Shown here piece by piece: positions 1 to 64,000 of a stretch of 64,000 nt of DNA (position 1 is the stretch's first letter; each line of letters opens with the position of its first letter). The notes beneath the pieces were generated by a model, which saw only the letters and a list, made by a program, of their open reading frames with translations, made no database searches and was not told the origin of the DNA. Where the stretch lies: IMG/VR virus record IMGVR_UViG_3300008108_000118; one strand, 5' to 3'. The position numbers were made by a program, and so were the translations under genes. The stretch comes from a virus.

Positions 1-1269
1 CAACAATATATTGTTAACGGTTTAACACAAGGACTACCTGGTGTAATAAAAGTAGAAGATTTTTTTAATGATTATTATTCAACAGTAGAATTACCTGATA
101 TTGAACAAATAATTAAAAACGCCATGTATTTGAGTTTAGGTGGAGGTGGAGGTGACAACCCTTCTTTTCAAAAGGGAGTAGATTTTTTAAATAGACTTAT
201 AGCAAAATTATTTGCGGTTTGTGGATCACCAAAAGAAGGACAAAATCTAAAACAAAATGCGGTAGACATGTTTAATGAAAATGACGAAGATATTGAAAGT
301 TATTTTGATTTTACAAACACGGAAGGTATTGATTTAGATGATGAAAATAATAGATTTAGGAGAGTTCTTAAATTTACTGATTGTAATAATTTTGAAATAC
401 CTGTTGATGACAAAATATTAGAAGATTTTGTTTATTTAACAAATAGTAAATCGATAAATGATGTAATTAATGACGCATTAAATGATGCTGCCACAGCCGC
501 TTTTGATAGGTCGGATGGAACAATACCACAGATAAATTTTAATTTAAATTTAATGAATGATTTCATTATAAATTTACCAAAAGCTTTAATAATGTCGATA
601 TTAACACCTAAAGTATTTTTACCGATTTTAATAATATATAAATTATTTAAATCATTGTTAAATATTAGAATTGATGTTAAAGAAATAATGAAAAAATTAA
701 GTAAATTATTTAATGCTATTATTAAAGATTTATTTTGGCTTTTTATTAGAGAATTTTGGAGATTATTAAAAATAGATTTATTGGAATTCGTTTATCAAAT
801 TGCGGCTAAAATATTAAAAAACAAATATAAAAGATACTTAACAATTATTAGATCAATAATCTCAATACTACAACAAATAGTTGTTAATCCACCTGATAAT
901 TGTTTTGATATTTTTAATCTAATATTGACAACAATCACCAGTGCACTTAGGGGAGGTATTTCAAATGCAATTCCTGCAATTTTATTATCATTCGCAGATA
1001 AATTACCTGGTTATAGTCAGGATAGAGCATATATGAATATTGCCGAAAGATTAGAAGCGGCTGGTATCCCAATGGGACCACTGTATGGTGCATCAAATGA
1101 TTTACCGGCATTAGTTAAATCAATAATTGATGGCCACACTGAAGAAGAAGATAAAAACGGATTTATTGCCGGAGGAAATCAATTCTTTACTGTACCTATT
1201 CCACCTATGGGTGCAGGACCATTAATTGTTCCACCCGGTATGATAAGAGTTTTTGGTAAAAAACAATAA
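1..1269 (+). CDS. hypothetical protein, 5' end runs off the window edge; Gly-rich N-region, long hydrophobic/helical middle
   Basis: Frame 1 is open from base 1 with no stop before the ATG at 124, so the ORF continues upstream of the window. No family recognised. Confidence 0.55.
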   Translation, partial: QQYIVNGLTQGLPGVIKVEDFFNDYYSTVELPDIEQIIKNAMYLSLGGGGGDNPSFQKGVDFLNRLIAKLFAVCGSPKEGQNLKQNAVDMFNENDEDIESYFDFTNTEGIDLDDENNRFRRVLKFTDCNNFEIPVDDKILEDFVYLTNSKSINDVINDALNDAATAAFDRSDGTIPQINFNLNLMNDFIINLPKALIMSILTPKVFLPILIIYKLFKSLLNIRIDVKEIMKKLSKLFNAIIKDLFWLFIREFWRLLKIDLLEFVYQIAAKILKNKYKRYLTIIRSIISILQQIVVNPPDNCFDIFNLILTTITSALRGGISNAIPAILLSFADKLPGYSQDRAYMNIAERLEAAGIPMGPLYGASNDLPALVKSIIDGHTEEEDKNGFIAGGNQFFTVPIPPMGAGPLIVPPGMIRVFGKKQ

Positions 1270-1471
1270 TATGGATATAAATAAAATAATTGAAATATCT
1301 GAAAATGCCGAAAATAAACCAAACAAAGATTTAATTTCTGCCAGAGATATTTTAATTGAAGAATTTGAAAAAACAAAAGATTTAATAATAAATCTAACAA
1401 AACATCTTGAAGGTGTTGAAGAAATGTACGACAAAGTAAATAACGAAATAAAGAAAAGAATTATTAACTAA
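1253..1471 (+). CDS. small hypothetical protein (72 aa; may start at the Met at 1271)
   Basis: Short ORF that is translationally coupled to the next gene by a TAATG stop/start overlap at 1469-1473. Confidence 0.4.
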   Translation: MVKNNNMDINKIIEISENAENKPNKDLISARDILIEEFEKTKDLIINLTKHLEGVEEMYDKVNNEIKKRIIN

Positions 1472-2979
1472 TGAAAATAATTGATATTGCGGTATGTGAC
1501 GATAATAAAGACCCTAAAGGTTTGGGTAGAATAAGATATAAATTACATAGTTCAGGTGGTGGTGCAAAAGAAAAGGCTGTTGATTATGAAAAATGGGGTG
1601 AAACAGATTTGTTTGTTGCTCAACCATTTTTACCATTAAATATAAATTTTATACCAGAGATTGGACAGGCGGTCAAAATAATAAGATATGATGTTAATAA
1701 AGAGAGTGTAAATCAGGAATACATTGCAGGACCATTTGGAAATCCCTATGATTTTAATAATACAGTGTTGTCGTCACAATTACAAAACACTACTTATGGT
1801 TCAATTGCCAAAAAATCACCAGACATATATAAAAACGGTGAAATAGATGAAAGATATAAGGCGGCATTTACTGAAATAAATCATTATGGAGTTTATGGTA
1901 AATATGGTTCGGATTTAATTTTTACTGACAATGGATTACAGTTAAGAGGAGGTAAACTTTTATCAAAAGAAGCTGCAAGTTCAAAAAATAGGGAAACACT
2001 TATCAATTTTCCGATAATGTCGAAAAAATCATCTAGAATTTATTTAAAAAAATTTCCTAAAGTAATGGAGTTAAAACCGGTGGAAGAAAAGACGGAAAAA
2101 GTACAATTTGCGGTTTTAAAGACAATAATTGAATATAGTTTAGATAGTCTAACAAATCCACAATTTGTAAACATATATATGTATGATGTTGAAAAACCAT
2201 ATGGGAATTTATACAATACAAATTCATTTAACGAACATACTGAATTAGATTTTAATTATTTAAAATTGTATACATTATCAGGTAATACACCAACACTAAC
2301 ATTACCAATACCTCCATCCCCACCATCATTAACACCAACTATTAATGATGCATATCTTTTTCTAAGAGACGGATTTAAAAAGATAATTGAAAATGGTCCC
2401 TTTTCTTTAAACCCATTGTATAGAAAAACCACAGATTTATACCCATTATATTTTAGACCAACTAAAGAATTTAGAGAAAGAGTGGGTAATAATACAGAAA
2501 AACTAAAATTTTTAGATAATGTTTTTATAAGAAATAAAAAAACATCTGGTTTAATATGGTCATTCACACAAGTCGATCCACAAGTGATCCCAAATGTTGA
2601 AATAAAATTAAAACCATTTGTAAATGAAAATTCATCAGAACAAACTTTTGGTTCTATTTTATCTGATAAAATATTTTTATTATCTACAGAATATTCTTTA
2701 GGAACACCTGGTGGATCACCAAATATTAATTTTGAGGGATTAAGTAAATATGATTTAACTCAAGAGGATTACATATCAAAAATAGAACCTAGTACCTATG
2801 CAACAGTAAGGGGTGAAAAATTATTGGAATTCCTATTTGCATTGAAGGAAGTTTTATATGGTCACGTGCATAATATTAATAAAACATATATTAAGGAATG
2901 GGACGAACATGAAAATTTAGATAGATTATATCAATCTTTAGCAAATGACTTATTAAATACCTCAATTAGAATAAACTAA
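1471..2979 (+). CDS. hypothetical protein, 502 aa, possible virion/baseplate protein
   Basis: Long ORF coupled to the upstream gene. Has a Pro-rich stretch (PIPPSPPSLTP). No family recognised. Confidence 0.55.
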   Translation: MKIIDIAVCDDNKDPKGLGRIRYKLHSSGGGAKEKAVDYEKWGETDLFVAQPFLPLNINFIPEIGQAVKIIRYDVNKESVNQEYIAGPFGNPYDFNNTVLSSQLQNTTYGSIAKKSPDIYKNGEIDERYKAAFTEINHYGVYGKYGSDLIFTDNGLQLRGGKLLSKEAASSKNRETLINFPIMSKKSSRIYLKKFPKVMELKPVEEKTEKVQFAVLKTIIEYSLDSLTNPQFVNIYMYDVEKPYGNLYNTNSFNEHTELDFNYLKLYTLSGNTPTLTLPIPPSPPSLTPTINDAYLFLRDGFKKIIENGPFSLNPLYRKTTDLYPLYFRPTKEFRERVGNNTEKLKFLDNVFIRNKKTSGLIWSFTQVDPQVIPNVEIKLKPFVNENSSEQTFGSILSDKIFLLSTEYSLGTPGGSPNINFEGLSKYDLTQEDYISKIEPSTYATVRGEKLLEFLFALKEVLYGHVHNINKTYIKEWDEHENLDRLYQSLANDLLNTSIRIN

Positions 2980-3001
2980 TTGATATTTATAAAATAAAAA
3001 G

Positions 3002-4372
3002 ATGTCATATTTTCGTTCTTATTTTGAAAAAAATAATACTATACTTAAAAATTCTAGTATTAATACTGCCAAAAATCCGAATACCGAGATAATATACGGC
3101 ACCACATTCTCAAAATATCTGTTTAAGATAGATTTATCAACTTTACAACAAAAAATCGATTCCGGTGAGTATGTTATTGATGAAAACACAAAACACACTT
3201 TACATTTAACAAATACTATTTTTGGTGATGAGGCCCTATTGGGTGATGATAGGGGTAATAGTAATAGAAGAGCAACTTCTTTTGATTTGATATTATTTAG
3301 GGTTAATGAATTTTGGGACGAAGGTGTTGGTTTTGATTATGATAAAGTATATGATTTAGCAACTGGAGAACAGTTATTTGACGTTAGACCATCAAATTGG
3401 TTTAATAGAACAAGTGTTGATACATGGGGGGAAGAAGGTGTTTATTCAACTTCACCCGATATAATTGAAACAATACATTTTGATAATGGTAATGAAGATA
3501 TTAATATAGATCTAACAGATTATGTTAACGGTATTTTAGAAAATGGTGACGATAATTATGGTCTTGGTTTGGCGTTTTCTGTTATATATCAGGATGTAAC
3601 GACGGATGTTGGTCAAAGTGTTTCATTTTTTTCAAAGTATACACAGACGTTTTTCGAACCATATCTTGAGACTTATTTCCATGACGTAATAGAAGATGAT
3701 AGACAAAATTTTGTACATGGTGTTGAACAAAATCTATATCTGTATGTGACAAAGGGTACAAATTTTTATGATTTAGATTCATTACCATCTGTAGATATAT
3801 TAGATAGTACAAAAACACCGATAGCGGGATTAGAAAATCTAACACCAGTAAAAGTTAAAAAGGGTGTTTACAAGGTTACATTTGGTATTGAGGGTATTTT
3901 ATGTGATGGTAAAAAGTTTTTTTATGATAAATGGAAAAATATAGAAATTGATGGAGTATCAATTGATGATATACTACAAAAGTTCGTACCAAAACCATAT
4001 ACTTCACAATATACAATAGGTGAAAATCCAACAGAATTACAGAGATATGCAATACAATATTTTGGTATTAAACTTAATGAAAAAATAAATAGAGGAGAAA
4101 AAAGAAAAGTTGTGGTAACTTTCAGATCAATCGATTATCCAAAAACAGTTTTATTTGATGAGGTATATTATAGAATATATATAAGGGAAGGTAGAACACA
4201 AGTAAATGTATTTGATTGGACTAAATTAGATAGGACAAATGAGAATTCTTTTGTTTTTGACACATCCTACATGATACCGAGAGAATATTATTTGGAGATA
4301 AAAGGTAAAACACATTCTGAAGAAATTTTTTACAAAGAAAATATAAACTTTGAGATTGTGTCAGAAAAGTAA
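3002..4372 (+). CDS. hypothetical protein, 456 aa
   Basis: Long ORF preceded by a TATTTATAAAA motif. No family recognised. Confidence 0.55.
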   Translation: MSYFRSYFEKNNTILKNSSINTAKNPNTEIIYGTTFSKYLFKIDLSTLQQKIDSGEYVIDENTKHTLHLTNTIFGDEALLGDDRGNSNRRATSFDLILFRVNEFWDEGVGFDYDKVYDLATGEQLFDVRPSNWFNRTSVDTWGEEGVYSTSPDIIETIHFDNGNEDINIDLTDYVNGILENGDDNYGLGLAFSVIYQDVTTDVGQSVSFFSKYTQTFFEPYLETYFHDVIEDDRQNFVHGVEQNLYLYVTKGTNFYDLDSLPSVDILDSTKTPIAGLENLTPVKVKKGVYKVTFGIEGILCDGKKFFYDKWKNIEIDGVSIDDILQKFVPKPYTSQYTIGENPTELQRYAIQYFGIKLNEKINRGEKRKVVVTFRSIDYPKTVLFDEVYYRIYIREGRTQVNVFDWTKLDRTNENSFVFDTSYMIPREYYLEIKGKTHSEEIFYKENINFEIVSEK

Positions 4373-4385
4373 AATATTTATAAAT

Positions 4386-4841
4386 ATGAAAAATTTAAAT
4401 CAAATTATAAGAAAACACCTCAGAGTTATATCTGAAAATGATGGAAAACCTGAACAGGAAAATTATATGTTTTTTGGTAACATAGAACAAATGAAAAGAC
4501 AATGTGAACTATTAATGGGGGAAGATAAAAACCAAATAGATTCAATTTTAAAGGAACACGATTGGGCACAAGATCATATTTCTGAGGCAAAAAGTTTACT
4601 AGACCAAGTTTTTGATTTTTTAATGAATCAAACAAAAGGAGAACAATATGAAGATGAAATGATTAATGAAGAAAGTCAAATTGATGAGGGAAAAAACAAA
4701 CCAACAAATCCTAAATTATGGGCAAGAGCTAAATCTATGGCAAAATCCAAATTTAAGGTTTATCCAAGTGCATATGCAAATGGTTGGGCGGCAAAATGGT
4801 ATAAAAAACATGGTGGTGGTTGGAGAAAAACTAAAAAATAA
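4386..4841 (+). CDS. hypothetical protein with conserved C-terminal KVYPSAYANGWAAKWYKKHGGGW motif
   Basis: Track ORF 4350..4841 overlaps the end of the upstream gene. The in-frame ATG at 4386 lies directly behind TATTTATAAATA, so that start is preferred. Confidence 0.5.
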   Translation: MKNLNQIIRKHLRVISENDGKPEQENYMFFGNIEQMKRQCELLMGEDKNQIDSILKEHDWAQDHISEAKSLLDQVFDFLMNQTKGEQYEDEMINEESQIDEGKNKPTNPKLWARAKSMAKSKFKVYPSAYANGWAAKWYKKHGGGWRKTKK

Positions 4842-4853
4842 ATTTTATTACAA

Positions 4854-6149
4854 ATGAATCAATTGGGTATAATAGTATCAAAAGAGGATAAAGAATACAT
4901 CGAAGAATGTATACAATCTGGCGAGGTACTAAAGGAGGATTTAAGAAGGTGGTTTAAGGAAAAGTGGGTTGATGTAAGTAGAAAAGTTGATGGTAAACAT
5001 CCACCATGTGGACGTAAAAAAGCAACAGGTAAAGGTTATCCAAAATGTCGACCAAAAAAGAAAGTATCAAAAGAAACACCTAAAACCGCGGGATCATATT
5101 CTAAAAAAGAAAAAAAGGCAATGACTTCTCAAAAAAGAAGAGCAGAAAAAAAAGACCCGAAACCCGGTAAAGGAAATAAACCAACATTTACGAGATATGT
5201 AAATGAGGCCTTCGATGTTGATCCGAATGAATATAAAAAAATACTACAAACTAAAGATTTTTTATTAGTTGTTCCATTTACACATAAAGCATCTTGTAAA
5301 TATGGTGCTAATACTAAATGGTGTACAACTAAAAGACATGACGATGAGGATTTTGAAGATCATGTTTCATCGGGTGTATTAGCGTATTTAATAGTAAGAA
5401 ACCCTGAATATAGAGATAAATTAAATAATTCAAAATTTGCATTATTTAGATATAAAGGAGAAGAGGGTGATGAAGATGGTTTGGTTTACACTGAATTAAA
5501 TAATGAATATCCAATAAAGTGGTTTAAAAACTTAATGGGTAAAAATGGTTTAACAGATGATTATTCTGAAATAATTGAAAAATATAATAATTTTTATAAA
5601 AAATATACAAACATGGCGTTAAATGAAAATATAGTTAAAAAATTAACTAATTTAGTTATGGAAGAATTAAGTAATGAGATAACTTTTGAAGATTTAGAAA
5701 CACTAAAAAAAATAAATAAGTTCGTTAAAAAACAAGAAGTAATTGATTGGTTTAATGAAAACGATATTGAGTATTTTGACATGAATGATATGGAAATGTA
5801 TATAATGTACATCGAAAAAAACATGGAGGATTCTGAAGATTTAGGATCAGTAGAAGAAACTGACTTTATTGCTGATGATTTATTAAATGAGGCAGAATAT
5901 CAAGGACGTAAAGTTCAATTAGGTAAGATCATGCAAGGTGATATTAAGAAATTTAAAGTATACGTTAAAAACGATAAAGGAAAAGTTGTTAAAGTTAATT
6001 TCGGTTTCGGTGGTAAATCTGCCAAGGGAAAAAGAATGGTTATTAAAAAGAATAACCCTGAAAGAAGAAAATCATTTAGAGCAAGACATAATTGTGACAA
6101 TCCAGGTCCTCGTTGGAAACCAAGATATTGGGCTTGTAGAACATGGTAA
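4854..6149 (+). CDS. paralog-family protein A (core motif KYGANTKWCTT); basic Cys-containing N-region and a C-terminal FRARHNCDNPGP...YWACRTW motif
   Basis: Shares the block L-x-P-x-T-x3-S-x-K-Y-G-x-N-T-x-W-C-T...F-x-Y...G-h-h-h-h with ORFs 21896..22756, 54534..56093 and 59961..61811. Confidence 0.65.
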   Translation: MNQLGIIVSKEDKEYIEECIQSGEVLKEDLRRWFKEKWVDVSRKVDGKHPPCGRKKATGKGYPKCRPKKKVSKETPKTAGSYSKKEKKAMTSQKRRAEKKDPKPGKGNKPTFTRYVNEAFDVDPNEYKKILQTKDFLLVVPFTHKASCKYGANTKWCTTKRHDDEDFEDHVSSGVLAYLIVRNPEYRDKLNNSKFALFRYKGEEGDEDGLVYTELNNEYPIKWFKNLMGKNGLTDDYSEIIEKYNNFYKKYTNMALNENIVKKLTNLVMEELSNEITFEDLETLKKINKFVKKQEVIDWFNENDIEYFDMNDMEMYIMYIEKNMEDSEDLGSVEETDFIADDLLNEAEYQGRKVQLGKIMQGDIKKFKVYVKNDKGKVVKVNFGFGGKSAKGKRMVIKKNNPERRKSFRARHNCDNPGPRWKPRYWACRTW

Positions 6150-6590
6150 TTAATAAAAGATAATTTTAATATCACATTCATTAAGGAGTTCTAAACTCCT
6201 TTTTTGTTGCTCTTCCCACATCTCTTTATTGTTTGTTGTACAAACCTCTTTACAATAAACTGTTTTTATACCCGAGTTAACAATACCCCTTGCACAATCC
6301 ATACAAGGTAAACCCGACGTAAGATATATTGTTGAATTTTTTAATGAAACACCTATTCTTGCTGCGTTATATATGGCATTACGTTCCGCATGTTCAAACC
6401 AGAAGTATTTTTCGGGTCTTTCCTGACGTTCTTCTTTTGAATCATATAAACCCCTTGGGAATGAATTATAACCTGTAGAAAGGATCTCATTATCCTCACC
6501 AACTATAACTGCACCTATTTGGGTGTATTTGTCTTTTGACTTTAACTTAACCTGTTCTGCGATCCCCAAAAAATAGTCTTTCCAATCCAT
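6150..6590 (-). CDS. cd: deoxycytidylate (dCMP) deaminase
   Basis: Zinc-binding motifs HAERNAI and PCMDCA are typical of the CMP/dCMP deaminase family. Track ORF starts with TTG at 6614. The ATG at 6588-6590 overlaps the upstream stop in an ATGA overlap. Confidence 0.85.
   Translation of the reverse strand: MDWKDYFLGIAEQVKLKSKDKYTQIGAVIVGEDNEILSTGYNSFPRGLYDSKEERQERPEKYFWFEHAERNAIYNAARIGVSLKNSTIYLTSGLPCMDCARGIVNSGIKTVYCKEVCTTNNKEMWEEQQKRSLELLNECDIKIIFY
6183..6206 (+). terminator. intrinsic terminator for the plus-strand gene ending at 6149, embedded in the 3' coding end of the convergent dCMP deaminase gene
   Basis: AAGGAGT-TCTAA-ACTCCTT hairpin followed by TTTTTG. Confidence 0.5.
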
Positions 6591-6916
6591 CACATTAATT
6601 TTTGTGGAGACCAATATTGTAATCTATTATCTGAATACCTATCCAATCTACGAGCCTCTTTTTTCTCGATAAGTTTATTAATTTCTGTCATGTGTTTTTT
6701 ATTTCTAATATCAACACCGACAATGTATCCTCCGTCCGATTTTTCATATGTTGTTTCAAATATGAATTTACCCTCATCATCTTTTTTTAATAGTTCAACA
6801 ATACCATTTTTGGTATCATTTTCTTTCTTATAAATTTTGTAGGGAATCGAACGTAATTCAATTAACTTTTGAAGAACGTCTAATCTTAGTTTTTCGTATT
6901 CATTTTCATCTGTCAT
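6590..6916 (-). CDS. hypothetical protein, 108 aa
   Basis: ORF with TTTG-N20-TATATTTG promoter-like elements ending 4 nt before its ATG (possible leaderless mRNA). Confidence 0.5.
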   Translation of the reverse strand: MTDENEYEKLRLDVLQKLIELRSIPYKIYKKENDTKNGIVELLKKDDEGKFIFETTYEKSDGGYIVGVDIRNKKHMTEINKLIEKKEARRLDRYSDNRLQYWSPQKLM

Positions 6917-6920
6917 TTAA

Positions 6921-6958
6921 CAAATATAACGAATAAAACAATAAACACCAAAATTAAT
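6921..6958 (-). promoter_or_regulatory. putative Bacteroidota-type sigmaA promoter (TTTG-N20-TATATTTG) abutting the start codon of gene 6590..6916
   Basis: Minus strand reads aatTTTGgtgtttattgttttattcgtTATATTTGttaaATG. Only 4 nt lie between the -7 box and the ATG. Confidence 0.4.
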
Positions 6959-7148
6959 TCACTTTAAGTAACCAAAATTTTCTATCATTTATTTTTACAA
7001 AGGTGGTATTTGATGTCATCCTATCAACATAAGTTTCTTTAACTCCATTTGTAAATGTGAGAACAAATCCTGTTTTTGTTGAATTCCATTTAATTTTATT
7101 CATATAATGTATTTGAATTAATATAAGATTTTAACGGGATTATGTAAA

Positions 7149-7178
7149 CAAAAAACCCCCGATTTCTCGAGGGTTTTT
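7149..7178 (-). terminator. intrinsic terminator downstream of the major capsid gene (A-tract/GC hairpin/T-tract, potentially bidirectional)
   Basis: AAAAACCCCCGATTTCTCGAGGGTTTTT located 20-50 nt past the MCP stop codon. Confidence 0.7.
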
Positions 7179-7197
7179 ATATTGACATCAATTAAGA

Positions 7198-8937
7198 TTA
7201 TCTTAATGTATCCAAGCTAAATGTAGTTAAACCATTTACTGTGATAGTACCGAAGTAACGGTTGTTAACCATTTTCTTCGCGTATCTTGTCATGATACCT
7301 TTGATAGGTGTCATTGTGAATGGATTATACATTGTTGGAGTCAACTGTAAAGGTACGTATGGAGCGTAGATGTAACCAGCGTCCAATAAAGATTTACCTT
7401 TATGACCAATCAAGATCTTATTCGCAGGGAAGTAAGGATCACGATAAACTTGGTAACGACCAGCAAGTGAACCTACTTTTTCGATACCCATGTTATATTG
7501 ATCTTGCTCAGGAGCTGCGTTTGATACGTGGAAATACTCTAAATCATCGAATACTGCAGAAACTTCTGAAGAAACAACGATCCAGTTAGCACCACCTCTC
7601 AAAGTAGTCTTGTGGATTTGAGCAGAAATTTGGTTGATCTTGGTAACCAAAGTTTGGTTCCAGTCTTTCTGAGTGTAACCTTGAAGAGTTGCACCACCTG
7701 TTCCACCATATTTCCATTCGTTATAGTCACATTTAGCCGTCCAAGCTGCACCTTTTCTAAGGTCACGTAAGATTTCACGATCAACCTCAGCTGCGATTTG
7801 CTCAGATAACAATGCTGTTAACTCAGCTTCAGCGTCGATGTTGTGGAATGCACTTACGTCTTGAGCCAATTCAGGAGACCAAGTAGCTCTCAACTTTCTT
7901 TCAGTAACAGAAACTGTTACAGATTGAAGATCGAAAGAAACTTCACCAATTTCATCTTCGAATTCTAATGTTTCATACACTCTGAAGTGTAAAACGAAGT
8001 CAGCAAGAGCGAATGTACTATTAAGTGTTGTGTTAGAGTAACCGGACACAGAAGAATAGTTTTGTAAATCTACTTGAACATAAATTGTTCCTGTTTCATC
8101 ACAAATGTCATTATACTTAGCAGTACCACCCATAGCACCTGGGAAAGTAGCTGTTGATTTTTGACCGTATTCAACAATACCTTTACCGTATTTTTGAGTT
8201 ACGATATTGAAGTTTTTAGAAACACCACTGAATTTAATTTCAGCAGATGCTAAAAATTCTTCAGTATCCATAATCTGACCGTTAGGTCCAATTAATTTAC
8301 CTTGACCGTCTTTAGCGAATCCGGTGAACGTAAGAATTAATGAAGGAACGCTTTGACTATTTAATGAACTTAATGGACTTACAGGTGTAGCCACACCGTT
8401 ACTGAAATTAACTACACTAGCAGCATTCATTGTGATAGCACTGAATCTACCTTTAGAATAATCGAAAAGTCCTGTGTCAGGTGCGTTACCGTCACCAGTC
8501 TCATAGAAACGATCATAAAGGTTTACTCCAGTATATCCATCATCAGCAGAACCTGTTCCACCAGGAATACCATATGGTGTGTAGTGTGATCCACTGTTTC
8601 TTTCCTGAATTTTAGGAATGAAGTAGAATAATTTACCGATAGGTAAGTTCATAGCTTGTACAGACACGATGTCATTAGCTAATAATTTAGAGAATACACG
8701 TCTGATGATTGGGAATACAACAGTTTCGAAAGAACCTGATGCATCCGCAACCGCAGCTTCGTTGATTAAGTATGAAGCTTGGTTTTCATACAATTGTGCA
8801 ATGTTATCTTTTTGGTGACCATCAAGACCTTCTAAAAAGCCTAAGTCATCCCATTTTTTAATGGTATCTTCTTTGATAACACGAAGGTGCTTAAGACCGA
8901 TGTTACCAACCATACCTGATTCTAATAATGCTCCCAT
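7198..8937 (-). CDS. major capsid protein, T4 gp23-like
   Basis: Blocks ATWSPELAQDVSAFHNIDAEAELTALLSEQIAAEVDREIL and YIYAPYVPL...TRYAK align with T4 gp23 (AAYSIELAQDLRAVHGMDADAELSGILATEIMLEINREVV; YYAPYVAL...TRYG). Sits at the end of a terminase-portal-protease-scaffold block. Confidence 0.9.
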   Translation of the reverse strand: MGALLESGMVGNIGLKHLRVIKEDTIKKWDDLGFLEGLDGHQKDNIAQLYENQASYLINEAAVADASGSFETVVFPIIRRVFSKLLANDIVSVQAMNLPIGKLFYFIPKIQERNSGSHYTPYGIPGGTGSADDGYTGVNLYDRFYETGDGNAPDTGLFDYSKGRFSAITMNAASVVNFSNGVATPVSPLSSLNSQSVPSLILTFTGFAKDGQGKLIGPNGQIMDTEEFLASAEIKFSGVSKNFNIVTQKYGKGIVEYGQKSTATFPGAMGGTAKYNDICDETGTIYVQVDLQNYSSVSGYSNTTLNSTFALADFVLHFRVYETLEFEDEIGEVSFDLQSVTVSVTERKLRATWSPELAQDVSAFHNIDAEAELTALLSEQIAAEVDREILRDLRKGAAWTAKCDYNEWKYGGTGGATLQGYTQKDWNQTLVTKINQISAQIHKTTLRGGANWIVVSSEVSAVFDDLEYFHVSNAAPEQDQYNMGIEKVGSLAGRYQVYRDPYFPANKILIGHKGKSLLDAGYIYAPYVPLQLTPTMYNPFTMTPIKGIMTRYAKKMVNNRYFGTITVNGLTTFSLDTLR

Positions 8938-8965
8938 TTTAGTTTGTTTTTATTTTTTTGGTTTA

Positions 8966-10252
8966 TTATTTTATTTTACTCATCAAATCTTTCATTCTCT
9001 TGAACTGTGGATTTTCGTATGCTTTTGATTCCGACAATACATTTGAAGAAGATGTTGATGGAGTTGAAGTGATTTTTTCTGAAACTGTTTCGGTTACTGG
9101 TTTTTTAGTTCCCAATTCAGATTTTATTGTGTTAAATAAGTTTTTAGACTCATTCATAGTAGAAATCGAATCAAATCTCTTCATAATATTCAATTTCTCC
9201 TGTTTTGTTGTTGAATGTTCAGTGAACAAACGAGTAGCGTAAGCCAAATTAGCATTGAATACCGCAACTTCATTTAATTTTTCCTTAAAAAGAACTAAAG
9301 CCTTTTTGTATTCTGCGTTTTGTTTTCTTAATTTAGAAACTTCTTCATTAATACCAAAAACACCTGAACCTGCTTTATATTTTTTCTTACTTGGTAATCC
9401 GGATCTGTCTAAACCACCTTTATTACCATGAGGATTTGATTTAGTTCTTGCGGCTTCAGTCGCCTCAATTGGTGTCCCATCTTCAGAACCTTCTGGTTCT
9501 TCGTATGTGAATGGTTCCTCTTCAGAAATATCTAATGTTGGATCTTCTTCATCAAGTGTTATTTCATAAACATTTTCTTCACCTAATTCAGGATCCATGT
9601 CCATTTCTTCTTCCAATTCAGGTTCCATACCCATTTCTTCTTCCAATTCAGGTTCCATACCCATTTCTTCTTCCAATTCAGGATCCATGTCCATTTCTTC
9701 AGAAAGATCTTCTGTGTATGGTGATTCTTCTTCTAGATCTTCGTCACCTTCACCATCTAATTTAATGATATATTCATCACCGTCGATTTCAAGATCAAGT
9801 TCATCATCATCTTTTTTAACAATAATACCATCTTCAGGTTTCATTGCTTTAAAAACTTTAAGAACTTCATCGTGAGAAGCGCCTGTCATGTCCATAACAC
9901 CACTATCGTCAGATGGTTCGTCTTCATATGATGTTTCGTCTTCATCATCAGAAGGTAATTCTTCATCATCAGAAGTCTCATCATCAGAAGGTAACTCTTC
10001 ATCATCAGAAGTTTCATCTTCATCGGAGGTTGTGTCATCACCAGCATCATCGGCTGTTACATCATCTTCCTCTTCTTCAGGATTGGGTTGTTCTTCAACA
10101 TCCTTTTCCTCTTCTTCCAAACTTTCTTTAAGCAATTCGTTTAGTTCTTGTTTCATTGTTGAAGCAAGTATACCTTTTGCATTTGCTTTTACTGCTTCTT
10201 CAAGATTTTGTACTTGAAGTAACGCTTGTTCTAAAACTGATTTTTCGGTCAT
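8966..10252 (-). CDS. prohead scaffolding protein (highly acidic, repeat-rich), T4 gp22-like by position
   Basis: About 40% Asp/Glu. Tandem in-frame repeats (EEEMGMEPEL; ETSDDEELPSDD). Lies immediately upstream of the MCP gene. Confidence 0.65.
   Translation of the reverse strand: MTEKSVLEQALLQVQNLEEAVKANAKGILASTMKQELNELLKESLEEEEKDVEEQPNPEEEEDDVTADDAGDDTTSDEDETSDDEELPSDDETSDDEELPSDDEDETSYEDEPSDDSGVMDMTGASHDEVLKVFKAMKPEDGIIVKKDDDELDLEIDGDEYIIKLDGEGDEDLEEESPYTEDLSEEMDMDPELEEEMGMEPELEEEMGMEPELEEEMDMDPELGEENVYEITLDEEDPTLDISEEEPFTYEEPEGSEDGTPIEATEAARTKSNPHGNKGGLDRSGLPSKKKYKAGSGVFGINEEVSKLRKQNAEYKKALVLFKEKLNEVAVFNANLAYATRLFTEHSTTKQEKLNIMKRFDSISTMNESKNLFNTIKSELGTKKPVTETVSEKITSTPSTSSSNVLSESKAYENPQFKRMKDLMSKIK
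9597..9700. repeat. in-frame 33-bp tandem repeats (about 3-4 copies) inside the scaffold gene
   Basis: ccatttcttcttccaattcaggttccatac repeated. A second 39-bp repeat family lies at about 9905-10020. Confidence 0.8.
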
Positions 10253-10332
10253 TTGCGAATTTTATTTTTATATAAATACTTTGATTATATAGAAAATTTA
10301 CTTTTAAGATATTAATATCAATAAAAAATTTA

Positions 10333-11016
10333 CTATTTTGATAAAAATGTATCTAGTCTACCCATTAATTTTTTCATTCTATCATCAACAACAGGTTTTC
10401 TCTCAATTGTTTCTTGATATTGTTCTCTGTCTTTTAAATCACTAAACACATATGCTCCGGGAGTCGATGGTGAGGAGACTAAGTCAAAACACACTAATTC
10501 AAAATCATCTTGTACTATGTTTTGTCCTTTTATATTTTTCAATGATCCTACACCTCTTGATGAAATACCTAAAGTGGCACCATTCATAATTAACATTGCC
10601 GCTTGATCACCTCTTGTACTTACGATACCCATTTTTTTCCAACCTGGTGATGTAAATAATTTAATTTTACCCATTAACATTTTACCATCCCACCATGTTT
10701 CAATGATTGAATGTGATACTCTATCTAAATCAATTAATGAAGATGAGGGGTGATTTAATTCATTTAAAGCACCACCTTTTTTTATTAAAGATTGATATTT
10801 TTCATTTTCTCTTTTTAATAAAACTTCAGGATAAATTCTACCATTTTTGTTTGGGGTATCGTATTTCTGTAAAACAGCAAAAAGGATAAGGTCTTGCGAA
10901 AAGTCCATATCCTTCATTTCTGAAATTATTTTTTTATTATCTTCTGGTGAGATATGGCCGGCATCATATTCTATTAATATACCATGTCCGGTTTCTTTTG
11001 GTCCTAATATCTTCAT
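10333..11016 (-). CDS. prohead core protease (T4 gp21/peptidase U9-like), putative
   Basis: Position between core/scaffold genes. Candidate catalytic His (LNELNHP) and Ser (GISSRGVGS) motifs. NGRIYPE motif present. Confidence 0.55.
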   Translation of the reverse strand: MKILGPKETGHGILIEYDAGHISPEDNKKIISEMKDMDFSQDLILFAVLQKYDTPNKNGRIYPEVLLKRENEKYQSLIKKGGALNELNHPSSSLIDLDRVSHSIIETWWDGKMLMGKIKLFTSPGWKKMGIVSTRGDQAAMLIMNGATLGISSRGVGSLKNIKGQNIVQDDFELVCFDLVSSPSTPGAYVFSDLKDREQYQETIERKPVVDDRMKKLMGRLDTFLSK

Positions 11017-11052
11017 TTATAGTTTTTATACTATAAATACATCGATATCGTA

Positions 11053-11478
11053 CTATTTTTTTGTTTTATAAAAATTAAACAAGTTTTTATCTACCAATGA
11101 TTCGTTAATTATTGTTTTTATAATATCCGTAATTATTCTTTTTGTGTCTTTAGATTTAACATCAAATTTATTTTCAACATATAATGTTATTTCTAAATTC
11201 ATAAAAGATCTTTTTTCTTTTTTTATTCCTTTGGTTCTTATGTCTAAATCTACAATAGATTGTGGTTTAAAATTTTGATGATTTAAATCGTATATTAATC
11301 TTTTTATATCTCTCCTTGTTTTAAAAATCACACTATCAAAGTCATCATTTTCATTATTTGGTTGTAACCAAGAATTTAATTTTAAATAAATTGTTTTTAG
11401 ATTTTTAAAATCTACGGTTCCATATCCGATCTTAACATCATCGTATGTTCCCAAAGGAATAAACTTTCCTGTCTTCAT
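11053..11478 (-). CDS. hypothetical protein (prohead core protein by position)
   Basis: Sits between the portal/core genes and the protease gene. Confidence 0.4.
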   Translation of the reverse strand: MKTGKFIPLGTYDDVKIGYGTVDFKNLKTIYLKLNSWLQPNNENDDFDSVIFKTRRDIKRLIYDLNHQNFKPQSIVDLDIRTKGIKKEKRSFMNLEITLYVENKFDVKSKDTKRIITDIIKTIINESLVDKNLFNFYKTKK

Positions 11479-11580
11479 TATTTTTTACATATTAAAAATA
11501 TTTTATGGTGTAAATAAAAAATATGAAAAATTATCCACAAAACCAAATTTTTTTTGTATATATGGGTATAATTATAAAAT

Positions 11581-11772
11581 ATGATTATTATTGATTTAAC
11601 TAAAGAAAAAAATTTGGAGTCTGCGTTAAGAACCTATAAACATAAAGTTCAAAAAACAAAATTGATCCAAGAACTTAGAAAAAGAAAGGAGTTTGTAAAA
11701 CCTTCGGTAGAAAAAAGAGATTTGAAATTAAAAGCAATCCACACCAGTAAAATTAAAAATGGTCTCGATTAA
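11581..11772 (+). CDS. rpsU: ribosomal protein bS21 (RpsU) homolog, phage-encoded
   Basis: 63-aa basic protein. KEKNLESALRTYKHKVQKTKLIQELRKRKEFVKPSVEKRDLKLKA matches the S21 pattern (ALRRFKR...RRREFYEKP...RKR). Lone plus-strand gene inside the minus-strand head module. Confidence 0.7.
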   Translation: MIIIDLTKEKNLESALRTYKHKVQKTKLIQELRKRKEFVKPSVEKRDLKLKAIHTSKIKNGLD

Positions 11773-12521
11773 TCAAGACCATTTTTTAATTCTTTAAGTT
11801 TATAGTAACCGTACTTTGTGGTTTCCGTTTTCATCACTTCAGTTTTCACATTATTTAATTTAGTTACTAATTCAACATCATCTTTTGATTCAAGAATAGT
11901 TGAATCTATTTTAGATACTATGGATTCTTTTAAATTTTTAACTTTATCTTTAAGTTCATTTTCATTTAAAGAAACAATTTCTTTTAATTCTTTCTTTTCG
12001 TTTTCATTTAAAGAATTGTCAAATATAGTGTTAAAATTATTTGTCAATACGGCGTGTAGTAAATTTTGATTTTTAATAAAAATGGAAGATTTATTTTCAT
12101 TTACTGTTTTGTTTTTTTTTCCAGTTAAAAAATCAATTAATTTTTTCTTTGCGGATATTTTTTTGTCTATGTTTAATAGATTATCATTCTCAGACAATAG
12201 ATCTAACATTTTATAAATCTCATTATTATCCTCAACTTGAACATCTTTTAATTCGACATCCAATTCTTCCATTATTTTATTTAGACTTTTTAAATTTTTT
12301 GATTTAAGTAATGAACTTATTTGATCTACATATTCTTTAGCAACATCAAGATCTTCAATGTCTTTATTTTCGATGTCTTCATACAACAAATACAATTCCT
12401 TAAAATCTTTATTTTCTTTAATTGTACCTAATATGTCCTTTAATTCACCCTTGTTATTTTTAATATAAGAGTCTGTTATTTTTTTTAACAACTTCATCTT
12501 TAATGATCCAAAATTTTTCAT
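11769..12521 (-). CDS. hypothetical coiled-coil, Lys/Glu-rich protein (prohead core/scaffold-associated by position)
   Basis: Lies between the portal and core genes. Low complexity. Confidence 0.45.
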   Translation of the reverse strand: MKNFGSLKMKLLKKITDSYIKNNKGELKDILGTIKENKDFKELYLLYEDIENKDIEDLDVAKEYVDQISSLLKSKNLKSLNKIMEELDVELKDVQVEDNNEIYKMLDLLSENDNLLNIDKKISAKKKLIDFLTGKKNKTVNENKSSIFIKNQNLLHAVLTNNFNTIFDNSLNENEKKELKEIVSLNENELKDKVKNLKESIVSKIDSTILESKDDVELVTKLNNVKTEVMKTETTKYGYYKLKELKNGLD

Positions 12522-12525
12522 TTTT

Positions 12526-14367
12526 TTAATCGTTTAATATATCTTTTATTTTATTTTCTATTTCATAAATATTCTCTTGTGCCTTATTAAAATTAAATAA
12601 ATCATTTAAATCTTTTTTTTCATCACCTAACATACTTAAAATTTTACTTTTTTTACTTTTGTTTTCACCTTCGGATAGTGTCTCTCCTCCACCTCCACCG
12701 GCTGGTGGCGGCGGTGCTGCTGATGCTCCTCCACCCATATCCATTCCACCACCTCCAGGTGATTCACTACCCGCTGATCCAGACGCCTCTAATTTCTTCC
12801 TCTCTTCTTCCGGTATACCGTATTTTCTATCAACTTCATCAAACACACCCGAACGTTTTATTATGTTCTGTGTATTTGTTAATTCAAATCCGATCGCTCT
12901 TTCAAGACGTTGTTGTTCTAAGTCTAATATAACTTCATTATCACTAAAACCTAAAATATTTTTCTTAGCCCAAGTATGTGAAACAGGTAAAATACCTATT
13001 TGTGATTGGTCGGATGTTGCATCTTTATAAAGAGTTATTTTTTCTTTCCATTGTTCTATTTTTAACAAATCAGACTGAGAGGAAGGATTTGTTAAAGATA
13101 ATTGGAAATTATGTAGTTCATCCTCCAAACCCACAAGTGATAGGTGTATTAATGCAATTTTATTTAATTCTTGAATTAATGATTTCTGTATTTTATTAAT
13201 TGTTCTGGCAAATCTAATATCCATTAATGCCAAATTCTTACCATCCCCAACAACTTCCTCAAAACCTAAAAACGCCTTAGGAATTCTAAGTGCCGCCAAC
13301 ATTTTCTTTTGAATATATTCAATATCGGCAATTTCACCTAAGTTCTGTGCTCCTGCCAATGTTTCAATTGGATTTGCGGCTGAAGGGTCACGAACGGGAA
13401 TAAAATAATCTTGATCAACGGCCATTTGATTATATCTCATATCGACTTGACCGTTTTTAGGATCAGGTACCGCTTGTCTTTTAAATTTATTTGCAACTCT
13501 TTGTACATATGGTTCGATATCCTTATCATCCATATTACCAACAAATATTTTAAATACACGTCTCTCAGGTGCTCTTGATGTTCTATAAATTAACATTGCG
13601 TCTTCCGCTAATAGAAGTTGTTTCCAAATTCTTCTAATTTTATCTAACATAGAGGTACCATATGGTAATTTTCTATCGTCACCCAATAACCTAAAATGAG
13701 CAATTTCCCAGGCTTGGAATTCCATGTCTTTATTTTTCCACTGAAATCTTAACTCTCTTGTTGGTATTTTAATATCTCTTTGATTTGGTGTTTTAGAAGA
13801 CGCGCCTTCAATTCTTTCTATCTCTATGTTTGGTAATTGTTGACAACCAACAATACCATCTTTAGGGTCTATTTTAAGGTATACAAAATCATCACCATAT
13901 TTACAAAGACCTCTCGTCCACATTTGTAGATTTGTTGCTATGTCTAACTTATTATTGAATAGATCTTGTAGTATGGATTTAACTCTATCTGATTCTGAAT
14001 ATATTGTTAAAATTTCACCTTTTTCTGATGGTGTCGTACTTTCTTCTGCGTATATATCCAATGCCGCGGAAATTTCGGGTGTGAATTCCATTGATTCATA
14101 ATCATAATATGCGGCCAATCTATTTGGTTCATAATAAACAGATTGATTATATAATGATTGATCTAATTTAGCCCACTTATCTGCAATATATTGACTTTGT
14201 TGGGATTGTAATAAAGCCGAATCATATTCTTCTTTACTACTTGTTTTTAATAATTCTTCTTTAGAGAAATTAAATGACGGATTTTCTGGTTGAGTAGGTT
14301 TATTTTGACCAACAAAACCAAACATCTTGGTTAATTTCTGAAATACTGTAATATTTTGATCTGCCAT
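12526..14367 (-). CDS. portal protein (T4 gp20-like by size and synteny)
   Basis: 613 aa. Immediately downstream of the large terminase and upstream of the prohead core genes. Gly-rich C-terminal tail. CTATTTATAAAC motif directly before the ATG. Confidence 0.6.
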   Translation of the reverse strand: MADQNITVFQKLTKMFGFVGQNKPTQPENPSFNFSKEELLKTSSKEEYDSALLQSQQSQYIADKWAKLDQSLYNQSVYYEPNRLAAYYDYESMEFTPEISAALDIYAEESTTPSEKGEILTIYSESDRVKSILQDLFNNKLDIATNLQMWTRGLCKYGDDFVYLKIDPKDGIVGCQQLPNIEIERIEGASSKTPNQRDIKIPTRELRFQWKNKDMEFQAWEIAHFRLLGDDRKLPYGTSMLDKIRRIWKQLLLAEDAMLIYRTSRAPERRVFKIFVGNMDDKDIEPYVQRVANKFKRQAVPDPKNGQVDMRYNQMAVDQDYFIPVRDPSAANPIETLAGAQNLGEIADIEYIQKKMLAALRIPKAFLGFEEVVGDGKNLALMDIRFARTINKIQKSLIQELNKIALIHLSLVGLEDELHNFQLSLTNPSSQSDLLKIEQWKEKITLYKDATSDQSQIGILPVSHTWAKKNILGFSDNEVILDLEQQRLERAIGFELTNTQNIIKRSGVFDEVDRKYGIPEEERKKLEASGSAGSESPGGGGMDMGGGASAAPPPPAGGGGGETLSEGENKSKKSKILSMLGDEKKDLNDLFNFNKAQENIYEIENKIKDILND

Positions 14368-14419
14368 GTTTATAAATAGTCTTTTTATAAGATACGTGTT
14401 TTTTTTATCACTTTAAAGT

Positions 14420-16195
14420 TTATTTACGTTTAGTAAATAACCAAGAATATTCTTTATATATGTCTTTTCCAACATTCATTGTGTTATCTTTGTGATAAAA
14501 ACTATTATCCATTGCTAATGCACCTATTGGGTCTAAAGTTGTTCCATATGAATAAAAAGTTTTATTGGCTTCATATGTTCTTTCGGATGATACCCAAGAT
14601 TCTAACATTGCTTTATTAGTTGAATCGGCTCTTTGTAATTGATTAAAACAAATTTCACCAGCATATAATGCCATGGATAGACTCATAATAGAATCATCGT
14701 GAGATCCCTTCATATGGTCTGGTCTACCGTTTATGTAAACAAATGTGTTTAATTCATTTAGTAATCTATTTGATCTAACAATAAAACCTTTTCTTAGTTG
14801 TTCTTCAAATGATGCGACTATCTGGGTTCTTTTATTGTTAAAATTAATACCGGGAATTTTTTCCATCGCTTTCTTATTGTATTCCCAAATATTTTGTGTA
14901 TTAATACCGTCAATATAAATGTTTTTATAATTTAATTCTTGTAATTTTCTTGATGTTGCAACACCCATACCACCAGTTATATCCACAACCACAAAGGCGT
15001 TTCCATAAAGGATACCCCATTTATAAACAATTGACGCTAAATCATCTGGTGGTATTTTACCAATATATTCTAACACCTGTTCTCTATCATCAAAATCAAT
15101 AATATTGATCGAAGAAAAATCTTCACTATCACCTCTACTCACATCAACACCCATAATATAACGATGACCCTCAACTGGTTCTTTCCATTGCCAAAGTGTA
15201 CCTTGCATGTACTTTTCCATTGGTTGTCTGATCATATTTTTTGCAATATTTTCTTGGGTTTCACTTGGAATAACACCATCACCTGAACCTAAAAAGTCAC
15301 ACTCCAATTCCTGTGCAATTTTACGTCTATCATATTTGAATTTTTTAGACATTGATTCAAACCAAGATGAAAATGGTTTATATCCTTGTTCTTCATATTC
15401 TCTATATTTTTCAACATCAAAATCATACATTACCACTTCATCATCATTATATTGTTCTCTATTCAACATATAATGACATATGTCAGCACATTTAACCCAA
15501 CGTAAGTCTTTAGTGTAACGAGGGTCTTTAAACCATCTTAAATCTGTTATATGGAAATCATTTATACCACGTAACGCTTGGTCATAAACACCATAATAAA
15601 TCGGATCATAACCATTTGGTGTTGATATAAGAATAATCTTACCACCCGTAGATAGTGACGCCATAGATGCCGCCCAAAAGTCTTCTCCCGCTTCAATATA
15701 TGCCGCCTCATCAAATACAAGTATCGTTGGTGTGTAACCACGTAATGCATCCGCAGATGTCGCAACCGCTTTAACTTCACATCCATTATTTAATCTAAAT
15801 CTACTTTCTGAGTTTTTATCAGGGTGAAAACCCACATTAATCCATTCTGGCCATTGATCCAAGAAATGTCTAACTTTATTGGCCATTTCAATCGCGGTAT
15901 CTCTCTTATTCGCAATAATCAGAACCCTTTCAGGATTTTCGGGTTTTGCGGTTTGGAGTTTTTTTGAAATCCAAGCGGCTGTTACTGTAGATACACCCGC
16001 CTGTCTATATTTTCTTGTTATATTTTCATTATAAGTTTCATAATCCTTAATCAATTGAACTTGATCAGGAAACAATTCTAAGGGTACGAATTTCTTTTGT
16101 GTATTATCATAAGTTGTTAAGTATGTTTTTAAGGCATACGGAGCATCTTTGATAATCTTAGCGTATTCTTTTAACTGTTCAATCTTTGTGTTCAT
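14420..16195 (-). CDS. terminase large subunit (gp17-like)
   Basis: 591 aa. ATPase-like YRQAGVST(V)T region resembles the T4 SRQLGKT Walker A. C-terminal nuclease-like IMGVDVSRGDSEDFSSINIID. Lies upstream of the portal gene. Confidence 0.75.
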   Translation of the reverse strand: MNTKIEQLKEYAKIIKDAPYALKTYLTTYDNTQKKFVPLELFPDQVQLIKDYETYNENITRKYRQAGVSTVTAAWISKKLQTAKPENPERVLIIANKRDTAIEMANKVRHFLDQWPEWINVGFHPDKNSESRFRLNNGCEVKAVATSADALRGYTPTILVFDEAAYIEAGEDFWAASMASLSTGGKIILISTPNGYDPIYYGVYDQALRGINDFHITDLRWFKDPRYTKDLRWVKCADICHYMLNREQYNDDEVVMYDFDVEKYREYEEQGYKPFSSWFESMSKKFKYDRRKIAQELECDFLGSGDGVIPSETQENIAKNMIRQPMEKYMQGTLWQWKEPVEGHRYIMGVDVSRGDSEDFSSINIIDFDDREQVLEYIGKIPPDDLASIVYKWGILYGNAFVVVDITGGMGVATSRKLQELNYKNIYIDGINTQNIWEYNKKAMEKIPGINFNNKRTQIVASFEEQLRKGFIVRSNRLLNELNTFVYINGRPDHMKGSHDDSIMSLSMALYAGEICFNQLQRADSTNKAMLESWVSSERTYEANKTFYSYGTTLDPIGALAMDNSFYHKDNTMNVGKDIYKEYSWLFTKRK

Positions 16196-16198
16196 ATA

Positions 16199-16209
16199 CC
16201 TATAAATAC
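16199..16209 (-). promoter_or_regulatory. GTATTTATAGG motif (coding strand) 4 nt upstream of the terminase start codon
   Basis: One of about 14 occurrences of TATTTATA(G/A) close upstream of start codons (see findings). Confidence 0.4.
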
Positions 16210-16210
16210 A

Positions 16211-16240
16211 AAAAAGGGAGGTAAAACCTCCCTTTTTATT
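16211..16240 (-). terminator. intrinsic terminator (GGGAGG-TAAAA-CCTCCC with flanking A/T runs) between a 439-aa gene and the terminase gene
   Basis: Perfect 6-bp GC stem with a T-run on the minus strand. Confidence 0.7.
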
Positions 16241-16252
16241 ATCTTTACTTGA

Positions 16253-17572
16253 TTATGATAGATCAATACCTAAGCCACCAAGGAAATCTTTTAAATCATC
16301 ATCATCAGTTTCATCTGAGATATCTGTAAGTTTATCGTCAAATTCACTCATCGATTCTTCATAATCATAATTTCTTATTTCCGCCTCTATAGAATCAACA
16401 ATAATTTTCATTAAATTTCTACCATTTTCTGATCCTGAAATAACTTCTTTCATGAATACTAAAAATTCTTTAGCTGGCTTTTTAACTATATGTGAAAATA
16501 ACATTAATTGTATATTCTTCTTATTTTCATCAGTTAACACATCTTCTGGTATTTGACTTCTAATTCTATCCCATATCGCTGGACCCAATCTTAAATCCCA
16601 AATTTCTTTTTCCATTGTGTTTTCACTACTAATTACTCTTTGAGCAATTTCAGGATTACGCGATTGTCCTTTAATTGCAGCAATCACTTCAAAAGTACCT
16701 TTTATTAGTTCATGAACCAATATTGGGAAATTCAATCCTTGTGCCATTACTTTTGGTGGATTTGAATTAGGGTCAATACTTTCTTTACCTCCAACCATAT
16801 TACCACCACCTCCACCACCCATGGAAGCTTTCATTTGTTGATCACTGACTTGCCAATATAATGTATCATTAATTGACATTAAAATACCATATTGATTAAT
16901 TAATGATTCTGAACCGGTAATTTCTCTAATTTTATCTGTAACATAATGATACATATAATGACCTCTTTTCGATGCACCTTGTATCATACTACCAATTAGT
17001 CTTGCTTTAGCTTTTTCTAAATTTAATGTTTGTAAATCATCAAATAATTCCTGTTCAATTTCGACCTCTTCCATTTCAGGTTGTTGTTGACCCGGTTGAT
17101 CTCTATTAAAGTCCTGAGTATCAATTTCACCCATACCAACAATTTTTGCCTCAAACTCAATGTCACCTTCCTCAATTCCAAATTCTTTCATGACCAAATC
17201 AATTGCCAATCTTTCTAATTCTTCTCTATGTTCTCTTTCGGTTTGAACAATTTCATTATGTGCCATCATCATGGTTTGCATTAATGGCATCATATTTTGC
17301 ATACCAACCATTGGTGTTTGAATGTTAGTATATTGTCTAACTTTCTGAACAACTTGTTTATATCTCTCTGAAGCCAAAAGTTCCTGGAAATTTTGATTTG
17401 GTTCATTACCTGTTTTAGGTAAGGGAATTTTTTTCAAAGGAGTTTCACCTTGACTAAGTTTAGACTGTACACCAGAATCGGGCCTATCGGCAGAATCAAA
17501 ATCCATTGCCATTTCTTCAATATTTTCTTTAACTAAAGATAGTAAATTTTTTTTGCTTATAACAATTTTCAT
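16253..17572 (-). CDS. hypothetical protein, 439 aa (acidic; Met/Gln-rich segments)
   Basis: Long ORF upstream of the terminase. No family recognised. Confidence 0.55.
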   Translation of the reverse strand: MKIVISKKNLLSLVKENIEEMAMDFDSADRPDSGVQSKLSQGETPLKKIPLPKTGNEPNQNFQELLASERYKQVVQKVRQYTNIQTPMVGMQNMMPLMQTMMMAHNEIVQTEREHREELERLAIDLVMKEFGIEEGDIEFEAKIVGMGEIDTQDFNRDQPGQQQPEMEEVEIEQELFDDLQTLNLEKAKARLIGSMIQGASKRGHYMYHYVTDKIREITGSESLINQYGILMSINDTLYWQVSDQQMKASMGGGGGGNMVGGKESIDPNSNPPKVMAQGLNFPILVHELIKGTFEVIAAIKGQSRNPEIAQRVISSENTMEKEIWDLRLGPAIWDRIRSQIPEDVLTDENKKNIQLMLFSHIVKKPAKEFLVFMKEVISGSENGRNLMKIIVDSIEAEIRNYDYEESMSEFDDKLTDISDETDDDDLKDFLGGLGIDLS

Positions 17573-17573
17573 T

Positions 17574-18491
17574 TTATTTTTTCTTTTTCCCTTCTTTTAT
17601 TGTTGATCCTGCTCTTGGACCGGGATTCGGAATCGGATTTGGGTCATCTTTTCTGAATGGATCTTTTCTTGGATCTTTTCTTGGTGGGGTTTTTTCACCC
17701 GGATCTTTTGTTGGTGTGGGTTTTGTTGAAGGTTCTTTTGTCGGTGCTGTTTCAGTTGATGTTATTGAATCATAAGTCATAAACTCAGGAATACCATTAT
17801 GACCTTTATGACCTTTTTTAGCTTTTTTGGGCATAGGTATCATTGTTTCAGTTTCATTAAGTTTTCTTTGTAAAAGTTCCATGATTTCTCCTTTTGATGT
17901 GAATGGATGATAATTTGTTTCTGCTAAGTTATTAACCCATTCTGATATTTCATGATTTTCTTTTAACTTTTTTAAAGTCATAGCCAATTTTGCTCTTTGA
18001 CCTAATTTACGACCTTCCTTAACTTCAGATTTTTTTGATCCTAACTTTTTAAAATCGGCAGAAGTTAATTTACCTTTAGGTTCAGCAACATCTAATTTTT
18101 TCTGATTACCTTTTAACTCTTCTTTAACATCTTTTTTATTTCTCAATAATTTGAAATCTTCTTTATCTATTCTCTTATTTTTATTTTTATCTAAAGCAGA
18201 TAATTGTTTTTGAGTAGGTTTCTTTTTCCCTTCTTTCATTTCTGTTTCCTTTGTTACTTGTATGTGACCTTGTTTAGAAATATCGGTAACTTTTTTAGGA
18301 TCATTAATAATTGTATTAATTTCTGCGGCGTCACTTGGATTACTCATACTGTAAACTTTAACTTGTTTAACAAGTGCTTCATTTAACATTCTATCACATA
18401 GTGATCTAAGTTGATTATCACTAAAATTAACCAATGTTTTTGTGGAAAGACCCTCATTTACAAGTCTTTTAACCATTTCTGATCTTGTCAT
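17574..18491 (-). CDS. hypothetical Lys-rich protein, 305 aa
   Basis: Long ORF adjacent to and co-oriented with its neighbours. Confidence 0.5.
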   Translation of the reverse strand: MTRSEMVKRLVNEGLSTKTLVNFSDNQLRSLCDRMLNEALVKQVKVYSMSNPSDAAEINTIINDPKKVTDISKQGHIQVTKETEMKEGKKKPTQKQLSALDKNKNKRIDKEDFKLLRNKKDVKEELKGNQKKLDVAEPKGKLTSADFKKLGSKKSEVKEGRKLGQRAKLAMTLKKLKENHEISEWVNNLAETNYHPFTSKGEIMELLQRKLNETETMIPMPKKAKKGHKGHNGIPEFMTYDSITSTETAPTKEPSTKPTPTKDPGEKTPPRKDPRKDPFRKDDPNPIPNPGPRAGSTIKEGKKKK

Positions 18492-18889
18492 ATTATTTTA
18501 ATTTTTATTTCTTCATTTATTAGGTGATAACCTCTTTCTTTTATTTTTTTTGTTACACTTTCTAATGTTTCTCCAAACTTAAATGTCAATCTTTCATCTT
18601 GACTTTCAGGATTGAATTTTTCCCAACCTAATGCAACTACACCATCCACAGCATCAATAACTCCGAAATAATCGGAGTTTTGAACAAGTTCTAATTCTAT
18701 GTCTGAATTTTTTAAAAGACCAACTAAGTCAATATATTCAACATCGGGAGACTTAGATTGTGTTGAAATTGATGCCGGTATAACAAACCATTCCTCTATG
18801 TCAAGTTCTGTAGATTTACTGAAGATAAATTCATACTGTTTTTGACCTTTATAATCTGCACCAATTTCATTAACATAGATAAGTCTCAT
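18488..18889 (-). CDS. hypothetical protein, 133 aa
   Basis: 4-nt overlap with the downstream gene. Confidence 0.5.
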   Translation of the reverse strand: MRLIYVNEIGADYKGQKQYEFIFSKSTELDIEEWFVIPASISTQSKSPDVEYIDLVGLLKNSDIELELVQNSDYFGVIDAVDGVVALGWEKFNPESQDERLTFKFGETLESVTKKIKERGYHLINEEIKIKII

Positions 18890-18892
18890 ATT

Positions 18893-19987
18893 TTATTTAA
18901 AATATTTACTCAACGTCTCACCAATACTTTTGCTTATGTCAGCTTTTATTTCATCCATATCAATTTCAACCTCTAAAAGATCATCACTTTCAGAAACACC
19001 TAAATCATTGTAATCATCTAAATTAACTTCATCTATTTCTTCATCAGTTGCGATCGGTGTATTTATGAAATTTTCTAATTTATCCATTGTTTCACCCAAT
19101 TCTTCTTCCCCACTTTCCGGTGCTTGTGGAATTTCTTCCCCACCTTCTGGTGTTTGTGGAATTTCTTCCTCACCTTCTGGTGTTTGTGGAATTTCTTCCT
19201 CACGATCGAATTTTTTAGATATTTCCTCGATATCTTCATCCTCTAATTTATCTAAATCAACTGCCGATATTATCATGTTTAAAACATATTTAATATCGTC
19301 ACTTTCCATTTTTTGTTTTTGATCTCTTAATTCTTGACCAAGTTTCCCTGAAAATTTTTGTACTTCAGCCATGTAATCTGAAGGTTTTCCTGATTCTCCA
19401 CCTTCAGGTGCGAATGGAACTTCTTCTCCACCTTCTGGTGCCATTGGAACTTCTTCTCCACCTTCTGGCGCCATTGGAACTTCTTCTCCGCCAGGAGTAG
19501 GTGCCCCACCTTCTGGTGCCATTGGTGCTTCAGGTGCCCCACCTTCTGGTGCCATTGGTGCTTCAGGTGCCCCACCTTCTGGTGCCGCTGGTGCGGGTGC
19601 CATTGGTGCTTCAGGTGCAGGTGCCCCACCTTCTGGTTTTTGTTTTAAAACGTATTTTGTTGCTTCTTGTAAATTTTCTTGACCAACAAGTAAATCCATT
19701 CTTTTCAACGCCTCAGCATATGAAGAAAATCTATTTTTGTTTTTCATGAACATTCCACCAATATAATCTAGTGAATTTTCATTTAAACCTTTTTTTACAT
19801 AGTAACCGTCTCTTTCTTTTACGATACCATATACTCCATTACCAATAGATTCTTTAATCATTTCGGCTTTAGTGTTATTATTTGTTGATTTTTTGGGTGT
19901 ACTATTATAGTAGGTTAATTCGAGAATTCTTTTTAATTTGTCATCTCCATTTAACTTTTCACTACCCAATGGTTTTAAATCTCCCAT
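18893..19987 (-). CDS. hypothetical acidic repeat protein (PEGGAPEAPMA and EEIPQTPEGG repeats)
   Basis: In-frame tandem DNA repeats at about 19085-19200 and 19380-19620. GTATTTATAGG motif about 38 nt upstream. Confidence 0.55.
   Translation of the reverse strand: MGDLKPLGSEKLNGDDKLKRILELTYYNSTPKKSTNNNTKAEMIKESIGNGVYGIVKERDGYYVKKGLNENSLDYIGGMFMKNKNRFSSYAEALKRMDLLVGQENLQEATKYVLKQKPEGGAPAPEAPMAPAPAAPEGGAPEAPMAPEGGAPEAPMAPEGGAPTPGGEEVPMAPEGGEEVPMAPEGGEEVPFAPEGGESGKPSDYMAEVQKFSGKLGQELRDQKQKMESDDIKYVLNMIISAVDLDKLEDEDIEEISKKFDREEEIPQTPEGEEEIPQTPEGGEEIPQAPESGEEELGETMDKLENFINTPIATDEEIDEVNLDDYNDLGVSESDDLLEVEIDMDEIKADISKSIGETLSKYFK
19380..19620. repeat. in-frame tandem repeats (about 30-33 bp units) within gene 18893..19987
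   Basis: Repeated ccaccttctggtgccattgg...cttcaggtgcc units encoding P-E-G-G-A-P-E-A-P-M-A. Confidence 0.75.
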
Positions 19988-20055
19988 GTTTTTTGTTTAA
20001 TAAATATAATTATTCTTATCCTATAAATACAAGGATATATTAAAAAAATTGTTGT

Positions 20056-21159
20056 TTATTGATTTGATAGAGATAATTTTTTATCGATTATCTTACTTTT
20101 TAAATCTAATATTTTTTCTATATACCCATTTCTTCTAAGTAACTTGAATGTTAAGTTTTCATATGAGTACTCACCACCAGATTCTAAACCACTCTGTCTA
20201 AAGTTTTTTATCTTCTTATATAAGTCTTTAGTTTCTTTTGTTATATCATCACCACTTTCCATTTTAGATAATAAATCATCTATTTGCTTTCCATATTCTT
20301 CACCCTTTTGTAATATTTTTTTATCATCTATTTTTGGATTTGTCTTTTCAGGTGTGACAACCCATTTGTTATTTAATATAGAGTAAACACCAGATGATAC
20401 ATGTTCTTGATGAATATCTTGAACGTATATTTCAAGATCAAAACCTTTTATTTTAATGTCGTGTTTCGATTTCCAAACTTTTTCTTTTGAATCAAAAAAA
20501 TCTTGAACTATTTTATGTAAGATAGTGGAATCTTCTTTTTCTTTATTATCAAATTCATCCATGTCAACTAATATGTGTAAATCAACATCTGAAAATTCCG
20601 ACCAATTATAGTTTGCCAAAGATCCGGTAAGAACTATATCGTGAATAAAAAATTCAACATCAATAAAATCTAAATATTCATTGGTGATTTCCAATAGTTT
20701 TTTTCTAATGTCGTCTTTAATAACATATTCTTTCCCAACTCTACGAAATATGTTTGGACATAATGTATCTTTACTTCTAAAAGATTTAATTATCTTTTTA
20801 TCAACTTCCTTGTCTTCAATTAGTTCTTCAAATAAAGATTTTTTTGGTTTTTTATTTAAAATATAATTAATCAAGTTAATCATATTTTCAGATGTAAAGC
20901 CCTGAGTACCTATCGTACCATTTGGTCTTCTAAGTAATTCTATTGGAACCAATTTAAATTCACCATCAATAATTGATGGAATATTATCAACTTTTAAAAG
21001 ATTAAGTAAATTCGACCTGTGATTACCATCTGATATGATATATGTATCGTCTGGCATTTTTGATAAAGTAACAGGATCTGTTTTTACGTATTCGTAAATT
21101 TTTTCAATTTTATCGGGATCCTCTCTTAATTTAAAAATTAGTTCTTTAAATTCACTCAT
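20056..21159 (-). CDS. two-domain protein: N-terminal ParB/Srx-like (DGNHR motif) plus pol-beta-superfamily nucleotidyltransferase (GS-x9-SDVD)
   Basis: IISDGNHRSNLL resembles the ParB-like DGHHR/DGQQR box. LTGSLANYNWSEFSDVDLHILVD is a classic NTase hG[GS]...[DE]h[DE]h motif. Confidence 0.55.
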   Translation of the reverse strand: MSEFKELIFKLREDPDKIEKIYEYVKTDPVTLSKMPDDTYIISDGNHRSNLLNLLKVDNIPSIIDGEFKLVPIELLRRPNGTIGTQGFTSENMINLINYILNKKPKKSLFEELIEDKEVDKKIIKSFRSKDTLCPNIFRRVGKEYVIKDDIRKKLLEITNEYLDFIDVEFFIHDIVLTGSLANYNWSEFSDVDLHILVDMDEFDNKEKEDSTILHKIVQDFFDSKEKVWKSKHDIKIKGFDLEIYVQDIHQEHVSSGVYSILNNKWVVTPEKTNPKIDDKKILQKGEEYGKQIDDLLSKMESGDDITKETKDLYKKIKNFRQSGLESGGEYSYENLTFKLLRRNGYIEKILDLKSKIIDKKLSLSNQ

Positions 21160-21401
21160 TTTACCTTTTTGTACTTATAAGTTTTCGCAATATTTGCGTT
21201 AAAAAACTTCCCTTGAGATTCCGCTAATCTTAATTTAGCAAAAATATCCCACGGTACTTTATTATACTCATAAATACCACCATTATTGAAAGTAATCGTC
21301 AAATCTTGACTTTCAGTATCATACAATGCTGATTTTAGATTTGATGAATTGATTTCAACTGTAATAAGTTTTCCTTCGATTTTTTCTGAAATGATTCCCA
21401 T
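21156..21401 (-). CDS. KTSC-domain protein
   Basis: SSNLKSALYDTESQDLTITFNNGGIYEYNKVPWDIFAKLRLAESQGKFFNANI matches the KTSC domain consensus (SSNI..IGYD..S..L.V.F.NG.VY.Y..VP..VY..L..A.S.G.YFN..I). Confidence 0.65.
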   Translation of the reverse strand: MGIISEKIEGKLITVEINSSNLKSALYDTESQDLTITFNNGGIYEYNKVPWDIFAKLRLAESQGKFFNANIAKTYKYKKVK

Positions 21402-21441
21402 AATATAGTTTTTACTATAATATACGAAATATATGGGAAAT

Positions 21442-21470
21442 AAAAAACCCCGAAAATTTCGGGGTTTTAA
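21442..21470 (-). terminator. intrinsic terminator downstream of the sHSP gene
   Basis: AAAACCCCGAAA-ATTTCGGGGTTTT hairpin. Confidence 0.7.
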
Positions 21471-21471
21471 T

Positions 21472-21831
21472 TTAATTAAGAGAAATTAGTTTTTCCAAAG
21501 TTTTTTTCTTTGAAATTGGTAATGTTAATTCTAACACACCATTTTCGACCTTACCTTCAATTTGATTTTCATTTACCTCATCAGGTAAAGTGTAGGTTTT
21601 TGTGAAGTTTGGTACAAATGTCGAACCACCTTCTTTTTCAAAAGTGATTTTCAAAATACCATCTTTTGTGGTGATCTTGAGATCACTCTTGGTTAGTCCC
21701 GGTACAGGAATAGTTACAACATAACCTGTTTCATCTTTATTAACTTTGGTTTTCGGAACATTAAGTTCTCTTTCAAATTCAAACATTTTATCAAATGCCT
21801 GAAAAAATGGGTCTTTAAATAATGTAATCAT
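21472..21831 (-). CDS. small heat shock protein (Hsp20/alpha-crystallin family)
   Basis: 119 aa. C-terminal ENGVLELTLPISKK matches the sHSP G-V-L-T-h-T-h-P-K signature. Confidence 0.8.
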   Translation of the reverse strand: MITLFKDPFFQAFDKMFEFERELNVPKTKVNKDETGYVVTIPVPGLTKSDLKITTKDGILKITFEKEGGSTFVPNFTKTYTLPDEVNENQIEGKVENGVLELTLPISKKKTLEKLISLN

Positions 21832-21895
21832 AATTATTAATTTTAGTAACCCATTTTCAATTTTTATACCATAAAGATACTGATGACATTTTGTC

Positions 21896-22756
21896 TTATC
21901 TTTTTATTTTGATCGGACTATTTGTCATATCAGTATGGTCATTATTTCTAAATTTAATTCTCTTACGAACTGTAGATTGATGATTGACAGTAGTTTTTTT
22001 ATTTAATAATGAATTATTACTTATATTTTCTTTTAATGATTTCTGTAGAACATTTATAATATGGAATGGGAGATTCGTTTCAGATTGTTCTATTTTTTTA
22101 TCTAACTGACTCCAATATGTTACCGAGTTATTCCTTAATAATTTATGTACTGCGGTCTTTTTACCTGTTTTCATATTAATAATGTAAATCAACATACCAT
22201 TTCTACTGTAATCCTCAAAATATTGTGGAGCATCTTCCGATGCGGTACACCATTTTGTATTTGATCCATATTTTTTTGATGATTGATGTGTTAATGGTTT
22301 TAATATTAACCATTCTTCGTCTTTAAATAACACAACTATCTGACCCTCAAGTTCTTTTTCGTATTCTTTTATTTCTGCTAATGATATTGACGATTTAATC
22401 TGTGAAAAATTTTTATATGTACTTAAATCGTTTTTTGGTATTAGATTTTTTTCATTATATTCACAAAACCTTTGAAATGATTTTAAGTCATCGATACCAA
22501 TCATATTTTCCATAAACGTATGATAAAACAATAAGTGATCTTCTGGAATATTTTTTATATCCTCTTCCGATATATTCAATTCATCATTTAAAAATTTTTT
22601 TATTTCTTTTATATGTTGTTTATGTTTTTTTTCATTTTTAATGATCCTCATCAACGTCTCAACATATTTTGTTTTTTTAACACAAAGAATAGATAAAAGA
22701 TCAATAATATTTATAATATTTTTTTCATCATTTTTTAATTCTTTTATTCTTGACAT
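21896..22756 (-). CDS. paralog-family protein B (core KYGSNTKWCTA)
   Basis: LKPLTHQSSKKYGSNTKWCTASEDAPQYFEDYSRNGMLIYIIN aligns with the cores of the other three paralogs. Confidence 0.6.
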   Translation of the reverse strand: MSRIKELKNDEKNIINIIDLLSILCVKKTKYVETLMRIIKNEKKHKQHIKEIKKFLNDELNISEEDIKNIPEDHLLFYHTFMENMIGIDDLKSFQRFCEYNEKNLIPKNDLSTYKNFSQIKSSISLAEIKEYEKELEGQIVVLFKDEEWLILKPLTHQSSKKYGSNTKWCTASEDAPQYFEDYSRNGMLIYIINMKTGKKTAVHKLLRNNSVTYWSQLDKKIEQSETNLPFHIINVLQKSLKENISNNSLLNKKTTVNHQSTVRKRIKFRNNDHTDMTNSPIKIKR

Positions 22757-22820
22757 ACGTTGTTTACTATAATTATCAATTTTTGTTAATAATTGATTTT
22801 TTTTTTAATTTAAAATAACG

Positions 22821-22828
22821 TATGTTTG
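22821..22828 (+). promoter_or_regulatory. TAnnTTTG (-7 box, TATGTTTG) upstream of the ClpB-like gene
   Basis: Motif lies 18 nt before the ATG at 22847. Weak -33 element. Confidence 0.3.
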
Positions 22829-22846
22829 TAGTAAAATAATTAAAAT

Positions 22847-24862
22847 ATGTCAGTAGATTTCATTGATGATGGGCAACCAACAAACCAAAATAAGAAAGGT
22901 AAGAGAAATTCTAATACACCTATATTAGATAATTTCTCAAGAGATTTGATAAAATTAGCACAAGAAGGTAAAATAGACCCTATTGTTGGTAGAGATAAAG
23001 AAGTAAAAAGAATTGCACAAATTCTTTCAAGAAAGAAGAAAAATAATGTTGTTATTGTGGGTGATGCCGGTGTGGGTAAATCGGCATTGGTTGAAAAATT
23101 GGCGCTATTGATTAATAAAGGTAACTGTCCTTCAAATCTTTTAGATAAAAGAATAATGTCATTGGATTTGACATCTTTAGTTGCGGGTACCAAGTATAGG
23201 GGTCAATTTGAAGAAAGGATTAAAGCGATATTAAATGAATTACAAGAAGCACCGAATGTAATTGTTTTTATTGATGAATTACACACAATGGTCGGTGCAG
23301 GTAATGCCAGCGGATCAATGGATGCAGCCAACATATTAAAACCCGCACTTGCTCGTGGTGAAATTCAATGTATTGGTGCAACAACTTTTGATGAATACAA
23401 AAAGAACATCGAAAAAGATTCTGCGTTAGTTAGAAGATTCCAAAAAATAATCTTACCGGAACCAACAGAAAAAGAAACTGTTGAAATTTTGGAAAATCTT
23501 AAAACATCATATGAGAATTTTCATAAAGTAAAATATGAAGATGGTGTTATTGATACTATTGTTAAAGTATCAAAAAGATTTATGACTGACAGACAATTTC
23601 CTGATAAGGCAATTGATATTATGGATGAATTAGGTTCAGAAAAGAAAATATCTAATAAAATACCTGAAAGTGTTGAAAAATTAAAACAAGAAGTTGAGGA
23701 AATAAAACAAAAAAAATTAGATGTCGTTAAAACACAGAATTATGAATTGGCAGCTAAATTAAGAGATACAGAAAAAACTGTTCTATCAAAATTAGAACAA
23801 GAAAAAGAAAAATGGTTGATAAACCAACAAAATAATAAAACACCAATTAGTATTGAAGATGTTTACCAGATAATTTCAAATATTACTGGTGTACCAATTA
23901 CAAAATTGGATTCAAAAGAAACAGAAAAACTTTTGAATTTAGATAAAATTTTAACATCTAAGGTTATTGGACAGAATGAGGCGATATCAATCATATCTAA
24001 ATGTATCAGAAGAAATAGAGTTGGTATTAAAGATACAAATAAACCAATCGGATCATTTATATTCTTAGGATCAACTGGTGTCGGTAAAACATATCTTGCA
24101 AAATCATTGGCTGAAATATTATTTGGTGATCCCGAAAAAATGATTCGTGTGGATATGAGTGAATTTATGGAGAAACACAATGTATCTAAATTAATTGGTT
24201 CACCTCCCGGTTACGTTGGATATGATGAAGGTGGTCAATTAACAGAAAAGGTAAAAAACAATCCATTTTCAGTTATATTGTTTGATGAAATTGAAAAGGC
24301 ACATAAAGATGTTTTCAATTTGTTGTTACAAATTTTAGATGAAGGACACTTAACCGATTCTTTTGGTAGAAAAGTTAACTTCACCAATACTTTGATTATT
24401 ATGACATCAAATGTTGGGGCTAAAAAAGTTTCTGAATTTGGTGGGGGAGTTGGTTTTGAAACATCTTCAACAAATAAACAAAAAGAAGAAGTTAAAAAAA
24501 CAATGATACAAAAATCATTGAAACAACAATTCAATCCTGAATTTTTAAATAGAATTGATGATGTAATCCTTTTCAATTCTTTAGACGAAAATGCACTAAA
24601 ACAAATTATTGGTGTTGAATTAAATAAATTAAAAAATAGATTAACTGAAAAAGGATACAAAGTTAATTTTGACGAATCAGTATCACAAAAGATATATGAA
24701 TTAAATCAACAAGAAGAATATGGAGCGAGACCCATAAAAAGAATAATACAAAATCTTTGTGAGGATTTCTTAAGTGAAGAAATTCTAAAAGGTACTATAA
24801 AAGAAAATGTTTTAGCAAATTTGAAAATTAAAGACGGAGAATTGGTAATTAGAAAAAAATAA
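22847..24862 (+). CDS. ClpA/ClpB/ClpC-family AAA+ chaperone (Hsp100), two ATPase domains, no N-domain
   Basis: D1 Walker A GDAGVGKS and D2 Walker A GSTGVGKT, sensor/arginine-finger regions, and a coiled-coil middle segment. Typical Clp/Hsp100 architecture. Confidence 0.85.
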   Translation: MSVDFIDDGQPTNQNKKGKRNSNTPILDNFSRDLIKLAQEGKIDPIVGRDKEVKRIAQILSRKKKNNVVIVGDAGVGKSALVEKLALLINKGNCPSNLLDKRIMSLDLTSLVAGTKYRGQFEERIKAILNELQEAPNVIVFIDELHTMVGAGNASGSMDAANILKPALARGEIQCIGATTFDEYKKNIEKDSALVRRFQKIILPEPTEKETVEILENLKTSYENFHKVKYEDGVIDTIVKVSKRFMTDRQFPDKAIDIMDELGSEKKISNKIPESVEKLKQEVEEIKQKKLDVVKTQNYELAAKLRDTEKTVLSKLEQEKEKWLINQQNNKTPISIEDVYQIISNITGVPITKLDSKETEKLLNLDKILTSKVIGQNEAISIISKCIRRNRVGIKDTNKPIGSFIFLGSTGVGKTYLAKSLAEILFGDPEKMIRVDMSEFMEKHNVSKLIGSPPGYVGYDEGGQLTEKVKNNPFSVILFDEIEKAHKDVFNLLLQILDEGHLTDSFGRKVNFTNTLIIMTSNVGAKKVSEFGGGVGFETSSTNKQKEEVKKTMIQKSLKQQFNPEFLNRIDDVILFNSLDENALKQIIGVELNKLKNRLTEKGYKVNFDESVSQKIYELNQQEEYGARPIKRIIQNLCEDFLSEEILKGTIKENVLANLKIKDGELVIRKK

Positions 24863-24883
24863 TTTATAAATATCTTGACTTTT
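24862..24883. repeat. 22-bp repeat ATTTATAAATATCTTGACTTTT (second copy at 59929..59950)
   Basis: Exact 22-nt match between the two loci. Contains the TATTTATA/TATAAATA motif. Confidence 0.8.
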
Positions 24884-24983
24884 TGTAAAATTATATATAT
24901 TTATATTCTCGGAGGTTCTCTTTGTCGATTACCTTTTCGTTTTTTTTCATAAGTAAATGGGGTTGAACCCATTGAAAGACCTT

Positions 24984-25014
24984 AGTCCCGACATATCGTT
25001 GGGACTTTTTTTTA
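24984..25014 (+). terminator. intrinsic terminator-like hairpin plus T8 downstream of the ClpB-like gene
   Basis: AGTCCCGACATATCGTTGGGACT followed by TTTTTTTT. Confidence 0.55.
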
Positions 25015-25056
25015 TTATATTTTGTTATTAAATTTATTTTTCGTATATTTACAGGT

Positions 25057-25236
25057 ATGAAAAAATATATGTTTATTTTGATTGTTAGTGCGATTTTCGC
25101 GTTAACATCATGTGGATCTGAGTCAACCACAACAATCGAAACTACTGACTCTACAGAAGTTTCTGTTGATACTTTAGTACCAACAGGACAAGACACTACA
25201 GTAGAAGTAAAAACTGATAGTGCTGATGTAAAATAA
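25057..25236 (+). CDS. small predicted lipoprotein (59 aa; signal peptide plus lipobox LTSC)
   Basis: MKKYMFILIVSAIFALTSC followed by a Thr/Ser-rich tail. Flanked by two terminators. Below the track's 60-aa cutoff. Confidence 0.45.
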   Translation: MKKYMFILIVSAIFALTSCGSESTTTIETTDSTEVSVDTLVPTGQDTTVEVKTDSADVK

Positions 25237-25237
25237 A

Positions 25238-25270
25238 ATTTGGGGGGAATATAAATTCCCCCTAATTTTG
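25238..25270 (+). terminator. intrinsic terminator after the lipoprotein gene
   Basis: GGGGGAAT-ATA-AATTCCCCC hairpin followed by TAATTTT. Confidence 0.6.
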
Positions 25271-25291
25271 TTAAACTAAAATTCCCAATTT

Positions 25292-25717
25292 ATGGAAGAA
25301 AAAAAATATGTCGGAGATTTAATTCTTTTAAGAGGAGTACCAGGTAGTGGTAAATCTACATTAGGTAAAACAATTTTAAGATGTTTAGCTTCAGATGATC
25401 CTGACGTTATTTCTGCGGATGATTTTTTTCTTGACGAAAAGGGTAATTATATTTTTGATTCCACAAAATTAAAAGAGGCACATGCACAATCACAACAAAG
25501 ATGTGCAACAAAAATGAAAAATGAATTTTCAAGAATTGTTGTCGCGAATACCTTTACACAGAAATGGGAAATGGACGCATATTACGAAATGGCGGAAAGA
25601 TACAATTACAGGGTTTTTAGTGTGATTGTTGAAAATAGACACGGAAATTTAAATATTCACGATGTTCCCGAAGAAAAAGTTGAACAAATGAAAAATAGAT
25701 TTGATGTTTCTCTTTAA
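25292..25717 (+). CDS. P-loop polynucleotide kinase-like protein (kinase domain only)
   Basis: Walker A LLRGVPGSGKST and a downstream ISADDFF region. Lies directly upstream of, and overlapping, an RNA ligase gene. Confidence 0.55.
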   Translation: MEEKKYVGDLILLRGVPGSGKSTLGKTILRCLASDDPDVISADDFFLDEKGNYIFDSTKLKEAHAQSQQRCATKMKNEFSRIVVANTFTQKWEMDAYYEMAERYNYRVFSVIVENRHGNLNIHDVPEEKVEQMKNRFDVSL

Positions 25718-26787
25718 TGTTAGATATATTAGAAAAATATCACAATGATGGTCTGTTATTAAAACAGACACACCCAACATTACCTTTAACAATTTGGAAT
25801 TACTCACCAAAAGTTCAATATGATAACTTATGGGATGATGTTATTATTCAATGTAGAGGATTAGTTACCGATGTTGATGGTAATATTGTTGCTCGACCTT
25901 TTCCAAAATTTTTTAATTACGAAGAATTAAAACCCGAACAGATACCAAACGAACCATTTGATGTTTTTGAAAAATTAGATGGGTCTTTAGGTATATTATT
26001 TAATTATGAAGGTCAATGGGTATTTGCAACTCGTGGATCATTTACATCCGATCAAGCAAAAAGAGGATGGGAACTTCTTCAAAAATATGACTACCAAAGA
26101 TTAATTGAGGATAAAACATATCTATTTGAAATAATTTATAAAGAAAATCGTATTGTTGTTGATTATGATTATGAAGATCTAATAATGCTCGGTGTAATTG
26201 ACAATATCGATGGTTACGAATATAAAATATTTGACGAAAGAATCCATCTTGAAGGTGTTAGGTTCGTTAATATGTATAGAAATCTTGGATTTAAATTTGT
26301 TAAAAAATATGATGGTATAAAAGACTATTCAACCCTAAAAGAAATAATCAAAGATAATGAAGAGGGATTCGTTATTAGATTTCAAAATGGGTTTAGAATG
26401 AAAATAAAAGGTGTAGAATATTGTCGTCTCCATAAAATCCTAACAAACATCTCAAATAGAGATATTTGGGAATCTTTAAAAAATGGAGAATCATTAGATA
26501 AAATTATTGAAAAGGTACCCGATGAATTTTATAATTGGGTAAAAGAAACAAAAAATAAATTTGAGTCAGAATTTGATAAAATAAAAAAAGAATATGAATG
26601 GATATTCAAAGTTATTATGAGATCGGAAAATTCAAATGAAAGAAAAGTATTCGCACAATTTGCAATAAAATACAAATATTCTTCAATTCTATTTTCTATG
26701 TATGATAATAAACCATATAATCAAACAATATGGAAAATCCTATATCCTGAGTATTCGAAACCTTTTAAAAAAAATGATAATGAGTAA
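25717..26787 (+). CDS. RNA ligase (Rnl, nucleotidyltransferase superfamily)
   Basis: Motif I FEKLDGSLG (KxDG) and motif IV-like EGFVIRF are typical of T4 Rnl1/Rnl2-type ATP-dependent RNA ligases. Confidence 0.75.
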   Translation: MLDILEKYHNDGLLLKQTHPTLPLTIWNYSPKVQYDNLWDDVIIQCRGLVTDVDGNIVARPFPKFFNYEELKPEQIPNEPFDVFEKLDGSLGILFNYEGQWVFATRGSFTSDQAKRGWELLQKYDYQRLIEDKTYLFEIIYKENRIVVDYDYEDLIMLGVIDNIDGYEYKIFDERIHLEGVRFVNMYRNLGFKFVKKYDGIKDYSTLKEIIKDNEEGFVIRFQNGFRMKIKGVEYCRLHKILTNISNRDIWESLKNGESLDKIIEKVPDEFYNWVKETKNKFESEFDKIKKEYEWIFKVIMRSENSNERKVFAQFAIKYKYSSILFSMYDNKPYNQTIWKILYPEYSKPFKKNDNE

Positions 26788-27208
26788 ATTAAAATTGTAT
26801 TTAGACGATGTTCGTGTTCCAAAAGACAATAGTTGGATTCTTGTAAAAGACTATGGTGAATTTGTAAGTACCATATTAAAACATGGTTTAGAAAGTTTTG
26901 ATACCATTTCTTTGGATCACGATTTGGGTGAGACTGCAATGGCTGAATATTTTAACAATGTTTACCCAAACTATGAACTGAACTACGATAACATAAAAGA
27001 AAAAACTGGATTGGATTGTGCGAAATGGTTGGTGAATCATTATTTGGAAAAACCAAAAGAAAATTTTACCTTTCCACTTGTTTATACTCATTCCGCAAAC
27101 CCGATAGGTTCCGCAAATATTATGGGTTATATAAACAATTTTTTAAAAAACATGAGACAACCCCAAACATGTATTAGGGTACGTATTGATCACACAATAA
27201 ACGAATAA
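26774..27208 (+). CDS. hypothetical protein with receiver-like N-terminus (KLKLYLDDVRVP ... ISLDHDLGE)
   Basis: Track ORF 26702..27208 overlaps the ligase gene, so the start was moved to the in-frame ATG at 26774. Possibly a CPR-type (cyclic-phosphate processing receiver-like) domain by context. Weak. Confidence 0.45.
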   Translation: MIMSKLKLYLDDVRVPKDNSWILVKDYGEFVSTILKHGLESFDTISLDHDLGETAMAEYFNNVYPNYELNYDNIKEKTGLDCAKWLVNHYLEKPKENFTFPLVYTHSANPIGSANIMGYINNFLKNMRQPQTCIRVRIDHTINE

Positions 27209-27672
27209 TGAATATATTTTTTTTAGATAAAGATCCAAAAAAATGTGCAGAATACCATTGTGATAAACATGTTGTTAAAATGATATTGGAAACCGCACAA
27301 TTATTATGTTCCGCACATTGGGTAACAGGTTCACAAGCACAATACAAATTATCTCACAAAAATCACCCATGTTCAATATGGGTCAGGGAATCACTATCAA
27401 ACTATTTGTACCTTTGCGAAATTGGATTGGAATTATGTTACGAATACACATATCGTTATGGTAAAAAACATAAATCACAAGAAGTAATTGAATGGTGTGT
27501 AATAAATAAAGTAAAAATTTCTGACAAAGGTATTACAGAATTACCTAAAGCAATGCCAGATAAATACAAAGTTAGTTGTCCAATACAATCATATAGAAAT
27601 TATTATATTGGTGACAAAATAAATTTTGCATCTTGGAAAAATAGAGAGACACCTTTTTGGTTTTCCAATTAA
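27208..27672 (+). CDS. hypothetical Cys/His-rich protein, 154 aa
   Basis: ATGA overlap with the upstream gene. Several conserved-looking Cys/His residues (CDKH, CSAH, HPCSIW, CYEY). No family recognised. Confidence 0.5.
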   Translation: MNIFFLDKDPKKCAEYHCDKHVVKMILETAQLLCSAHWVTGSQAQYKLSHKNHPCSIWVRESLSNYLYLCEIGLELCYEYTYRYGKKHKSQEVIEWCVINKVKISDKGITELPKAMPDKYKVSCPIQSYRNYYIGDKINFASWKNRETPFWFSN

Positions 27673-27687
27673 TTTTAAATATCTTTG
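27656..27687 (+). promoter_or_regulatory. putative sigmaA promoter TTTG-N20-TATCTTTG for gene 27700..28020
   Basis: -33 TTTG at 27656-59. -7 TATCTTTG at 27680-87. ATG 12 nt downstream. Confidence 0.45.
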
Positions 27688-27699
27688 AAAAAAAATTTA

Positions 27700-28020
27700 A
27701 TGAAAACATACAGCAATGACATCGTGGTTGATTTGACTAAAAATTATCAAGATTTTCGCCATTTCTATGATGAAAATAAAAGTATAATTTATAAATCAAT
27801 TATTGAGATTTTCGAAAAATTTAAAACAACCAAGAAAAAAAATCTAAAACTTCTTGTTAAAGCAACAATCATGGATTTGGAATTTGAAACCGAATTCTGT
27901 TATCGTAAAAATGAGAATTTTGTATTAATGAGGGATCTAATGCCGTATTTTGAACAAATAGAAGATTTCGAGACTTGCACGAGAATAAGAGATTTAAGTA
28001 AAGAATTAAACACCATATAA
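27700..28020 (+). CDS. hypothetical protein, 106 aa
   Basis: Track ORF starts at TTG 27685. The ATG at 27700 behind the promoter is preferred. Confidence 0.5.
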   Translation: MKTYSNDIVVDLTKNYQDFRHFYDENKSIIYKSIIEIFEKFKTTKKKNLKLLVKATIMDLEFETEFCYRKNENFVLMRDLMPYFEQIEDFETCTRIRDLSKELNTI

Positions 28021-28370
28021 TGAAAATAATCGTTGCGGGTGGTCGTGATTTTAGTGATTACGAACTACTAAAAGAAAAATTAGACGAATTGATTGGTGAA
28101 AATAAAGAGGATCTCGAAATAGTTTCAGGAATGGCTAGAGGGGCTGATACTTTAGGGGTACAATACGCGAATGAGAGAGGTTACAAAATTAAGAAGTTTC
28201 CAGCACAATGGGATAAGTACGGAAAGAGTGCGGGTTATAAAAGAAATGAAGAAATGGCGAATTATGGTAATACTTGTATTTGTTTTTGGGATGGTAATAG
28301 TAAGGGCACGAAACATATGATCGATCTATCAAATAAATATAAATTAAACACTATTGTTATTAGATATTGA
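28020..28370 (+). CDS. SLOG/DUF2493-like Rossmann-fold protein (GGRDF ... SGMARGAD)
   Basis: 116 aa. Motif pattern resembles LOG/DprA-like SLOG families. ATAATG overlap with the upstream gene. Confidence 0.45.
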   Translation: MKIIVAGGRDFSDYELLKEKLDELIGENKEDLEIVSGMARGADTLGVQYANERGYKIKKFPAQWDKYGKSAGYKRNEEMANYGNTCICFWDGNSKGTKHMIDLSNKYKLNTIVIRY

Positions 28371-28399
28371 TCTATATTTAACAAAAAAATATTACATAA

Positions 28400-28433
28400 A
28401 TGTCAACTAAAAAAAAGTTGACATTTTTTTTTT
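28400..28433 (+). terminator. intrinsic terminator (ATGTCAACT-A8-AGTTGACAT plus T9)
   Basis: Perfect 9-bp stem followed by a T-run, 30 nt after the stop of gene 28020..28370. Confidence 0.65.
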
Positions 28434-28479
28434 AATTATAAAACTTTTCAAGTATTTATTGTTGATTCCATTTTAATAT

Positions 28480-29538
28480 ATGAATAAAAATAAAGTACTT
28501 TTCATCTTAAAAAGAAAAAATAATTATGATGGAATAAAGGATTCACATGTCGGTATGAGTACCGGATTGTACAATTCGGCATCTTTTATGAACGATATGT
28601 TAAATGATTCAGGTATTGAGTCCCATATTTCAGTCGTGATTGATAATAATTGTATTGATAGGGAAGTTACAAAATACAAACCAACACATGTTATTATTGA
28701 GGCACTTTGGGTTGTACCGTCTAAATTTTATGTTCTATGTAAACTACACCCAAAGGTAAAATGGATAATTAGATTACATAGTGAAATACCATTTTTAGCA
28801 AATGAAGGTATGGCATTAGATTGGTTGGGTGATTATATATTTTATGAAAATGTTTATATTGGGACAAATGCACCCAGAGCAACGAGAGAATTGAGAGATT
28901 TCATAAAACATAAAGTGAATTGGTCAAGTAAACAGATAAATGAAAAGATAATTTATCTTCCAAATTTTTATCCTCAAGAATATAAAATAAAAAAATACGA
29001 TAGAAATAAAGATACCATCGATATAGGTTGTTTTGGTGCAATTAGACCAATGAAAAACCATTTAATGCAAGCAATTGCGGCAGTTAAATTTGCTGAAAGT
29101 ATAGGTAAAAAATTAAGATTTCATATAAATTCAGGTAGAGTTGAACAAAAAGGAGATGCAGTATATAATAATTTAAAAAGTTTTTTTGCACATTTATCCG
29201 ATTCAGAACATCAATTAATTAACCACTCTTGGGCACCGAGAGAAGATTTTTTGGAAATATGTGGTAAAATGGATATAGGTATGCAGGTTTCATTTTCAGA
29301 AACATTTAATATTGTTGCCGCGGATTTAGTTAGTCAGGGTGTCCCTGTAATTTCCTCGGATGAACTTCCTTGGATCAACCGTATTTTTACCGCAAAACCA
29401 ACAGAAACAAGAGATATATATTTAAAATTATTGTTAACACATTTATTACCAAAGGTAAATTTGATAACAAACCAATATTTATTAAGGGGTTATACCAATA
29501 AGACACGTAAAATTTGGGTAAATTATTTTAAAAAATGA
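28480..29538 (+). CDS. glycosyltransferase, GT-B fold (GT4-like), putative
   Basis: C-terminal SFSETFNIVAADLVSQGVPVISSD resembles the GT4 E-x7-E/nucleotide-sugar binding region. IGCFGAIRPMKN. Confidence 0.5.
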   Translation: MNKNKVLFILKRKNNYDGIKDSHVGMSTGLYNSASFMNDMLNDSGIESHISVVIDNNCIDREVTKYKPTHVIIEALWVVPSKFYVLCKLHPKVKWIIRLHSEIPFLANEGMALDWLGDYIFYENVYIGTNAPRATRELRDFIKHKVNWSSKQINEKIIYLPNFYPQEYKIKKYDRNKDTIDIGCFGAIRPMKNHLMQAIAAVKFAESIGKKLRFHINSGRVEQKGDAVYNNLKSFFAHLSDSEHQLINHSWAPREDFLEICGKMDIGMQVSFSETFNIVAADLVSQGVPVISSDELPWINRIFTAKPTETRDIYLKLLLTHLLPKVNLITNQYLLRGYTNKTRKIWVNYFKK

Positions 29539-29843
29539 CAAATAAAAAAGAAAAAAACAATAAAATGAAAAACTATTCAGGAAAAAAGAAAAAAGAAATT
29601 ATAGAACACAAAACAAAAGAAAAAAATAAAGATTATTCTGTTATTATTTTTGATTGGGTTGATGGTGTTTTAGTAAAAACAGAAACATTTTTTAAAACAA
29701 TAGAAGAAGCAAAAGAATTTGTTGAAACTAAAACAGGAGACATAAAAATATATAACATAGACAAACAAGTAATACATTCTGAAAAAAAAGAAAAGAAATA
29801 TGCTAAAATAAAAAATAAAGAAGATGACGATACTTACGCATAA
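29535..29843 (+). CDS. hypothetical Lys/Glu-rich protein
   Basis: ATGA overlap with the upstream gene. Low complexity. Confidence 0.4.
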   Translation: MTNKKEKNNKMKNYSGKKKKEIIEHKTKEKNKDYSVIIFDWVDGVLVKTETFFKTIEEAKEFVETKTGDIKIYNIDKQVIHSEKKEKKYAKIKNKEDDDTYA

Positions 29844-29958
29844 TTTTAATAATTAAATGTAACGTAAAAAAAAATCTCTTAAAATTTTAAGAGATTTTTT
29901 GTTTTAAGGAATATATTGTTTATCTTTGTTTTGTTCTTTGACATTTTTGGAAATAGTT

Positions 29959-30047
29959 GCCCCGGTGGTGGAACAGGTAGACACGCAGGACTTAAAATCC
30001 TGTGGACCGAAACGTCCGTGCGGGTTCGATTCCCGCCTGGGGCACCA
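29959..30047 (+). tRNA. tRNA-Leu (anticodon TAA), type II, CCA encoded
   Basis: GCCCCGG...acceptor, anticodon loop CTTAAAA, variable arm GGACCGAAACGTCC, T-arm GCGGGTTCGATTCCCGC, ends GGGGCACCA. Confidence 0.85.
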
Positions 30048-30084
30048 ATACTATCGTTCTTTGACATATAAGGAGAAACAAATT

Positions 30085-30450
30085 ATGGAAATACTTTTCT
30101 TTATTTTAGGAATTACTTCCGTGGTGGTTATTGCGACCGCAATAGTTGCTGTGGTAAGTATTGTTAAGGTAACAAAGTTACAAACAAAAGTTAAAGATGG
30201 TTTTGATGGTGTTTATCATTCAATTGATAATACACATACTTCCATCGATAACACAAAAAGAGATACTCACGATAACATCGGAAGATTAAATGAAGAAGTT
30301 AATCGTAGAGTTGATAACCTCGAAAGAGAAACCTTCTCACAGTTAGATTCTCGATTAGATAAGTTGGAAACGAAGTTAAAAACTTACGTTCACACTAATG
30401 CAACCATGATGAAACTTGCATTAGATACACATAAAGCAACATCAAAATAA
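30085..30450 (+). CDS. small membrane-anchored coiled-coil protein (121 aa)
   Basis: AGGAG SD 9 nt upstream. N-terminal TM helix (ILFFILGITSVVVIATAIVAVVSIV). Track ORF 29926.. overlaps tRNA-Leu and was trimmed. Confidence 0.55.
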   Translation: MEILFFILGITSVVVIATAIVAVVSIVKVTKLQTKVKDGFDGVYHSIDNTHTSIDNTKRDTHDNIGRLNEEVNRRVDNLERETFSQLDSRLDKLETKLKTYVHTNATMMKLALDTHKATSK

Positions 30451-30606
30451 AATAAAAGTCAAAAGAACGATAGTATTAAGGTTGAACGGGGAATGAAGAT
30501 TAAGACACCTGTTGGTGGTTGGTGATTATCTTCGGAGTTGGAACCAACATAGTAATGCCGTTCGTAAAAGAGGATGTCCACTCGACCATCTTCCTCTTTC
30601 CTTCTT

Positions 30607-30677
30607 GGTCTCATAGTTTAAGGGAAAAACGGTAGCCTTCTAAGCTTCTGATCCTAGTTCGAGTCTAGGTGAGACTA
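30607..30677 (+). tRNA. tRNA-Arg (anticodon TCT)
   Basis: GGTCTCA/TGAGACT acceptor (G1-U72), D-stem GTTT/AAAC, anticodon loop CTTCTAA, perfect T-arm CCTAG-TTCGAGT-CTAGG. Embedded in a GC-richer ORF-free region. Confidence 0.7.
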
Positions 30678-30898
30678 CAAAGTTCCTGTAGGCCGCGGGA
30701 TCGTAGTTCCTCTATTCCACTGACAAAAGTCAAGAAAAGAGCCAGATCGTAAGCTGGATGGGTTGACAACTTTCCCACTGACTCGGAAAAAAGTTGTAAA
30801 TTTTAAGCGGGTCCTCGCTTCCCACGGTTTAATAGTACAAGGATAATGAAGGGAATAATACGACCCCTAAGACCTGCTTTTATTAAAAAAAATAAAAT

Positions 30899-31330
30899 AT
30901 GAATTACAAATTAAAAGAAATGCCCGAAAAAGTATATTGGGCGGAAACAAAACAATTTACAGTTGAAAATGAAAATGGTGAAACATTTGATATTCGAATT
31001 GGTGAAAGTTCAAAATTTACTGAATATTGGATTTGGAAAGATCCGGGTGGATGGGAAGAAATTGATGATGATGATCTTATGGAGTATATAAATGAACAAT
31101 TTGCCGATGATGAATGGGAATTTGAACTTTCTGCACAAAAAGAAAGAGAAGAAAAAATGGATAAAATTATTGATGAATATATTAAAGAAAATGGTGATCA
31201 AATAAAAATAGATGAATTAGTGTCTAAAATAAGTAGAGAAAATCTATATCCACGAAATATCACATTTTACGAAGAGTTTTATCACAACTATCATTATGTC
31301 AATAAAAAAATAAAACAACTTAATAAATAA
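30899..31330 (+). CDS. hypothetical acidic protein, 143 aa
   Basis: ORF with AT-rich upstream region. No family recognised. Confidence 0.5.
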   Translation: MNYKLKEMPEKVYWAETKQFTVENENGETFDIRIGESSKFTEYWIWKDPGGWEEIDDDDLMEYINEQFADDEWEFELSAQKEREEKMDKIIDEYIKENGDQIKIDELVSKISRENLYPRNITFYEEFYHNYHYVNKKIKQLNK

Positions 31331-31332
31331 AA

Positions 31333-31536
31333 ATGGAAAATTATAGAAAAGTATTAATTTTTGTGATGTGTTTTTTGGTCACATTTATCGGTGGCATTAT
31401 TGTTACAGAATTATCCGCCTATCTTTTAACTTTACCAAATACAATTGCAAATATTTTTGGTTATATCATTTTAATCACTACCTTTGTATTGATCCTCTTA
31501 TTAGGACATAAATTAGTAAAATCTTTAAACAAATAA
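31333..31536 (+). CDS. small membrane protein (67 aa, 2 TM)
   Basis: Hydrophobic segments FVMCFLVTFIGGIIVT and IFGYIILITTFVLILLL. Confidence 0.45.
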   Translation: MENYRKVLIFVMCFLVTFIGGIIVTELSAYLLTLPNTIANIFGYIILITTFVLILLLGHKLVKSLNK

Positions 31537-31547
31537 AAAAAACAGTT

Positions 31548-32492
31548 ATGATTGGAATTATCACATTTACCTTATCGGTAGTAGTATTAGGAATTTTATT
31601 CGGAGTATTTAACTTCAAAAATTATTTGTCAGAACCTGACAAGTACAATAATACAAAAATAAAAGCGAGTGCAGTTATTAAAGCGGTTGTTGTGTTTATT
31701 GTATCTATTATCTTGGCAATCATCAATCCAATTTCAGTTGAACGAATTGATGTTGGACACGTAGGATTAAAAATCAACAACACCGGAGATGAAAAAGGTA
31801 TCAGTAAGACCACATATGTAACGGGTTGGGTGTTTTATAATAGTTGGTTATCTCGTATTAAGGAGTATCCCGTGACCCAACAACATGTAGATTACGAAGA
31901 AACCGCAATCATCACAAAAGGTGGGTTCCAAGCGGTAATTAAACCAAGTTTTAACTGGTCTGTGAATCCATCCAATGCCGCTGATATGTATCAAAATCTC
32001 AGACAAGATGTTGATCAGATTAAAGAAACTTGGTTGAAGAACGCTATTATAGGTGCCGTGAATGATGTTGCCAACTTATATAGTGTCGATTCAATTTTTA
32101 ATCATCGAGCCGAATTTGAATCTGACATTGTAAAAGAATGTAATTTAAGGGTTAGTAAATGGTTTAACGTATCTCAATTAAGAACAAATATTGTTCCTCC
32201 AAAAGAGATCACGGAAGCCATCAACCAAAAGACCAAGGCGGTTCAAGAAGCTCAAGCGGCTATCCAACAAAAGATCGTGGCCGAAGCTCAGGCTTTAACA
32301 CAGATCGCAAAGGCAAAAGGTGATAGTGCTCAAGCGGTGATTGCAGCATCCGGTAGGGCTGAAGCGGTGAGAAAAGAACAACAATACTTAACACCGATGT
32401 ATATTGAGTATATTAGAGCACAAAGATGGGATGGTAAGTATCCACAAACAATGCTCGGTTCTGGTGGAAATGTGTTGTTAAATTTGAAATAG
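31548..32492 (+). CDS. SPFH/band-7 (stomatin/prohibitin/HflKC-like) membrane protein
   Basis: N-terminal TM followed by IDVGHVGLKIN ... VTGWVFYNSW ... and a coiled-coil Ala/Gln-rich C-region. Typical SPFH architecture. Confidence 0.65.
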   Translation: MIGIITFTLSVVVLGILFGVFNFKNYLSEPDKYNNTKIKASAVIKAVVVFIVSIILAIINPISVERIDVGHVGLKINNTGDEKGISKTTYVTGWVFYNSWLSRIKEYPVTQQHVDYEETAIITKGGFQAVIKPSFNWSVNPSNAADMYQNLRQDVDQIKETWLKNAIIGAVNDVANLYSVDSIFNHRAEFESDIVKECNLRVSKWFNVSQLRTNIVPPKEITEAINQKTKAVQEAQAAIQQKIVAEAQALTQIAKAKGDSAQAVIAASGRAEAVRKEQQYLTPMYIEYIRAQRWDGKYPQTMLGSGGNVLLNLK

Positions 32493-32499
32493 AATATTA

Positions 32500-32704
32500 A
32501 GTCAGGTGGCGGAATAGAATGTAATGATGATTTGGACGATTAGTCGACACGTAATCACGTGACTATTTCTATCCTTATCAGATGTTGAATCATCGAATCT
32601 TACATTCTTTGGTAGACGATAATCACGGAAACCTAATGAGGTAGAGAACGCAAGTGAGAGGTATCTGCGGATACCGTACGGGTTCGAATCCTGTCCTGAC
32701 TACA
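32500..32704 (+). ncRNA. tRNA-like RNA with ~130-nt internal insertion (perfect 7-bp acceptor stem plus canonical T-arm)
   Basis: 5' AGTCAGG pairs with 3' CCTGACT (then A, CA). T-arm ACGGG-TTCGAAT-CCTGT. Internal 9-bp inverted repeat AGAATGTAA/TTACATTCT encloses the insertion. No ORF. Confidence 0.45.
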
Positions 32705-32716
32705 ATTTTGATATTT

Positions 32717-33277
32717 ATGGGAATGTTAAGAAAAATAAAATATTGGTTTGAATACGAAGGAAGATATCTTCACAAAGATTTTATTAAAGGTGTAAAAAAT
32801 CTGTGGAAATGGTTTCCAACTATTTGGAAAGATAGAGAACATGACTATCATTTTATTTTAGTTCTTCTTGAAAAGAAACTTAATTTTCAATCAAAATATA
32901 TTGGTTATAAAAATAGACATTCAGAAGCAACTAGAGATTCTGAACGTATGATGACATGTGTTCGTCTTATACAAAAAATAAAAGAAGATTACTATAATAC
33001 GGAATATGTGGATTATCAAAAAAGTGAATTTCATTTTGATCCCATTCCCGATAGACCTACCCACAAACAACTTCGTATTGAGGAAATTTCAGATAATTTT
33101 GATGATTATTTTAAAATATATCCTCGTATCTATAAAAAAGTTTTTAATGAACTTGATGTGGATCAAAGAAACTCAAAAAGAATTATTGCTATTCGTATGA
33201 GTTGGGAAAATCACAACAGAGCAAAAAAACTTTTATTTAAAATGATGGAAAATCATATCGAGTCTTGGTGGGATTGA
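32717..33277 (+). CDS. hypothetical protein, 186 aa (Trp/Tyr-rich)
   Basis: Track ORF 32654.. overlaps the tRNA-like element. Start moved to the in-frame ATG at 32717. Confidence 0.5.
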   Translation: MGMLRKIKYWFEYEGRYLHKDFIKGVKNLWKWFPTIWKDREHDYHFILVLLEKKLNFQSKYIGYKNRHSEATRDSERMMTCVRLIQKIKEDYYNTEYVDYQKSEFHFDPIPDRPTHKQLRIEEISDNFDDYFKIYPRIYKKVFNELDVDQRNSKRIIAIRMSWENHNRAKKLLFKMMENHIESWWD

Positions 33278-33314
33278 TTTTTTTTCTTATATTATATAAA
33301 ATAAAACATAAATT

Positions 33315-33500
33315 ATGAAATGTATCAAATCAATTAAGTCAACTAAAAACACCGAAATCGGGGTAATTAAAAGAATTGACGACAAAGAAGCAGAATCAAT
33401 GGTTAAATCAGGTTATTGGAAATATGTTCCTAAATCTGAATTTAAAATTAAAAAAGTAAAAGAAGATGAAACATTAAGGGAACAATATCCCGCCAATTAA
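33315..33500 (+). CDS. small hypothetical protein, 61 aa
   Basis: Short basic ORF. Weak. Confidence 0.3.
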   Translation: MKCIKSIKSTKNTEIGVIKRIDDKEAESMVKSGYWKYVPKSEFKIKKVKEDETLREQYPAN

Positions 33501-33697
33501 AAAAAATAATAAAAAAGTTTCGAAATAATTTTTTTATTATTTCAAATTTACATATATTTGCATATATTTATAAGACAATGACAAACTTGTTTAACATACT
33601 AACGATAGAGAATACACCAAATAATGGTGGTGGGTATGATGTGCCAGTATACAAACAAGTTCGGAGTTAAAAAAATTTATTAAAACAAAATAAACAT

Positions 33698-33730
33698 AAA
33701 CCCGAACACAAAAAGTTCGGGTTTTTTTTG
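33698..33730 (+). terminator. intrinsic terminator (ACCCGAAC-ACAAAAA-GTTCGGGT plus T8) 20 nt upstream of tRNA array 1
   Basis: 8-bp stem followed by a T-run. Confidence 0.6.
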
Positions 33731-33751
33731 TTAATAGATCTTTGAAATAAT

Positions 33752-33825
33752 CGGGATGTAGTTCAGTCCGGTAGAATGCTTGGTTTGGGACCAAGATGTC
33801 GTAGGTTCGAATCCTGCCATCCCGA
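33752..33825 (+). tRNA. tRNA-Pro (TGG)
   Basis: Acceptor CGGGATG/CATCCCG, anticodon loop TTTGGGA, T-arm GTAGGTTCGAATCCTGC. Confidence 0.8.
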
Positions 33826-33831
33826 CATAAT

Positions 33832-33903
33832 GTCTTCTTAGCTCAACGGTAGAGCAATTGGCTGTTAACCAATAGGTTTTAGGTTCGAATCCTAAAGAGG
33901 ACG
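33832..33903 (+). tRNA. tRNA-Asn (GTT)
   Basis: Acceptor GTCTTCT/AGAGGAC, anticodon loop CTGTTAA, T-loop TTCGAAT. Confidence 0.8.
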
Positions 33904-33908
33904 CAATC

Positions 33909-33990
33909 GCCCCGATGGTGGAATTGGTAGTCACGGCAGACTTAGGATCTGTTGCCTTATGGTGTGAGAGTTCGAGTCTCTCTTGGGGTA
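33909..33990 (+). tRNA. tRNA-Leu (TAG), type II
   Basis: Anticodon loop CTTAGGA, long variable arm, T-arm GAGAG-TTCGAGT-CTCTC. Confidence 0.75.
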
Positions 33991-33999
33991 CATTAAATT

Positions 34000-34072
34000 G
34001 GCCGATTAGTTCAGCAGGTTAGAATGCGTGACTTGTAATCATGAGACGACAGTTCGATTCTGTCATTGGCCT
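34000..34072 (+). tRNA. tRNA-Thr (TGT)
   Basis: Acceptor GGCCGAT/ATTGGCC, anticodon loop CTTGTAA, T-loop TTCGATT. Confidence 0.8.
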
Positions 34073-34077
34073 CATAA

Positions 34078-34151
34078 GCGGATTTCGCCTAGTTGGCATG
34101 GCACCACACTTCCACTGTGGAATAGGGTCGGTTCGAGACCGTCAATCCGCT
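34078..34151 (+). tRNA. tRNA-Gly (TCC)
   Basis: Acceptor GCGGATT/AATCCGC, anticodon stem CCACA/TGTGG with loop CTTCCAC. Confidence 0.8.
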
Positions 34152-34197
34152 CAGAATTTTTTTTATTCAAATATATTTTGTATGTTTGAATTTGTAA

Positions 34198-34280
34198 GGT
34201 GTAGTTGAGCAATTGGTTGGCTCGCCGGACTGTAAATCCGGTCCCTTCGGGGCTTGTAGGTTCGAGTCCTACCTACACCA
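34198..34280 (+). tRNA. tRNA-Tyr (GTA), type II
   Basis: Acceptor GGTGTAG/CTACACC, anticodon loop CTGTAAA, variable arm TCCCTTCGGGGCT. Confidence 0.8.
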
Positions 34281-34286
34281 CAAATT

Positions 34287-34358
34287 GCCGCTGTCGTCTA
34301 ACGGTTAGGACGCGTCCCTTTCACGGACAAAATGCGAGTTCGATTCTCGTCGGTGGTA
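34287..34358 (+). tRNA. tRNA-Glu (TTC)
   Basis: D-region TCGTCTAACGGTTAGGACG is typical of tRNA-Glu. Anticodon loop CTTTCAC. G-U-rich acceptor stem. Confidence 0.7.
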
Positions 34359-34363
34359 CGATT

Positions 34364-34435
34364 GGTCTCATAGTTAATCGGCTATAATATTGCCCTGTCA
34401 CGGCAAAGTGCCGGGTTCGATTCCCGGTGGGACCG
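34364..34435 (+). tRNA. tRNA-Asp (GTC)
   Basis: Acceptor GGTCTCA/TGGGACC, anticodon stem TTGCC/GGCAA with loop CTGTCAC. Confidence 0.8.
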
Positions 34436-34591
34436 CAAACTTCAGGAGTAATTAACCTGAAGATGGAAGGTTCGAAACTTTCGATTGGCTATGGTGTAAT
34501 GGGCACACTGGTCCCGTGATTGGCTCGGTTATCGTCGAGTTTCAGTCGGGACCGGGGGATTCAGGTTCAATTCCTGATTGGTCAGCAAAAT
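34436..34591 (+). other. tRNA-like remnants/unresolved structured RNA (T-arm-like GAAGG-TTCGAAA-CTTTC; hairpin CTTCAGG-N9-CCTGAAG; second T-arm TCAGG-TTCAATT-CCTGA; GGTCCCG/CGGGACC inverted repeat)
   Basis: Contains two canonical-looking T-arms, but no acceptor stem can be paired for either. Could be tRNA pseudogenes or a noncanonical/intron-bearing tRNA. Confidence 0.3.
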
Positions 34592-34665
34592 GGACCCTTA
34601 GCTCAGTAGGTTAGAGCAAATGACTCATAATCATTAGGTGCACGGTTCGAGCCCGTGAGGGTCCA
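34592..34665 (+). tRNA. tRNA-Met (CAT) (elongator Met or lysidine-Ile type)
   Basis: Acceptor GGACCCT/AGGGTCC, anticodon loop CTCATAA, T-arm CACGGTTCGAGCCCGTG. Confidence 0.8.
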
Positions 34666-34670
34666 CATTT

Positions 34671-34742
34671 AGTCCTTTAGCTTAGTGGGAAAGCGGTTGT
34701 CTTACATGCAACATAGAGTGTGTTCGATTCACACAGGGACTA
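34671..34742 (+). tRNA. tRNA-Val (TAC)
   Basis: Acceptor AGTCCTT/AGGGACT, anticodon stem GTTGT/GCAAC with loop CTTACAT. Confidence 0.75.
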
Positions 34743-34850
34743 CCCCCGATATGTATGTGTAAGCAAGAAGCATATCATCAGTTGGGATCTTACAGTCCAC
34801 GAACTGGGGTCCGGTGGGAACCGGGATGAGAGTACCCGAACCTCTCAAAC
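34743..34850 (+). other. unresolved ~108-nt spacer with hairpins (GATATG...CATATC; CCGGTGGGAACCGG), possible degenerate tRNA
   Basis: No canonical cloverleaf could be built on either strand. Confidence 0.25.
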
Positions 34851-34922
34851 GCAGATATAGCACAATGGTTAGTGTTCGGCCTTGCCAAGGCTGAGATGCC
34901 AGTTCGAATCTGACTATCTGCT
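34851..34922 (+). tRNA. tRNA-Gly (GCC)
   Basis: Acceptor GCAGATA/TATCTGC, anticodon region CCTTGCCAAGG, T-arm GCCAGTTCGAATCTGAC. Confidence 0.8.
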
Positions 34923-34923
34923 C

Positions 34924-35078
34924 AAATTGTACTGTGGTGAAATTGGCAGACACCCCCACTCGTCTCGTGGGCGTCGACAACGAAATAGGTAAATGGATAA
35001 GGGTTGACCACAAGCTAGCTAGCATATTTGTCCTTTACCGAATCGCGACATAGACGGTTCGAATCCTCTCGGTACAGC
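34924..35078 (+). other. ~150-nt tRNA-like element (acceptor-like TGTACTG/CGGTACA pairing, anticodon-like CCCAC-TCGTCTC-GTGGG, TTCGAAT T-loop with poorly paired stem); possible intron-containing or pseudo tRNA
   Basis: The termini pair like an acceptor stem, but the body is too long and the T-stem is mismatched. Confidence 0.3.
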
Positions 35079-35106
35079 ATATATTTTTGACAAATAAAAA
35101 TAGTTT

Positions 35107-35346
35107 ATGACGATCTTAATCGGCATCAATGAATTAGAAGAAGAATTTCAAATACCGTGGAAGATGGGATTAGTTAATCATTTGGTCATTGATTACGCAG
35201 ACAACGCAATCTATGGTACATTTGAGAAAAAAGAAGTAATTATTTTTAGGTTCAAAAAATATGGTTGGGTTTGTGATAATAGATACAATTTATACACACT
35301 ATCAAGTGGTGAGGCAGGTATCATGATTAACATGAATTCAACATAA
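35107..35346 (+). CDS. hypothetical protein, 79 aa
   Basis: Short ORF between the tRNA arrays. Confidence 0.4.
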   Translation: MTILIGINELEEEFQIPWKMGLVNHLVIDYADNAIYGTFEKKEVIIFRFKKYGWVCDNRYNLYTLSSGEAGIMINMNST

Positions 35347-35370
35347 AATATTTATTAATAACAACATGTT

Positions 35371-35832
35371 ATGAGAAAATTTAAAACATTATTCGGAATT
35401 GAGATTGATAATCTTGCTGAATATATTAAAGAATATATTTCAACAAGAGAAAATGTGGAGATATTAGTTGGCGCCGATTCTCAAAATTATAGTAATAGAA
35501 AAACTATATATGGAGTTGTTATTGCCTTATACACAAAAGGTAAAGGTGCACATGTTTTGTGTTCAAGAGATACTGTTCCAATTGAGAGAAACACATCAAC
35601 CAGATTACTTACTGAAGTTTGGAAATCAATTGAGACCGCAGAATTTTTAAAAGAAAATGGTTTACCAAAACCATTATGGATTGATATTGACTTAAATCCT
35701 GATCCGAAATTTAAATCAAATACCGTATTAAGACAAGCGGTTGGTCTTGTTGAAGGTATGGGTTATCAAGTTAGATATAAACAATTAGGTGCTATGGTAA
35801 CATACGCCGCAAATCACTTAGTTAGAAATTAA
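35371..35832 (+). CDS. RNase H-fold DUF458/YkuK-like protein, putative
   Basis: ILVGADSQ ... IYGVVIALYTKGKGAHVL resembles the IGTDSQ..GG.A.FVT.IV....GKGA core of the YkuK family. Recalled from memory only. Confidence 0.4.
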   Translation: MRKFKTLFGIEIDNLAEYIKEYISTRENVEILVGADSQNYSNRKTIYGVVIALYTKGKGAHVLCSRDTVPIERNTSTRLLTEVWKSIETAEFLKENGLPKPLWIDIDLNPDPKFKSNTVLRQAVGLVEGMGYQVRYKQLGAMVTYAANHLVRN

Positions 35833-35844
35833 ATTATACTTTTC

Positions 35845-35875
35845 TTTGTTTTTACAATATTTATTATTATCTTTG
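35845..35875 (+). promoter_or_regulatory. sigmaA-type promoter TTTG-N19-TATCTTTG
   Basis: -33 at 35845-48 and -7 at 35868-75. Drives a ~170-nt unit that ends at the terminator at 36027-36062. Confidence 0.5.
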
Positions 35876-35904
35876 TAAAACAAAAGATTAAAAAAATAAA
35901 TTCG

Positions 35905-36006
35905 ATGAAACAGTTCAAACATATTATGTCGTTTATTAGTTGTTCAAAATGGGCAAGTCAGCGTCATATCCGTATGTCCCGATCTGTTTGTATGAATTTG
36001 TGTTAA
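35905..36006 (+). CDS. possible small Cys-rich peptide (33 aa, MKQFKHIMSFISCSKWASQRHIRMSRSVCMNLC) or sRNA
   Basis: Only ORF within the promoter-to-terminator unit 35876-36062. Confidence 0.2.
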   Translation: MKQFKHIMSFISCSKWASQRHIRMSRSVCMNLC

Positions 36007-36026
36007 AATATTTTAATAAGTAATTC

Positions 36027-36062
36027 AAAAAAACCTCGGGACAAAATCTCGAGGTTTTTTGT
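36027..36062 (+). terminator. intrinsic terminator (ACCTCG-N11-CGAGGT plus T6)
   Basis: A-tract, hairpin, T-tract. Confidence 0.65.
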
Positions 36063-36067
36063 TTTAT

Positions 36068-36140
36068 GGGCTGTCATGTTCCAAGGCTGGCGAAGGACCC
36101 TTGCAAGGTCTTTGGGAGATTTCGATTATCTCACGGTCCA
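36068..36140 (+). tRNA. putative tRNA-Ala (TGC), weak D-arm
   Basis: Acceptor GGGCTGT/ACGGTCC (two G-U pairs), anticodon stem GGACC/GGTCT with loop CTTGCAA, perfect T-arm GAGAT-TTCGATT-ATCTC. D-stem pairs poorly. Confidence 0.4.
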
Positions 36141-36146
36141 CATAAT

Positions 36147-36220
36147 GTTCGGGTAGATCAATTGGTGAGATCATTCGCCTGATACGCGAAAGGTTGTAGG
36201 TTCGAGTCCTACTCCGAACA
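36147..36220 (+). tRNA. tRNA-Ile (GAT)
   Basis: Anticodon stem TTCGC/GCGAA with loop CTGATAC. T-arm GTAGGTTCGAGTCCTAC. Confidence 0.8.
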
Positions 36221-36225
36221 CGAAT

Positions 36226-36298
36226 GGTACACAAGCTAACTTAGTAGAAGCATTGGACTGAAAATCCAAGGGACTTGGAGCGTAACCAAGGTGTACCA
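36226..36298 (+). tRNA. tRNA-Phe (GAA)-like with noncanonical T-loop (AGCGTAA)
   Basis: Perfect acceptor GGTACAC/GTGTACC. Anticodon stem TTGGA/TCCAA with loop CTGAAAA. T-stem CTTGG/CCAAG, but the loop lacks the TTCRANY signature. Confidence 0.5.
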
Positions 36299-36307
36299 CA
36301 AACATAT

Positions 36308-36381
36308 TCCCTCGTAACTCAATTGGCTAGAGTACCACACTTTTAATGTGGGAGTTTCGAGTTCGAATCTCGACGGGGGAA
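36308..36381 (+). tRNA. tRNA-Lys (TTT)
   Basis: U1-A72 start. D-stem ACTC/GAGT. Anticodon stem CCACA/TGTGG with loop CTTTTAA. T-arm TCGAG-TTCGAAT-CTCGA. Confidence 0.75.
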
Positions 36382-36385
36382 CAAT

Positions 36386-36456
36386 GGTCGGATGGCCGAG
36401 TGGATTAGGTGGAGGTCTGCAAAACCTCTTACGTCAGTTCGATTCTGACTCCGACC
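36386..36456 (+). tRNA. tRNA-Cys (GCA)
   Basis: Acceptor GGTCGGA/TCCGACC. Anticodon stem GAGGT/ACCTC with loop CTGCAAA. T-arm GTCAG-TTCGATT-CTGAC. Confidence 0.8.
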
Positions 36457-36463
36457 TCAAATA

Positions 36464-36536
36464 CACGGGTGTGGTGAAATTGGTTATCATTTCGGTCTCC
36501 AAAACCGACGTTTCAGATTCGAATTCTGACATCCGT
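36464..36536 (+). tRNA. tRNA-Trp (CCA)
   Basis: Acceptor ACGGGTG/CATCCGT. Anticodon stem TCGGT/ACCGA with loop CTCCAAA. T-arm TCAGA-TTCGAAT-TCTGA. Confidence 0.8.
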
Positions 36537-36540
36537 GCAA

Positions 36541-36613
36541 TGGTTCTATGGTGTAATGGATTAGCACACGAAGCTACGGACTTCGGAGTTTGGGTTCGAG
36601 TCCTAATAGAACC
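36541..36613 (+). tRNA. tRNA-Arg (ACG)
   Basis: Acceptor GGTTCTA/TAGAACC. Anticodon stem CGAAG/CTTCG with loop CTACGGA. Confidence 0.8.
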
Positions 36614-36618
36614 ACATA

Positions 36619-36691
36619 TTGTTCCGTGATGTAATGGTTAGCATACAAGAATTTGACTCTTGTAGTATAGGTTCGAGTCCTATCGGAACAT
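36619..36691 (+). tRNA. tRNA-Gln (TTG)
   Basis: U1-A72 acceptor TGTTCCG/CGGAACA. Anticodon stem CAAGA/TCTTG with loop ATTTGAC. Confidence 0.75.
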
Positions 36692-36697
36692 CATAAA

Positions 36698-36780
36698 GGA
36701 GAGGTCGTATAGTGGTTTAGTACAGTAGTCTTGAAAACTACCGAGTTTAGGCTCCGTGGGTTCGAATCCCACCCTCTCCG
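36698..36780 (+). tRNA. tRNA-Ser (TGA), type II
   Basis: Acceptor GGAGAGG/CCTCTCC. Anticodon loop CTTGAAA. Long variable arm. Confidence 0.8.
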
Positions 36781-36785
36781 CATAT

Positions 36786-36864
36786 GGTGGCCTGAGATGG
36801 GTTGGTTACATCGTCAGATTGTGGCTCTGAAGAACACGGGTTCGACTCCCGTAGGTCACACCAA
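36786..36864 (+). tRNA. tRNA-His (GTG) with extra 5' G(-1), CCA encoded
   Basis: G-1 precedes acceptor GTGGCCT/AGGTCAC. Anticodon stem TCAGA/TCTGA with loop TTGTGGC. Confidence 0.75.
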
Positions 36865-36867
36865 AAG

Positions 36868-36955
36868 GAGAGTAAACTACGACGGTGAGTAGACATGCCT
36901 GCTAAGCATTGTGTTCGTTAATTCGGATGAGGTTCGATCCCTCTACTCTCCGCCA
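36868..36955 (+). tRNA. tRNA-Ser (GCT), type II, CCA encoded
   Basis: Acceptor GGAGAGT/ACTCTCC. Anticodon loop CTGCTAA. Long variable arm. T-arm GAGG-TTCGATC-CCTC. Confidence 0.75.
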
Positions 36956-36958
36956 AAT

Positions 36959-37031
36959 GCCGTGGGTTAGTGGAATACGACTATCTCTCATAAGGATGGA
37001 GAACACAGTTCGAACCTGTGCTACGGTACCA
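36959..37031 (+). tRNA. tRNA-Met/Ile2 (CAT) with short D-loop, CCA encoded
   Basis: T-arm CACAG-TTCGAAC-CTGTG. Anticodon stem TATCT/GGATG (2 G-U) with loop CTCATAA. G-U-containing acceptor stem. Confidence 0.55.
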
Positions 37032-37051
37032 AAAAAAAGTTTTAAAAAGAT

Positions 37052-37082
37052 TTTGTATTTTAAAAAAGTATTTATATCTTTG
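37052..37082 (+). promoter_or_regulatory. sigmaA-type promoter TTTG-N19-TATCTTTG upstream of the initiator-like tRNA
   Basis: -33 at 37052-55 and -7 at 37075-82, 18 nt before the tRNA 5' end. Confidence 0.5.
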
Positions 37083-37100
37083 TAAAAGTTCTTTAAACAT

Positions 37101-37172
37101 CGTGGCGTGGAGAAGTGGTATCTCACTAGGCTCATAACCTAGGGACCGTTGGTTCGAATCCAACCGCCGCAA
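37101..37172 (+). tRNA. initiator-like tRNA-fMet (CAT) with unpaired C1-A72
   Basis: The C1-A72 mismatch is the bacterial initiator hallmark. D-stem GAGA/TCTC. Anticodon stem CTAGG/CCTAG with loop CTCATAA. T-arm GTTGG-TTCGAAT-CCAAC. Confidence 0.65.
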
Positions 37173-37192
37173 CAAAAAAGTTTTAAAAAGAT

Positions 37193-37223
37193 TTTGTTTT
37201 TTGAAAAACTCTTTTTATATTTG
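37193..37223 (+). promoter_or_regulatory. sigmaA-type promoter TTTG-N19-TATATTTG (first of a tandem pair)
   Basis: -33 at 37193-96 and -7 at 37216-23. Confidence 0.5.
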
Positions 37224-37280
37224 TAAAACAATTCGGTAATACACACCGAAAAAGTTCTTAAAAAAAAAGTTTGACAAAAA

Positions 37281-37312
37281 TTTGGAAAGTTGAAAAACAC
37301 TTCTTATCTTTG
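37281..37312 (+). promoter_or_regulatory. sigmaA-type promoter TTTG-N20-TATCTTTG (second of a tandem pair), directed into the ORF-free GC-rich region
   Basis: -33 at 37281-84 and -7 at 37305-12. Confidence 0.5.
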
Positions 37313-37329
37313 TAAAACAATCGGAAACG

Positions 37330-38214
37330 ATAAAGTTCTTTGAAAATATTGGGCGGTCTATAGTCCATAAAATAAACCATGAAAGTGGTATAAAGTGGAA
37401 TACCTTGGTTTTGGTATTCTGCGGCTTGGGTAACCGAGCTCGAGTAGACAAACGAGATATCGTCTGACCTTTAGTACTGAGGGTAACACTGTAGGGAAAG
37501 TGGTTGGGCGATCAAGCGATGTGGGTCGTTTGGTTGAGGTGGGAACACCAATAAGAATAACTCGTAGAATTATTGCAAGAAATGTTGTTATCCGACTTCA
37601 TAATTGCGTTTTTCAATATTATGGTTGTCTTAAAACCGAAAGGTATGTTAGTGTACAGGTGGTGCTGTTATTAACCTTAACCTTAGCCTACCAAGGCATG
37701 AGTTATGAAGATGAGCAAAAATATGGAGGTGGGGACATCTCAGAGGGTAGTTTAGTATTTAGCCGTTCAAAAGATGGCTGAGCTGGTGACGAACCACTAC
37801 CTTCACAATCCACAAACCAATAACTTGCATCCATTTAATTGCAAAATTAATAAATCAAGGAAAAGTGTTCGTCAGTTGTGGATGACAGGTCACTACATAG
37901 TCATGAGTTGTTCATGGCCATGAAGGGTCCCAAGCCCAACATGATTTTCACCAAAGTTCTCTAATCTCGCAAGGATTAATTGGGGTGGCAACCTCGAAGA
38001 GTGATGAGTAATGAGAGAGTGATTCACAACTTAAGGATTGGTTAATCTAATTGACCGTGACTGATTATTACTACTCAAAAGGTAGTGGATAAGGGAAGAA
38101 TCAATAATGTCCCAAAGATAATCACCCGAACGTGTAATCTCAGCGTTTTATTTTCCTGATTTTTATAAAATCATGGTGGTGGAGTAATAAAAAGATTTCA
38201 TGCCGCAAGGCCCC
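37330..38214 (+). ncRNA. candidate large structured noncoding RNA (~0.9 kb, GC-richer than flanks, no credible ORF), bounded by the tandem promoters and the terminator at 38215-38244
   Basis: No ORF over 93 aa in any frame inside a genome that is otherwise about 90% coding. Base composition shifts to GC-rich. Many local inverted repeats. Defined promoter and terminator. Adjacent to tRNA arrays. Confidence 0.4.
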
Positions 38215-38244
38215 AAAGGTTAGATTTTTCTAACCTTTTTTTGT
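38215..38244 (+). terminator. intrinsic terminator (AGGTTAGA-TTTT-TCTAACCT plus T7)
   Basis: Perfect 8-bp stem followed by a T-run. Ends the ORF-free unit. Confidence 0.7.
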
Positions 38245-38274
38245 TTTTATATTTTTTTTATTTATATTATACCT

Positions 38275-39027
38275 ATGAGATTAATTTGTATATCAGACAC
38301 ACATTCTTTACATGAAAGAATGACACATAAAGTTGAAAAATATATCGATCCTGATCAAGACAATATACTCATCCATGCGGGGGATTGTACTAATATGGGT
38401 AGAGAACCTGAAATTATTGAATTTGTTTATTGGTATCAAAATTTAAAAGGATTTGATACCAAGATCTTTATTGCGGGTAATCATGATTTTGGTTTTGAAC
38501 ATTATAATGGTCTTCGTCATAGTAATGAGGCACCTTGGTTACATCATATAATAAATGAGGAGAATTTATCTCAATCAGATGTCGTTTATCTTCATGATTC
38601 TGAATTTGTAATTGAACATCCGAAATTTTCAAGACCAATTAAATTTTATGGAAGTCCTTGGCAACCTGAATTTTATAATTGGGCATTTAATCTTCCAAGA
38701 AATGGTTGGGAGTTAGAACTTAAATGGAAAGAAATACCAGATGATACTGATATATTGATCACACACGGACCTCCACATGGTTGTAGAGATTTTACACCAC
38801 AAAATTTACAAGTTGGTTGTGAATTGTTGAGATATAGATTAGATACATTAAAACCACTTGTCCATGTGTTTGGACATATTCATCATGCATATGGTGGTGC
38901 ATATATTGATGATGTTTTATACATTAACGCATCAACATGTACAGAAAGATATGTCCCACGTAATAGACCTATTGTTGTTGATTTAAAAGAAGAAGATGGT
39001 AAAATAGTTACTACCTATATTGATTAA
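38275..39027 (+). CDS. calcineurin-like metallophosphoesterase
   Basis: Motifs DTH, GDCTN (GD), GNHD and GHIHH match the MPP superfamily signature D-x-H...GD...GNH[DE]...H...GH-x-H. Confidence 0.85.
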   Translation: MRLICISDTHSLHERMTHKVEKYIDPDQDNILIHAGDCTNMGREPEIIEFVYWYQNLKGFDTKIFIAGNHDFGFEHYNGLRHSNEAPWLHHIINEENLSQSDVVYLHDSEFVIEHPKFSRPIKFYGSPWQPEFYNWAFNLPRNGWELELKWKEIPDDTDILITHGPPHGCRDFTPQNLQVGCELLRYRLDTLKPLVHVFGHIHHAYGGAYIDDVLYINASTCTERYVPRNRPIVVDLKEEDGKIVTTYID

Positions 39028-39068
39028 GTTTTTCATTTTTATATGATATTTATATATAAACAATATCT

Positions 39069-39269
39069 ATGAAAAATATAATTGATTTTTTAAAAAACCT
39101 ATTAACAAAAAAATCTGAAGAAGTTATTTCAGAAATAAAACAAAAGGTTGTATCTGAAATAAAGGGTGAACCTGAGAAAGTAGAAGAACCTGTTAAGGTT
39201 GAGGAACCAAAAGAAGAAATCGTCGAAGAAAAACCCAAAAAAAGAGGTAGAAAGAAAAAGGTAGATTAA
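39069..39269 (+). CDS. small Lys/Glu-rich hypothetical protein
   Basis: 66 aa. Low complexity. Followed by a terminator. Confidence 0.35.
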   Translation: MKNIIDFLKNLLTKKSEEVISEIKQKVVSEIKGEPEKVEEPVKVEEPKEEIVEEKPKKRGRKKKVD

Positions 39270-39291
39270 TAAAAAAAATAAAAGATAAATT

Positions 39292-39320
39292 GGGTTAAAT
39301 TTTTATTTAACCCTTTTTTT
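39292..39320 (+). terminator. intrinsic terminator (GGGTTAAAT-TTTT-ATTTAACCC plus T7)
   Basis: 9-bp stem followed by a T-run. Confidence 0.6.
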
Positions 39321-39350
39321 GTCTATATTTGTGAAAGTTCTTTAAAATAT

Positions 39351-39743
39351 GGGGGTGTCCAGGTATTGATTGGCGTTTATATGGTAAATGGGCACGTAGT
39401 CAGATGTCATCTATGACTTAAATCTACGGTGGTAAAAATCAAACGGCAACGTTTACAACAACATGGAAATTGCAGGTATCCTTGCAACTTCTAAAGTAGC
39501 TGCTTAATAAGTACCTACTGTCGGGTCGGTTAGGACATATAACCCAGGAACAGAAGTCCGTTATACGGGTCACAGGTCAGAGCTCGTTTAAAATAATTCT
39601 GAGACCAAGTTGTTTGTAGGTAGGTTTCTCACATATATCAAACCTAATATTTTGGAACATTGAGAACCAATGTTATACTAAACGTGTAGTCCATCTATTG
39701 TATGGCGAACAAGACAAGGGTTCGATTCCCTTCACCTCCACCA
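39351..39743 (+). ncRNA. ssrA: tmRNA-like (SsrA-like) RNA, ~393 nt
   Basis: 5' GGGGGTG pairs with 3' CACCTCC-ACCA, giving a 7-bp acceptor stem with G3-U70. T-arm AAGGG-TTCGATT-CCCTT. Possible internal tag frame ...AGILATSKVAA followed by TAATAA. Preceded by TATATTTG and followed by a terminator. Confidence 0.55.
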
Positions 39744-39747
39744 AAAA

Positions 39748-39778
39748 TTAAACCCATCGAATTCGATGGGTTTTTTAT
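39748..39778 (+). terminator. intrinsic terminator (AACCCATCGAATTCGATGGGTT plus T6) after the tmRNA-like gene
   Basis: Perfect palindromic stem followed by a T-run. Confidence 0.7.
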
Positions 39779-39916
39779 TTATAATAACTGAGGTTTATAA
39801 ACGAACAAAGAGGTCTTTAGGACCCCTTTGTCGAGATTTGGAATACCCCCTTTCGTTTTTTTCGAGTTATCATCTAATGGCGACCAAACCATTAAACTCT
39901 AATATAAATATCTAAT

Positions 39917-40867
39917 TTAATAGTTTTGTGCTATTGTTTTCAAAAAATTTAATCCAAATTGACTATTCATATCCATTAAACCACCACCCTGTTGTTGTAG
40001 ATTCTCTTGTCCATTAATCCCTAATCTATCAATTTGGACCAAATCTTCTTGACTTGTTGATTGATTAACAACTTGTGAAAATCTTGGATCGTTTGCCAAT
40101 TTTTCTCTAAATTGTTCATCTTCATTGAATTTCTTTTCAAACGCATCAAAACTCGGTAATCCAAACATGGCTAAAACACCATTAGCGATTATAAATTGTT
40201 TTACCATATTTCTTCTACCACGTCTTGCAGGCATAACTACGTTCCACCAATTAGATAACCAAGTACTTGGTGCTTTTCCTGTTTTTGCAATATATTCTGC
40301 CAATTTTTCTCCTTGAAAGAAATTTTTAAAACCTGTACTAAATTTTCCACCAGCAGAGATCGTAGATCCAATCTGTTTACCTAATCCAACAGGTCTTTGT
40401 AATATTTTACCAATCGCGGTTGTGTGTTCCGCCATTGCATGTCTTAATCCACCAGCGGCTTTGGTACCAATAATTGGTACTTTTTCTAAACTTCTAATTG
40501 TGTTGGTAACAGGTGCGGAATTTATGTATTTACCTAACTCAACATATTTTTTTGCGAACGTTGGATTTTTAGCCGCAAAGGCAACTAAGTTATCTGTATT
40601 TTTCAACGCACCTCTCGCAATAGGACTTTTAAGTAGTCTAATTATTGGTTTAGCGAAAAAATCACCCACTGTCGGTATTAGTGCAATTAACATTAAACCA
40701 GCGTAAAGATATTCCTTTTTGTATATGTAACGAATAATCAATATAATGTCAGCAACCTCACCTATCACAGGTATAAAACCTGCGATCATTAATGCATTTT
40801 CTAAACCATCTTCTTTTAGTAGTTGTTTAGATTCTAAGATTTCCTTTTTTGTATAAATTCTAGACAT
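39917..40867 (-). CDS. hypothetical membrane protein, 316 aa
   Basis: Multiple hydrophobic helices in the N-half. Part of a minus-strand block of probable virion proteins. Confidence 0.5.
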   Translation of the reverse strand: MSRIYTKKEILESKQLLKEDGLENALMIAGFIPVIGEVADIILIIRYIYKKEYLYAGLMLIALIPTVGDFFAKPIIRLLKSPIARGALKNTDNLVAFAAKNPTFAKKYVELGKYINSAPVTNTIRSLEKVPIIGTKAAGGLRHAMAEHTTAIGKILQRPVGLGKQIGSTISAGGKFSTGFKNFFQGEKLAEYIAKTGKAPSTWLSNWWNVVMPARRGRRNMVKQFIIANGVLAMFGLPSFDAFEKKFNEDEQFREKLANDPRFSQVVNQSTSQEDLVQIDRLGINGQENLQQQGGGLMDMNSQFGLNFLKTIAQNY

Positions 40868-40874
40868 TTCAATT

Positions 40875-41495
40875 TTATTTATGGATTAATTTACAAAAGG
40901 GTTGACTAATCGCCTCACCTAAACCAGTATTTCTTATCATTTCACCTGAAAGGTTACCTAATATTGATCCAGGTATACCTGAAAATCCATCATTATTTCT
41001 ATTTAGACCAAATAATGTAGACACACCTGCTCTAAGTGATACCTCAACAACAGCATCCATAATATGTGGAGCATGTTTTAAACAAGTGGGACTATCTTTA
41101 AAAATTCTAATAAAATCAATTGGACTTAAATCAGCAAATGCCTGAGATAAAGTTGTTGACCAACCAGGACTAACACCCATGTATCTTAAAACCCAATTTA
41201 TTGCCAATTCCTTTAAAAATGAAATACCACCTTCTTTTGCTAAATCACCAAAATCAAGTTTATCTAAACCAAGAGATGTTGGTAATGAAAATTCTTTTAA
41301 TAATTGATCATTTACTTCTTTTTCAGTATATCCTTCATTTATCAATTTAATAGATGTATTAAAACATTCTTTTAAATAAATGTTAGGATCATCAATATCT
41401 CTCAAATGTGAAAAAGATTCATTAAGATTAGATTTTCTTTTTTCATTTAATTTTTTACTAACTATACTCTTAGTATCTATTACTATTTTTTTCAT
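40875..41495 (-). CDS. hypothetical protein, 206 aa
   Basis: Co-oriented with and adjacent to its neighbours. Confidence 0.5.
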   Translation of the reverse strand: MKKIVIDTKSIVSKKLNEKRKSNLNESFSHLRDIDDPNIYLKECFNTSIKLINEGYTEKEVNDQLLKEFSLPTSLGLDKLDFGDLAKEGGISFLKELAINWVLRYMGVSPGWSTTLSQAFADLSPIDFIRIFKDSPTCLKHAPHIMDAVVEVSLRAGVSTLFGLNRNNDGFSGIPGSILGNLSGEMIRNTGLGEAISQPFCKLIHK

Positions 41496-41496
41496 T

Positions 41497-43530
41497 TTAG
41501 AATTCTGCGTTTGAGTTAATCCATTTATATTTCATATCACCATCCCCTTTATCGACTTGTTTTGTTTCTACATATCCCTTATCTTCTAAATATTTGTTTA
41601 ATATGTAGTAATCATTACCCGATAATTGTTTTCCTCTCCATACTGCGGCCAATCCTTTTTTAGGCCATCTTTTTCTTTTAATTAATTTATTACTAGCCAA
41701 TAATTCCTGTAATCTGTTTTCATCATATACAGGTTTAATTGGTGTTGGAGGAGGAGGTGCAGGTGTTGGTGCAACTGTAGGTGCTGGTGTTGCAGTAGGT
41801 CCTGGTACTGGTGTGCCGGTTGGACTTGGGTTTTTACCACAAATCTCTTTTTTAACATAATCGTAAACTTCTTTAGTTATAGGATTAATTGGCATCTTCA
41901 CACCTCTTTTTTCAATGATTTCCTCTCTAAGTTTCGCCATCGTTTTAGGTCCAAAATAACCTTTTTGACTTGGTAAATCTAAACATGCTTGTATTTCGGC
42001 TATTTTTTCATTTCTACATCCGAATTCAAACGGGAAATCTTTACATTCTTTATATGGTACCGGTTCTTTTGTTGGTCTAGGTTCTTTTGTTGGACCAGGT
42101 ACAGGAGGTACAGGACCATCTGTTGGTTTTGGTTGACCATCCCAAGTAATTTCAACACCACCTAAATCACCGGTATTGGTACCACCTCCACCGCCTTTAC
42201 CACTTTCAATTTGGTTTATTAATGAATACATCTCTTGTTTGGCTCTAACAGATGATGCGTTTACTGTGTAGATATAATCTAATGATTTTTTTAGACTACC
42301 ACCACCTAAACCTGATGCTTGGTATAGTTTCAAGAATTCTTTACCATTAGCACTTCCAGCATATTTTTTAAGTAATGCTAATGCACTTTGTAAATCACTA
42401 CCTGAAACAGGGAAATCCAATAAATCAATCATTGTTTCAACATCATTATCTATTGATGAAGTTGCTGCCTCATTTATATCTTCATCTATAGTTTGGATGT
42501 TACCACCTTTACATTTCCAACTACCCATGGCCCCCGTCTCTGTATTCATTACTCTACCATTTGTGAAAAATTGTACTCCTTTAGGATATTCACTTGATTT
42601 AACAATAACCCAAACTTGGCCAGTTGAACTTGTCTCTACTTTACCTTGTTGTTTATTTATTAAATCTTGAATACATGGTGCCCATTGTCCATCATTTGGT
42701 GGTGGTGTTGGTGGGAAATCTTCTGGAACAGTTTCTCCACTATCTGCCATCATCCACCATAAGGCCGCTGCAGTTAAACCACCGGCTAGACCCCATTTTA
42801 ATATATCTTTCCAACTCTTTCCTTGTTTTATCCAAATAATTATTTTAATATACCAAGGTCTTGGAATTGGTGGTGGCGGTACCGGTGGTGGTTTTGGTAA
42901 AGTTATCTCTCCACCGCCAGTTTTTTTAATTCTTCTATTTATGGCTTTATCAACTGCTTTAGTTGATACCCCGCCTCCCGATTTCATTTCTCTCGCACCT
43001 TTTTGAAGTAATGCCTCCGCTTCTTTAGCGGACATTCCATATGTTTTTTGTAATGTTTCAGATGCCAATTTAAAGTTTTCAGGATTTGCTGGCATTGCAC
43101 CTCCTTTAGGATAAACCTTTTTTAGAATTTCTTTAAATGTTGGTGATTCACCAATAAGACCTTTTAATTTTAGTGCAATTTCAGGAACTTTATTTGCTTG
43201 TTTAATTACAAGAAATTTCTCAGCAGTACTGAGAGCCCCTGCTTCACCCGGTGCCTTTTTCATTGCGATTAATAACTCGTCAGCGGTTTTAAATCTAGAA
43301 AGTGCGGGTATTTCATTTTTTAATGTGGAAAATAAACCTTTTTCTGATTTTAAAATACTACCGATTGCTTCAATACCTTGTTGAGCAACTTTTGTTACTT
43401 GTTCTTCAATATTTTCAGGATTTTCTTCTTCTGATACCTCGATATTGGGATCTTCATTTTCTAATTTATCATTAACTGATTCAACTAATGATATCATTTT
43501 TCTAATTAATAATGCGTCTCTATTTTCCAT
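41497..43530 (-). CDS. large Pro-rich protein with TM segment and a putative peptidoglycan-binding-like region (possible ejection/virion-associated protein)
   Basis: 677 aa. PPPIPRP, PTPPP and PTPAPPPPTP linkers. The region IAEIQACLDLPSQKGYFGPKTMAKLREEII resembles a PG_binding_1 helix pair. Confidence 0.5.
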   Translation of the reverse strand: MENRDALLIRKMISLVESVNDKLENEDPNIEVSEEENPENIEEQVTKVAQQGIEAIGSILKSEKGLFSTLKNEIPALSRFKTADELLIAMKKAPGEAGALSTAEKFLVIKQANKVPEIALKLKGLIGESPTFKEILKKVYPKGGAMPANPENFKLASETLQKTYGMSAKEAEALLQKGAREMKSGGGVSTKAVDKAINRRIKKTGGGEITLPKPPPVPPPPIPRPWYIKIIIWIKQGKSWKDILKWGLAGGLTAAALWWMMADSGETVPEDFPPTPPPNDGQWAPCIQDLINKQQGKVETSSTGQVWVIVKSSEYPKGVQFFTNGRVMNTETGAMGSWKCKGGNIQTIDEDINEAATSSIDNDVETMIDLLDFPVSGSDLQSALALLKKYAGSANGKEFLKLYQASGLGGGSLKKSLDYIYTVNASSVRAKQEMYSLINQIESGKGGGGGTNTGDLGGVEITWDGQPKPTDGPVPPVPGPTKEPRPTKEPVPYKECKDFPFEFGCRNEKIAEIQACLDLPSQKGYFGPKTMAKLREEIIEKRGVKMPINPITKEVYDYVKKEICGKNPSPTGTPVPGPTATPAPTVAPTPAPPPPTPIKPVYDENRLQELLASNKLIKRKRWPKKGLAAVWRGKQLSGNDYYILNKYLEDKGYVETKQVDKGDGDMKYKWINSNAEF

Positions 43531-43547
43531 TTTTTTATTTTTTATTT

Positions 43548-44831
43548 TTATTGCATTTTATTTAATAAATTTGCCATATCATCCTCCACACCTTGTTTTA
43601 TTTGTTCATCGGGTATTGCACTTGCGATTTTTGTTAAGTCTTCCTGTGATGCTACCGATCCATCTTCTCCTTTATTTTTACCGGCAAAATATTGTGCTCC
43701 CTTTTCCATACCCTTCATCGCCACAGCGGTACCCCCACCCCATGTTAAACCTTTTCTTACTGCCGTTGCGGTACTAACAGGACCTTTACCCTTTAGTGCG
43801 GCGTTTATTGGTTTTGTAAAATCTTTTTGAATGAATTTTTTACCAAGTGAGGTTAAAGTCTCGGCACCTTGAACTCCCGCCTTTTGTGCTGCAGGTGCAA
43901 AAACATTTTTCATATTTTCTAAAACTTTACCAACACCTGATTTAAATGAAGAAATCATACCTGCTGCTTTTGGTCCGAAAGCCTTAGCGATCCATTCTAA
44001 TGGTTTTATTAATATATTCATTATACCACCAAGACCTTTACTTAAAACAGTAATGATTGGTTGTAAAATTTTTCCACCAACTTTCATAACACTACCACCC
44101 GCAGCTTTAAAGGCCGCTTTAAGACCTTTGGCAGCACCAGAAAAAAGAACACCCGCTAAACATACTGCGAGATCAATATAAGTCCATACACTTTTTGAAT
44201 CAGTTTTACCACTTAATAATTGATAAACTTTCCAAACAAATAGAATACCCCAAACTATACCTGTGGCTAATTTACCAATACCTAATGCGGTTAATGCCAC
44301 GTCCAAACCGATACCAACAGGACTCATCATGAAATGTTCTATTTTTTCCATTATCCATGGTAATCCTTTATTTAACACCCATGCACCCGCATCTTTTATA
44401 CCTTGCCAAGCTTTTCCCGCAACTTCTTTTGTTTTATCCCAAAGATCACCAAAAAAACCCTCAGCAAGTGTTGGATATTTTTGAGATATTTTATTTTTTA
44501 CAAATTCCCAAGAATCAGTTATAACTTGTTCAGTTGATAATGAATTGATTGATTCTATGATTAAATTTCTACCAAATTTTATTTCATATTCCATTATTAT
44601 ATTCATATCCGATTCCATCAAACGATATAATAATTTTCTTATATTACTAAATAACTGTGTAGATTCCATTATTGAATGTCTATAAATGAATATACTTTGA
44701 TTTTTAAACATTTCACAAATAAAAAATGGATTTGGGTTATTAATATCAGTATATAACCCTGTTTCTACATCAATAATTCGATTTAAACCCGAAACATACC
44801 TACCATCTCTTGTGAATAATAAATCTTCCAT
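43548..44831 (-). CDS. hypothetical Gly/Ala/Lys-rich protein with hydrophobic stretches, 427 aa
   Basis: Long ORF. Possible internal virion protein. Confidence 0.5.
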   Translation of the reverse strand: MEDLLFTRDGRYVSGLNRIIDVETGLYTDINNPNPFFICEMFKNQSIFIYRHSIMESTQLFSNIRKLLYRLMESDMNIIMEYEIKFGRNLIIESINSLSTEQVITDSWEFVKNKISQKYPTLAEGFFGDLWDKTKEVAGKAWQGIKDAGAWVLNKGLPWIMEKIEHFMMSPVGIGLDVALTALGIGKLATGIVWGILFVWKVYQLLSGKTDSKSVWTYIDLAVCLAGVLFSGAAKGLKAAFKAAGGSVMKVGGKILQPIITVLSKGLGGIMNILIKPLEWIAKAFGPKAAGMISSFKSGVGKVLENMKNVFAPAAQKAGVQGAETLTSLGKKFIQKDFTKPINAALKGKGPVSTATAVRKGLTWGGGTAVAMKGMEKGAQYFAGKNKGEDGSVASQEDLTKIASAIPDEQIKQGVEDDMANLLNKMQ

Positions 44832-44851
44832 GTTATATAAATATATTGATT

Positions 44852-45109
44852 TTACTTAAGTGGATTTCCTTTACCTCTTTTTAATATAGATCCAACAACA
44901 TCACTCCATTTAGTTACACCAACTTGATTTGATGGTCCTCTAGTTACACCACTTTCCCATTTACCAACTTGTGGATATCCCGAACCCCCACCACTTGATG
45001 ATGTACCCGCACTAGGTGCTGCTGCCGCATCTTGTTCACTTATCTCTTCTTCCTCCAAATCTTTAGAGAGAATTAGTTTAAGTTGTTTTTCATTTATTAA
45101 AACTTTCAT
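44852..45109 (-). CDS. hypothetical protein, 85 aa
   Basis: AAGTATTTATAGTAG lies immediately upstream of its ATG. Confidence 0.45.
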   Translation of the reverse strand: MKVLINEKQLKLILSKDLEEEEISEQDAAAAPSAGTSSSGGGSGYPQVGKWESGVTRGPSNQVGVTKWSDVVGSILKRGKGNPLK

Positions 45110-45159
45110 CTACTATAAATACTTAAATTTTCTTGTTTTTTATACCATAAACTAAAAAA

Positions 45160-45543
45160 TTATTCATCATATATTGTCTCATCAATTTTTGAAAACATTT
45201 TAACAAACTGTCCCGCTTTTGCATTAGCTTCATCTTCAATCTCACCACCAATATCTGGCGGCTTAACTTTTAAACGACCTTGTTCGTATTGTTTATGATG
45301 GACAAGTTCATGTGCTAAACTTCTCATTACATCAACAAGTGCCCTATTTTTAGCATTAACTTTAATTATTTTATTTTTTTTAGTGTAGTCATAGCTAGCA
45401 GTAGTCTTTAATTCTTTTCTACCATTTTGAATAGAAATAGTTGGCACTGTTTTTAAATCCAATTCCTTTTTAACGAATTTTACAAATTCTTGTAATTTCT
45501 TCTTTTTTTCGTCAGATAAAAATTCCATAAATATAAATATCAC
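45160..45543 (-). CDS. putative Zn-metallopeptidase-like protein (HExxH: LAHELVHHKQ)
   Basis: HELVH motif with a downstream Glu (EDEANAKAG). Family not resolved. Confidence 0.45.
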   Translation of the reverse strand: MIFIFMEFLSDEKKKKLQEFVKFVKKELDLKTVPTISIQNGRKELKTTASYDYTKKNKIIKVNAKNRALVDVMRSLAHELVHHKQYEQGRLKVKPPDIGGEIEDEANAKAGQFVKMFSKIDETIYDE

Positions 45544-45779
45544 AAACTTACCCGTTCGGGTAAATCGTTTTCTTTTAAATATTCAGATAATAATTCAATT
45601 ACAAATTCTTCATCAATATCTAATATATCGTGTTCAGATATTATCGTTGGACTATAATATTCTATGGAATCAAATTCAATGTCTAATACTCTATAAAAAT
45701 TATCACCGTCTTCTTCGGTTGAGAATTCAACATGTAGAGTACTTTTTTCTTCTGTGTAGTAATACTCGTGTATAACCAT
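45540..45779 (-). CDS. hypothetical acidic protein, 79 aa
   Basis: 4-nt overlap with the downstream gene. Confidence 0.4.
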   Translation of the reverse strand: MVIHEYYYTEEKSTLHVEFSTEEDGDNFYRVLDIEFDSIEYYSPTIISEHDILDIDEEFVIELLSEYLKENDLPERVSL

Positions 45780-45876
45780 TCTAAATATGTGGATTACGTA
45801 AACTTAATTAAAAAATAATTATGTTGATTTTTATCAAAAACCATAAATAATTGAATTATTCTAAATAATTACTAGT

Positions 45877-46206
45877 ATGATGGATTGGTATATTATAGAA
45901 TATTTGTATCCTGAATCATTTAAAAGATTCATTGACGTAACATTCCCAAATATTGGTATTGTAAGTACTAATTCTTTATCGTTTTATAAAACAAAAAATT
46001 TATACAATTTTTTTGACAAAGAAGGTTTATATTTTAATGTCGAACAATGTTGTCCAAAAAGATGGATTTATACAATATCAATAAAAAATATAATAGTGCT
46101 CGGACCAATTAATTTAAAAGAAAATACCAAAGAGGATATCGAAATAGAGGGATTTACGGAGTGTTTTAAAATACTAGATAAAATTCTAATAACCCATCAA
46201 TTATAA
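45877..46206 (+). CDS. hypothetical protein, 109 aa
   Basis: ORF. No family recognised. Confidence 0.4.
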   Translation: MMDWYIIEYLYPESFKRFIDVTFPNIGIVSTNSLSFYKTKNLYNFFDKEGLYFNVEQCCPKRWIYTISIKNIIVLGPINLKENTKEDIEIEGFTECFKILDKILITHQL

Positions 46207-46219
46207 ATGTATTTATAAT

Positions 46220-46513
46220 ATGGAAATATCTATAAAATTTCTATTACAGTCTGTAAAAGTTATAACAGAAAAAAAATATCATTTAGAGGATCTATATCTT
46301 ATATATGACTTTTTAATTTCTGTTAAAAAAGATGAATTAATTAAATACCTAAAATCTAATACAGTTTTGTCCTATAAGAACGATTTAGAATTATATAAGG
46401 ACACAATCATTCATTTAATGAAAATTTTTGAGGATTTAGAAAACTATGAGGAATGTTTTGTATTAAAACAAAAGTATGATGAATGTGAATTTTTAATAAA
46501 TGAAAAAACCTAA
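46220..46513 (+). CDS. hypothetical protein, 97 aa
   Basis: ORF. No family recognised. Confidence 0.4.
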   Translation: MEISIKFLLQSVKVITEKKYHLEDLYLIYDFLISVKKDELIKYLKSNTVLSYKNDLELYKDTIIHLMKIFEDLENYEECFVLKQKYDECEFLINEKT

Positions 46514-46539
46514 TCAATAACGATTAGGTTTTGTATAAA

Positions 46540-46767
46540 TTATTTACTTACACGTTTTCGCAATAAAAAATAAAAAATAAAAAATAGACCCGATATAAAA
46601 TACATAATAATATTGGCTCTCCAAATGTTTCCGGTTATAGACATTAACGTATATTGTACAACATCGAACCCAAATGGGAGAAAGAACATCGCTAACATTA
46701 GAGACGTATCTTTGTATAACACCAATCTTTTTTCCTTGTTTTTTATTGTTTTTAGTCGATTCACCAT
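46540..46767 (-). CDS. small membrane protein (75 aa, 2 TM), putative
   Basis: Chosen over the overlapping frame 46544..46777 for its cleaner TM helices. Lies downstream of the glycan genes. Confidence 0.3.
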   Translation of the reverse strand: MVNRLKTIKNKEKRLVLYKDTSLMLAMFFLPFGFDVVQYTLMSITGNIWRANIIMYFISGLFFIFYFLLRKRVSK

Positions 46768-46817
46768 CGGTATCCATGTATGAATAATTTATCTAATTAT
46801 GTCTTAATGACTTTTAA

Positions 46818-47918
46818 CTATAAATATGTCTCTATTTCTGTTTTAACTTTTTTTAACGCGGAGGCGATTACTTGGTGCATATCATAATACTTATATTCCG
46901 CCAACCTACCACCAAAAATGACATTATTTTCCATTTTTGTTAAATCTTGGTACTTGTTAAATATATTTTGATTTATTAAATCATTTATTGGGTAATATGG
47001 TTCTTCATTTTTATTCCATTCAATTGGATATTCTTTTGTTATTATTGTTTTAGAAGAAATATCATTATTAAAATGTTTGTGTTCAATAATTCTCGTAAAA
47101 GGTATTTCAATGTCTGTAAAATTTATAACTGAATGACCTTGATAATTTTCTTTGTCGAGTATTTCAGTTTCAAATCTCAATGGTCGATACTCTAAATCAC
47201 CATAACAATAATTATAAAATTTGTCTACCGGTCCTGTATAAATTATTTTTCTAGATAATGAATTGAAATATTCTCTATTTTCAAAATAGTCAACATTTTT
47301 TCGTACTTCAATATTTTCTAATAATTTTTCAAATAATTCTGTATAACCGTTTTTTGGAATTCCTTGGTATGTGTCAAAAAAATAATTATTATCGTATGTG
47401 AATCTTACAGGTAATCTTTTTATGATAAAAGGTGGTAATTCTTTTGGGTTTTTCATCCATTGTTTTTCAGTGTAACCCTTAATTAATTTATCATATACAT
47501 CTCTACCTACTAATGATAATGCTTGTTCTTCTAAATTATTGGGTACACCTCCATATCTTTGACTTTCTATTATTTTTATCGCTTCTTCCGGATTATTGAC
47601 CCCCCACAGTTTATTAAACGTAAACATATTGAAGGGTAAAGAGTATAGTTGATCTTTATGTGACGCCAAAACATGATGTCTATAATTGTTAAACTCAACA
47701 AATTTATTTACATAATCCCAAACTTCTTTATCTGAAGTATGAAATATATGTGCACCATACTTATGTACATTAATTTCTAAATTTTTTTCAGTATAACAAT
47801 TACCACCAATATGATCTCTTTTTTCTATAACCAATACTTTTTTTCCGACATTGGTTAATTCTCTGGCAAAAATAGATCCAAAGAGACCCGATCCAACTAT
47901 TAAATAATCATACATCAT
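46818..47918 (-). CDS. glf: UDP-galactopyranose mutase
   Basis: FAD-binding N-terminus DYLIVGSGLFGSIFA...KKVLVIEKRDHIGGNCYT and HKYGAHIFHT are characteristic of Glf. Confidence 0.9.
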   Translation of the reverse strand: MMYDYLIVGSGLFGSIFARELTNVGKKVLVIEKRDHIGGNCYTEKNLEINVHKYGAHIFHTSDKEVWDYVNKFVEFNNYRHHVLASHKDQLYSLPFNMFTFNKLWGVNNPEEAIKIIESQRYGGVPNNLEEQALSLVGRDVYDKLIKGYTEKQWMKNPKELPPFIIKRLPVRFTYDNNYFFDTYQGIPKNGYTELFEKLLENIEVRKNVDYFENREYFNSLSRKIIYTGPVDKFYNYCYGDLEYRPLRFETEILDKENYQGHSVINFTDIEIPFTRIIEHKHFNNDISSKTIITKEYPIEWNKNEEPYYPINDLINQNIFNKYQDLTKMENNVIFGGRLAEYKYYDMHQVIASALKKVKTEIETYL

Positions 47919-48552
47919 TAATTCTTTTTACCGGCCTGTTGTATGCATTTACGAATATATTATCATAACCAAGAAATCCACCAATATTATCACTAACACT
48001 ATCTATTTGAGAAATTAACAATGGATATCCACCATATTTAATAAAATTATTTTGATAAATCCACGCGTCTATTGGGACATCAACTTCTGGGTCGTATTTT
48101 AACATTTTTTCATATGCCTGTTTATTGACAGCATATGCGTGAACACAATAACATCCATGGATATACATTAAATTATCATCAATTAAGTTTATTGGGTTAT
48201 CAAAAATATTTGCACTAAAATAATAAACATCCCAATTATCTATTTTCGAAAGACTATCTAATGATTTTTCTATAAGTTCCTCCGCACCTTCTTTGAAAAA
48301 AACATCATCCTCAAAAATTAAAATATTTTCTAAATCATTATTGTAGGCATATTCAATAATATTTCTGTGTGATTTACCGCTGGCAATTACACAATTTTGA
48401 GGTGTTTTAATATCCGCCTTTATTGCTGAATATCTTTTTACAAATTTATCTAAATCAACTCTCGATAGTTCTCGTTTCATGTGATCTTGTCTATCAACTC
48501 TATCGTCTAAATTTATATAAAAAGCGTCTTTAAAAAATTCTTGTATTTTCAT
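47908..48552 (-). CDS. glycosyltransferase family 25-like (LPS/LOS beta-1,4-galactosyltransferase family)
   Basis: N-terminal FYINLDDRVDRQDHMKRELSRV matches the GT25 signature (YVINL..R.DR...M..EL). Confidence 0.6.
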   Translation of the reverse strand: MKIQEFFKDAFYINLDDRVDRQDHMKRELSRVDLDKFVKRYSAIKADIKTPQNCVIASGKSHRNIIEYAYNNDLENILIFEDDVFFKEGAEELIEKSLDSLSKIDNWDVYYFSANIFDNPINLIDDNLMYIHGCYCVHAYAVNKQAYEKMLKYDPEVDVPIDAWIYQNNFIKYGGYPLLISQIDSVSDNIGGFLGYDNIFVNAYNRPVKRINDV

Positions 48553-48558
48553 TTTTTT

Positions 48559-49788
48559 TTAAATTTTAAAATATGATGGTCTTTTCCATTCTAAATCTTC
48601 AGAGTATGGCCAAATTAATAGTTGTGTTGGTATTTGCCTATTTTTGGATCTATAAAATTTAAATGTACGAGAATTTATTTTACCATCGATTATATCTTTA
48701 TTTTCGTTATAAGTTAAATCTTCTCTATGTATTGCAATACCCCCCTGATCTAACACAATCATCGCCCAAAATCTAACATTATTTATTTTTTCAATTTTAT
48801 CATAATCCCAAGAAATTGTGTCATTGAAATAAACTTGTTCATTGTCCCAACCTTCTTCAGAATTTGAACATGGAGGTTCGATACCCTTCTCAGTATCTTT
48901 ATGTACAATACATTTAACAAAATCGATTCCAGAATAATCGGTATACTCTTGTAATGTTCTTTCTTTACCTAAACCATACATACCTAAACCAAACAAATCA
49001 TTTCTACCAAGTAAACAATCTAATCTATCATGTGCAACTTTATTTAAATTCCCCCAATTATTATGGTCACCCCAATGTTTAGGGTTATCTAACCTTTGAT
49101 AAAAATGATGTACAATTGTTCTATGAGAATTATATATATTATAACCGTGTGTGAAATACCTAATCGCCATGGCCGCTTCCTCACCCGAAAAATAAAAATC
49201 AGGATCGTATGGTACTTCTCTGTTTATTTGACCAGGACCAAAGATAAAACCTGCAGATATATAAACACCTTTGACAGGAAAATTCTTAGATTGCCAATCT
49301 TCCATATTCATTGGTCTACTCATCGGATACTTATGATCGAACCTATAAACATTACATATTTGTGGTACGTTATACCATTTACTTTCATCCATTTCTGGAT
49401 TATAGTTTGGGGGGTATCCAGTAATGATTGCTTTTTCGTCATTTAGTGACTCCCAAATGTTTATCAACTTTTCATCCCAATTTTCAACAAATCTCATATG
49501 TGAATCTATCTGAAGTGAAAATTTCTCATCTTTCCACAACATTTGTGTTATATTTCTGGCCCAACACGCTCCTTTTGATTCTTTGTAATCAAAATCAATT
49601 ATTTCTATATTTTCATTATTTTTTATTTCATCTAAATTATCCCATATATCATCTTTTGAATGTTGCCAACATATAACAAACCTCAAATTCTCGGGAAATT
49701 TAGATCTACTAATCGCATGTTTTATTGTTGGCAATAACTCTTTATCTCTATACGATGCGATTTGAACAAAAATTTTATTATTACTCAT
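48559..49788 (-). CDS. GT-A fold glycosyltransferase (GlcNAc-transferase-like), putative
   Basis: N-terminal IFVQIASYRDKELLPTIKHAI ... LRFVICWQ and a DxH-like QIDSHMRF resemble the GlcNAc-transferase family. Confidence 0.5.
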   Translation of the reverse strand: MSNNKIFVQIASYRDKELLPTIKHAISRSKFPENLRFVICWQHSKDDIWDNLDEIKNNENIEIIDFDYKESKGACWARNITQMLWKDEKFSLQIDSHMRFVENWDEKLINIWESLNDEKAIITGYPPNYNPEMDESKWYNVPQICNVYRFDHKYPMSRPMNMEDWQSKNFPVKGVYISAGFIFGPGQINREVPYDPDFYFSGEEAAMAIRYFTHGYNIYNSHRTIVHHFYQRLDNPKHWGDHNNWGNLNKVAHDRLDCLLGRNDLFGLGMYGLGKERTLQEYTDYSGIDFVKCIVHKDTEKGIEPPCSNSEEGWDNEQVYFNDTISWDYDKIEKINNVRFWAMIVLDQGGIAIHREDLTYNENKDIIDGKINSRTFKFYRSKNRQIPTQLLIWPYSEDLEWKRPSYFKI

Positions 49789-49882
49789 ATGTCTTAAACA
49801 TAAATAAAAATTGTTAAAAAGTAAAACACTATTATTTTTTTTTTCTATTTAATTTTTTTATTTTTATCTAAAATAATTACAA

Positions 49883-50251
49883 ATGAATAAAGTTTATCAA
49901 CCAGTCGTATTAGAAAGATCAAATGAAATTGTTCAAAGTTTGGTCGAATCTGGATTTTTTAAAGATTATGAATTACCAAGTACCGATTTTGCTAAAGAAT
50001 ATCTGTGTGAAAAATTGACAGAAAAGTTCATAGAAAATGGTTCAGATATAAATGATACGATTTTCACTGAAAACGAATTTGAGAATATTTTAAGAGTAAT
50101 TGTAACTGGATCAATTTTAGGTGAATTAAAGAGAAAAGGATATATAAATTCTTATGAAGATGAAAATACGGAAGAAACTTTTTTTCTAACCGAAGATGGT
50201 AAAGAAATGTTAAAAAACCTAAAAAGTACAGATGATAAAACTAAAGAATAG
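49883..50251 (+). CDS. hypothetical protein, 122 aa
   Basis: ORF. No family recognised. Confidence 0.45.
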   Translation: MNKVYQPVVLERSNEIVQSLVESGFFKDYELPSTDFAKEYLCEKLTEKFIENGSDINDTIFTENEFENILRVIVTGSILGELKRKGYINSYEDENTEETFFLTEDGKEMLKNLKSTDDKTKE

Positions 50252-50581
50252 TTATTTCTTTTTTTCATCAACTTGTTGACTAAGACTGTTCTTTTTATGT
50301 TGTCTTATTTTTTCTTTTAATTGCGATAAAATTTTTTGTGTGTTAGATAAATTTGTGGAAATAGTTGAAACTCTACCATTAGATAATGTTTTTAAACCTT
50401 CAGGAATACTATCCTCTAATTTTCTAAATTCCTTTATTGTTTCAGATAATGAGTTTTGTAACTCCTCAATTTTATATTGCACTCTATTATATTCCTGTCT
50501 ATTAACTTTGGACGTTTCCTCATTTAATAGGTCATTTAACACTTTTTTTACCGTTTCTTCTGATATTAATCTACCTTCCAT
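50252..50581 (-). CDS. hypothetical coiled-coil protein, 109 aa
   Basis: Convergent with the upstream plus-strand gene. Confidence 0.4.
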   Translation of the reverse strand: MEGRLISEETVKKVLNDLLNEETSKVNRQEYNRVQYKIEELQNSLSETIKEFRKLEDSIPEGLKTLSNGRVSTISTNLSNTQKILSQLKEKIRQHKKNSLSQQVDEKKK

Positions 50582-50661
50582 AATATTATAAATACTTTTT
50601 AATCACCAATTTTTTTTATTAAAGAAAATTTCTTAAATTTAAAATACAAAAATAAATACAA

Positions 50662-51546
50662 ATGAGAAATGTTGAATTTACATTATTTGATTTTGATGAT
50701 CTACTAATTGAACCTGCACATATTTCACCAATCAGGTCCAGAAAAGAAATTAACCCAAAGTATGATAATGGTTACTATCCATTGATGACCGCTCCGATGG
50801 ATACGGTCATTTCCAAAGATAATCACAAACTTTTTGGTAATTTGGGTATTAGATCTGTAGTCCCAAGAGGTGAGGGTTATTATGATCAAAATTATAATGA
50901 CACACACTTTAATTCATATGGATTAGATGAATTTAATGAAATTTTCATAAATGGTGATGTGGAAATTCTAACAGATTCCAAAATTTATGTGTTAATTGAT
51001 ATTGCAAATGGCCATATGAGGGCGTTATACGATTCCGCTAAGACCGCAAAGGAAAAATATGGTGATAAAATGGTCTTAATGATTGGGAATGTTGCAAACC
51101 CCAAGACTTTTGCGGAATATTGTTCAATAGGTGTCGATTATATTAGAATTGGTATAGGTAATGGTGGTGGTTGTTTAACAACTGTTCAGACTGGTGTTGG
51201 ATTCCCAATGGCATCACTAATTGAAGAGTGTTATGATGTTAAAAAATATATGGAATTTCCAAATATTAAGATAGTTGCGGATGGAGGATTCAAATCATAT
51301 TCTGACATCATAAAGGCACTCGCGTTAGAAGTACAAAAATCGTGGGGAAAAGAAGAATTAAAGACATCTGAAGGTGTTGTTAGAACACATAAGGTTGAAT
51401 ACACATTAGAAGGGTGGATTAATAATTTTGATTCATATTTGAGATCTGCGATGAGTTATACAGGAAAAAAAGAACTCCACGAATTTATCGGTGGAGTTCA
51501 GTTGAATTTCATAAGTCAAAATTCCTATAAGAGATTTAGTAAATAA
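50662..51546 (+). CDS. IMP dehydrogenase/GMP reductase-family TIM-barrel protein (GuaC-like, no CBS domains)
   Basis: Catalytic loop GIGNGGGCLTTVQTGVGFP and ADGG match the IMPDH/GMPR active-site Cys loop GIGPGS(I/V)CTTR. Confidence 0.65.
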   Translation: MRNVEFTLFDFDDLLIEPAHISPIRSRKEINPKYDNGYYPLMTAPMDTVISKDNHKLFGNLGIRSVVPRGEGYYDQNYNDTHFNSYGLDEFNEIFINGDVEILTDSKIYVLIDIANGHMRALYDSAKTAKEKYGDKMVLMIGNVANPKTFAEYCSIGVDYIRIGIGNGGGCLTTVQTGVGFPMASLIEECYDVKKYMEFPNIKIVADGGFKSYSDIIKALALEVQKSWGKEELKTSEGVVRTHKVEYTLEGWINNFDSYLRSAMSYTGKKELHEFIGGVQLNFISQNSYKRFSK

Positions 51547-51783
51547 TTATACTCTGAATTCTCTATCTTCAGAACTTGATAATTCTTTATCTCTCTTCAT
51601 ACCTTCTTTGATATAACTTCTAATAAGTCTTGAAACGGTTACCTTTTTCTTATCCGCAACTTTTTCAATCTCCTTATAATAAGCGGGAACAACTCTAAAT
51701 GACAACATTTGAATGAGTTGTTTGTGCTTTGGTAAACTAGAACCTTCAGGTTGTTTTTCTTCTTTTGATGCTTTTGATGCCAT
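51547..51783 (-). CDS. ribbon-helix-helix (Arc/CopG-like) DNA-binding protein, putative
   Basis: LSFRVVPAYYKEIEKVADKKKVTVSRLIRSYI fits a beta-strand-helix-helix RHH. AAATATTTATAAAAAAAG lies 15 nt upstream of the ATG. Confidence 0.5.
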   Translation of the reverse strand: MASKASKEEKQPEGSSLPKHKQLIQMLSFRVVPAYYKEIEKVADKKKVTVSRLIRSYIKEGMKRDKELSSSEDREFRV

Positions 51784-51852
51784 TATACACTTTTTTTATA
51801 AATATTTGGTTTTTCGGTAATTTTTAATTATTTTAATAAAAACAACATATAT

Positions 51853-52212
51853 ATGTCAGAAGAAAAATCTACAGTAAATCCCGCAATTAAGGAAATCGAG
51901 GAAAAATACCCCGAAATGACTAAAGAATTCAAAAGAATTATGAGAGAACAATATGAAATGTTCTGTAAAAAACAATTAACTTACGGTACAGGAAATATTT
52001 CCGTGGGAACGAGGTTGGAAACACCCGAAGAAGTTAAATTATCCCAAACAGGTCTTTGGTTTAGAAAAATGGACAAAATAAACAGATTAAAACAGTTAGT
52101 TTTGTTGAATAAAGAGGATGTAGTTAGTGAAACCGTAGAAGATACGTATTCAGACCTATCGGTTTACTCAATTATCTCACAAATCGTTAGTAGGGGTAAA
52201 TGGGGAAAATAA
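51853..52212 (+). CDS. hypothetical protein, 119 aa
   Basis: ORF. No family recognised. Confidence 0.45.
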   Translation: MSEEKSTVNPAIKEIEEKYPEMTKEFKRIMREQYEMFCKKQLTYGTGNISVGTRLETPEEVKLSQTGLWFRKMDKINRLKQLVLLNKEDVVSETVEDTYSDLSVYSIISQIVSRGKWGK

Positions 52213-52269
52213 AAGGGATATATATATCCCTTTTTTTTATTTAAAAATATTTATAATAAACGAAAAGAT

Positions 52270-52620
52270 ATGACAGTCAATGTGAATCACCCAACTTTTA
52301 TTGCATTTTTAGAACAAGTAACTAATAAGATCCTATCTTCCACACAGGTTGAAAATTACTTTAAATTAACACCAGAAAAAAAATTACGTGTTCAATATAT
52401 GGTGTTTAAATTAATGAAAAATTCAACAAAAATGAGAGGAAAATTTAATGATTCTGAATTAAAAAGTTTTGTAATGATTTTATGTAAAAAAAATGAAGAT
52501 GATGAGAATTATGAATTTTCTGCAATATTGAATGACATACATAATAATTTTGATAAGATAAATGATGTTACAAAAATAAAAACTAAAACCAATAAACCAA
52601 TAAAAGTAGAAACAAAGTAA
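52270..52620 (+). CDS. hypothetical protein, 116 aa
   Basis: ORF. No family recognised. Confidence 0.45.
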   Translation: MTVNVNHPTFIAFLEQVTNKILSSTQVENYFKLTPEKKLRVQYMVFKLMKNSTKMRGKFNDSELKSFVMILCKKNEDDENYEFSAILNDIHNNFDKINDVTKIKTKTNKPIKVETK

Positions 52621-52622
52621 CT

Positions 52623-53018
52623 ATGAAAAACAAAACTGCGGATTTTGATGCAAAGAAAAAGTGTGCGGTTTTAGCAATGAAATGGTGTAAAACAAATTTG
52701 GGTGTCAATAAAAAGAAAAAAAATAAAATAAAGATATCTATTAGAGTTAGACCCAAAAAAGAAGGAAATTATTTCTTCTATGGTGACTTTAATTCAAAAG
52801 AGAATAAAATTATAGTATATGGTGCAAACGAACAAAGCTTAGACGATATTGTTTCAACCGTTATACACGAATATACACATTATCTACAGTCAACTAAAAA
52901 ATATTGGGAATATTTTGAAACACATTATTACTCAACACACCCTTACGAAAGACAGGCAAAAAGGAATGAAATAAAGTATACATCAGAATGTTTAAAAGAG
53001 ATAAAGAAATTAATTTAA
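52623..53018 (+). CDS. putative Zn-metallopeptidase-like protein (HExxH: IHEYTHYLQ), SprT/WLM-like
   Basis: HEYTH motif with a downstream Glu. Basic N-terminus. Confidence 0.45.
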   Translation: MKNKTADFDAKKKCAVLAMKWCKTNLGVNKKKKNKIKISIRVRPKKEGNYFFYGDFNSKENKIIVYGANEQSLDDIVSTVIHEYTHYLQSTKKYWEYFETHYYSTHPYERQAKRNEIKYTSECLKEIKKLI

Positions 53019-53210
53019 TATCTCTAGTTCGGGTATTTCTCTTAAAAACAATAAAAGATCATCCTCATTATGTCTGTGTTTTACCACTAAATCACAATTC
53101 CAATAATTTTTAATATCTTGGACAAATCCTTCCTTAATTCTATCATTTTTTACCTTTCTATAGATCCAATATAATCTATTTTGGTAATTTACAAATTCTT
53201 TAGGATACAT
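53010..53210 (-). CDS. hypothetical protein, 66 aa
   Basis: Short ORF overlapping both neighbours by a few nt. Confidence 0.3.
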   Translation of the reverse strand: MYPKEFVNYQNRLYWIYRKVKNDRIKEGFVQDIKNYWNCDLVVKHRHNEDDLLLFLREIPELEILN

Positions 53211-53781
53211 TGTTATTAATTATATAATTAAAAATATCCACATGTGTCGTATCATTGACTTCAAATTCAACAAATGGGATATTATAGGTTATTAGTTTAT
53301 TTTTGATGTCCCCATCAATTTCTTTTGCCTCTTCTAATTTTTGAAATCTACCATTTTCATCATACGAACTATCGTTTCTCGTTAGTAATATATTAAAATT
53401 CCTATATTTTTTAAATAATTGTAATATAAAAAAATCAAAAGAATTATCATAAAACATTGCAGGATATTCTGGTTCAGTGTTATATCTTTCTTTGTAGACC
53501 ATACCCAAAATTATTGGAGAATCTACTATAATATATTTGACTTTATTATATAACCTACTTATGTTTCTATGTTGATTTGCGGTAATGTAGAATTGATCTT
53601 TAATTGCCGAATAATTCTCTTCCCAAGAGACTATTTTAGGAAATTCATAAGTTAACTCAACATCCATGTGTTGTTTTTTCATTTCAGTAAATAAACCTGC
53701 CGATTGTGTTGATTTACCTATACCAGGACCACCAAAAAAATTTATTATTAAACTCATAAGATAATATAACAAATTAGACAC
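53200..53781 (-). CDS. P-loop nucleoside/nucleotide kinase-like protein
   Basis: Walker A FFGGPGIGKSTQS. 193 aa. Possibly a (d)NMP or nucleoside kinase. Confidence 0.5.
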   Translation of the reverse strand: MSNLLYYLMSLIINFFGGPGIGKSTQSAGLFTEMKKQHMDVELTYEFPKIVSWEENYSAIKDQFYITANQHRNISRLYNKVKYIIVDSPIILGMVYKERYNTEPEYPAMFYDNSFDFFILQLFKKYRNFNILLTRNDSSYDENGRFQKLEEAKEIDGDIKNKLITYNIPFVEFEVNDTTHVDIFNYIINNNVS

Positions 53782-53865
53782 AAATTACCAAATGAAAATT
53801 AGACATTTATATATTTGTTTATATTTATTGGAATAAATGTTAATCACACCCTGAAATAAAGAAAT

Positions 53866-54486
53866 ATGGACACAAATATTAGTATGTTAGGTGCAATAAT
53901 AGTTGCGGTAATTTCAACAATAATAGGACCAACTATTATGGAATATGTTAAACAAAAGTTTAGAAAGAAAAAAGGTGATTTAATAAAAAAAGATTTAGAA
54001 AAAAATGTAATTGTTGATCAAGAATTGAGATCCATATCTGAGGTATTAGATGCCGATAGAGTTTGGATAACACAATTCCATAACGGAGGTCATTTTTTAC
54101 TTTCAAATAAATCTATTCAAAAATTTTCAATAACATATGAAATAACAAAAATTGGTGTTAGTCCAGCGAGTCAAGTTTTTAAAGATATTCCCATATCTTT
54201 ATATTCAAGAGCAATGAATAAAATTTTAGAAGATGGTTACATTTATGTTTCCGATTTTGATAATCCTTGTATAGAATCATATTGTTTAAAAAGTGCGGCA
54301 TATGCCACCGGAACTAAGTCCAGTTATATTGTGGCATTAAATGATATTGTGACCGACAGGTGTATCGGTACAATTGGTGTTGAATATTGTAATAAAAAAG
54401 AGTTGCACCAAGACGAAATTGAATTTATAACAGAAAAAAGTAATAGAATTGCGGGATATCTATCAGTATTTTTAAAAGAGAAATAA
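53866..54486 (+). CDS. membrane-anchored hypothetical protein (N-terminal TM), 206 aa
   Basis: N-terminal helix GAIIVAVISTIIGPTIM. Confidence 0.45.
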   Translation: MDTNISMLGAIIVAVISTIIGPTIMEYVKQKFRKKKGDLIKKDLEKNVIVDQELRSISEVLDADRVWITQFHNGGHFLLSNKSIQKFSITYEITKIGVSPASQVFKDIPISLYSRAMNKILEDGYIYVSDFDNPCIESYCLKSAAYATGTKSSYIVALNDIVTDRCIGTIGVEYCNKKELHQDEIEFITEKSNRIAGYLSVFLKEK

Positions 54487-54533
54487 ATATCTTTTTAATT
54501 TAAAAAGATATTTATCAATATATTTATGTTTTT

Positions 54534-56093
54534 ATGAAAATAAAAAATTTGATTTATGATTTATTGTTAGAGGAAGTTAAAAACAAAAAACTTCTTGACT
54601 ATCTCTCAAACAAATGGTTTGGTGAAAATCCAACACAGGAACAAAGAATAGAATCTGAAAAACTATATACTGAATTCCAAAAAATACAAAACGGTCTGTC
54701 AACAAAAAGACCTCAAGTAATTTCATTTTTAACTCGTTTTGATGGTAATCACGGTTTTAGTGTGTTTGATCCAAATAATCTTAGAGATATTACAAAATAT
54801 ACGTTACAACAAATAAGATCATTAGTTGACGAATATAGAGATGATGATTTGGATCTTGGAGGAGATGTTTTTTCTGGTAAAGACACAAAACCAACGACCG
54901 AAAGATTAGATGCTTCTAAATCACTATGGGAAGGAGATCAAAATTTAATAATAAATGAAGGCGGTCTTAGGGTTTATGACATTAAAGATCAAAAAATGTC
55001 AGTTAAGTATGGTTATTATGTTGAAAATGTAAATAAAGACCAAGGTGGTACCATGCCGTGGTGTGTGACATGGAGACCTGATCAACCAAATAGAACAAAT
55101 ATGTGGGGTCATTACAGAAGTCAAGGAAGAAGTTTTTATTTTGTTATTGATACCAACAAAAACCCTAAAAAAGACAGATATTATTTAGGTGCATTACAAA
55201 GAGTAAAAAGTAACACAACTGGTTTTATTTTAACATCTGTTTTAAATGATGGTGATAATACAATGTCTTGGGATCAAATAATTGGAATATATCCACAATT
55301 AAAAAATTATAAAGAATTATTCATAGAAAAACCATATAGTCAAGATGAATTGGAGGAAAAAAATATTGTAGGTCAAATTACAGAAAGACCAGGTAGTCAA
55401 TATGAATTTAGAAGAATGGATAGACAACTTAAAAAGGCATATATCAATAATCTAGGTACTTTAACTTTACCTGAATCTTGGCAATCAATGGACGAAAAAC
55501 TAAGAGCACTTTATATTACAACAACTAGAGAAAATGATATAACCAATAAATTTAGTAATTTATCATTTGTAAATGAAATAAAAAAAGTTGGTAACGAATA
55601 CACTTTACTTAAAAATAGATTAATTGCCCTTAAAAAGAGTCCCGGTTTCATTATTGAACATTTAATGAAAAATGAATTTGATATCGTTATGAGAAATGTT
55701 GCTAATGATAATATCAAATTATTACAAAGTAAAAACACAAGAAAATATGGTTTATTCGATTCGTTAAAAAACGATTGGGTAAAATTAAATGGTGTTGAAT
55801 ATTTTGTTAATTATCAAAAAATAGATCATAAAATAGTTGAGGACGATAATGGAACCGAATATTTCCTTCATGTATTTTCAACATCACCAGAACCAAATCA
55901 ACAATCATTTTATTGTTTATATGATTCAAATAGTGAAGTATCTAGTGGACAAATACAAGATTCTTATTTTGTATCTAAAAATAAATGGGACGATTTAATC
56001 AAATCAGAGAAAATAATCGATGATGAAATGATGGCAACATCTAAAGATGTTGATTTGGGTACAGATTCCGACATAAAAGAAATGTTTAAATAA
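54534..56093 (+). CDS. paralog-family protein D (divergent core GGTMPWCVTW ... FYFVIDT)
   Basis: Shares the W-C-[TV]-T core and a downstream aromatic/hydrophobic strand with the other three paralogs. Confidence 0.5.
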   Translation: MKIKNLIYDLLLEEVKNKKLLDYLSNKWFGENPTQEQRIESEKLYTEFQKIQNGLSTKRPQVISFLTRFDGNHGFSVFDPNNLRDITKYTLQQIRSLVDEYRDDDLDLGGDVFSGKDTKPTTERLDASKSLWEGDQNLIINEGGLRVYDIKDQKMSVKYGYYVENVNKDQGGTMPWCVTWRPDQPNRTNMWGHYRSQGRSFYFVIDTNKNPKKDRYYLGALQRVKSNTTGFILTSVLNDGDNTMSWDQIIGIYPQLKNYKELFIEKPYSQDELEEKNIVGQITERPGSQYEFRRMDRQLKKAYINNLGTLTLPESWQSMDEKLRALYITTTRENDITNKFSNLSFVNEIKKVGNEYTLLKNRLIALKKSPGFIIEHLMKNEFDIVMRNVANDNIKLLQSKNTRKYGLFDSLKNDWVKLNGVEYFVNYQKIDHKIVEDDNGTEYFLHVFSTSPEPNQQSFYCLYDSNSEVSSGQIQDSYFVSKNKWDDLIKSEKIIDDEMMATSKDVDLGTDSDIKEMFK

Positions 56094-56123
56094 TAAAAAA
56101 GGGAGGTTAACCTCCCTTTTTTA
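56094..56123. terminator. bidirectional intrinsic terminator (A7-GGGAGGTTAACCTCCC-T6) between convergent genes
   Basis: Perfect palindromic GC stem flanked by A and T runs. Confidence 0.75.
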
Positions 56124-56720
56124 TTTAAGTAAACTATAGTACTCTTTAAAGTGTTTAATTCTATCAGGTAATCCAATAGTTCCACCATTTACTCTTTTCG
56201 TAATTGAAGTAACATCAACATCAGTAGCACCTTTATCGGCTAATGTGTTTAATCCATTTTTACCCCAAAACCAAGCCGCAGATAGTAATGGATATTTTGT
56301 CGCAACTAAATCAGGATTTTCTAAAATGTTTTCAGTAACAACTTTATCAAATTCAGTATAATTTGCTTTACCGGTTAATTGGATATAACCTCTGCCGCGA
56401 AATTTATAACCTTCTTTTGTTGGTTCAGCACCATTACCCATTCTTCCACCATAAACTCTCGATGCAATTAGTTCAGGTTTTCTTTCATACTGTTCTGCAA
56501 GTGCCTGAGTTGGGAAATACTTTTTAAACGTAGTTAATAAACCTTTTGCCCCGTAATTAAGGTTCTCGTTTACAAACTTAAATCCACCACTTTCATGTCC
56601 ACACTGAGCAAGAAAATGAGATAATCTCAAGGGTGTGTTTATGTTAAATTTAGCCATAACATCGGGAATTTGTCCGATCACTGTGTCAGGAACATGTCCT
56701 TTTAATTTGTTTAAATCCAT
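56121..56720 (-). CDS. endolysin, glycoside hydrolase family 19 (chitinase-like lysozyme)
   Basis: HFLAQCGHESGGF ... YGGRMGNGAEPT ... GYKFRGRGYIQLTGKANY are GH19 catalytic-region signatures found in phage endolysins. Confidence 0.85.
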   Translation of the reverse strand: MDLNKLKGHVPDTVIGQIPDVMAKFNINTPLRLSHFLAQCGHESGGFKFVNENLNYGAKGLLTTFKKYFPTQALAEQYERKPELIASRVYGGRMGNGAEPTKEGYKFRGRGYIQLTGKANYTEFDKVVTENILENPDLVATKYPLLSAAWFWGKNGLNTLADKGATDVDVTSITKRVNGGTIGLPDRIKHFKEYYSLLK

Positions 56721-56746
56721 TGTTTTTTGTTTTTATTTATTGTTTA

Positions 56747-57019
56747 TTATTCTACTGTTTCTTCATTTGTTTCTTCTGCCGGTTTACCATGTTTCATAAC
56801 GATAAATTTATCAACTGAGGCAATACCAAATGACCCCAATGTCATAATTAGGAACGAATTAAAGATGAAGTCTGTAACTAATAATTCTTTACCTAAAGAA
56901 CCTGTTACGATGTCTGCAACGGCAAATATTACCATTACAACAAAAGATGCAAAACCAACAACCGATTTTTCATTTATATCGTTGTTGTCACTAAATAAAT
57001 TTTTAAAAAATTTTTTCAT
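56747..57019 (-). CDS. putative holin (90 aa, two TM helices), immediately upstream of the endolysin
   Basis: TM1 VVGFASFVVMVIFAVADIVTG. TM2 FIFNSFLIMTLGSFGIASV. Charged C-terminus. Preferred over the overlapping plus-strand ORF 56727..57047. Confidence 0.5.
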   Translation of the reverse strand: MKKFFKNLFSDNNDINEKSVVGFASFVVMVIFAVADIVTGSLGKELLVTDFIFNSFLIMTLGSFGIASVDKFIVMKHGKPAEETNEETVE

Positions 57020-57040
57020 AGGATACGGATTTTATTTTTA

Positions 57041-57472
57041 TTATTGACTTATACCAGTTATAAAGATGGTTAACCAAACAACAAGTGCCGATACCACACC
57101 AATCGTTACTCTTTGTTTTACTTTTTTATCCTCAAATTCCATCTTTTTATATTTTTCAATTTCTTTAACGTAAACGTCATTTAATAATAAAGTTCTTTTT
57201 AAGGAATCTTGTGTTTTTGATAAATTTTTATTTGTATTAATTAATGATTCACTTGTTAATCTCAAATTTTCTTTATTTTGAAATAAAGAAACATTTATTA
57301 ATTTAATACTATCTTTTAATAATAAAAATTTATTATCAATTGCTTTGGCTTGAGGTACGGTCATTATAACAACTTCCTCACCTTTAATAATCTTCGTAGT
57401 CGGATATTGTGCGAATGATATATGGCTCACCACGATCATTGTCAATATCATAAAGTATTTTTTTAAGTTCAT
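57041..57472 (-). CDS. membrane protein with N-terminal signal/TM and C-terminal TM; lysis-associated (spanin-like) candidate
   Basis: Overlaps the 3' end of the lipoprotein ORF 57384..57716 in another frame. Coiled-coil middle region. Confidence 0.4.
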   Translation of the reverse strand: MNLKKYFMILTMIVVSHISFAQYPTTKIIKGEEVVIMTVPQAKAIDNKFLLLKDSIKLINVSLFQNKENLRLTSESLINTNKNLSKTQDSLKRTLLLNDVYVKEIEKYKKMEFEDKKVKQRVTIGVVSALVVWLTIFITGISQ

Positions 57473-57716
57473 TATTTTCTTCTTTTAATTGTTTTATTTC
57501 ATTTTCCATTTTTTGAATCTTTTTTACAGTTTTTTCTACTTTTCCTGTAATTGCAGAATCAGATTTGGAAGAGGCTTCTTGTGCTACTTCTGAATTTAAT
57601 TTACTTTGTTGTATCAGAGAATCTATGGTAGAAGTTGTATTGTCAACCTTTTCCATTTTAATGGTTTTTGAGTTACAAGAAAGTAATAAAATACAGAAAA
57701 ATAATAGTTTTTTCAT
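57384..57716 (-). CDS. predicted lipoprotein (lipobox LLLSC), o-spanin-like candidate
   Basis: MKKLLFFCILLLSCNS signal plus lipobox. Coiled-coil/charged mature region. Lies in the lysis cluster. Confidence 0.5.
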   Translation of the reverse strand: MKKLLFFCILLLSCNSKTIKMEKVDNTTSTIDSLIQQSKLNSEVAQEASSKSDSAITGKVEKTVKKIQKMENEIKQLKEENNELKKILYDIDNDRGEPYIIRTISDYEDY

Positions 57717-57718
57717 GA

Positions 57719-58021
57719 TTACTTAATTTTTCCTAATTCTTGTAATACCGCAATTTTAGATGCCGCTGCGGACAATGTACTATCGGATCTACGAAGAGCT
57801 TCAGTTAATTGATCAACTTTTCCTTCTAATTTTGTTATTTTTTCGTTCATTGTTTTTTGTGTATTTGAGTTAGTCATCTTTATATCAACATAAAGATAAC
57901 CTACAGCAATTATACAAATGAACATTAAACCTTTAACAGGTTCTTTAGCGAATTCTTTGAAAGAGATTGGTGGTTTTACTGTACCAGCAACTGTTTCTAC
58001 TGCGGATTTAGCCTTAGCCAT
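57719..58021 (-). CDS. single-TM coiled-coil protein, i-spanin-like candidate
   Basis: N-terminal TM GLMFICIIAVGYLYV followed by a periplasmic coiled coil. Confidence 0.4.
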   Translation of the reverse strand: MAKAKSAVETVAGTVKPPISFKEFAKEPVKGLMFICIIAVGYLYVDIKMTNSNTQKTMNEKITKLEGKVDQLTEALRRSDSTLSAAASKIAVLQELGKIK

Positions 58022-58189
58022 TTAAATAGGATTTTGGATATATTATTATAACTATAAATATTGACATTTTTTAAAAATTCATATATATTTATTGTAGACC
58101 TTGTGATTGAATCGGAAGTGTTTAAGTAACATTTGAGTTGGAATTGATACCAACGAATTCGGGTTCAAATACAAAAAAATATAAGGAAA

Positions 58190-58987
58190 ATGAGAAGAAG
58201 AATTTCACTTCAAAGTGGTCTTGCTGTACCACAATCTTTTATTACCAAGGGTAAACAAAGATTAAAACAAAACGTAGACACCGTATATATGAACAACGGT
58301 GATGAGTTCGAGATCGAACTTTATAATCCCACACAAAATAAGATTTTAGCAAAAATTGAAATGAATGGTAGTTCTATTGGTAATGGAATTATCCTTCGTC
58401 CTGGTGAAAGGGTATTTTTAGAAAGATACTTTGATGAAGCCAAAAAGTTTTTGTTTGAAACTTATACTGTCGACGGAAATAATGAAGAAGTACAAAATGC
58501 AATTGCAAAAAATGGTGATGTTACTGTTAGTTTCTACAATGAAAATAAACCACAACTGTATAATACAATCACTCCAAATGTAAATTGGACTGCAACAAAT
58601 GTGGGTGGTTCTTTTTCTTACACGGGTGATATTGGTGTATATAACACAACAACATCTGGCACTGTTAGTTATAGTAGTACATCGGGAACTTATACTACCA
58701 CAAATGAACCAATATTATTTTCAAGTTCTGTTAAATCCACACTTGATAAAAAATCGAGAGAAATTGAAACGGGTAGGGTTGAGAAGGGTTCAAATTCCGA
58801 TCAATCATTTGTTTATGATAACTCAAGTTTCGAATATTATTCATTTCATACTAACTGGTGGAGAATAAAACCTATGCAGGAAAAACCATGCACTAAGGAC
58901 GATTTAGTGGTTTACTGCACGGAATGCGGTGCAAAACGTAAGAAAGATAACCATAAATTTTGTCCACATTGTGGAACAAAATATTAA
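58190..58987 (+). CDS. hypothetical protein with C-terminal zinc ribbon (CTEC...CPHC)
   Basis: VVYCTECGAKRKKDNHKFCPHCGTKY. Confidence 0.5.
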   Translation: MRRRISLQSGLAVPQSFITKGKQRLKQNVDTVYMNNGDEFEIELYNPTQNKILAKIEMNGSSIGNGIILRPGERVFLERYFDEAKKFLFETYTVDGNNEEVQNAIAKNGDVTVSFYNENKPQLYNTITPNVNWTATNVGGSFSYTGDIGVYNTTTSGTVSYSSTSGTYTTTNEPILFSSSVKSTLDKKSREIETGRVEKGSNSDQSFVYDNSSFEYYSFHTNWWRIKPMQEKPCTKDDLVVYCTECGAKRKKDNHKFCPHCGTKY

Positions 58988-59011
58988 TAAAAAATAAAAC
59001 ACAAGGTCAAT

Positions 59012-59040
59012 AAAAAAGGGGAGTTAAACTCCCCTTTTTT
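59012..59040. terminator. bidirectional intrinsic terminator (A6-GGGGAGT-TAA-ACTCCCC-T6) between convergent genes
   Basis: 7-bp GC-rich stem flanked by A and T runs. Confidence 0.75.
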
Positions 59041-59057
59041 AATTTGTATTTTCTCAA

Positions 59058-59918
59058 TTATAGAATTGATTTTCCGTTAAAAGCAATTGCTTCAGATAAA
59101 ATACTTAAAGTATTTTTACCGGTAAAACTGTGATATCTTTCAAACATTTCTTGTAAGAAACCTTTAATACCACCCCAAACATTTCCAGCGACATTTGCCG
59201 CCTTATTTGCAAAACCAGTCACTCCCTGTTTAACGGTGTTGTACGCACTACTTACAGTTTGTTTGGCTTTATTATATGCACCTGATGCCCAACTTGCTGC
59301 CTTATCCCAAGCAACACCAACTTGATTTTGTATTGTACCCCACTGTTGTCCCAACCAACCTGAAACAGCACCACCAAATTCTTTAATAGCAGCGGCACCG
59401 ACTAATATTTTTGCCCATGCCTGAACACCAAATTGTTTGAATGCCTGTATAACCCACTTAACAACACCGAATGTAGCTTCTTTTGCTGAGTTAAGTCCTT
59501 GTAAAATAGCTTGTGATCCTTTTTCGATTGCGATACCAGCCGCTTTCAATGCATCCATTCCCGATTTTCCAACTGCTTGAGCACCACTAACAACGGCCTT
59601 ACCTGTTGAGGCCAAAAATTTCAATATTGCATTACTAACCGCCGCACTTACTTTGTAAAGACCTTTACCTATTAAATAAACAACAGTTGCACCTGCAATA
59701 AAAATGTTAAATGTTATTTTACCTATCGTTACCACAATTTGTTTACCTATATTAACAGCCTTTACAGCTGCGGTATTTACCGCTTGTCTGACTTTCTGTC
59801 CTGCTTGTGTACCGGTTTGAACACCTTGATTATAACTTTGTTTAATGTCTTCTTTGAGGATTATTTCATTTATCAAATCCTTTAATTGGGATTCCGTTAA
59901 TTTAACTACTCTAGCCAT
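59058..59918 (-). CDS. hypothetical Ala/Gly/Lys-rich protein with central hydrophobic segment (possible virion protein)
   Basis: TATTTATAAATA lies 11 nt upstream of the ATG within the 22-bp repeat. Confidence 0.5.
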   Translation of the reverse strand: MARVVKLTESQLKDLINEIILKEDIKQSYNQGVQTGTQAGQKVRQAVNTAAVKAVNIGKQIVVTIGKITFNIFIAGATVVYLIGKGLYKVSAAVSNAILKFLASTGKAVVSGAQAVGKSGMDALKAAGIAIEKGSQAILQGLNSAKEATFGVVKWVIQAFKQFGVQAWAKILVGAAAIKEFGGAVSGWLGQQWGTIQNQVGVAWDKAASWASGAYNKAKQTVSSAYNTVKQGVTGFANKAANVAGNVWGGIKGFLQEMFERYHSFTGKNTLSILSEAIAFNGKSIL

Positions 59919-59928
59919 AATGTTTTTT

Positions 59929-59950
59929 ATTTATAAATATCTTGACTTTT
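59929..59950. repeat. 22-bp repeat ATTTATAAATATCTTGACTTTT (copy 2)
   Basis: Identical to 24862..24883. Confidence 0.8.
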
Positions 59951-59960
59951 ATAAAAAAAA

Positions 59961-61811
59961 TTATTTTATTACTTTTTTAAATTTAATAAAACTTTCAAAT
60001 AACTGATAATTTGTCACATATGACGCTAAATTTTCTACCTTAACATTACCTCTGTAAGATTTACCTGTGTCTTTATTTTGAAAATGTATCTCGACTGATT
60101 TTTCAGAACAGTCAACACCAGATAATATTTTTACAATCACATGTTCATTTTCAAAAAAGTCTTTATTTTTGAAAATTTTACTATATACATCATTAAATTT
60201 TTGTCTAACTTCTAAACATTCTTTTGTTACCTCACCATCATCTATTAATTCTTCAAAAAATTTTTCAACATCATATTCCATTTTATCCCATCCTGCGGTT
60301 TCCCCCACATATTCATAAATGTATTCATATTCCGTTTGAACATTATTATCCGTTATATAATCCTCAATTATATTAAGTAAATCGGATCCCCCTTCCCCAT
60401 CCATTTTTGTTATGTTATTTTTAACCAAATATTGTACAAAATATACAATATTTAATTCGACGTTAGAATTACGATAACCATTATCTATTTTTATATACTT
60501 TTCAATATCATTTATTAATTTTTGTGCCTCAGCTTCAAAACTTTCTTGATTTAATCTCGTTGATTGATCTAAAAATTCTTCTTGTATTTTGCTACTTTTA
60601 TAAAAAATTTCAAAATAATCTTTTTTAAATTGTTCATAATTAAAAGAACCTAAACCTTGTTTTACTTTATCTGAATTTTCTTCATAATATTTTTTGAATA
60701 AAGGTTCAAGTTCAATTGCAACATCATCATCATTATAAAATCTATCTCTTAAATCATCATATATTCTATCATAACTACTATTAATGTCCCCATTATACCC
60801 CGCAAGTACACTTTCCACATCACCAATTGTACTATAACTTCTGTAAGAATCTACTTCGAAATTAACATATCCACCACCAATCTGAATATCAACTAATCGT
60901 TCATGTTCTATCTTTTCTTTCAATCCATCTATATTATTATTTAATAAATCATATACAATTGGATTTGATGTTGCATCTTCAGAAATTGATTTTTTCAATA
61001 ACTCAAGTGAATCTTCACCACTTAAAACAGTCATTCTTTTTATTTGAGCATCTATTTGTTTTTGATCAGTAACATTTGTAAAAAGTGATGGGAAAAAATA
61101 TTTTTTAATTTCGGGATTTTCATTTAAAAAATCACCAGTATTAATTTGTTTGTCAGCCGGATTCATGAATTGTTTAGACTCAAAATGAAACTGATACTTA
61201 TCATTTTCATTTGTTTTATTAATCATAATAAACAATGGTCCCTGTGTGTTATATCTACTGAAATAATTATCCTTACCCTTATGTTTATCATTTAAAGAAT
61301 ATGGACCCCATGTTGTACACCATTCAGTATTAACACCTAAATAACACGATGCCCTTTCGGTTAATGGTTGAACAATATACCAATTTTCTCCGTTATGTAA
61401 AATTTTATATTCTTGTTCAGATAAAGATTTTAATATCGTAGATATATCTCTTTTATCTTGAACAATGTATTTTTTAACTAAATCATATAAATCACTAAGT
61501 TGATTTACTTTATTTATGTCTACTGCTATTTTGTGTTTATATAGATACCCAAGATAATCCTTGGCTCTATCTAAATCTTCCAATTTCAATGTACCCTTAC
61601 CATATAATAACAATAATAATTTAGAATACTTTCCAATTCTTTGTACCCTTTTTTCAATACTTGTATCAACTCCCGGATTTACCGCTGATTGTGGATCTGC
61701 TGAAATTACTTTAATAAATGTTGCGGGAGGTATTTTACTATAATATTTTGTATATATCTCACTGGGGGTGGCCTCAACTAATAATTCCTCAAATAGTAAT
61801 TTTAATTTCAT
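59961..61811 (-). CDS. paralog-family protein C (core YLGVNTEWCTTW ... LFIMINK), 616 aa
   Basis: IVQPLTERASCYLGVNTEWCTTWGP...YFSRYNTQGPLFIMIN aligns with paralogs A and B. Confidence 0.6.
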   Translation of the reverse strand: MKLKLLFEELLVEATPSEIYTKYYSKIPPATFIKVISADPQSAVNPGVDTSIEKRVQRIGKYSKLLLLLYGKGTLKLEDLDRAKDYLGYLYKHKIAVDINKVNQLSDLYDLVKKYIVQDKRDISTILKSLSEQEYKILHNGENWYIVQPLTERASCYLGVNTEWCTTWGPYSLNDKHKGKDNYFSRYNTQGPLFIMINKTNENDKYQFHFESKQFMNPADKQINTGDFLNENPEIKKYFFPSLFTNVTDQKQIDAQIKRMTVLSGEDSLELLKKSISEDATSNPIVYDLLNNNIDGLKEKIEHERLVDIQIGGGYVNFEVDSYRSYSTIGDVESVLAGYNGDINSSYDRIYDDLRDRFYNDDDVAIELEPLFKKYYEENSDKVKQGLGSFNYEQFKKDYFEIFYKSSKIQEEFLDQSTRLNQESFEAEAQKLINDIEKYIKIDNGYRNSNVELNIVYFVQYLVKNNITKMDGEGGSDLLNIIEDYITDNNVQTEYEYIYEYVGETAGWDKMEYDVEKFFEELIDDGEVTKECLEVRQKFNDVYSKIFKNKDFFENEHVIVKILSGVDCSEKSVEIHFQNKDTGKSYRGNVKVENLASYVTNYQLFESFIKFKKVIK

Positions 61812-61823
61812 AAAGTTTAATTA

Positions 61824-62918
61824 TTACATACAACCACCTTGAATATCCCAAATAGTAGTACCAATTGGACTATATACAAATATATCAACAGAATTCATTG
61901 ATTCATCTTTCACAAAATTGGTAACACCAACTATTCGTCCTGGAAATAATTCATCTCTTCCTTCTGTTTTTATAACATCAGAAGTGAATGTCCAAAACCC
62001 ACCCGCCTTTTTTATTCTTTCAACATTCCTCTCCCCTGATTTTGACCAATTTATATTGACAACATGACCAAGAAGTTCTTGTAAACCACCATCATCATTA
62101 AAACTTGAAGGATCGGGAATATTTTTTATATTACTTGGGAACATACCGGGTATTTTTTGACCATTTTTAACATATGTGTGATACAATATTGTTCCCAACA
62201 TAATATTCCAGTAAGTTTTTGGTTCGTCACCAACAAATCCCGTATTTATAATTTTATTACCCGATCTTACAACTAACATATCAGGAACCATACGTGGATA
62301 CATAACAATTTTAAATTTAGACCCGACCGGCATTTTTGATATATCAATAGATTTACTATATCCTAAGAAATTGTTATTTGGGTACGCAACACCACCATTC
62401 ATTGTTTCTTTAAAATCACAAATATTGTTTGTAGTGGTGCCGGTATTAACTGGTGTTTCTTTTTCACCCGAAACAGATGCAAACAACTTTACATATTGCC
62501 AAGCTGTATAATCGGGGTGTTTTGAACCTTTTTTAGTATCCCAATCAGGTCCTTGAGCACCTTTATTATCTATTATTAAATTTACATTTTGTGGTAATTT
62601 CTTATCTAAATAATTTTTAACCTCTTCAGCCCTTAATCTTGAAAGATCTCCGGGTTTCAAACCAACACCACTATTTGGTACTTTAGACTCCGAAGATTCT
62701 ATGGTTACATTTATTGCCGTATTTTTTGGGTATTTTGAAATATACCCATTAATTTGAGCTAGTGCACCATCTATAGCTTGTGTATTTATTGGTCTATATT
62801 GACCACTTGGAAAACTATTTGGTGGTAATTTAATTTCTAACGCTTGACCCCTTTCTACTACGGGGTCCTGTTCTAGAATTATTCTTTTTAATTGATTTTC
62901 TGTTATAATAATTTTCAT
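61824..62918 (-). CDS. hypothetical protein, 364 aa
   Basis: Long ORF. No family recognised. Confidence 0.5.
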   Translation of the reverse strand: MKIIITENQLKRIILEQDPVVERGQALEIKLPPNSFPSGQYRPINTQAIDGALAQINGYISKYPKNTAINVTIESSESKVPNSGVGLKPGDLSRLRAEEVKNYLDKKLPQNVNLIIDNKGAQGPDWDTKKGSKHPDYTAWQYVKLFASVSGEKETPVNTGTTTNNICDFKETMNGGVAYPNNNFLGYSKSIDISKMPVGSKFKIVMYPRMVPDMLVVRSGNKIINTGFVGDEPKTYWNIMLGTILYHTYVKNGQKIPGMFPSNIKNIPDPSSFNDDGGLQELLGHVVNINWSKSGERNVERIKKAGGFWTFTSDVIKTEGRDELFPGRIVGVTNFVKDESMNSVDIFVYSPIGTTIWDIQGGCM

Positions 62919-62968
62919 ATAGATAAATATAATATCAAAATAAAAAAAATGAAGTTATATTTATAAAT

Positions 62969-63334
62969 ATGAGGAAGTTTTTTACGATTCTACTTTCAGA
63001 TAGTAATAAAATATCAACCAAAAGGTTTATTGGGTTGATATGTTTAATTATGTTTATTGCATATGGTATCTCAGGATTACTAAGACCGTTTAATGTTCAA
63101 TTTTGGATTTTTTATGTTTCTTTATGTACAATAACAATTTGGATTGCATTCAAGTTTATGTCTTCTGAAAAAATATTGAAGTATGATGTTATATCAAAAT
63201 TAACTAAATTTGGTGCAGTAAAAGAAGTTGTGGATGGATTTATAGAAAATGAAAATACAATAGATGGTATAATACAACCTAATAATAATGAAGAGGTGGG
63301 GGAAGAAGAAACTGTTTGGAATAAAGTAGAATAA
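62969..63334 (+). CDS. membrane protein (2 TM), 121 aa
   Basis: GTTATATTTATAAAT lies immediately upstream of the ATG. Helices LICLIMFIAYGISGLL and FWIFYVSLCTITIWIAF. Confidence 0.45.
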   Translation: MRKFFTILLSDSNKISTKRFIGLICLIMFIAYGISGLLRPFNVQFWIFYVSLCTITIWIAFKFMSSEKILKYDVISKLTKFGAVKEVVDGFIENENTIDGIIQPNNNEEVGEEETVWNKVE

Positions 63335-63335
63335 A

Positions 63336-63842
63336 TTATCTATTAAAATACATCTTAATAAATTCACTTTTCGACATCCCGACTTTGTTTGTTTCTTTTG
63401 GTTTTTCTGTAACTTTATTATCTACTACCTTTTTCTCTACGATTTTCTTTTCAACAATTTGATTTTTTGTGGTTGTTGGAGTTAAAGTAATTTCATTAAC
63501 CACAATTTTAGGTTTTTTATCTTCAACTTGTTCTTGAACTGTTACACTAACCTTCTTATCTGAAACAACATCAAATTCTGAACTCCAAGGTTCAAAATGT
63601 ACATCATCGGCTATGATCTCCAATTTTATTGTACCAACCTCACCTTCACTAAGGATATTTTTTAATTTTGGTAAATTAAATTCACACACACCATTATCAA
63701 ATAATTTACCTCTAAAAAGATATGACATTTCGTTCTTTGTTTCCAAAATAACTCTAGCTTGAGAATTACTTAAAGAAGTACCTTCAACCTGTACAGTACA
63801 TTGAAATTTATTGGTCTTGTCGGTATATAATTTGTAACCCAT
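63336..63842 (-). CDS. hypothetical protein, 168 aa
   Basis: ORF convergent with 62969..63334. Confidence 0.45.
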   Translation of the reverse strand: MGYKLYTDKTNKFQCTVQVEGTSLSNSQARVILETKNEMSYLFRGKLFDNGVCEFNLPKLKNILSEGEVGTIKLEIIADDVHFEPWSSEFDVVSDKKVSVTVQEQVEDKKPKIVVNEITLTPTTTKNQIVEKKIVEKKVVDNKVTEKPKETNKVGMSKSEFIKMYFNR

Positions 63843-64000
63843 ATTAAACTATAACTTTTACGTTTATTTGTCTTATTTCTTTTATAAATAGTTTCATATC
63901 CTTAATTGTTACATCAACATCGGTATTTTTTGATTTATTACTAGTGATGACCAATTCTTTATTTTGTTCCGTTTTTATTCTTGTTATCAGTCCTATTAAT

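Follow-up and report, generated by a model that had tools for sequence, protein, structure and literature searches.

A probably functional one-piece tmRNA gene in a distant T4-like bacteriophage and its large freshwater relatives

Downstream of a metallophosphoesterase gene, the viral record IMGVR_UViG_3300008108_000118 carries an element that resembles a tmRNA. The locus raises the question of whether this element is a working gene of the phage, a passive remnant of a host ssrA gene, or an RNA with another role. An initial annotation of the 64,000-nt stretch of DNA analyzed here (the window) had proposed a phage tmRNA-like gene with its own promoter element and terminator. We present here a computational analysis of the element, its relatives, and its genomic setting. 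Judged by sequence evidence, it is a genuine phage tmRNA, and probably a functional one.

The 393-nt extent first proposed for the element was borne out. The Rfam tmRNA model RF00023 gave a strong match from end to end (model positions 1-374 of 374) at 86.8 bits (E 2.7e-32), above the gathering score of 47, to the following gene:

39351-39743, plus strand: standard one-piece tmRNA gene (Rfam RF00023) of 393 nt, with the 3′ CCA encoded

The length is typical for a one-piece tmRNA. The order of the parts in the window copy is the standard one and is not circularly permuted; with the permuted-tmRNA model RF04321, the score was 16.5 bits (gathering score, 47) and only the T-arm and terminator were covered. 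A permissive Rfam rescan of the locus yielded no riboswitch and no other family above threshold. The single-sequence fold of the tmRNA is unexceptional (z = -1.85), as is expected of a pseudoknotted RNA.

ARAGORN, which had been suggested as a check, found no tmRNA in the window, nor in the excised region at relaxed thresholds. The same program was run on 28 clade homologues with introns taken out and CCA added; it called 15 and missed 13, and it missed the window copy. In 14 of the 15 called homologues, it placed the start at the same resume codon and tag frame as described below. Mutational probing showed that the window copy is called once its resume codon is changed from GGC to GCA, and changes to the D-loop or the tag end did not restore detection. 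Because a change of one codon restores the call, the negative result is a limitation of the tool, traced to its resume-codon heuristic.

In IMG/VR, 331 relatives of the flanking phosphoesterase are found, on contigs of up to 333 kb; the assembly collection also has contigs of 0.2-1 Mb with this phosphoesterase. An nhmmer search with the window RNA found a homologue downstream of it, on the same strand, at 34 loci. In six intact relatives, Rfam independently recognizes the element as a tmRNA (66-83 bits). These homologues allow the structure of the window RNA, listed here, to be compared across the clade.

39351-39357, plus strand: acceptor stem, 5′ strand GGGGGUG, pairing with 39733-39739 (CACCUCC) and including G3·U70
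39374-39397, plus strand: helix 2, 5′ strand (tmRNA nt 24-47), pairing with 39682-39707 (nt 332-357)
39398-39434, plus strand: pseudoknot PK1, with P3 at 39398-39402/39414-39418 and P4 at 39405-39411/39428-39434
39495-39519, plus strand: helix 5 hairpin, with stop codons in and beside the loop
39523-39559, plus strand: pseudoknot PK2, with P6 GGGU/ACCC and P7 GGAC/GUCC
39565-39606, plus strand: proposed PK3, whose pairs form in the window sequence
39617-39674, plus strand: proposed PK4 and an adjacent hairpin, whose pairs form in the window sequence
39716-39732, plus strand: T-arm AAGGG/CCCUU with loop UUCGAUU, supported by covariation
39740 and 39741-39743, plus strand: discriminator A and CCA, giving the encoded 3′ end ACCA

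The acceptor stem with its G3·U70 pair, the ACCA end, and the canonical T-arm had all been read from the letters in the initial annotation, and each is present. All seven acceptor pairs form in 32 of 32 full-length homologues, and G3·U70 is invariant among them. Positions 5-7 of the stem occur as four compensatory variants (GUG/CAC, AUG/CAU, UCG/CGG, and CAG/CUG). The CCA is encoded in about half of the copies, that of the window included, and is absent from the others, among them all six intron-bearing copies.

Covariation beyond the acceptor stem was tested with 88 pairs that were defined on the window and projected onto an alignment of 26 sequences (444 columns). These pairs span helix 2, PK1, helix 5, PK2, PK3, PK4, the adjacent hairpin, and the T-arm; for the acceptor stem, direct indexing was used instead, because MAFFT had shifted the first alignment column. 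Pairing was found in 80.1% of alignment cells, compared with 36-43% in controls slid by 1-3 columns, a comparison in which a structure derived from the window sequence favors the unslid register. Counts of doubly changed pairs are the more independent measure, and there were 38 of these versus 11-22 in the slid controls. The observed pairing and covariation score was reached by none of 500 shuffles.

The pseudoknots, whose presence had been left for later checking, are supported by covariation for PK1 and PK2. PK1 lies just 5′ of the resume codon. Its P3 stem is paired in 100% of cells, with an A-U pair replaced by G-C in eight sequences and by U-A in one; its P4 stem is 91% paired, with compensatory U-A, G·U, and A-U forms. 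Both stems of PK2 are 100% paired, and P7 changes from G-C to A-U or U-A and from A-U to G-C. Helix 2, which joins the tRNA-like domain to the pseudoknot ring, has 85% and 100% of its cells paired and 13 pairs changed on both sides. The T-arm is 100% paired across the 26 sequences, with four of its five pairs doubly changed. In helix 5, the outer stem is 75% paired with compensatory changes, and the inner stem, which varies between subgroups and is poorly aligned, is 24% paired. All pairs of PK3 and PK4 form in the window, and clade-wide they are 48-85% paired because a second subgroup has nonhomologous, unalignable sequence there; PK3 and PK4 thus appear to be supported in the window-like subgroup only. 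A nested helix CGUAG/CUACG of the minimum-free-energy fold was considered and rejected: no compensation accompanies the changes in its 3′ strand, and PK1 is the topology that fits. The D-loop-like segment of the window tmRNA reads GGUAUUGAU; E. coli tmRNA has a UUCGAC-type sequence at this segment.

The mRNA-like part of the element was examined in the same homologues. An internal short frame ending in LATSKVAA before TAATAA had been noticed as a possible tag, and it proved to be present, with a resume codon and with coding-type constraint in the relatives.

39445-39510, plus strand: tag frame, with GGC resume codon at 39445-39447, 20 codons, and TAA TAA at 39505-39510

The 20 codons of the window frame encode GNVYNNMEIAGILATSKVAA. 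All 28 distinct homologues keep this frame open, over 20-23 codons, and the two other frames carry stops. The glycine resume codon is nearly invariant (GGC, with GGA in two copies), and the base at -4 of it is A in every copy. Over the first 16 codons in the main group, variable sites by codon position number 8/3/11. Synonymous changes make up 37% of pairwise codon differences in the tag frame, compared with 22% and 8% in the shifted frames. From this codon-position bias and synonymous excess, it follows that the tag frame evolves like a coding sequence. The ends of the tags differ across the clade (VAA, VAVA, VVA, VGA, EVA, and IAA, with variants including ...SNVAVA, ...NVVA, ...VVVGA, and ...STVEVA), and only the final alanine is invariant, which leaves uncertain what happens to tagged proteins. 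A distant pair of homologues encodes the tag GEKSTFSFEDAMSLVGAELAIAA.

The tmRNA is accompanied by its own transcription signals. The promoter box and the perfect palindromic terminator proposed on first reading were both recovered, together with a second terminator upstream.

39292-39313, plus strand: upstream intrinsic terminator with a 9-bp stem and T-run, from a terminator scan
39324-39331, plus strand: promoter box TATATTTG, fitting TAnnTTTG, its end 19 nt before G1
39332-39350, plus strand: spacer/leader of 19 nt, conserved across relatives and containing the conserved AGTTCTTTAAAATAT
39750-39773, both strands: bidirectional intrinsic terminator, its perfectly palindromic 10-bp stem preceded by an A-run and followed by a T-run

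The unit thus runs from terminator to TAnnTTTG box, 19-nt leader, tmRNA, and bidirectional terminator. The upstream terminator closes the unit of the phosphoesterase and a 66-aa open reading frame (ORF; 39069-39269), which leaves the tmRNA isolated as its own transcription unit. The downstream hairpin was reported on both strands and ends both the tmRNA on the plus strand and the convergent ORF 39917-40867 on the minus strand; the convergent gene block, which faces the tmRNA, lies beyond it. Most homologues also have a 3′ hairpin and T-run, with differing sequences.

TAnnTTTG is what we take to be the consensus of the "-7" promoter element of the Bacteroidota primary sigma factor. Of 27 distinct upstream regions (window counted), 23 have it 9-21 nt 5′ of G1, 18 of these at 18-21 nt. 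The box is kept in relatives whose remaining flank is unrelated; of the four exceptions, three have a version with one mismatch. Across the whole window the motif is not enriched (115 matches versus 113 expected from shuffled sequence), so only the conservation of its position in the relatives lends it significance. Transcription would start a few bases 3′ of the box, and a leader of about 12 nt would then be removed by RNase P. A sigma-70-like candidate, TTGTCT-18-TAAAAT at 39319-39348, was rejected; its -10 element ends 2 nt before G1, which would place the start inside the mature RNA.

The window is phage DNA: PHROGs identify a major head protein of T4 type, a portal, and a large terminase. 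The description of the genome as T4-like stands for these structural and packaging genes, and the relation itself is only distant: among cultured or deposited phages, the closest matches (an uncultured 484-kb phage, Microcystis phage Mel-JY01, and Flavobacterium phage "immuto") reach only 28-43% identity. The phage is classed, by sequence, as distantly T4-like. The GC content is about 27-42% per 2-kb window and about 27-35% outside an island of RNA genes on the plus strand, of which the tmRNA is the last gene. The genes of interest upstream of the tmRNA are as follows.

11581-11772, plus strand: bS21 gene, 63 aa (PF01165, E 2.9e-13; TIGR00030)
29959-37173, plus strand: tRNA genes of the RNA island (ARAGORN, 23 tRNAs in the window)
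37743-38146, plus strand: GOLLD RNA, 338 bits
38275-39027, plus strand: metallophosphoesterase, flanking the tmRNA upstream

The bS21 gene named in the initial annotation is real by its Pfam match and sits antisense within the minus-strand block of major capsid protein, portal, and large terminase genes. The accompanying count of about 27 tRNAs was too high, as ARAGORN finds 23. This setting may reflect the substantial translational takeover by the phage that was suggested in that annotation.

The host was approached through a 29-nt clade-specific signature of the tmRNA, which was found in 2 of 185,579 species-representative genomes. Both are Flavobacteriaceae metagenome-assembled genomes (MAGs), one of a Flavobacterium sp. 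and one of a Flavobacteriaceae bacterium. Both signature contigs are phage-like; one has the order GOLLD-phosphoesterase-tmRNA, and the other is 248 kb long, with the tmRNA adjoining a tRNA array. The evidence on the host is indirect: this co-binning, the promoter box, and the host predicted for bS21 phages in PMC9723584 all suggest Flavobacteriaceae or other Bacteroidota, and the host is probably a member of Flavobacteriaceae.

SmpB was sought as a partner of the tmRNA. None was found in the 64-kb window by Pfam on 20 ORFs of 120-215 aa or by tblastn with E. coli and phage SmpB (best E > 1). The E. coli probe was validated only by its matches to phage ORFs that NCBIfam confirmed as SmpB. With no SmpB in the window, this copy would need SmpB from the host or from another part of the phage genome of about 300 kb. 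Relatives of one sub-lineage do encode SmpB (NF003843, 179.8 bits versus a cutoff of 130). In one of them, L020, SmpB starts about 60 nt after the tmRNA, and 13 of 80 viral SmpB loci have a tmRNA of the clade type within 3 kb.

Six relatives contain a 192- to 197-nt group I intron in the T-loop of the tmRNA (RF00028, 62-79 bits); the window copy has none. The intron is inserted after T-loop nt 1, and its removal restores a UUCGAnU loop. It shows a GGGU/GCCC P1 pairing, a U at -1 paired to an internal G, and a terminal G. A T-loop restored by splicing matters only if the RNA is used, and these introns are therefore counted in favor of a functional tmRNA. By the present count, their position corresponds to subsite 2, which the tmRNA database records only from Anaerolineae and one member of Myxococcota (PMC11915505). 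The six relatives share with the intron-form tmRNA genes described there a group I intron in the TΨC-loop. Phage intron forms are not mentioned in that paper's text as covered here, and a limited literature search found no report of an intron-form tmRNA in a phage.

A functional phage tmRNA at this locus would be expected to act in the following way. The RNA would be transcribed from the Bacteroidota-type promoter, trimmed by RNase P, and charged with alanine by the host alanyl-tRNA synthetase through G3·U70. It would then be brought to stalled ribosomes by SmpB, which could be the product of the host or of a phage gene beyond the window. Alanine and then GNVYNNMEIAGILATSKVAA would be added to the nascent chain, and the ribosome would be released at the tandem stops. 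The likely benefit is that ribosomes would be kept available for phage proteins when truncated mRNAs arise, whether from infection or from RNA-cleaving defenses of the host. In this the tmRNA may act alongside the phage tRNAs, bS21, and RNA-repair genes.

What a working tmRNA is for could also lie in the tag. By orthogonal re-tagging, it would swap the host tag for a phage-specific one of 20-23 residues, so that, for example, tagged proteins are directed to a phage ClpC-like unfoldase docking on ClpP or escape host adaptor-mediated degradation. The phage does encode a Clp-type ATPase:

22847-24862: Clp/Hsp100 ATPase with two rings, a UVR motif, and no N-domain (Pfam and NCBIfam)

A PHROG label of "ATP-dependent protease" had suggested a Lon-type protease for this ORF, which was rejected on the Pfam and NCBIfam evidence for a Clp/Hsp100 ATPase. 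The protein is conserved, with 281 relatives and 76-91% identity among the best 80 of the 281, and in at least seven cases the contig that carries it also carries the tmRNA. It has a VGF tripeptide in a D2 loop, a motif that may have the meaning it has in B. subtilis ClpC. The ATPase lies 14.5 kb from the tmRNA and is far more widespread than it, and the C termini of the tags vary within the clade. We therefore consider re-tagging unlikely as the purpose of the gene, and a link between the ATPase and the tag is speculation. An extended form, likewise unlikely, would be a partly orthogonal quality-control module. The ClpC-like unfoldase at 22847-24862 would read the phage-specific tag, which at 20-23 residues is unlike the 9-residue Bacteroides tag, and nascent chains of the host that infection leaves stranded would thereby be recycled under phage control; in sister lineages, a phage SmpB and a self-splicing tmRNA intron would add to the module.

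The lack of an SmpB gene in the window would also suit an inhibitory decoy, an RNA that competes for SmpB or ribosomes without productive tagging. A precedent is given in PMC11915505, which cites work in which a tmRNA of mycobacteriophage DS6A, consisting of the tRNA-like domain only, inhibits endogenous tmRNA when expressed in E. coli. A pure decoy, however, needs none of the mRNA-like domain, PK1, resume context, and constrained tag frame that are retained here, and we regard a decoy as very improbable.

The distribution of the gene bears on whether it belongs to the phage at all. Three independent JGI metagenome assemblies contain the exact 455-nt region, which rules out an assembly artifact. 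Of 80 phosphoesterase loci, 31 have a tmRNA in this position by a clade profile; these are all of the loci with at least 55% protein identity, except three with too little flank, plus two distant ones. The position is held where the flanking protein has diverged to 55% identity. The gene at 39351-39743 is full length, with the whole model covered, and is not the 3′ fragment of a host ssrA that the initial annotation had weighed against a full gene. No integrase lies beside it, as no Pfam or PHROG integrase match was obtained among the immediate neighbors (the metallophosphoesterase and ORFs). A functionless passenger, recently captured as a host ssrA or left as an attP/integration remnant, would be in keeping with the frequent use of tmRNA genes as integration sites and with the ssrA fragments in prophages (PMC9004378; PMC11915505), but it is the least probable reading and effectively refuted by this full length and lack of an adjacent integrase domain, by a phage clade reported without integrases (PMC9723584), by the position kept despite flank divergence, the covariation, and the conserved tag frame, and by a clade signature confined, among the genomes searched, to two phage-like contigs binned with Flavobacteriaceae. 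On sequence evidence, this locus very probably contains a functional tmRNA (ssrA) gene of the standard one-piece form that belongs to the phage.

Such a gene shares much with bacterial SsrA (RF00023): the tRNA-Ala-like domain, G3·U70, the T-arm, helix 2, PK1, stops in helix 5, a downstream PK2 with the proposed PK3 and PK4, and an Ala-Ala tag end. It differs in being phage encoded, in a tag of 20 residues compared with the commonest length of 10 (PMC11915505), and in the failure of ARAGORN on the window copy, which is due to the resume-codon context. The Bacteroides SsrA tag is GETNYALAA (bioRxiv 10.1101/2025.03.18.644028). It has in common with the window tag a glycine resume codon and a C-terminal Ala-Ala, whereas the window tag has 20 residues and an unrelated middle, and endings vary in its clade.

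Phage tmRNAs are established as a kind. ARAGORN detects them in about 2.3% of cultured phage genomes (PMC9004378), huge phages carry tmRNA together with SmpB (PMC7162821), and phage G carries a tmRNA (PMC12484599). The clade described here resembles the huge phages in having a large genome rich in translation genes and, in some relatives, SmpB. Unlike the tmRNAs of cultured phages, the window tmRNA had no match by blastn or megablast among 50,697 cultured phage records, and it belongs to a freshwater clade with bS21 architecture; when the 20-kb neighborhood was compared with cultured phage records, only a tRNA-Ser matched. The OM43 phage Melnitz and pelagimyophages have a two-piece permuted tmRNA and a glutamine riboswitch (PMC9004378). 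Shared with that type are a complete phage tmRNA next to a promoter, a T4-like aquatic phage, and the same functional hypotheses; the window gene, in contrast, is one-piece, scores 16.5 bits with RF04321, and has no riboswitch.

The closest setting, likened by description, is that of five clades of 293- to 331-kb freshwater bS21 phages with predicted Bacteroidetes hosts (PMC9723584). A bS21 gene antisense within a block of capsid, portal, prohead protease, and terminase genes has been described there. The window resembles these phages in its antisense bS21 gene, low GC content, and tRNAs, with relatives on contigs of up to 333 kb, and its phage is a candidate member of the group. That study used tRNAscan-SE only and does not mention tmRNA or GOLLD (PMC9723584). 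The phage tmRNA surveys relied on ARAGORN (PMC7162821; PMC9004378), which misses about half of the present family, so the prevalence of phage tmRNA is probably underestimated. What is new is a sequence family with no match in cultured phages, its presence in a probable bS21-phage lineage from which no tmRNA had been reported, a long tag unlike GETNYALAA, and the partial blindness of ARAGORN to it. The tmRNA family is well conserved and distinct in sequence, and the large freshwater phages that carry it form an abundant clade. For phage trans-translation, the family offers natural comparisons between copies that differ in whether SmpB is adjacent, in whether the T-loop has an intron, and in the tag.

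The tmRNA gene is interrupted by a group I intron of 192 to 197 nt in six related phage contigs (RF00028, 62 to 79 bits).

Intron-split tmRNA genes
L001:7086-7667
L029:1425-2012
L030:7448-8033
L012:6011-6601
L026:6776-7371
L007:6462-7071

The intron lies 3′ of T-loop nucleotide 1, and its excision in silico restores UUCGAnU. Introns of this length leave no room for a homing endonuclease gene. L001, the window's closest relative, carries the intron, and the window's own tmRNA does not; an encoded CCA is missing from all six intron-bearing copies.

Some relatives encode bona fide SmpB, the protein partner of tmRNA (NCBIfam NF003843, 179.8 bits); none was found within the 64-kb window. The SmpB coding sequence of L020 begins about 60 nt 3′ of the tmRNA.

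SmpB genes in related contigs
L020:9129-9575
L008:3440-3985
L006:199-690
L026:1-300
L171-L178

The window contains 23 tRNA genes (29959-37173) serving 19 amino acids, with alanine the sole gap; of the RNAs encoded there, only the tmRNA is predicted to accept alanine. Two Rfam tRNA matches in relatives, L020:4934-5059 and L006:5259-5381, are abnormally long (123 to 126 nt) and may be intron-containing tRNA genes.

A GOLLD RNA lies 1.2 kb 5′ of the tmRNA and immediately follows a tRNA-Met gene (37101-37173), toward which it probably extends further at its 5′ side.

Other features of the window
37743-38146, +, GOLLD RNA (RF02032, 338 bits, full model)
22847-24862, +, two-ring Clp/Hsp100 AAA+ ATPase, 671 aa
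25292-25717, +, AAA_33 kinase-like protein
25717-26787, +, T4 Rnl1-family RNA ligase
26702-27208, +, cREC_REC "cyclic-phosphate processing receiver" domain protein
11581-11772, +, ribosomal protein bS21 (PF01165, E 2.9e-13)
46818-49788, -, cell-surface sugar gene cluster

The order GOLLD, phosphoesterase, tmRNA is repeated in L001, L007, L009, L014, L025, L030, and L089. Phage GOLLD RNAs adjoining tRNA islands are already known; a limited literature search found no description of GOLLD-tmRNA linkage. The phage-clade tmRNA also occurs, alongside GOLLD or a tRNA array, on contigs in two GTDB species-representative Flavobacteriaceae MAGs, which are probably phage contigs co-binned with their host.

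MAG contigs carrying the phage-clade tmRNA
L089, NZ_JBJTND010000053.1, 7.4 kb
L090, CBFHJJ010000001.1, 248 kb

The Clp/Hsp100 ATPase lacks the N-domain, has a UVR motif as well as a VGF tripeptide (residues 534-536), and scores below the equivalog cutoffs of both ClpA and ClpB. It has 281 viral-contig relatives, with 76 to 91% identity among the best 80, and PHROGs names the ORF "ATP-dependent protease." The kinase-like, ligase, and cREC_REC genes form a possible three-gene RNA-repair set (25292-27208), which, if real, would suggest defense against host systems that cut tRNA or mRNA.

The bS21 gene is antisense within the capsid, portal, and terminase block, the same architecture as in freshwater bS21 phages (PMC9723584). 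The sugar cluster encodes UDP-galactopyranose mutase (GLF) together with two glycosyltransferases, one of family 25 and the other of GlcNAc type, and is consistent with the surface-remodeling genes noted in bS21 phages.
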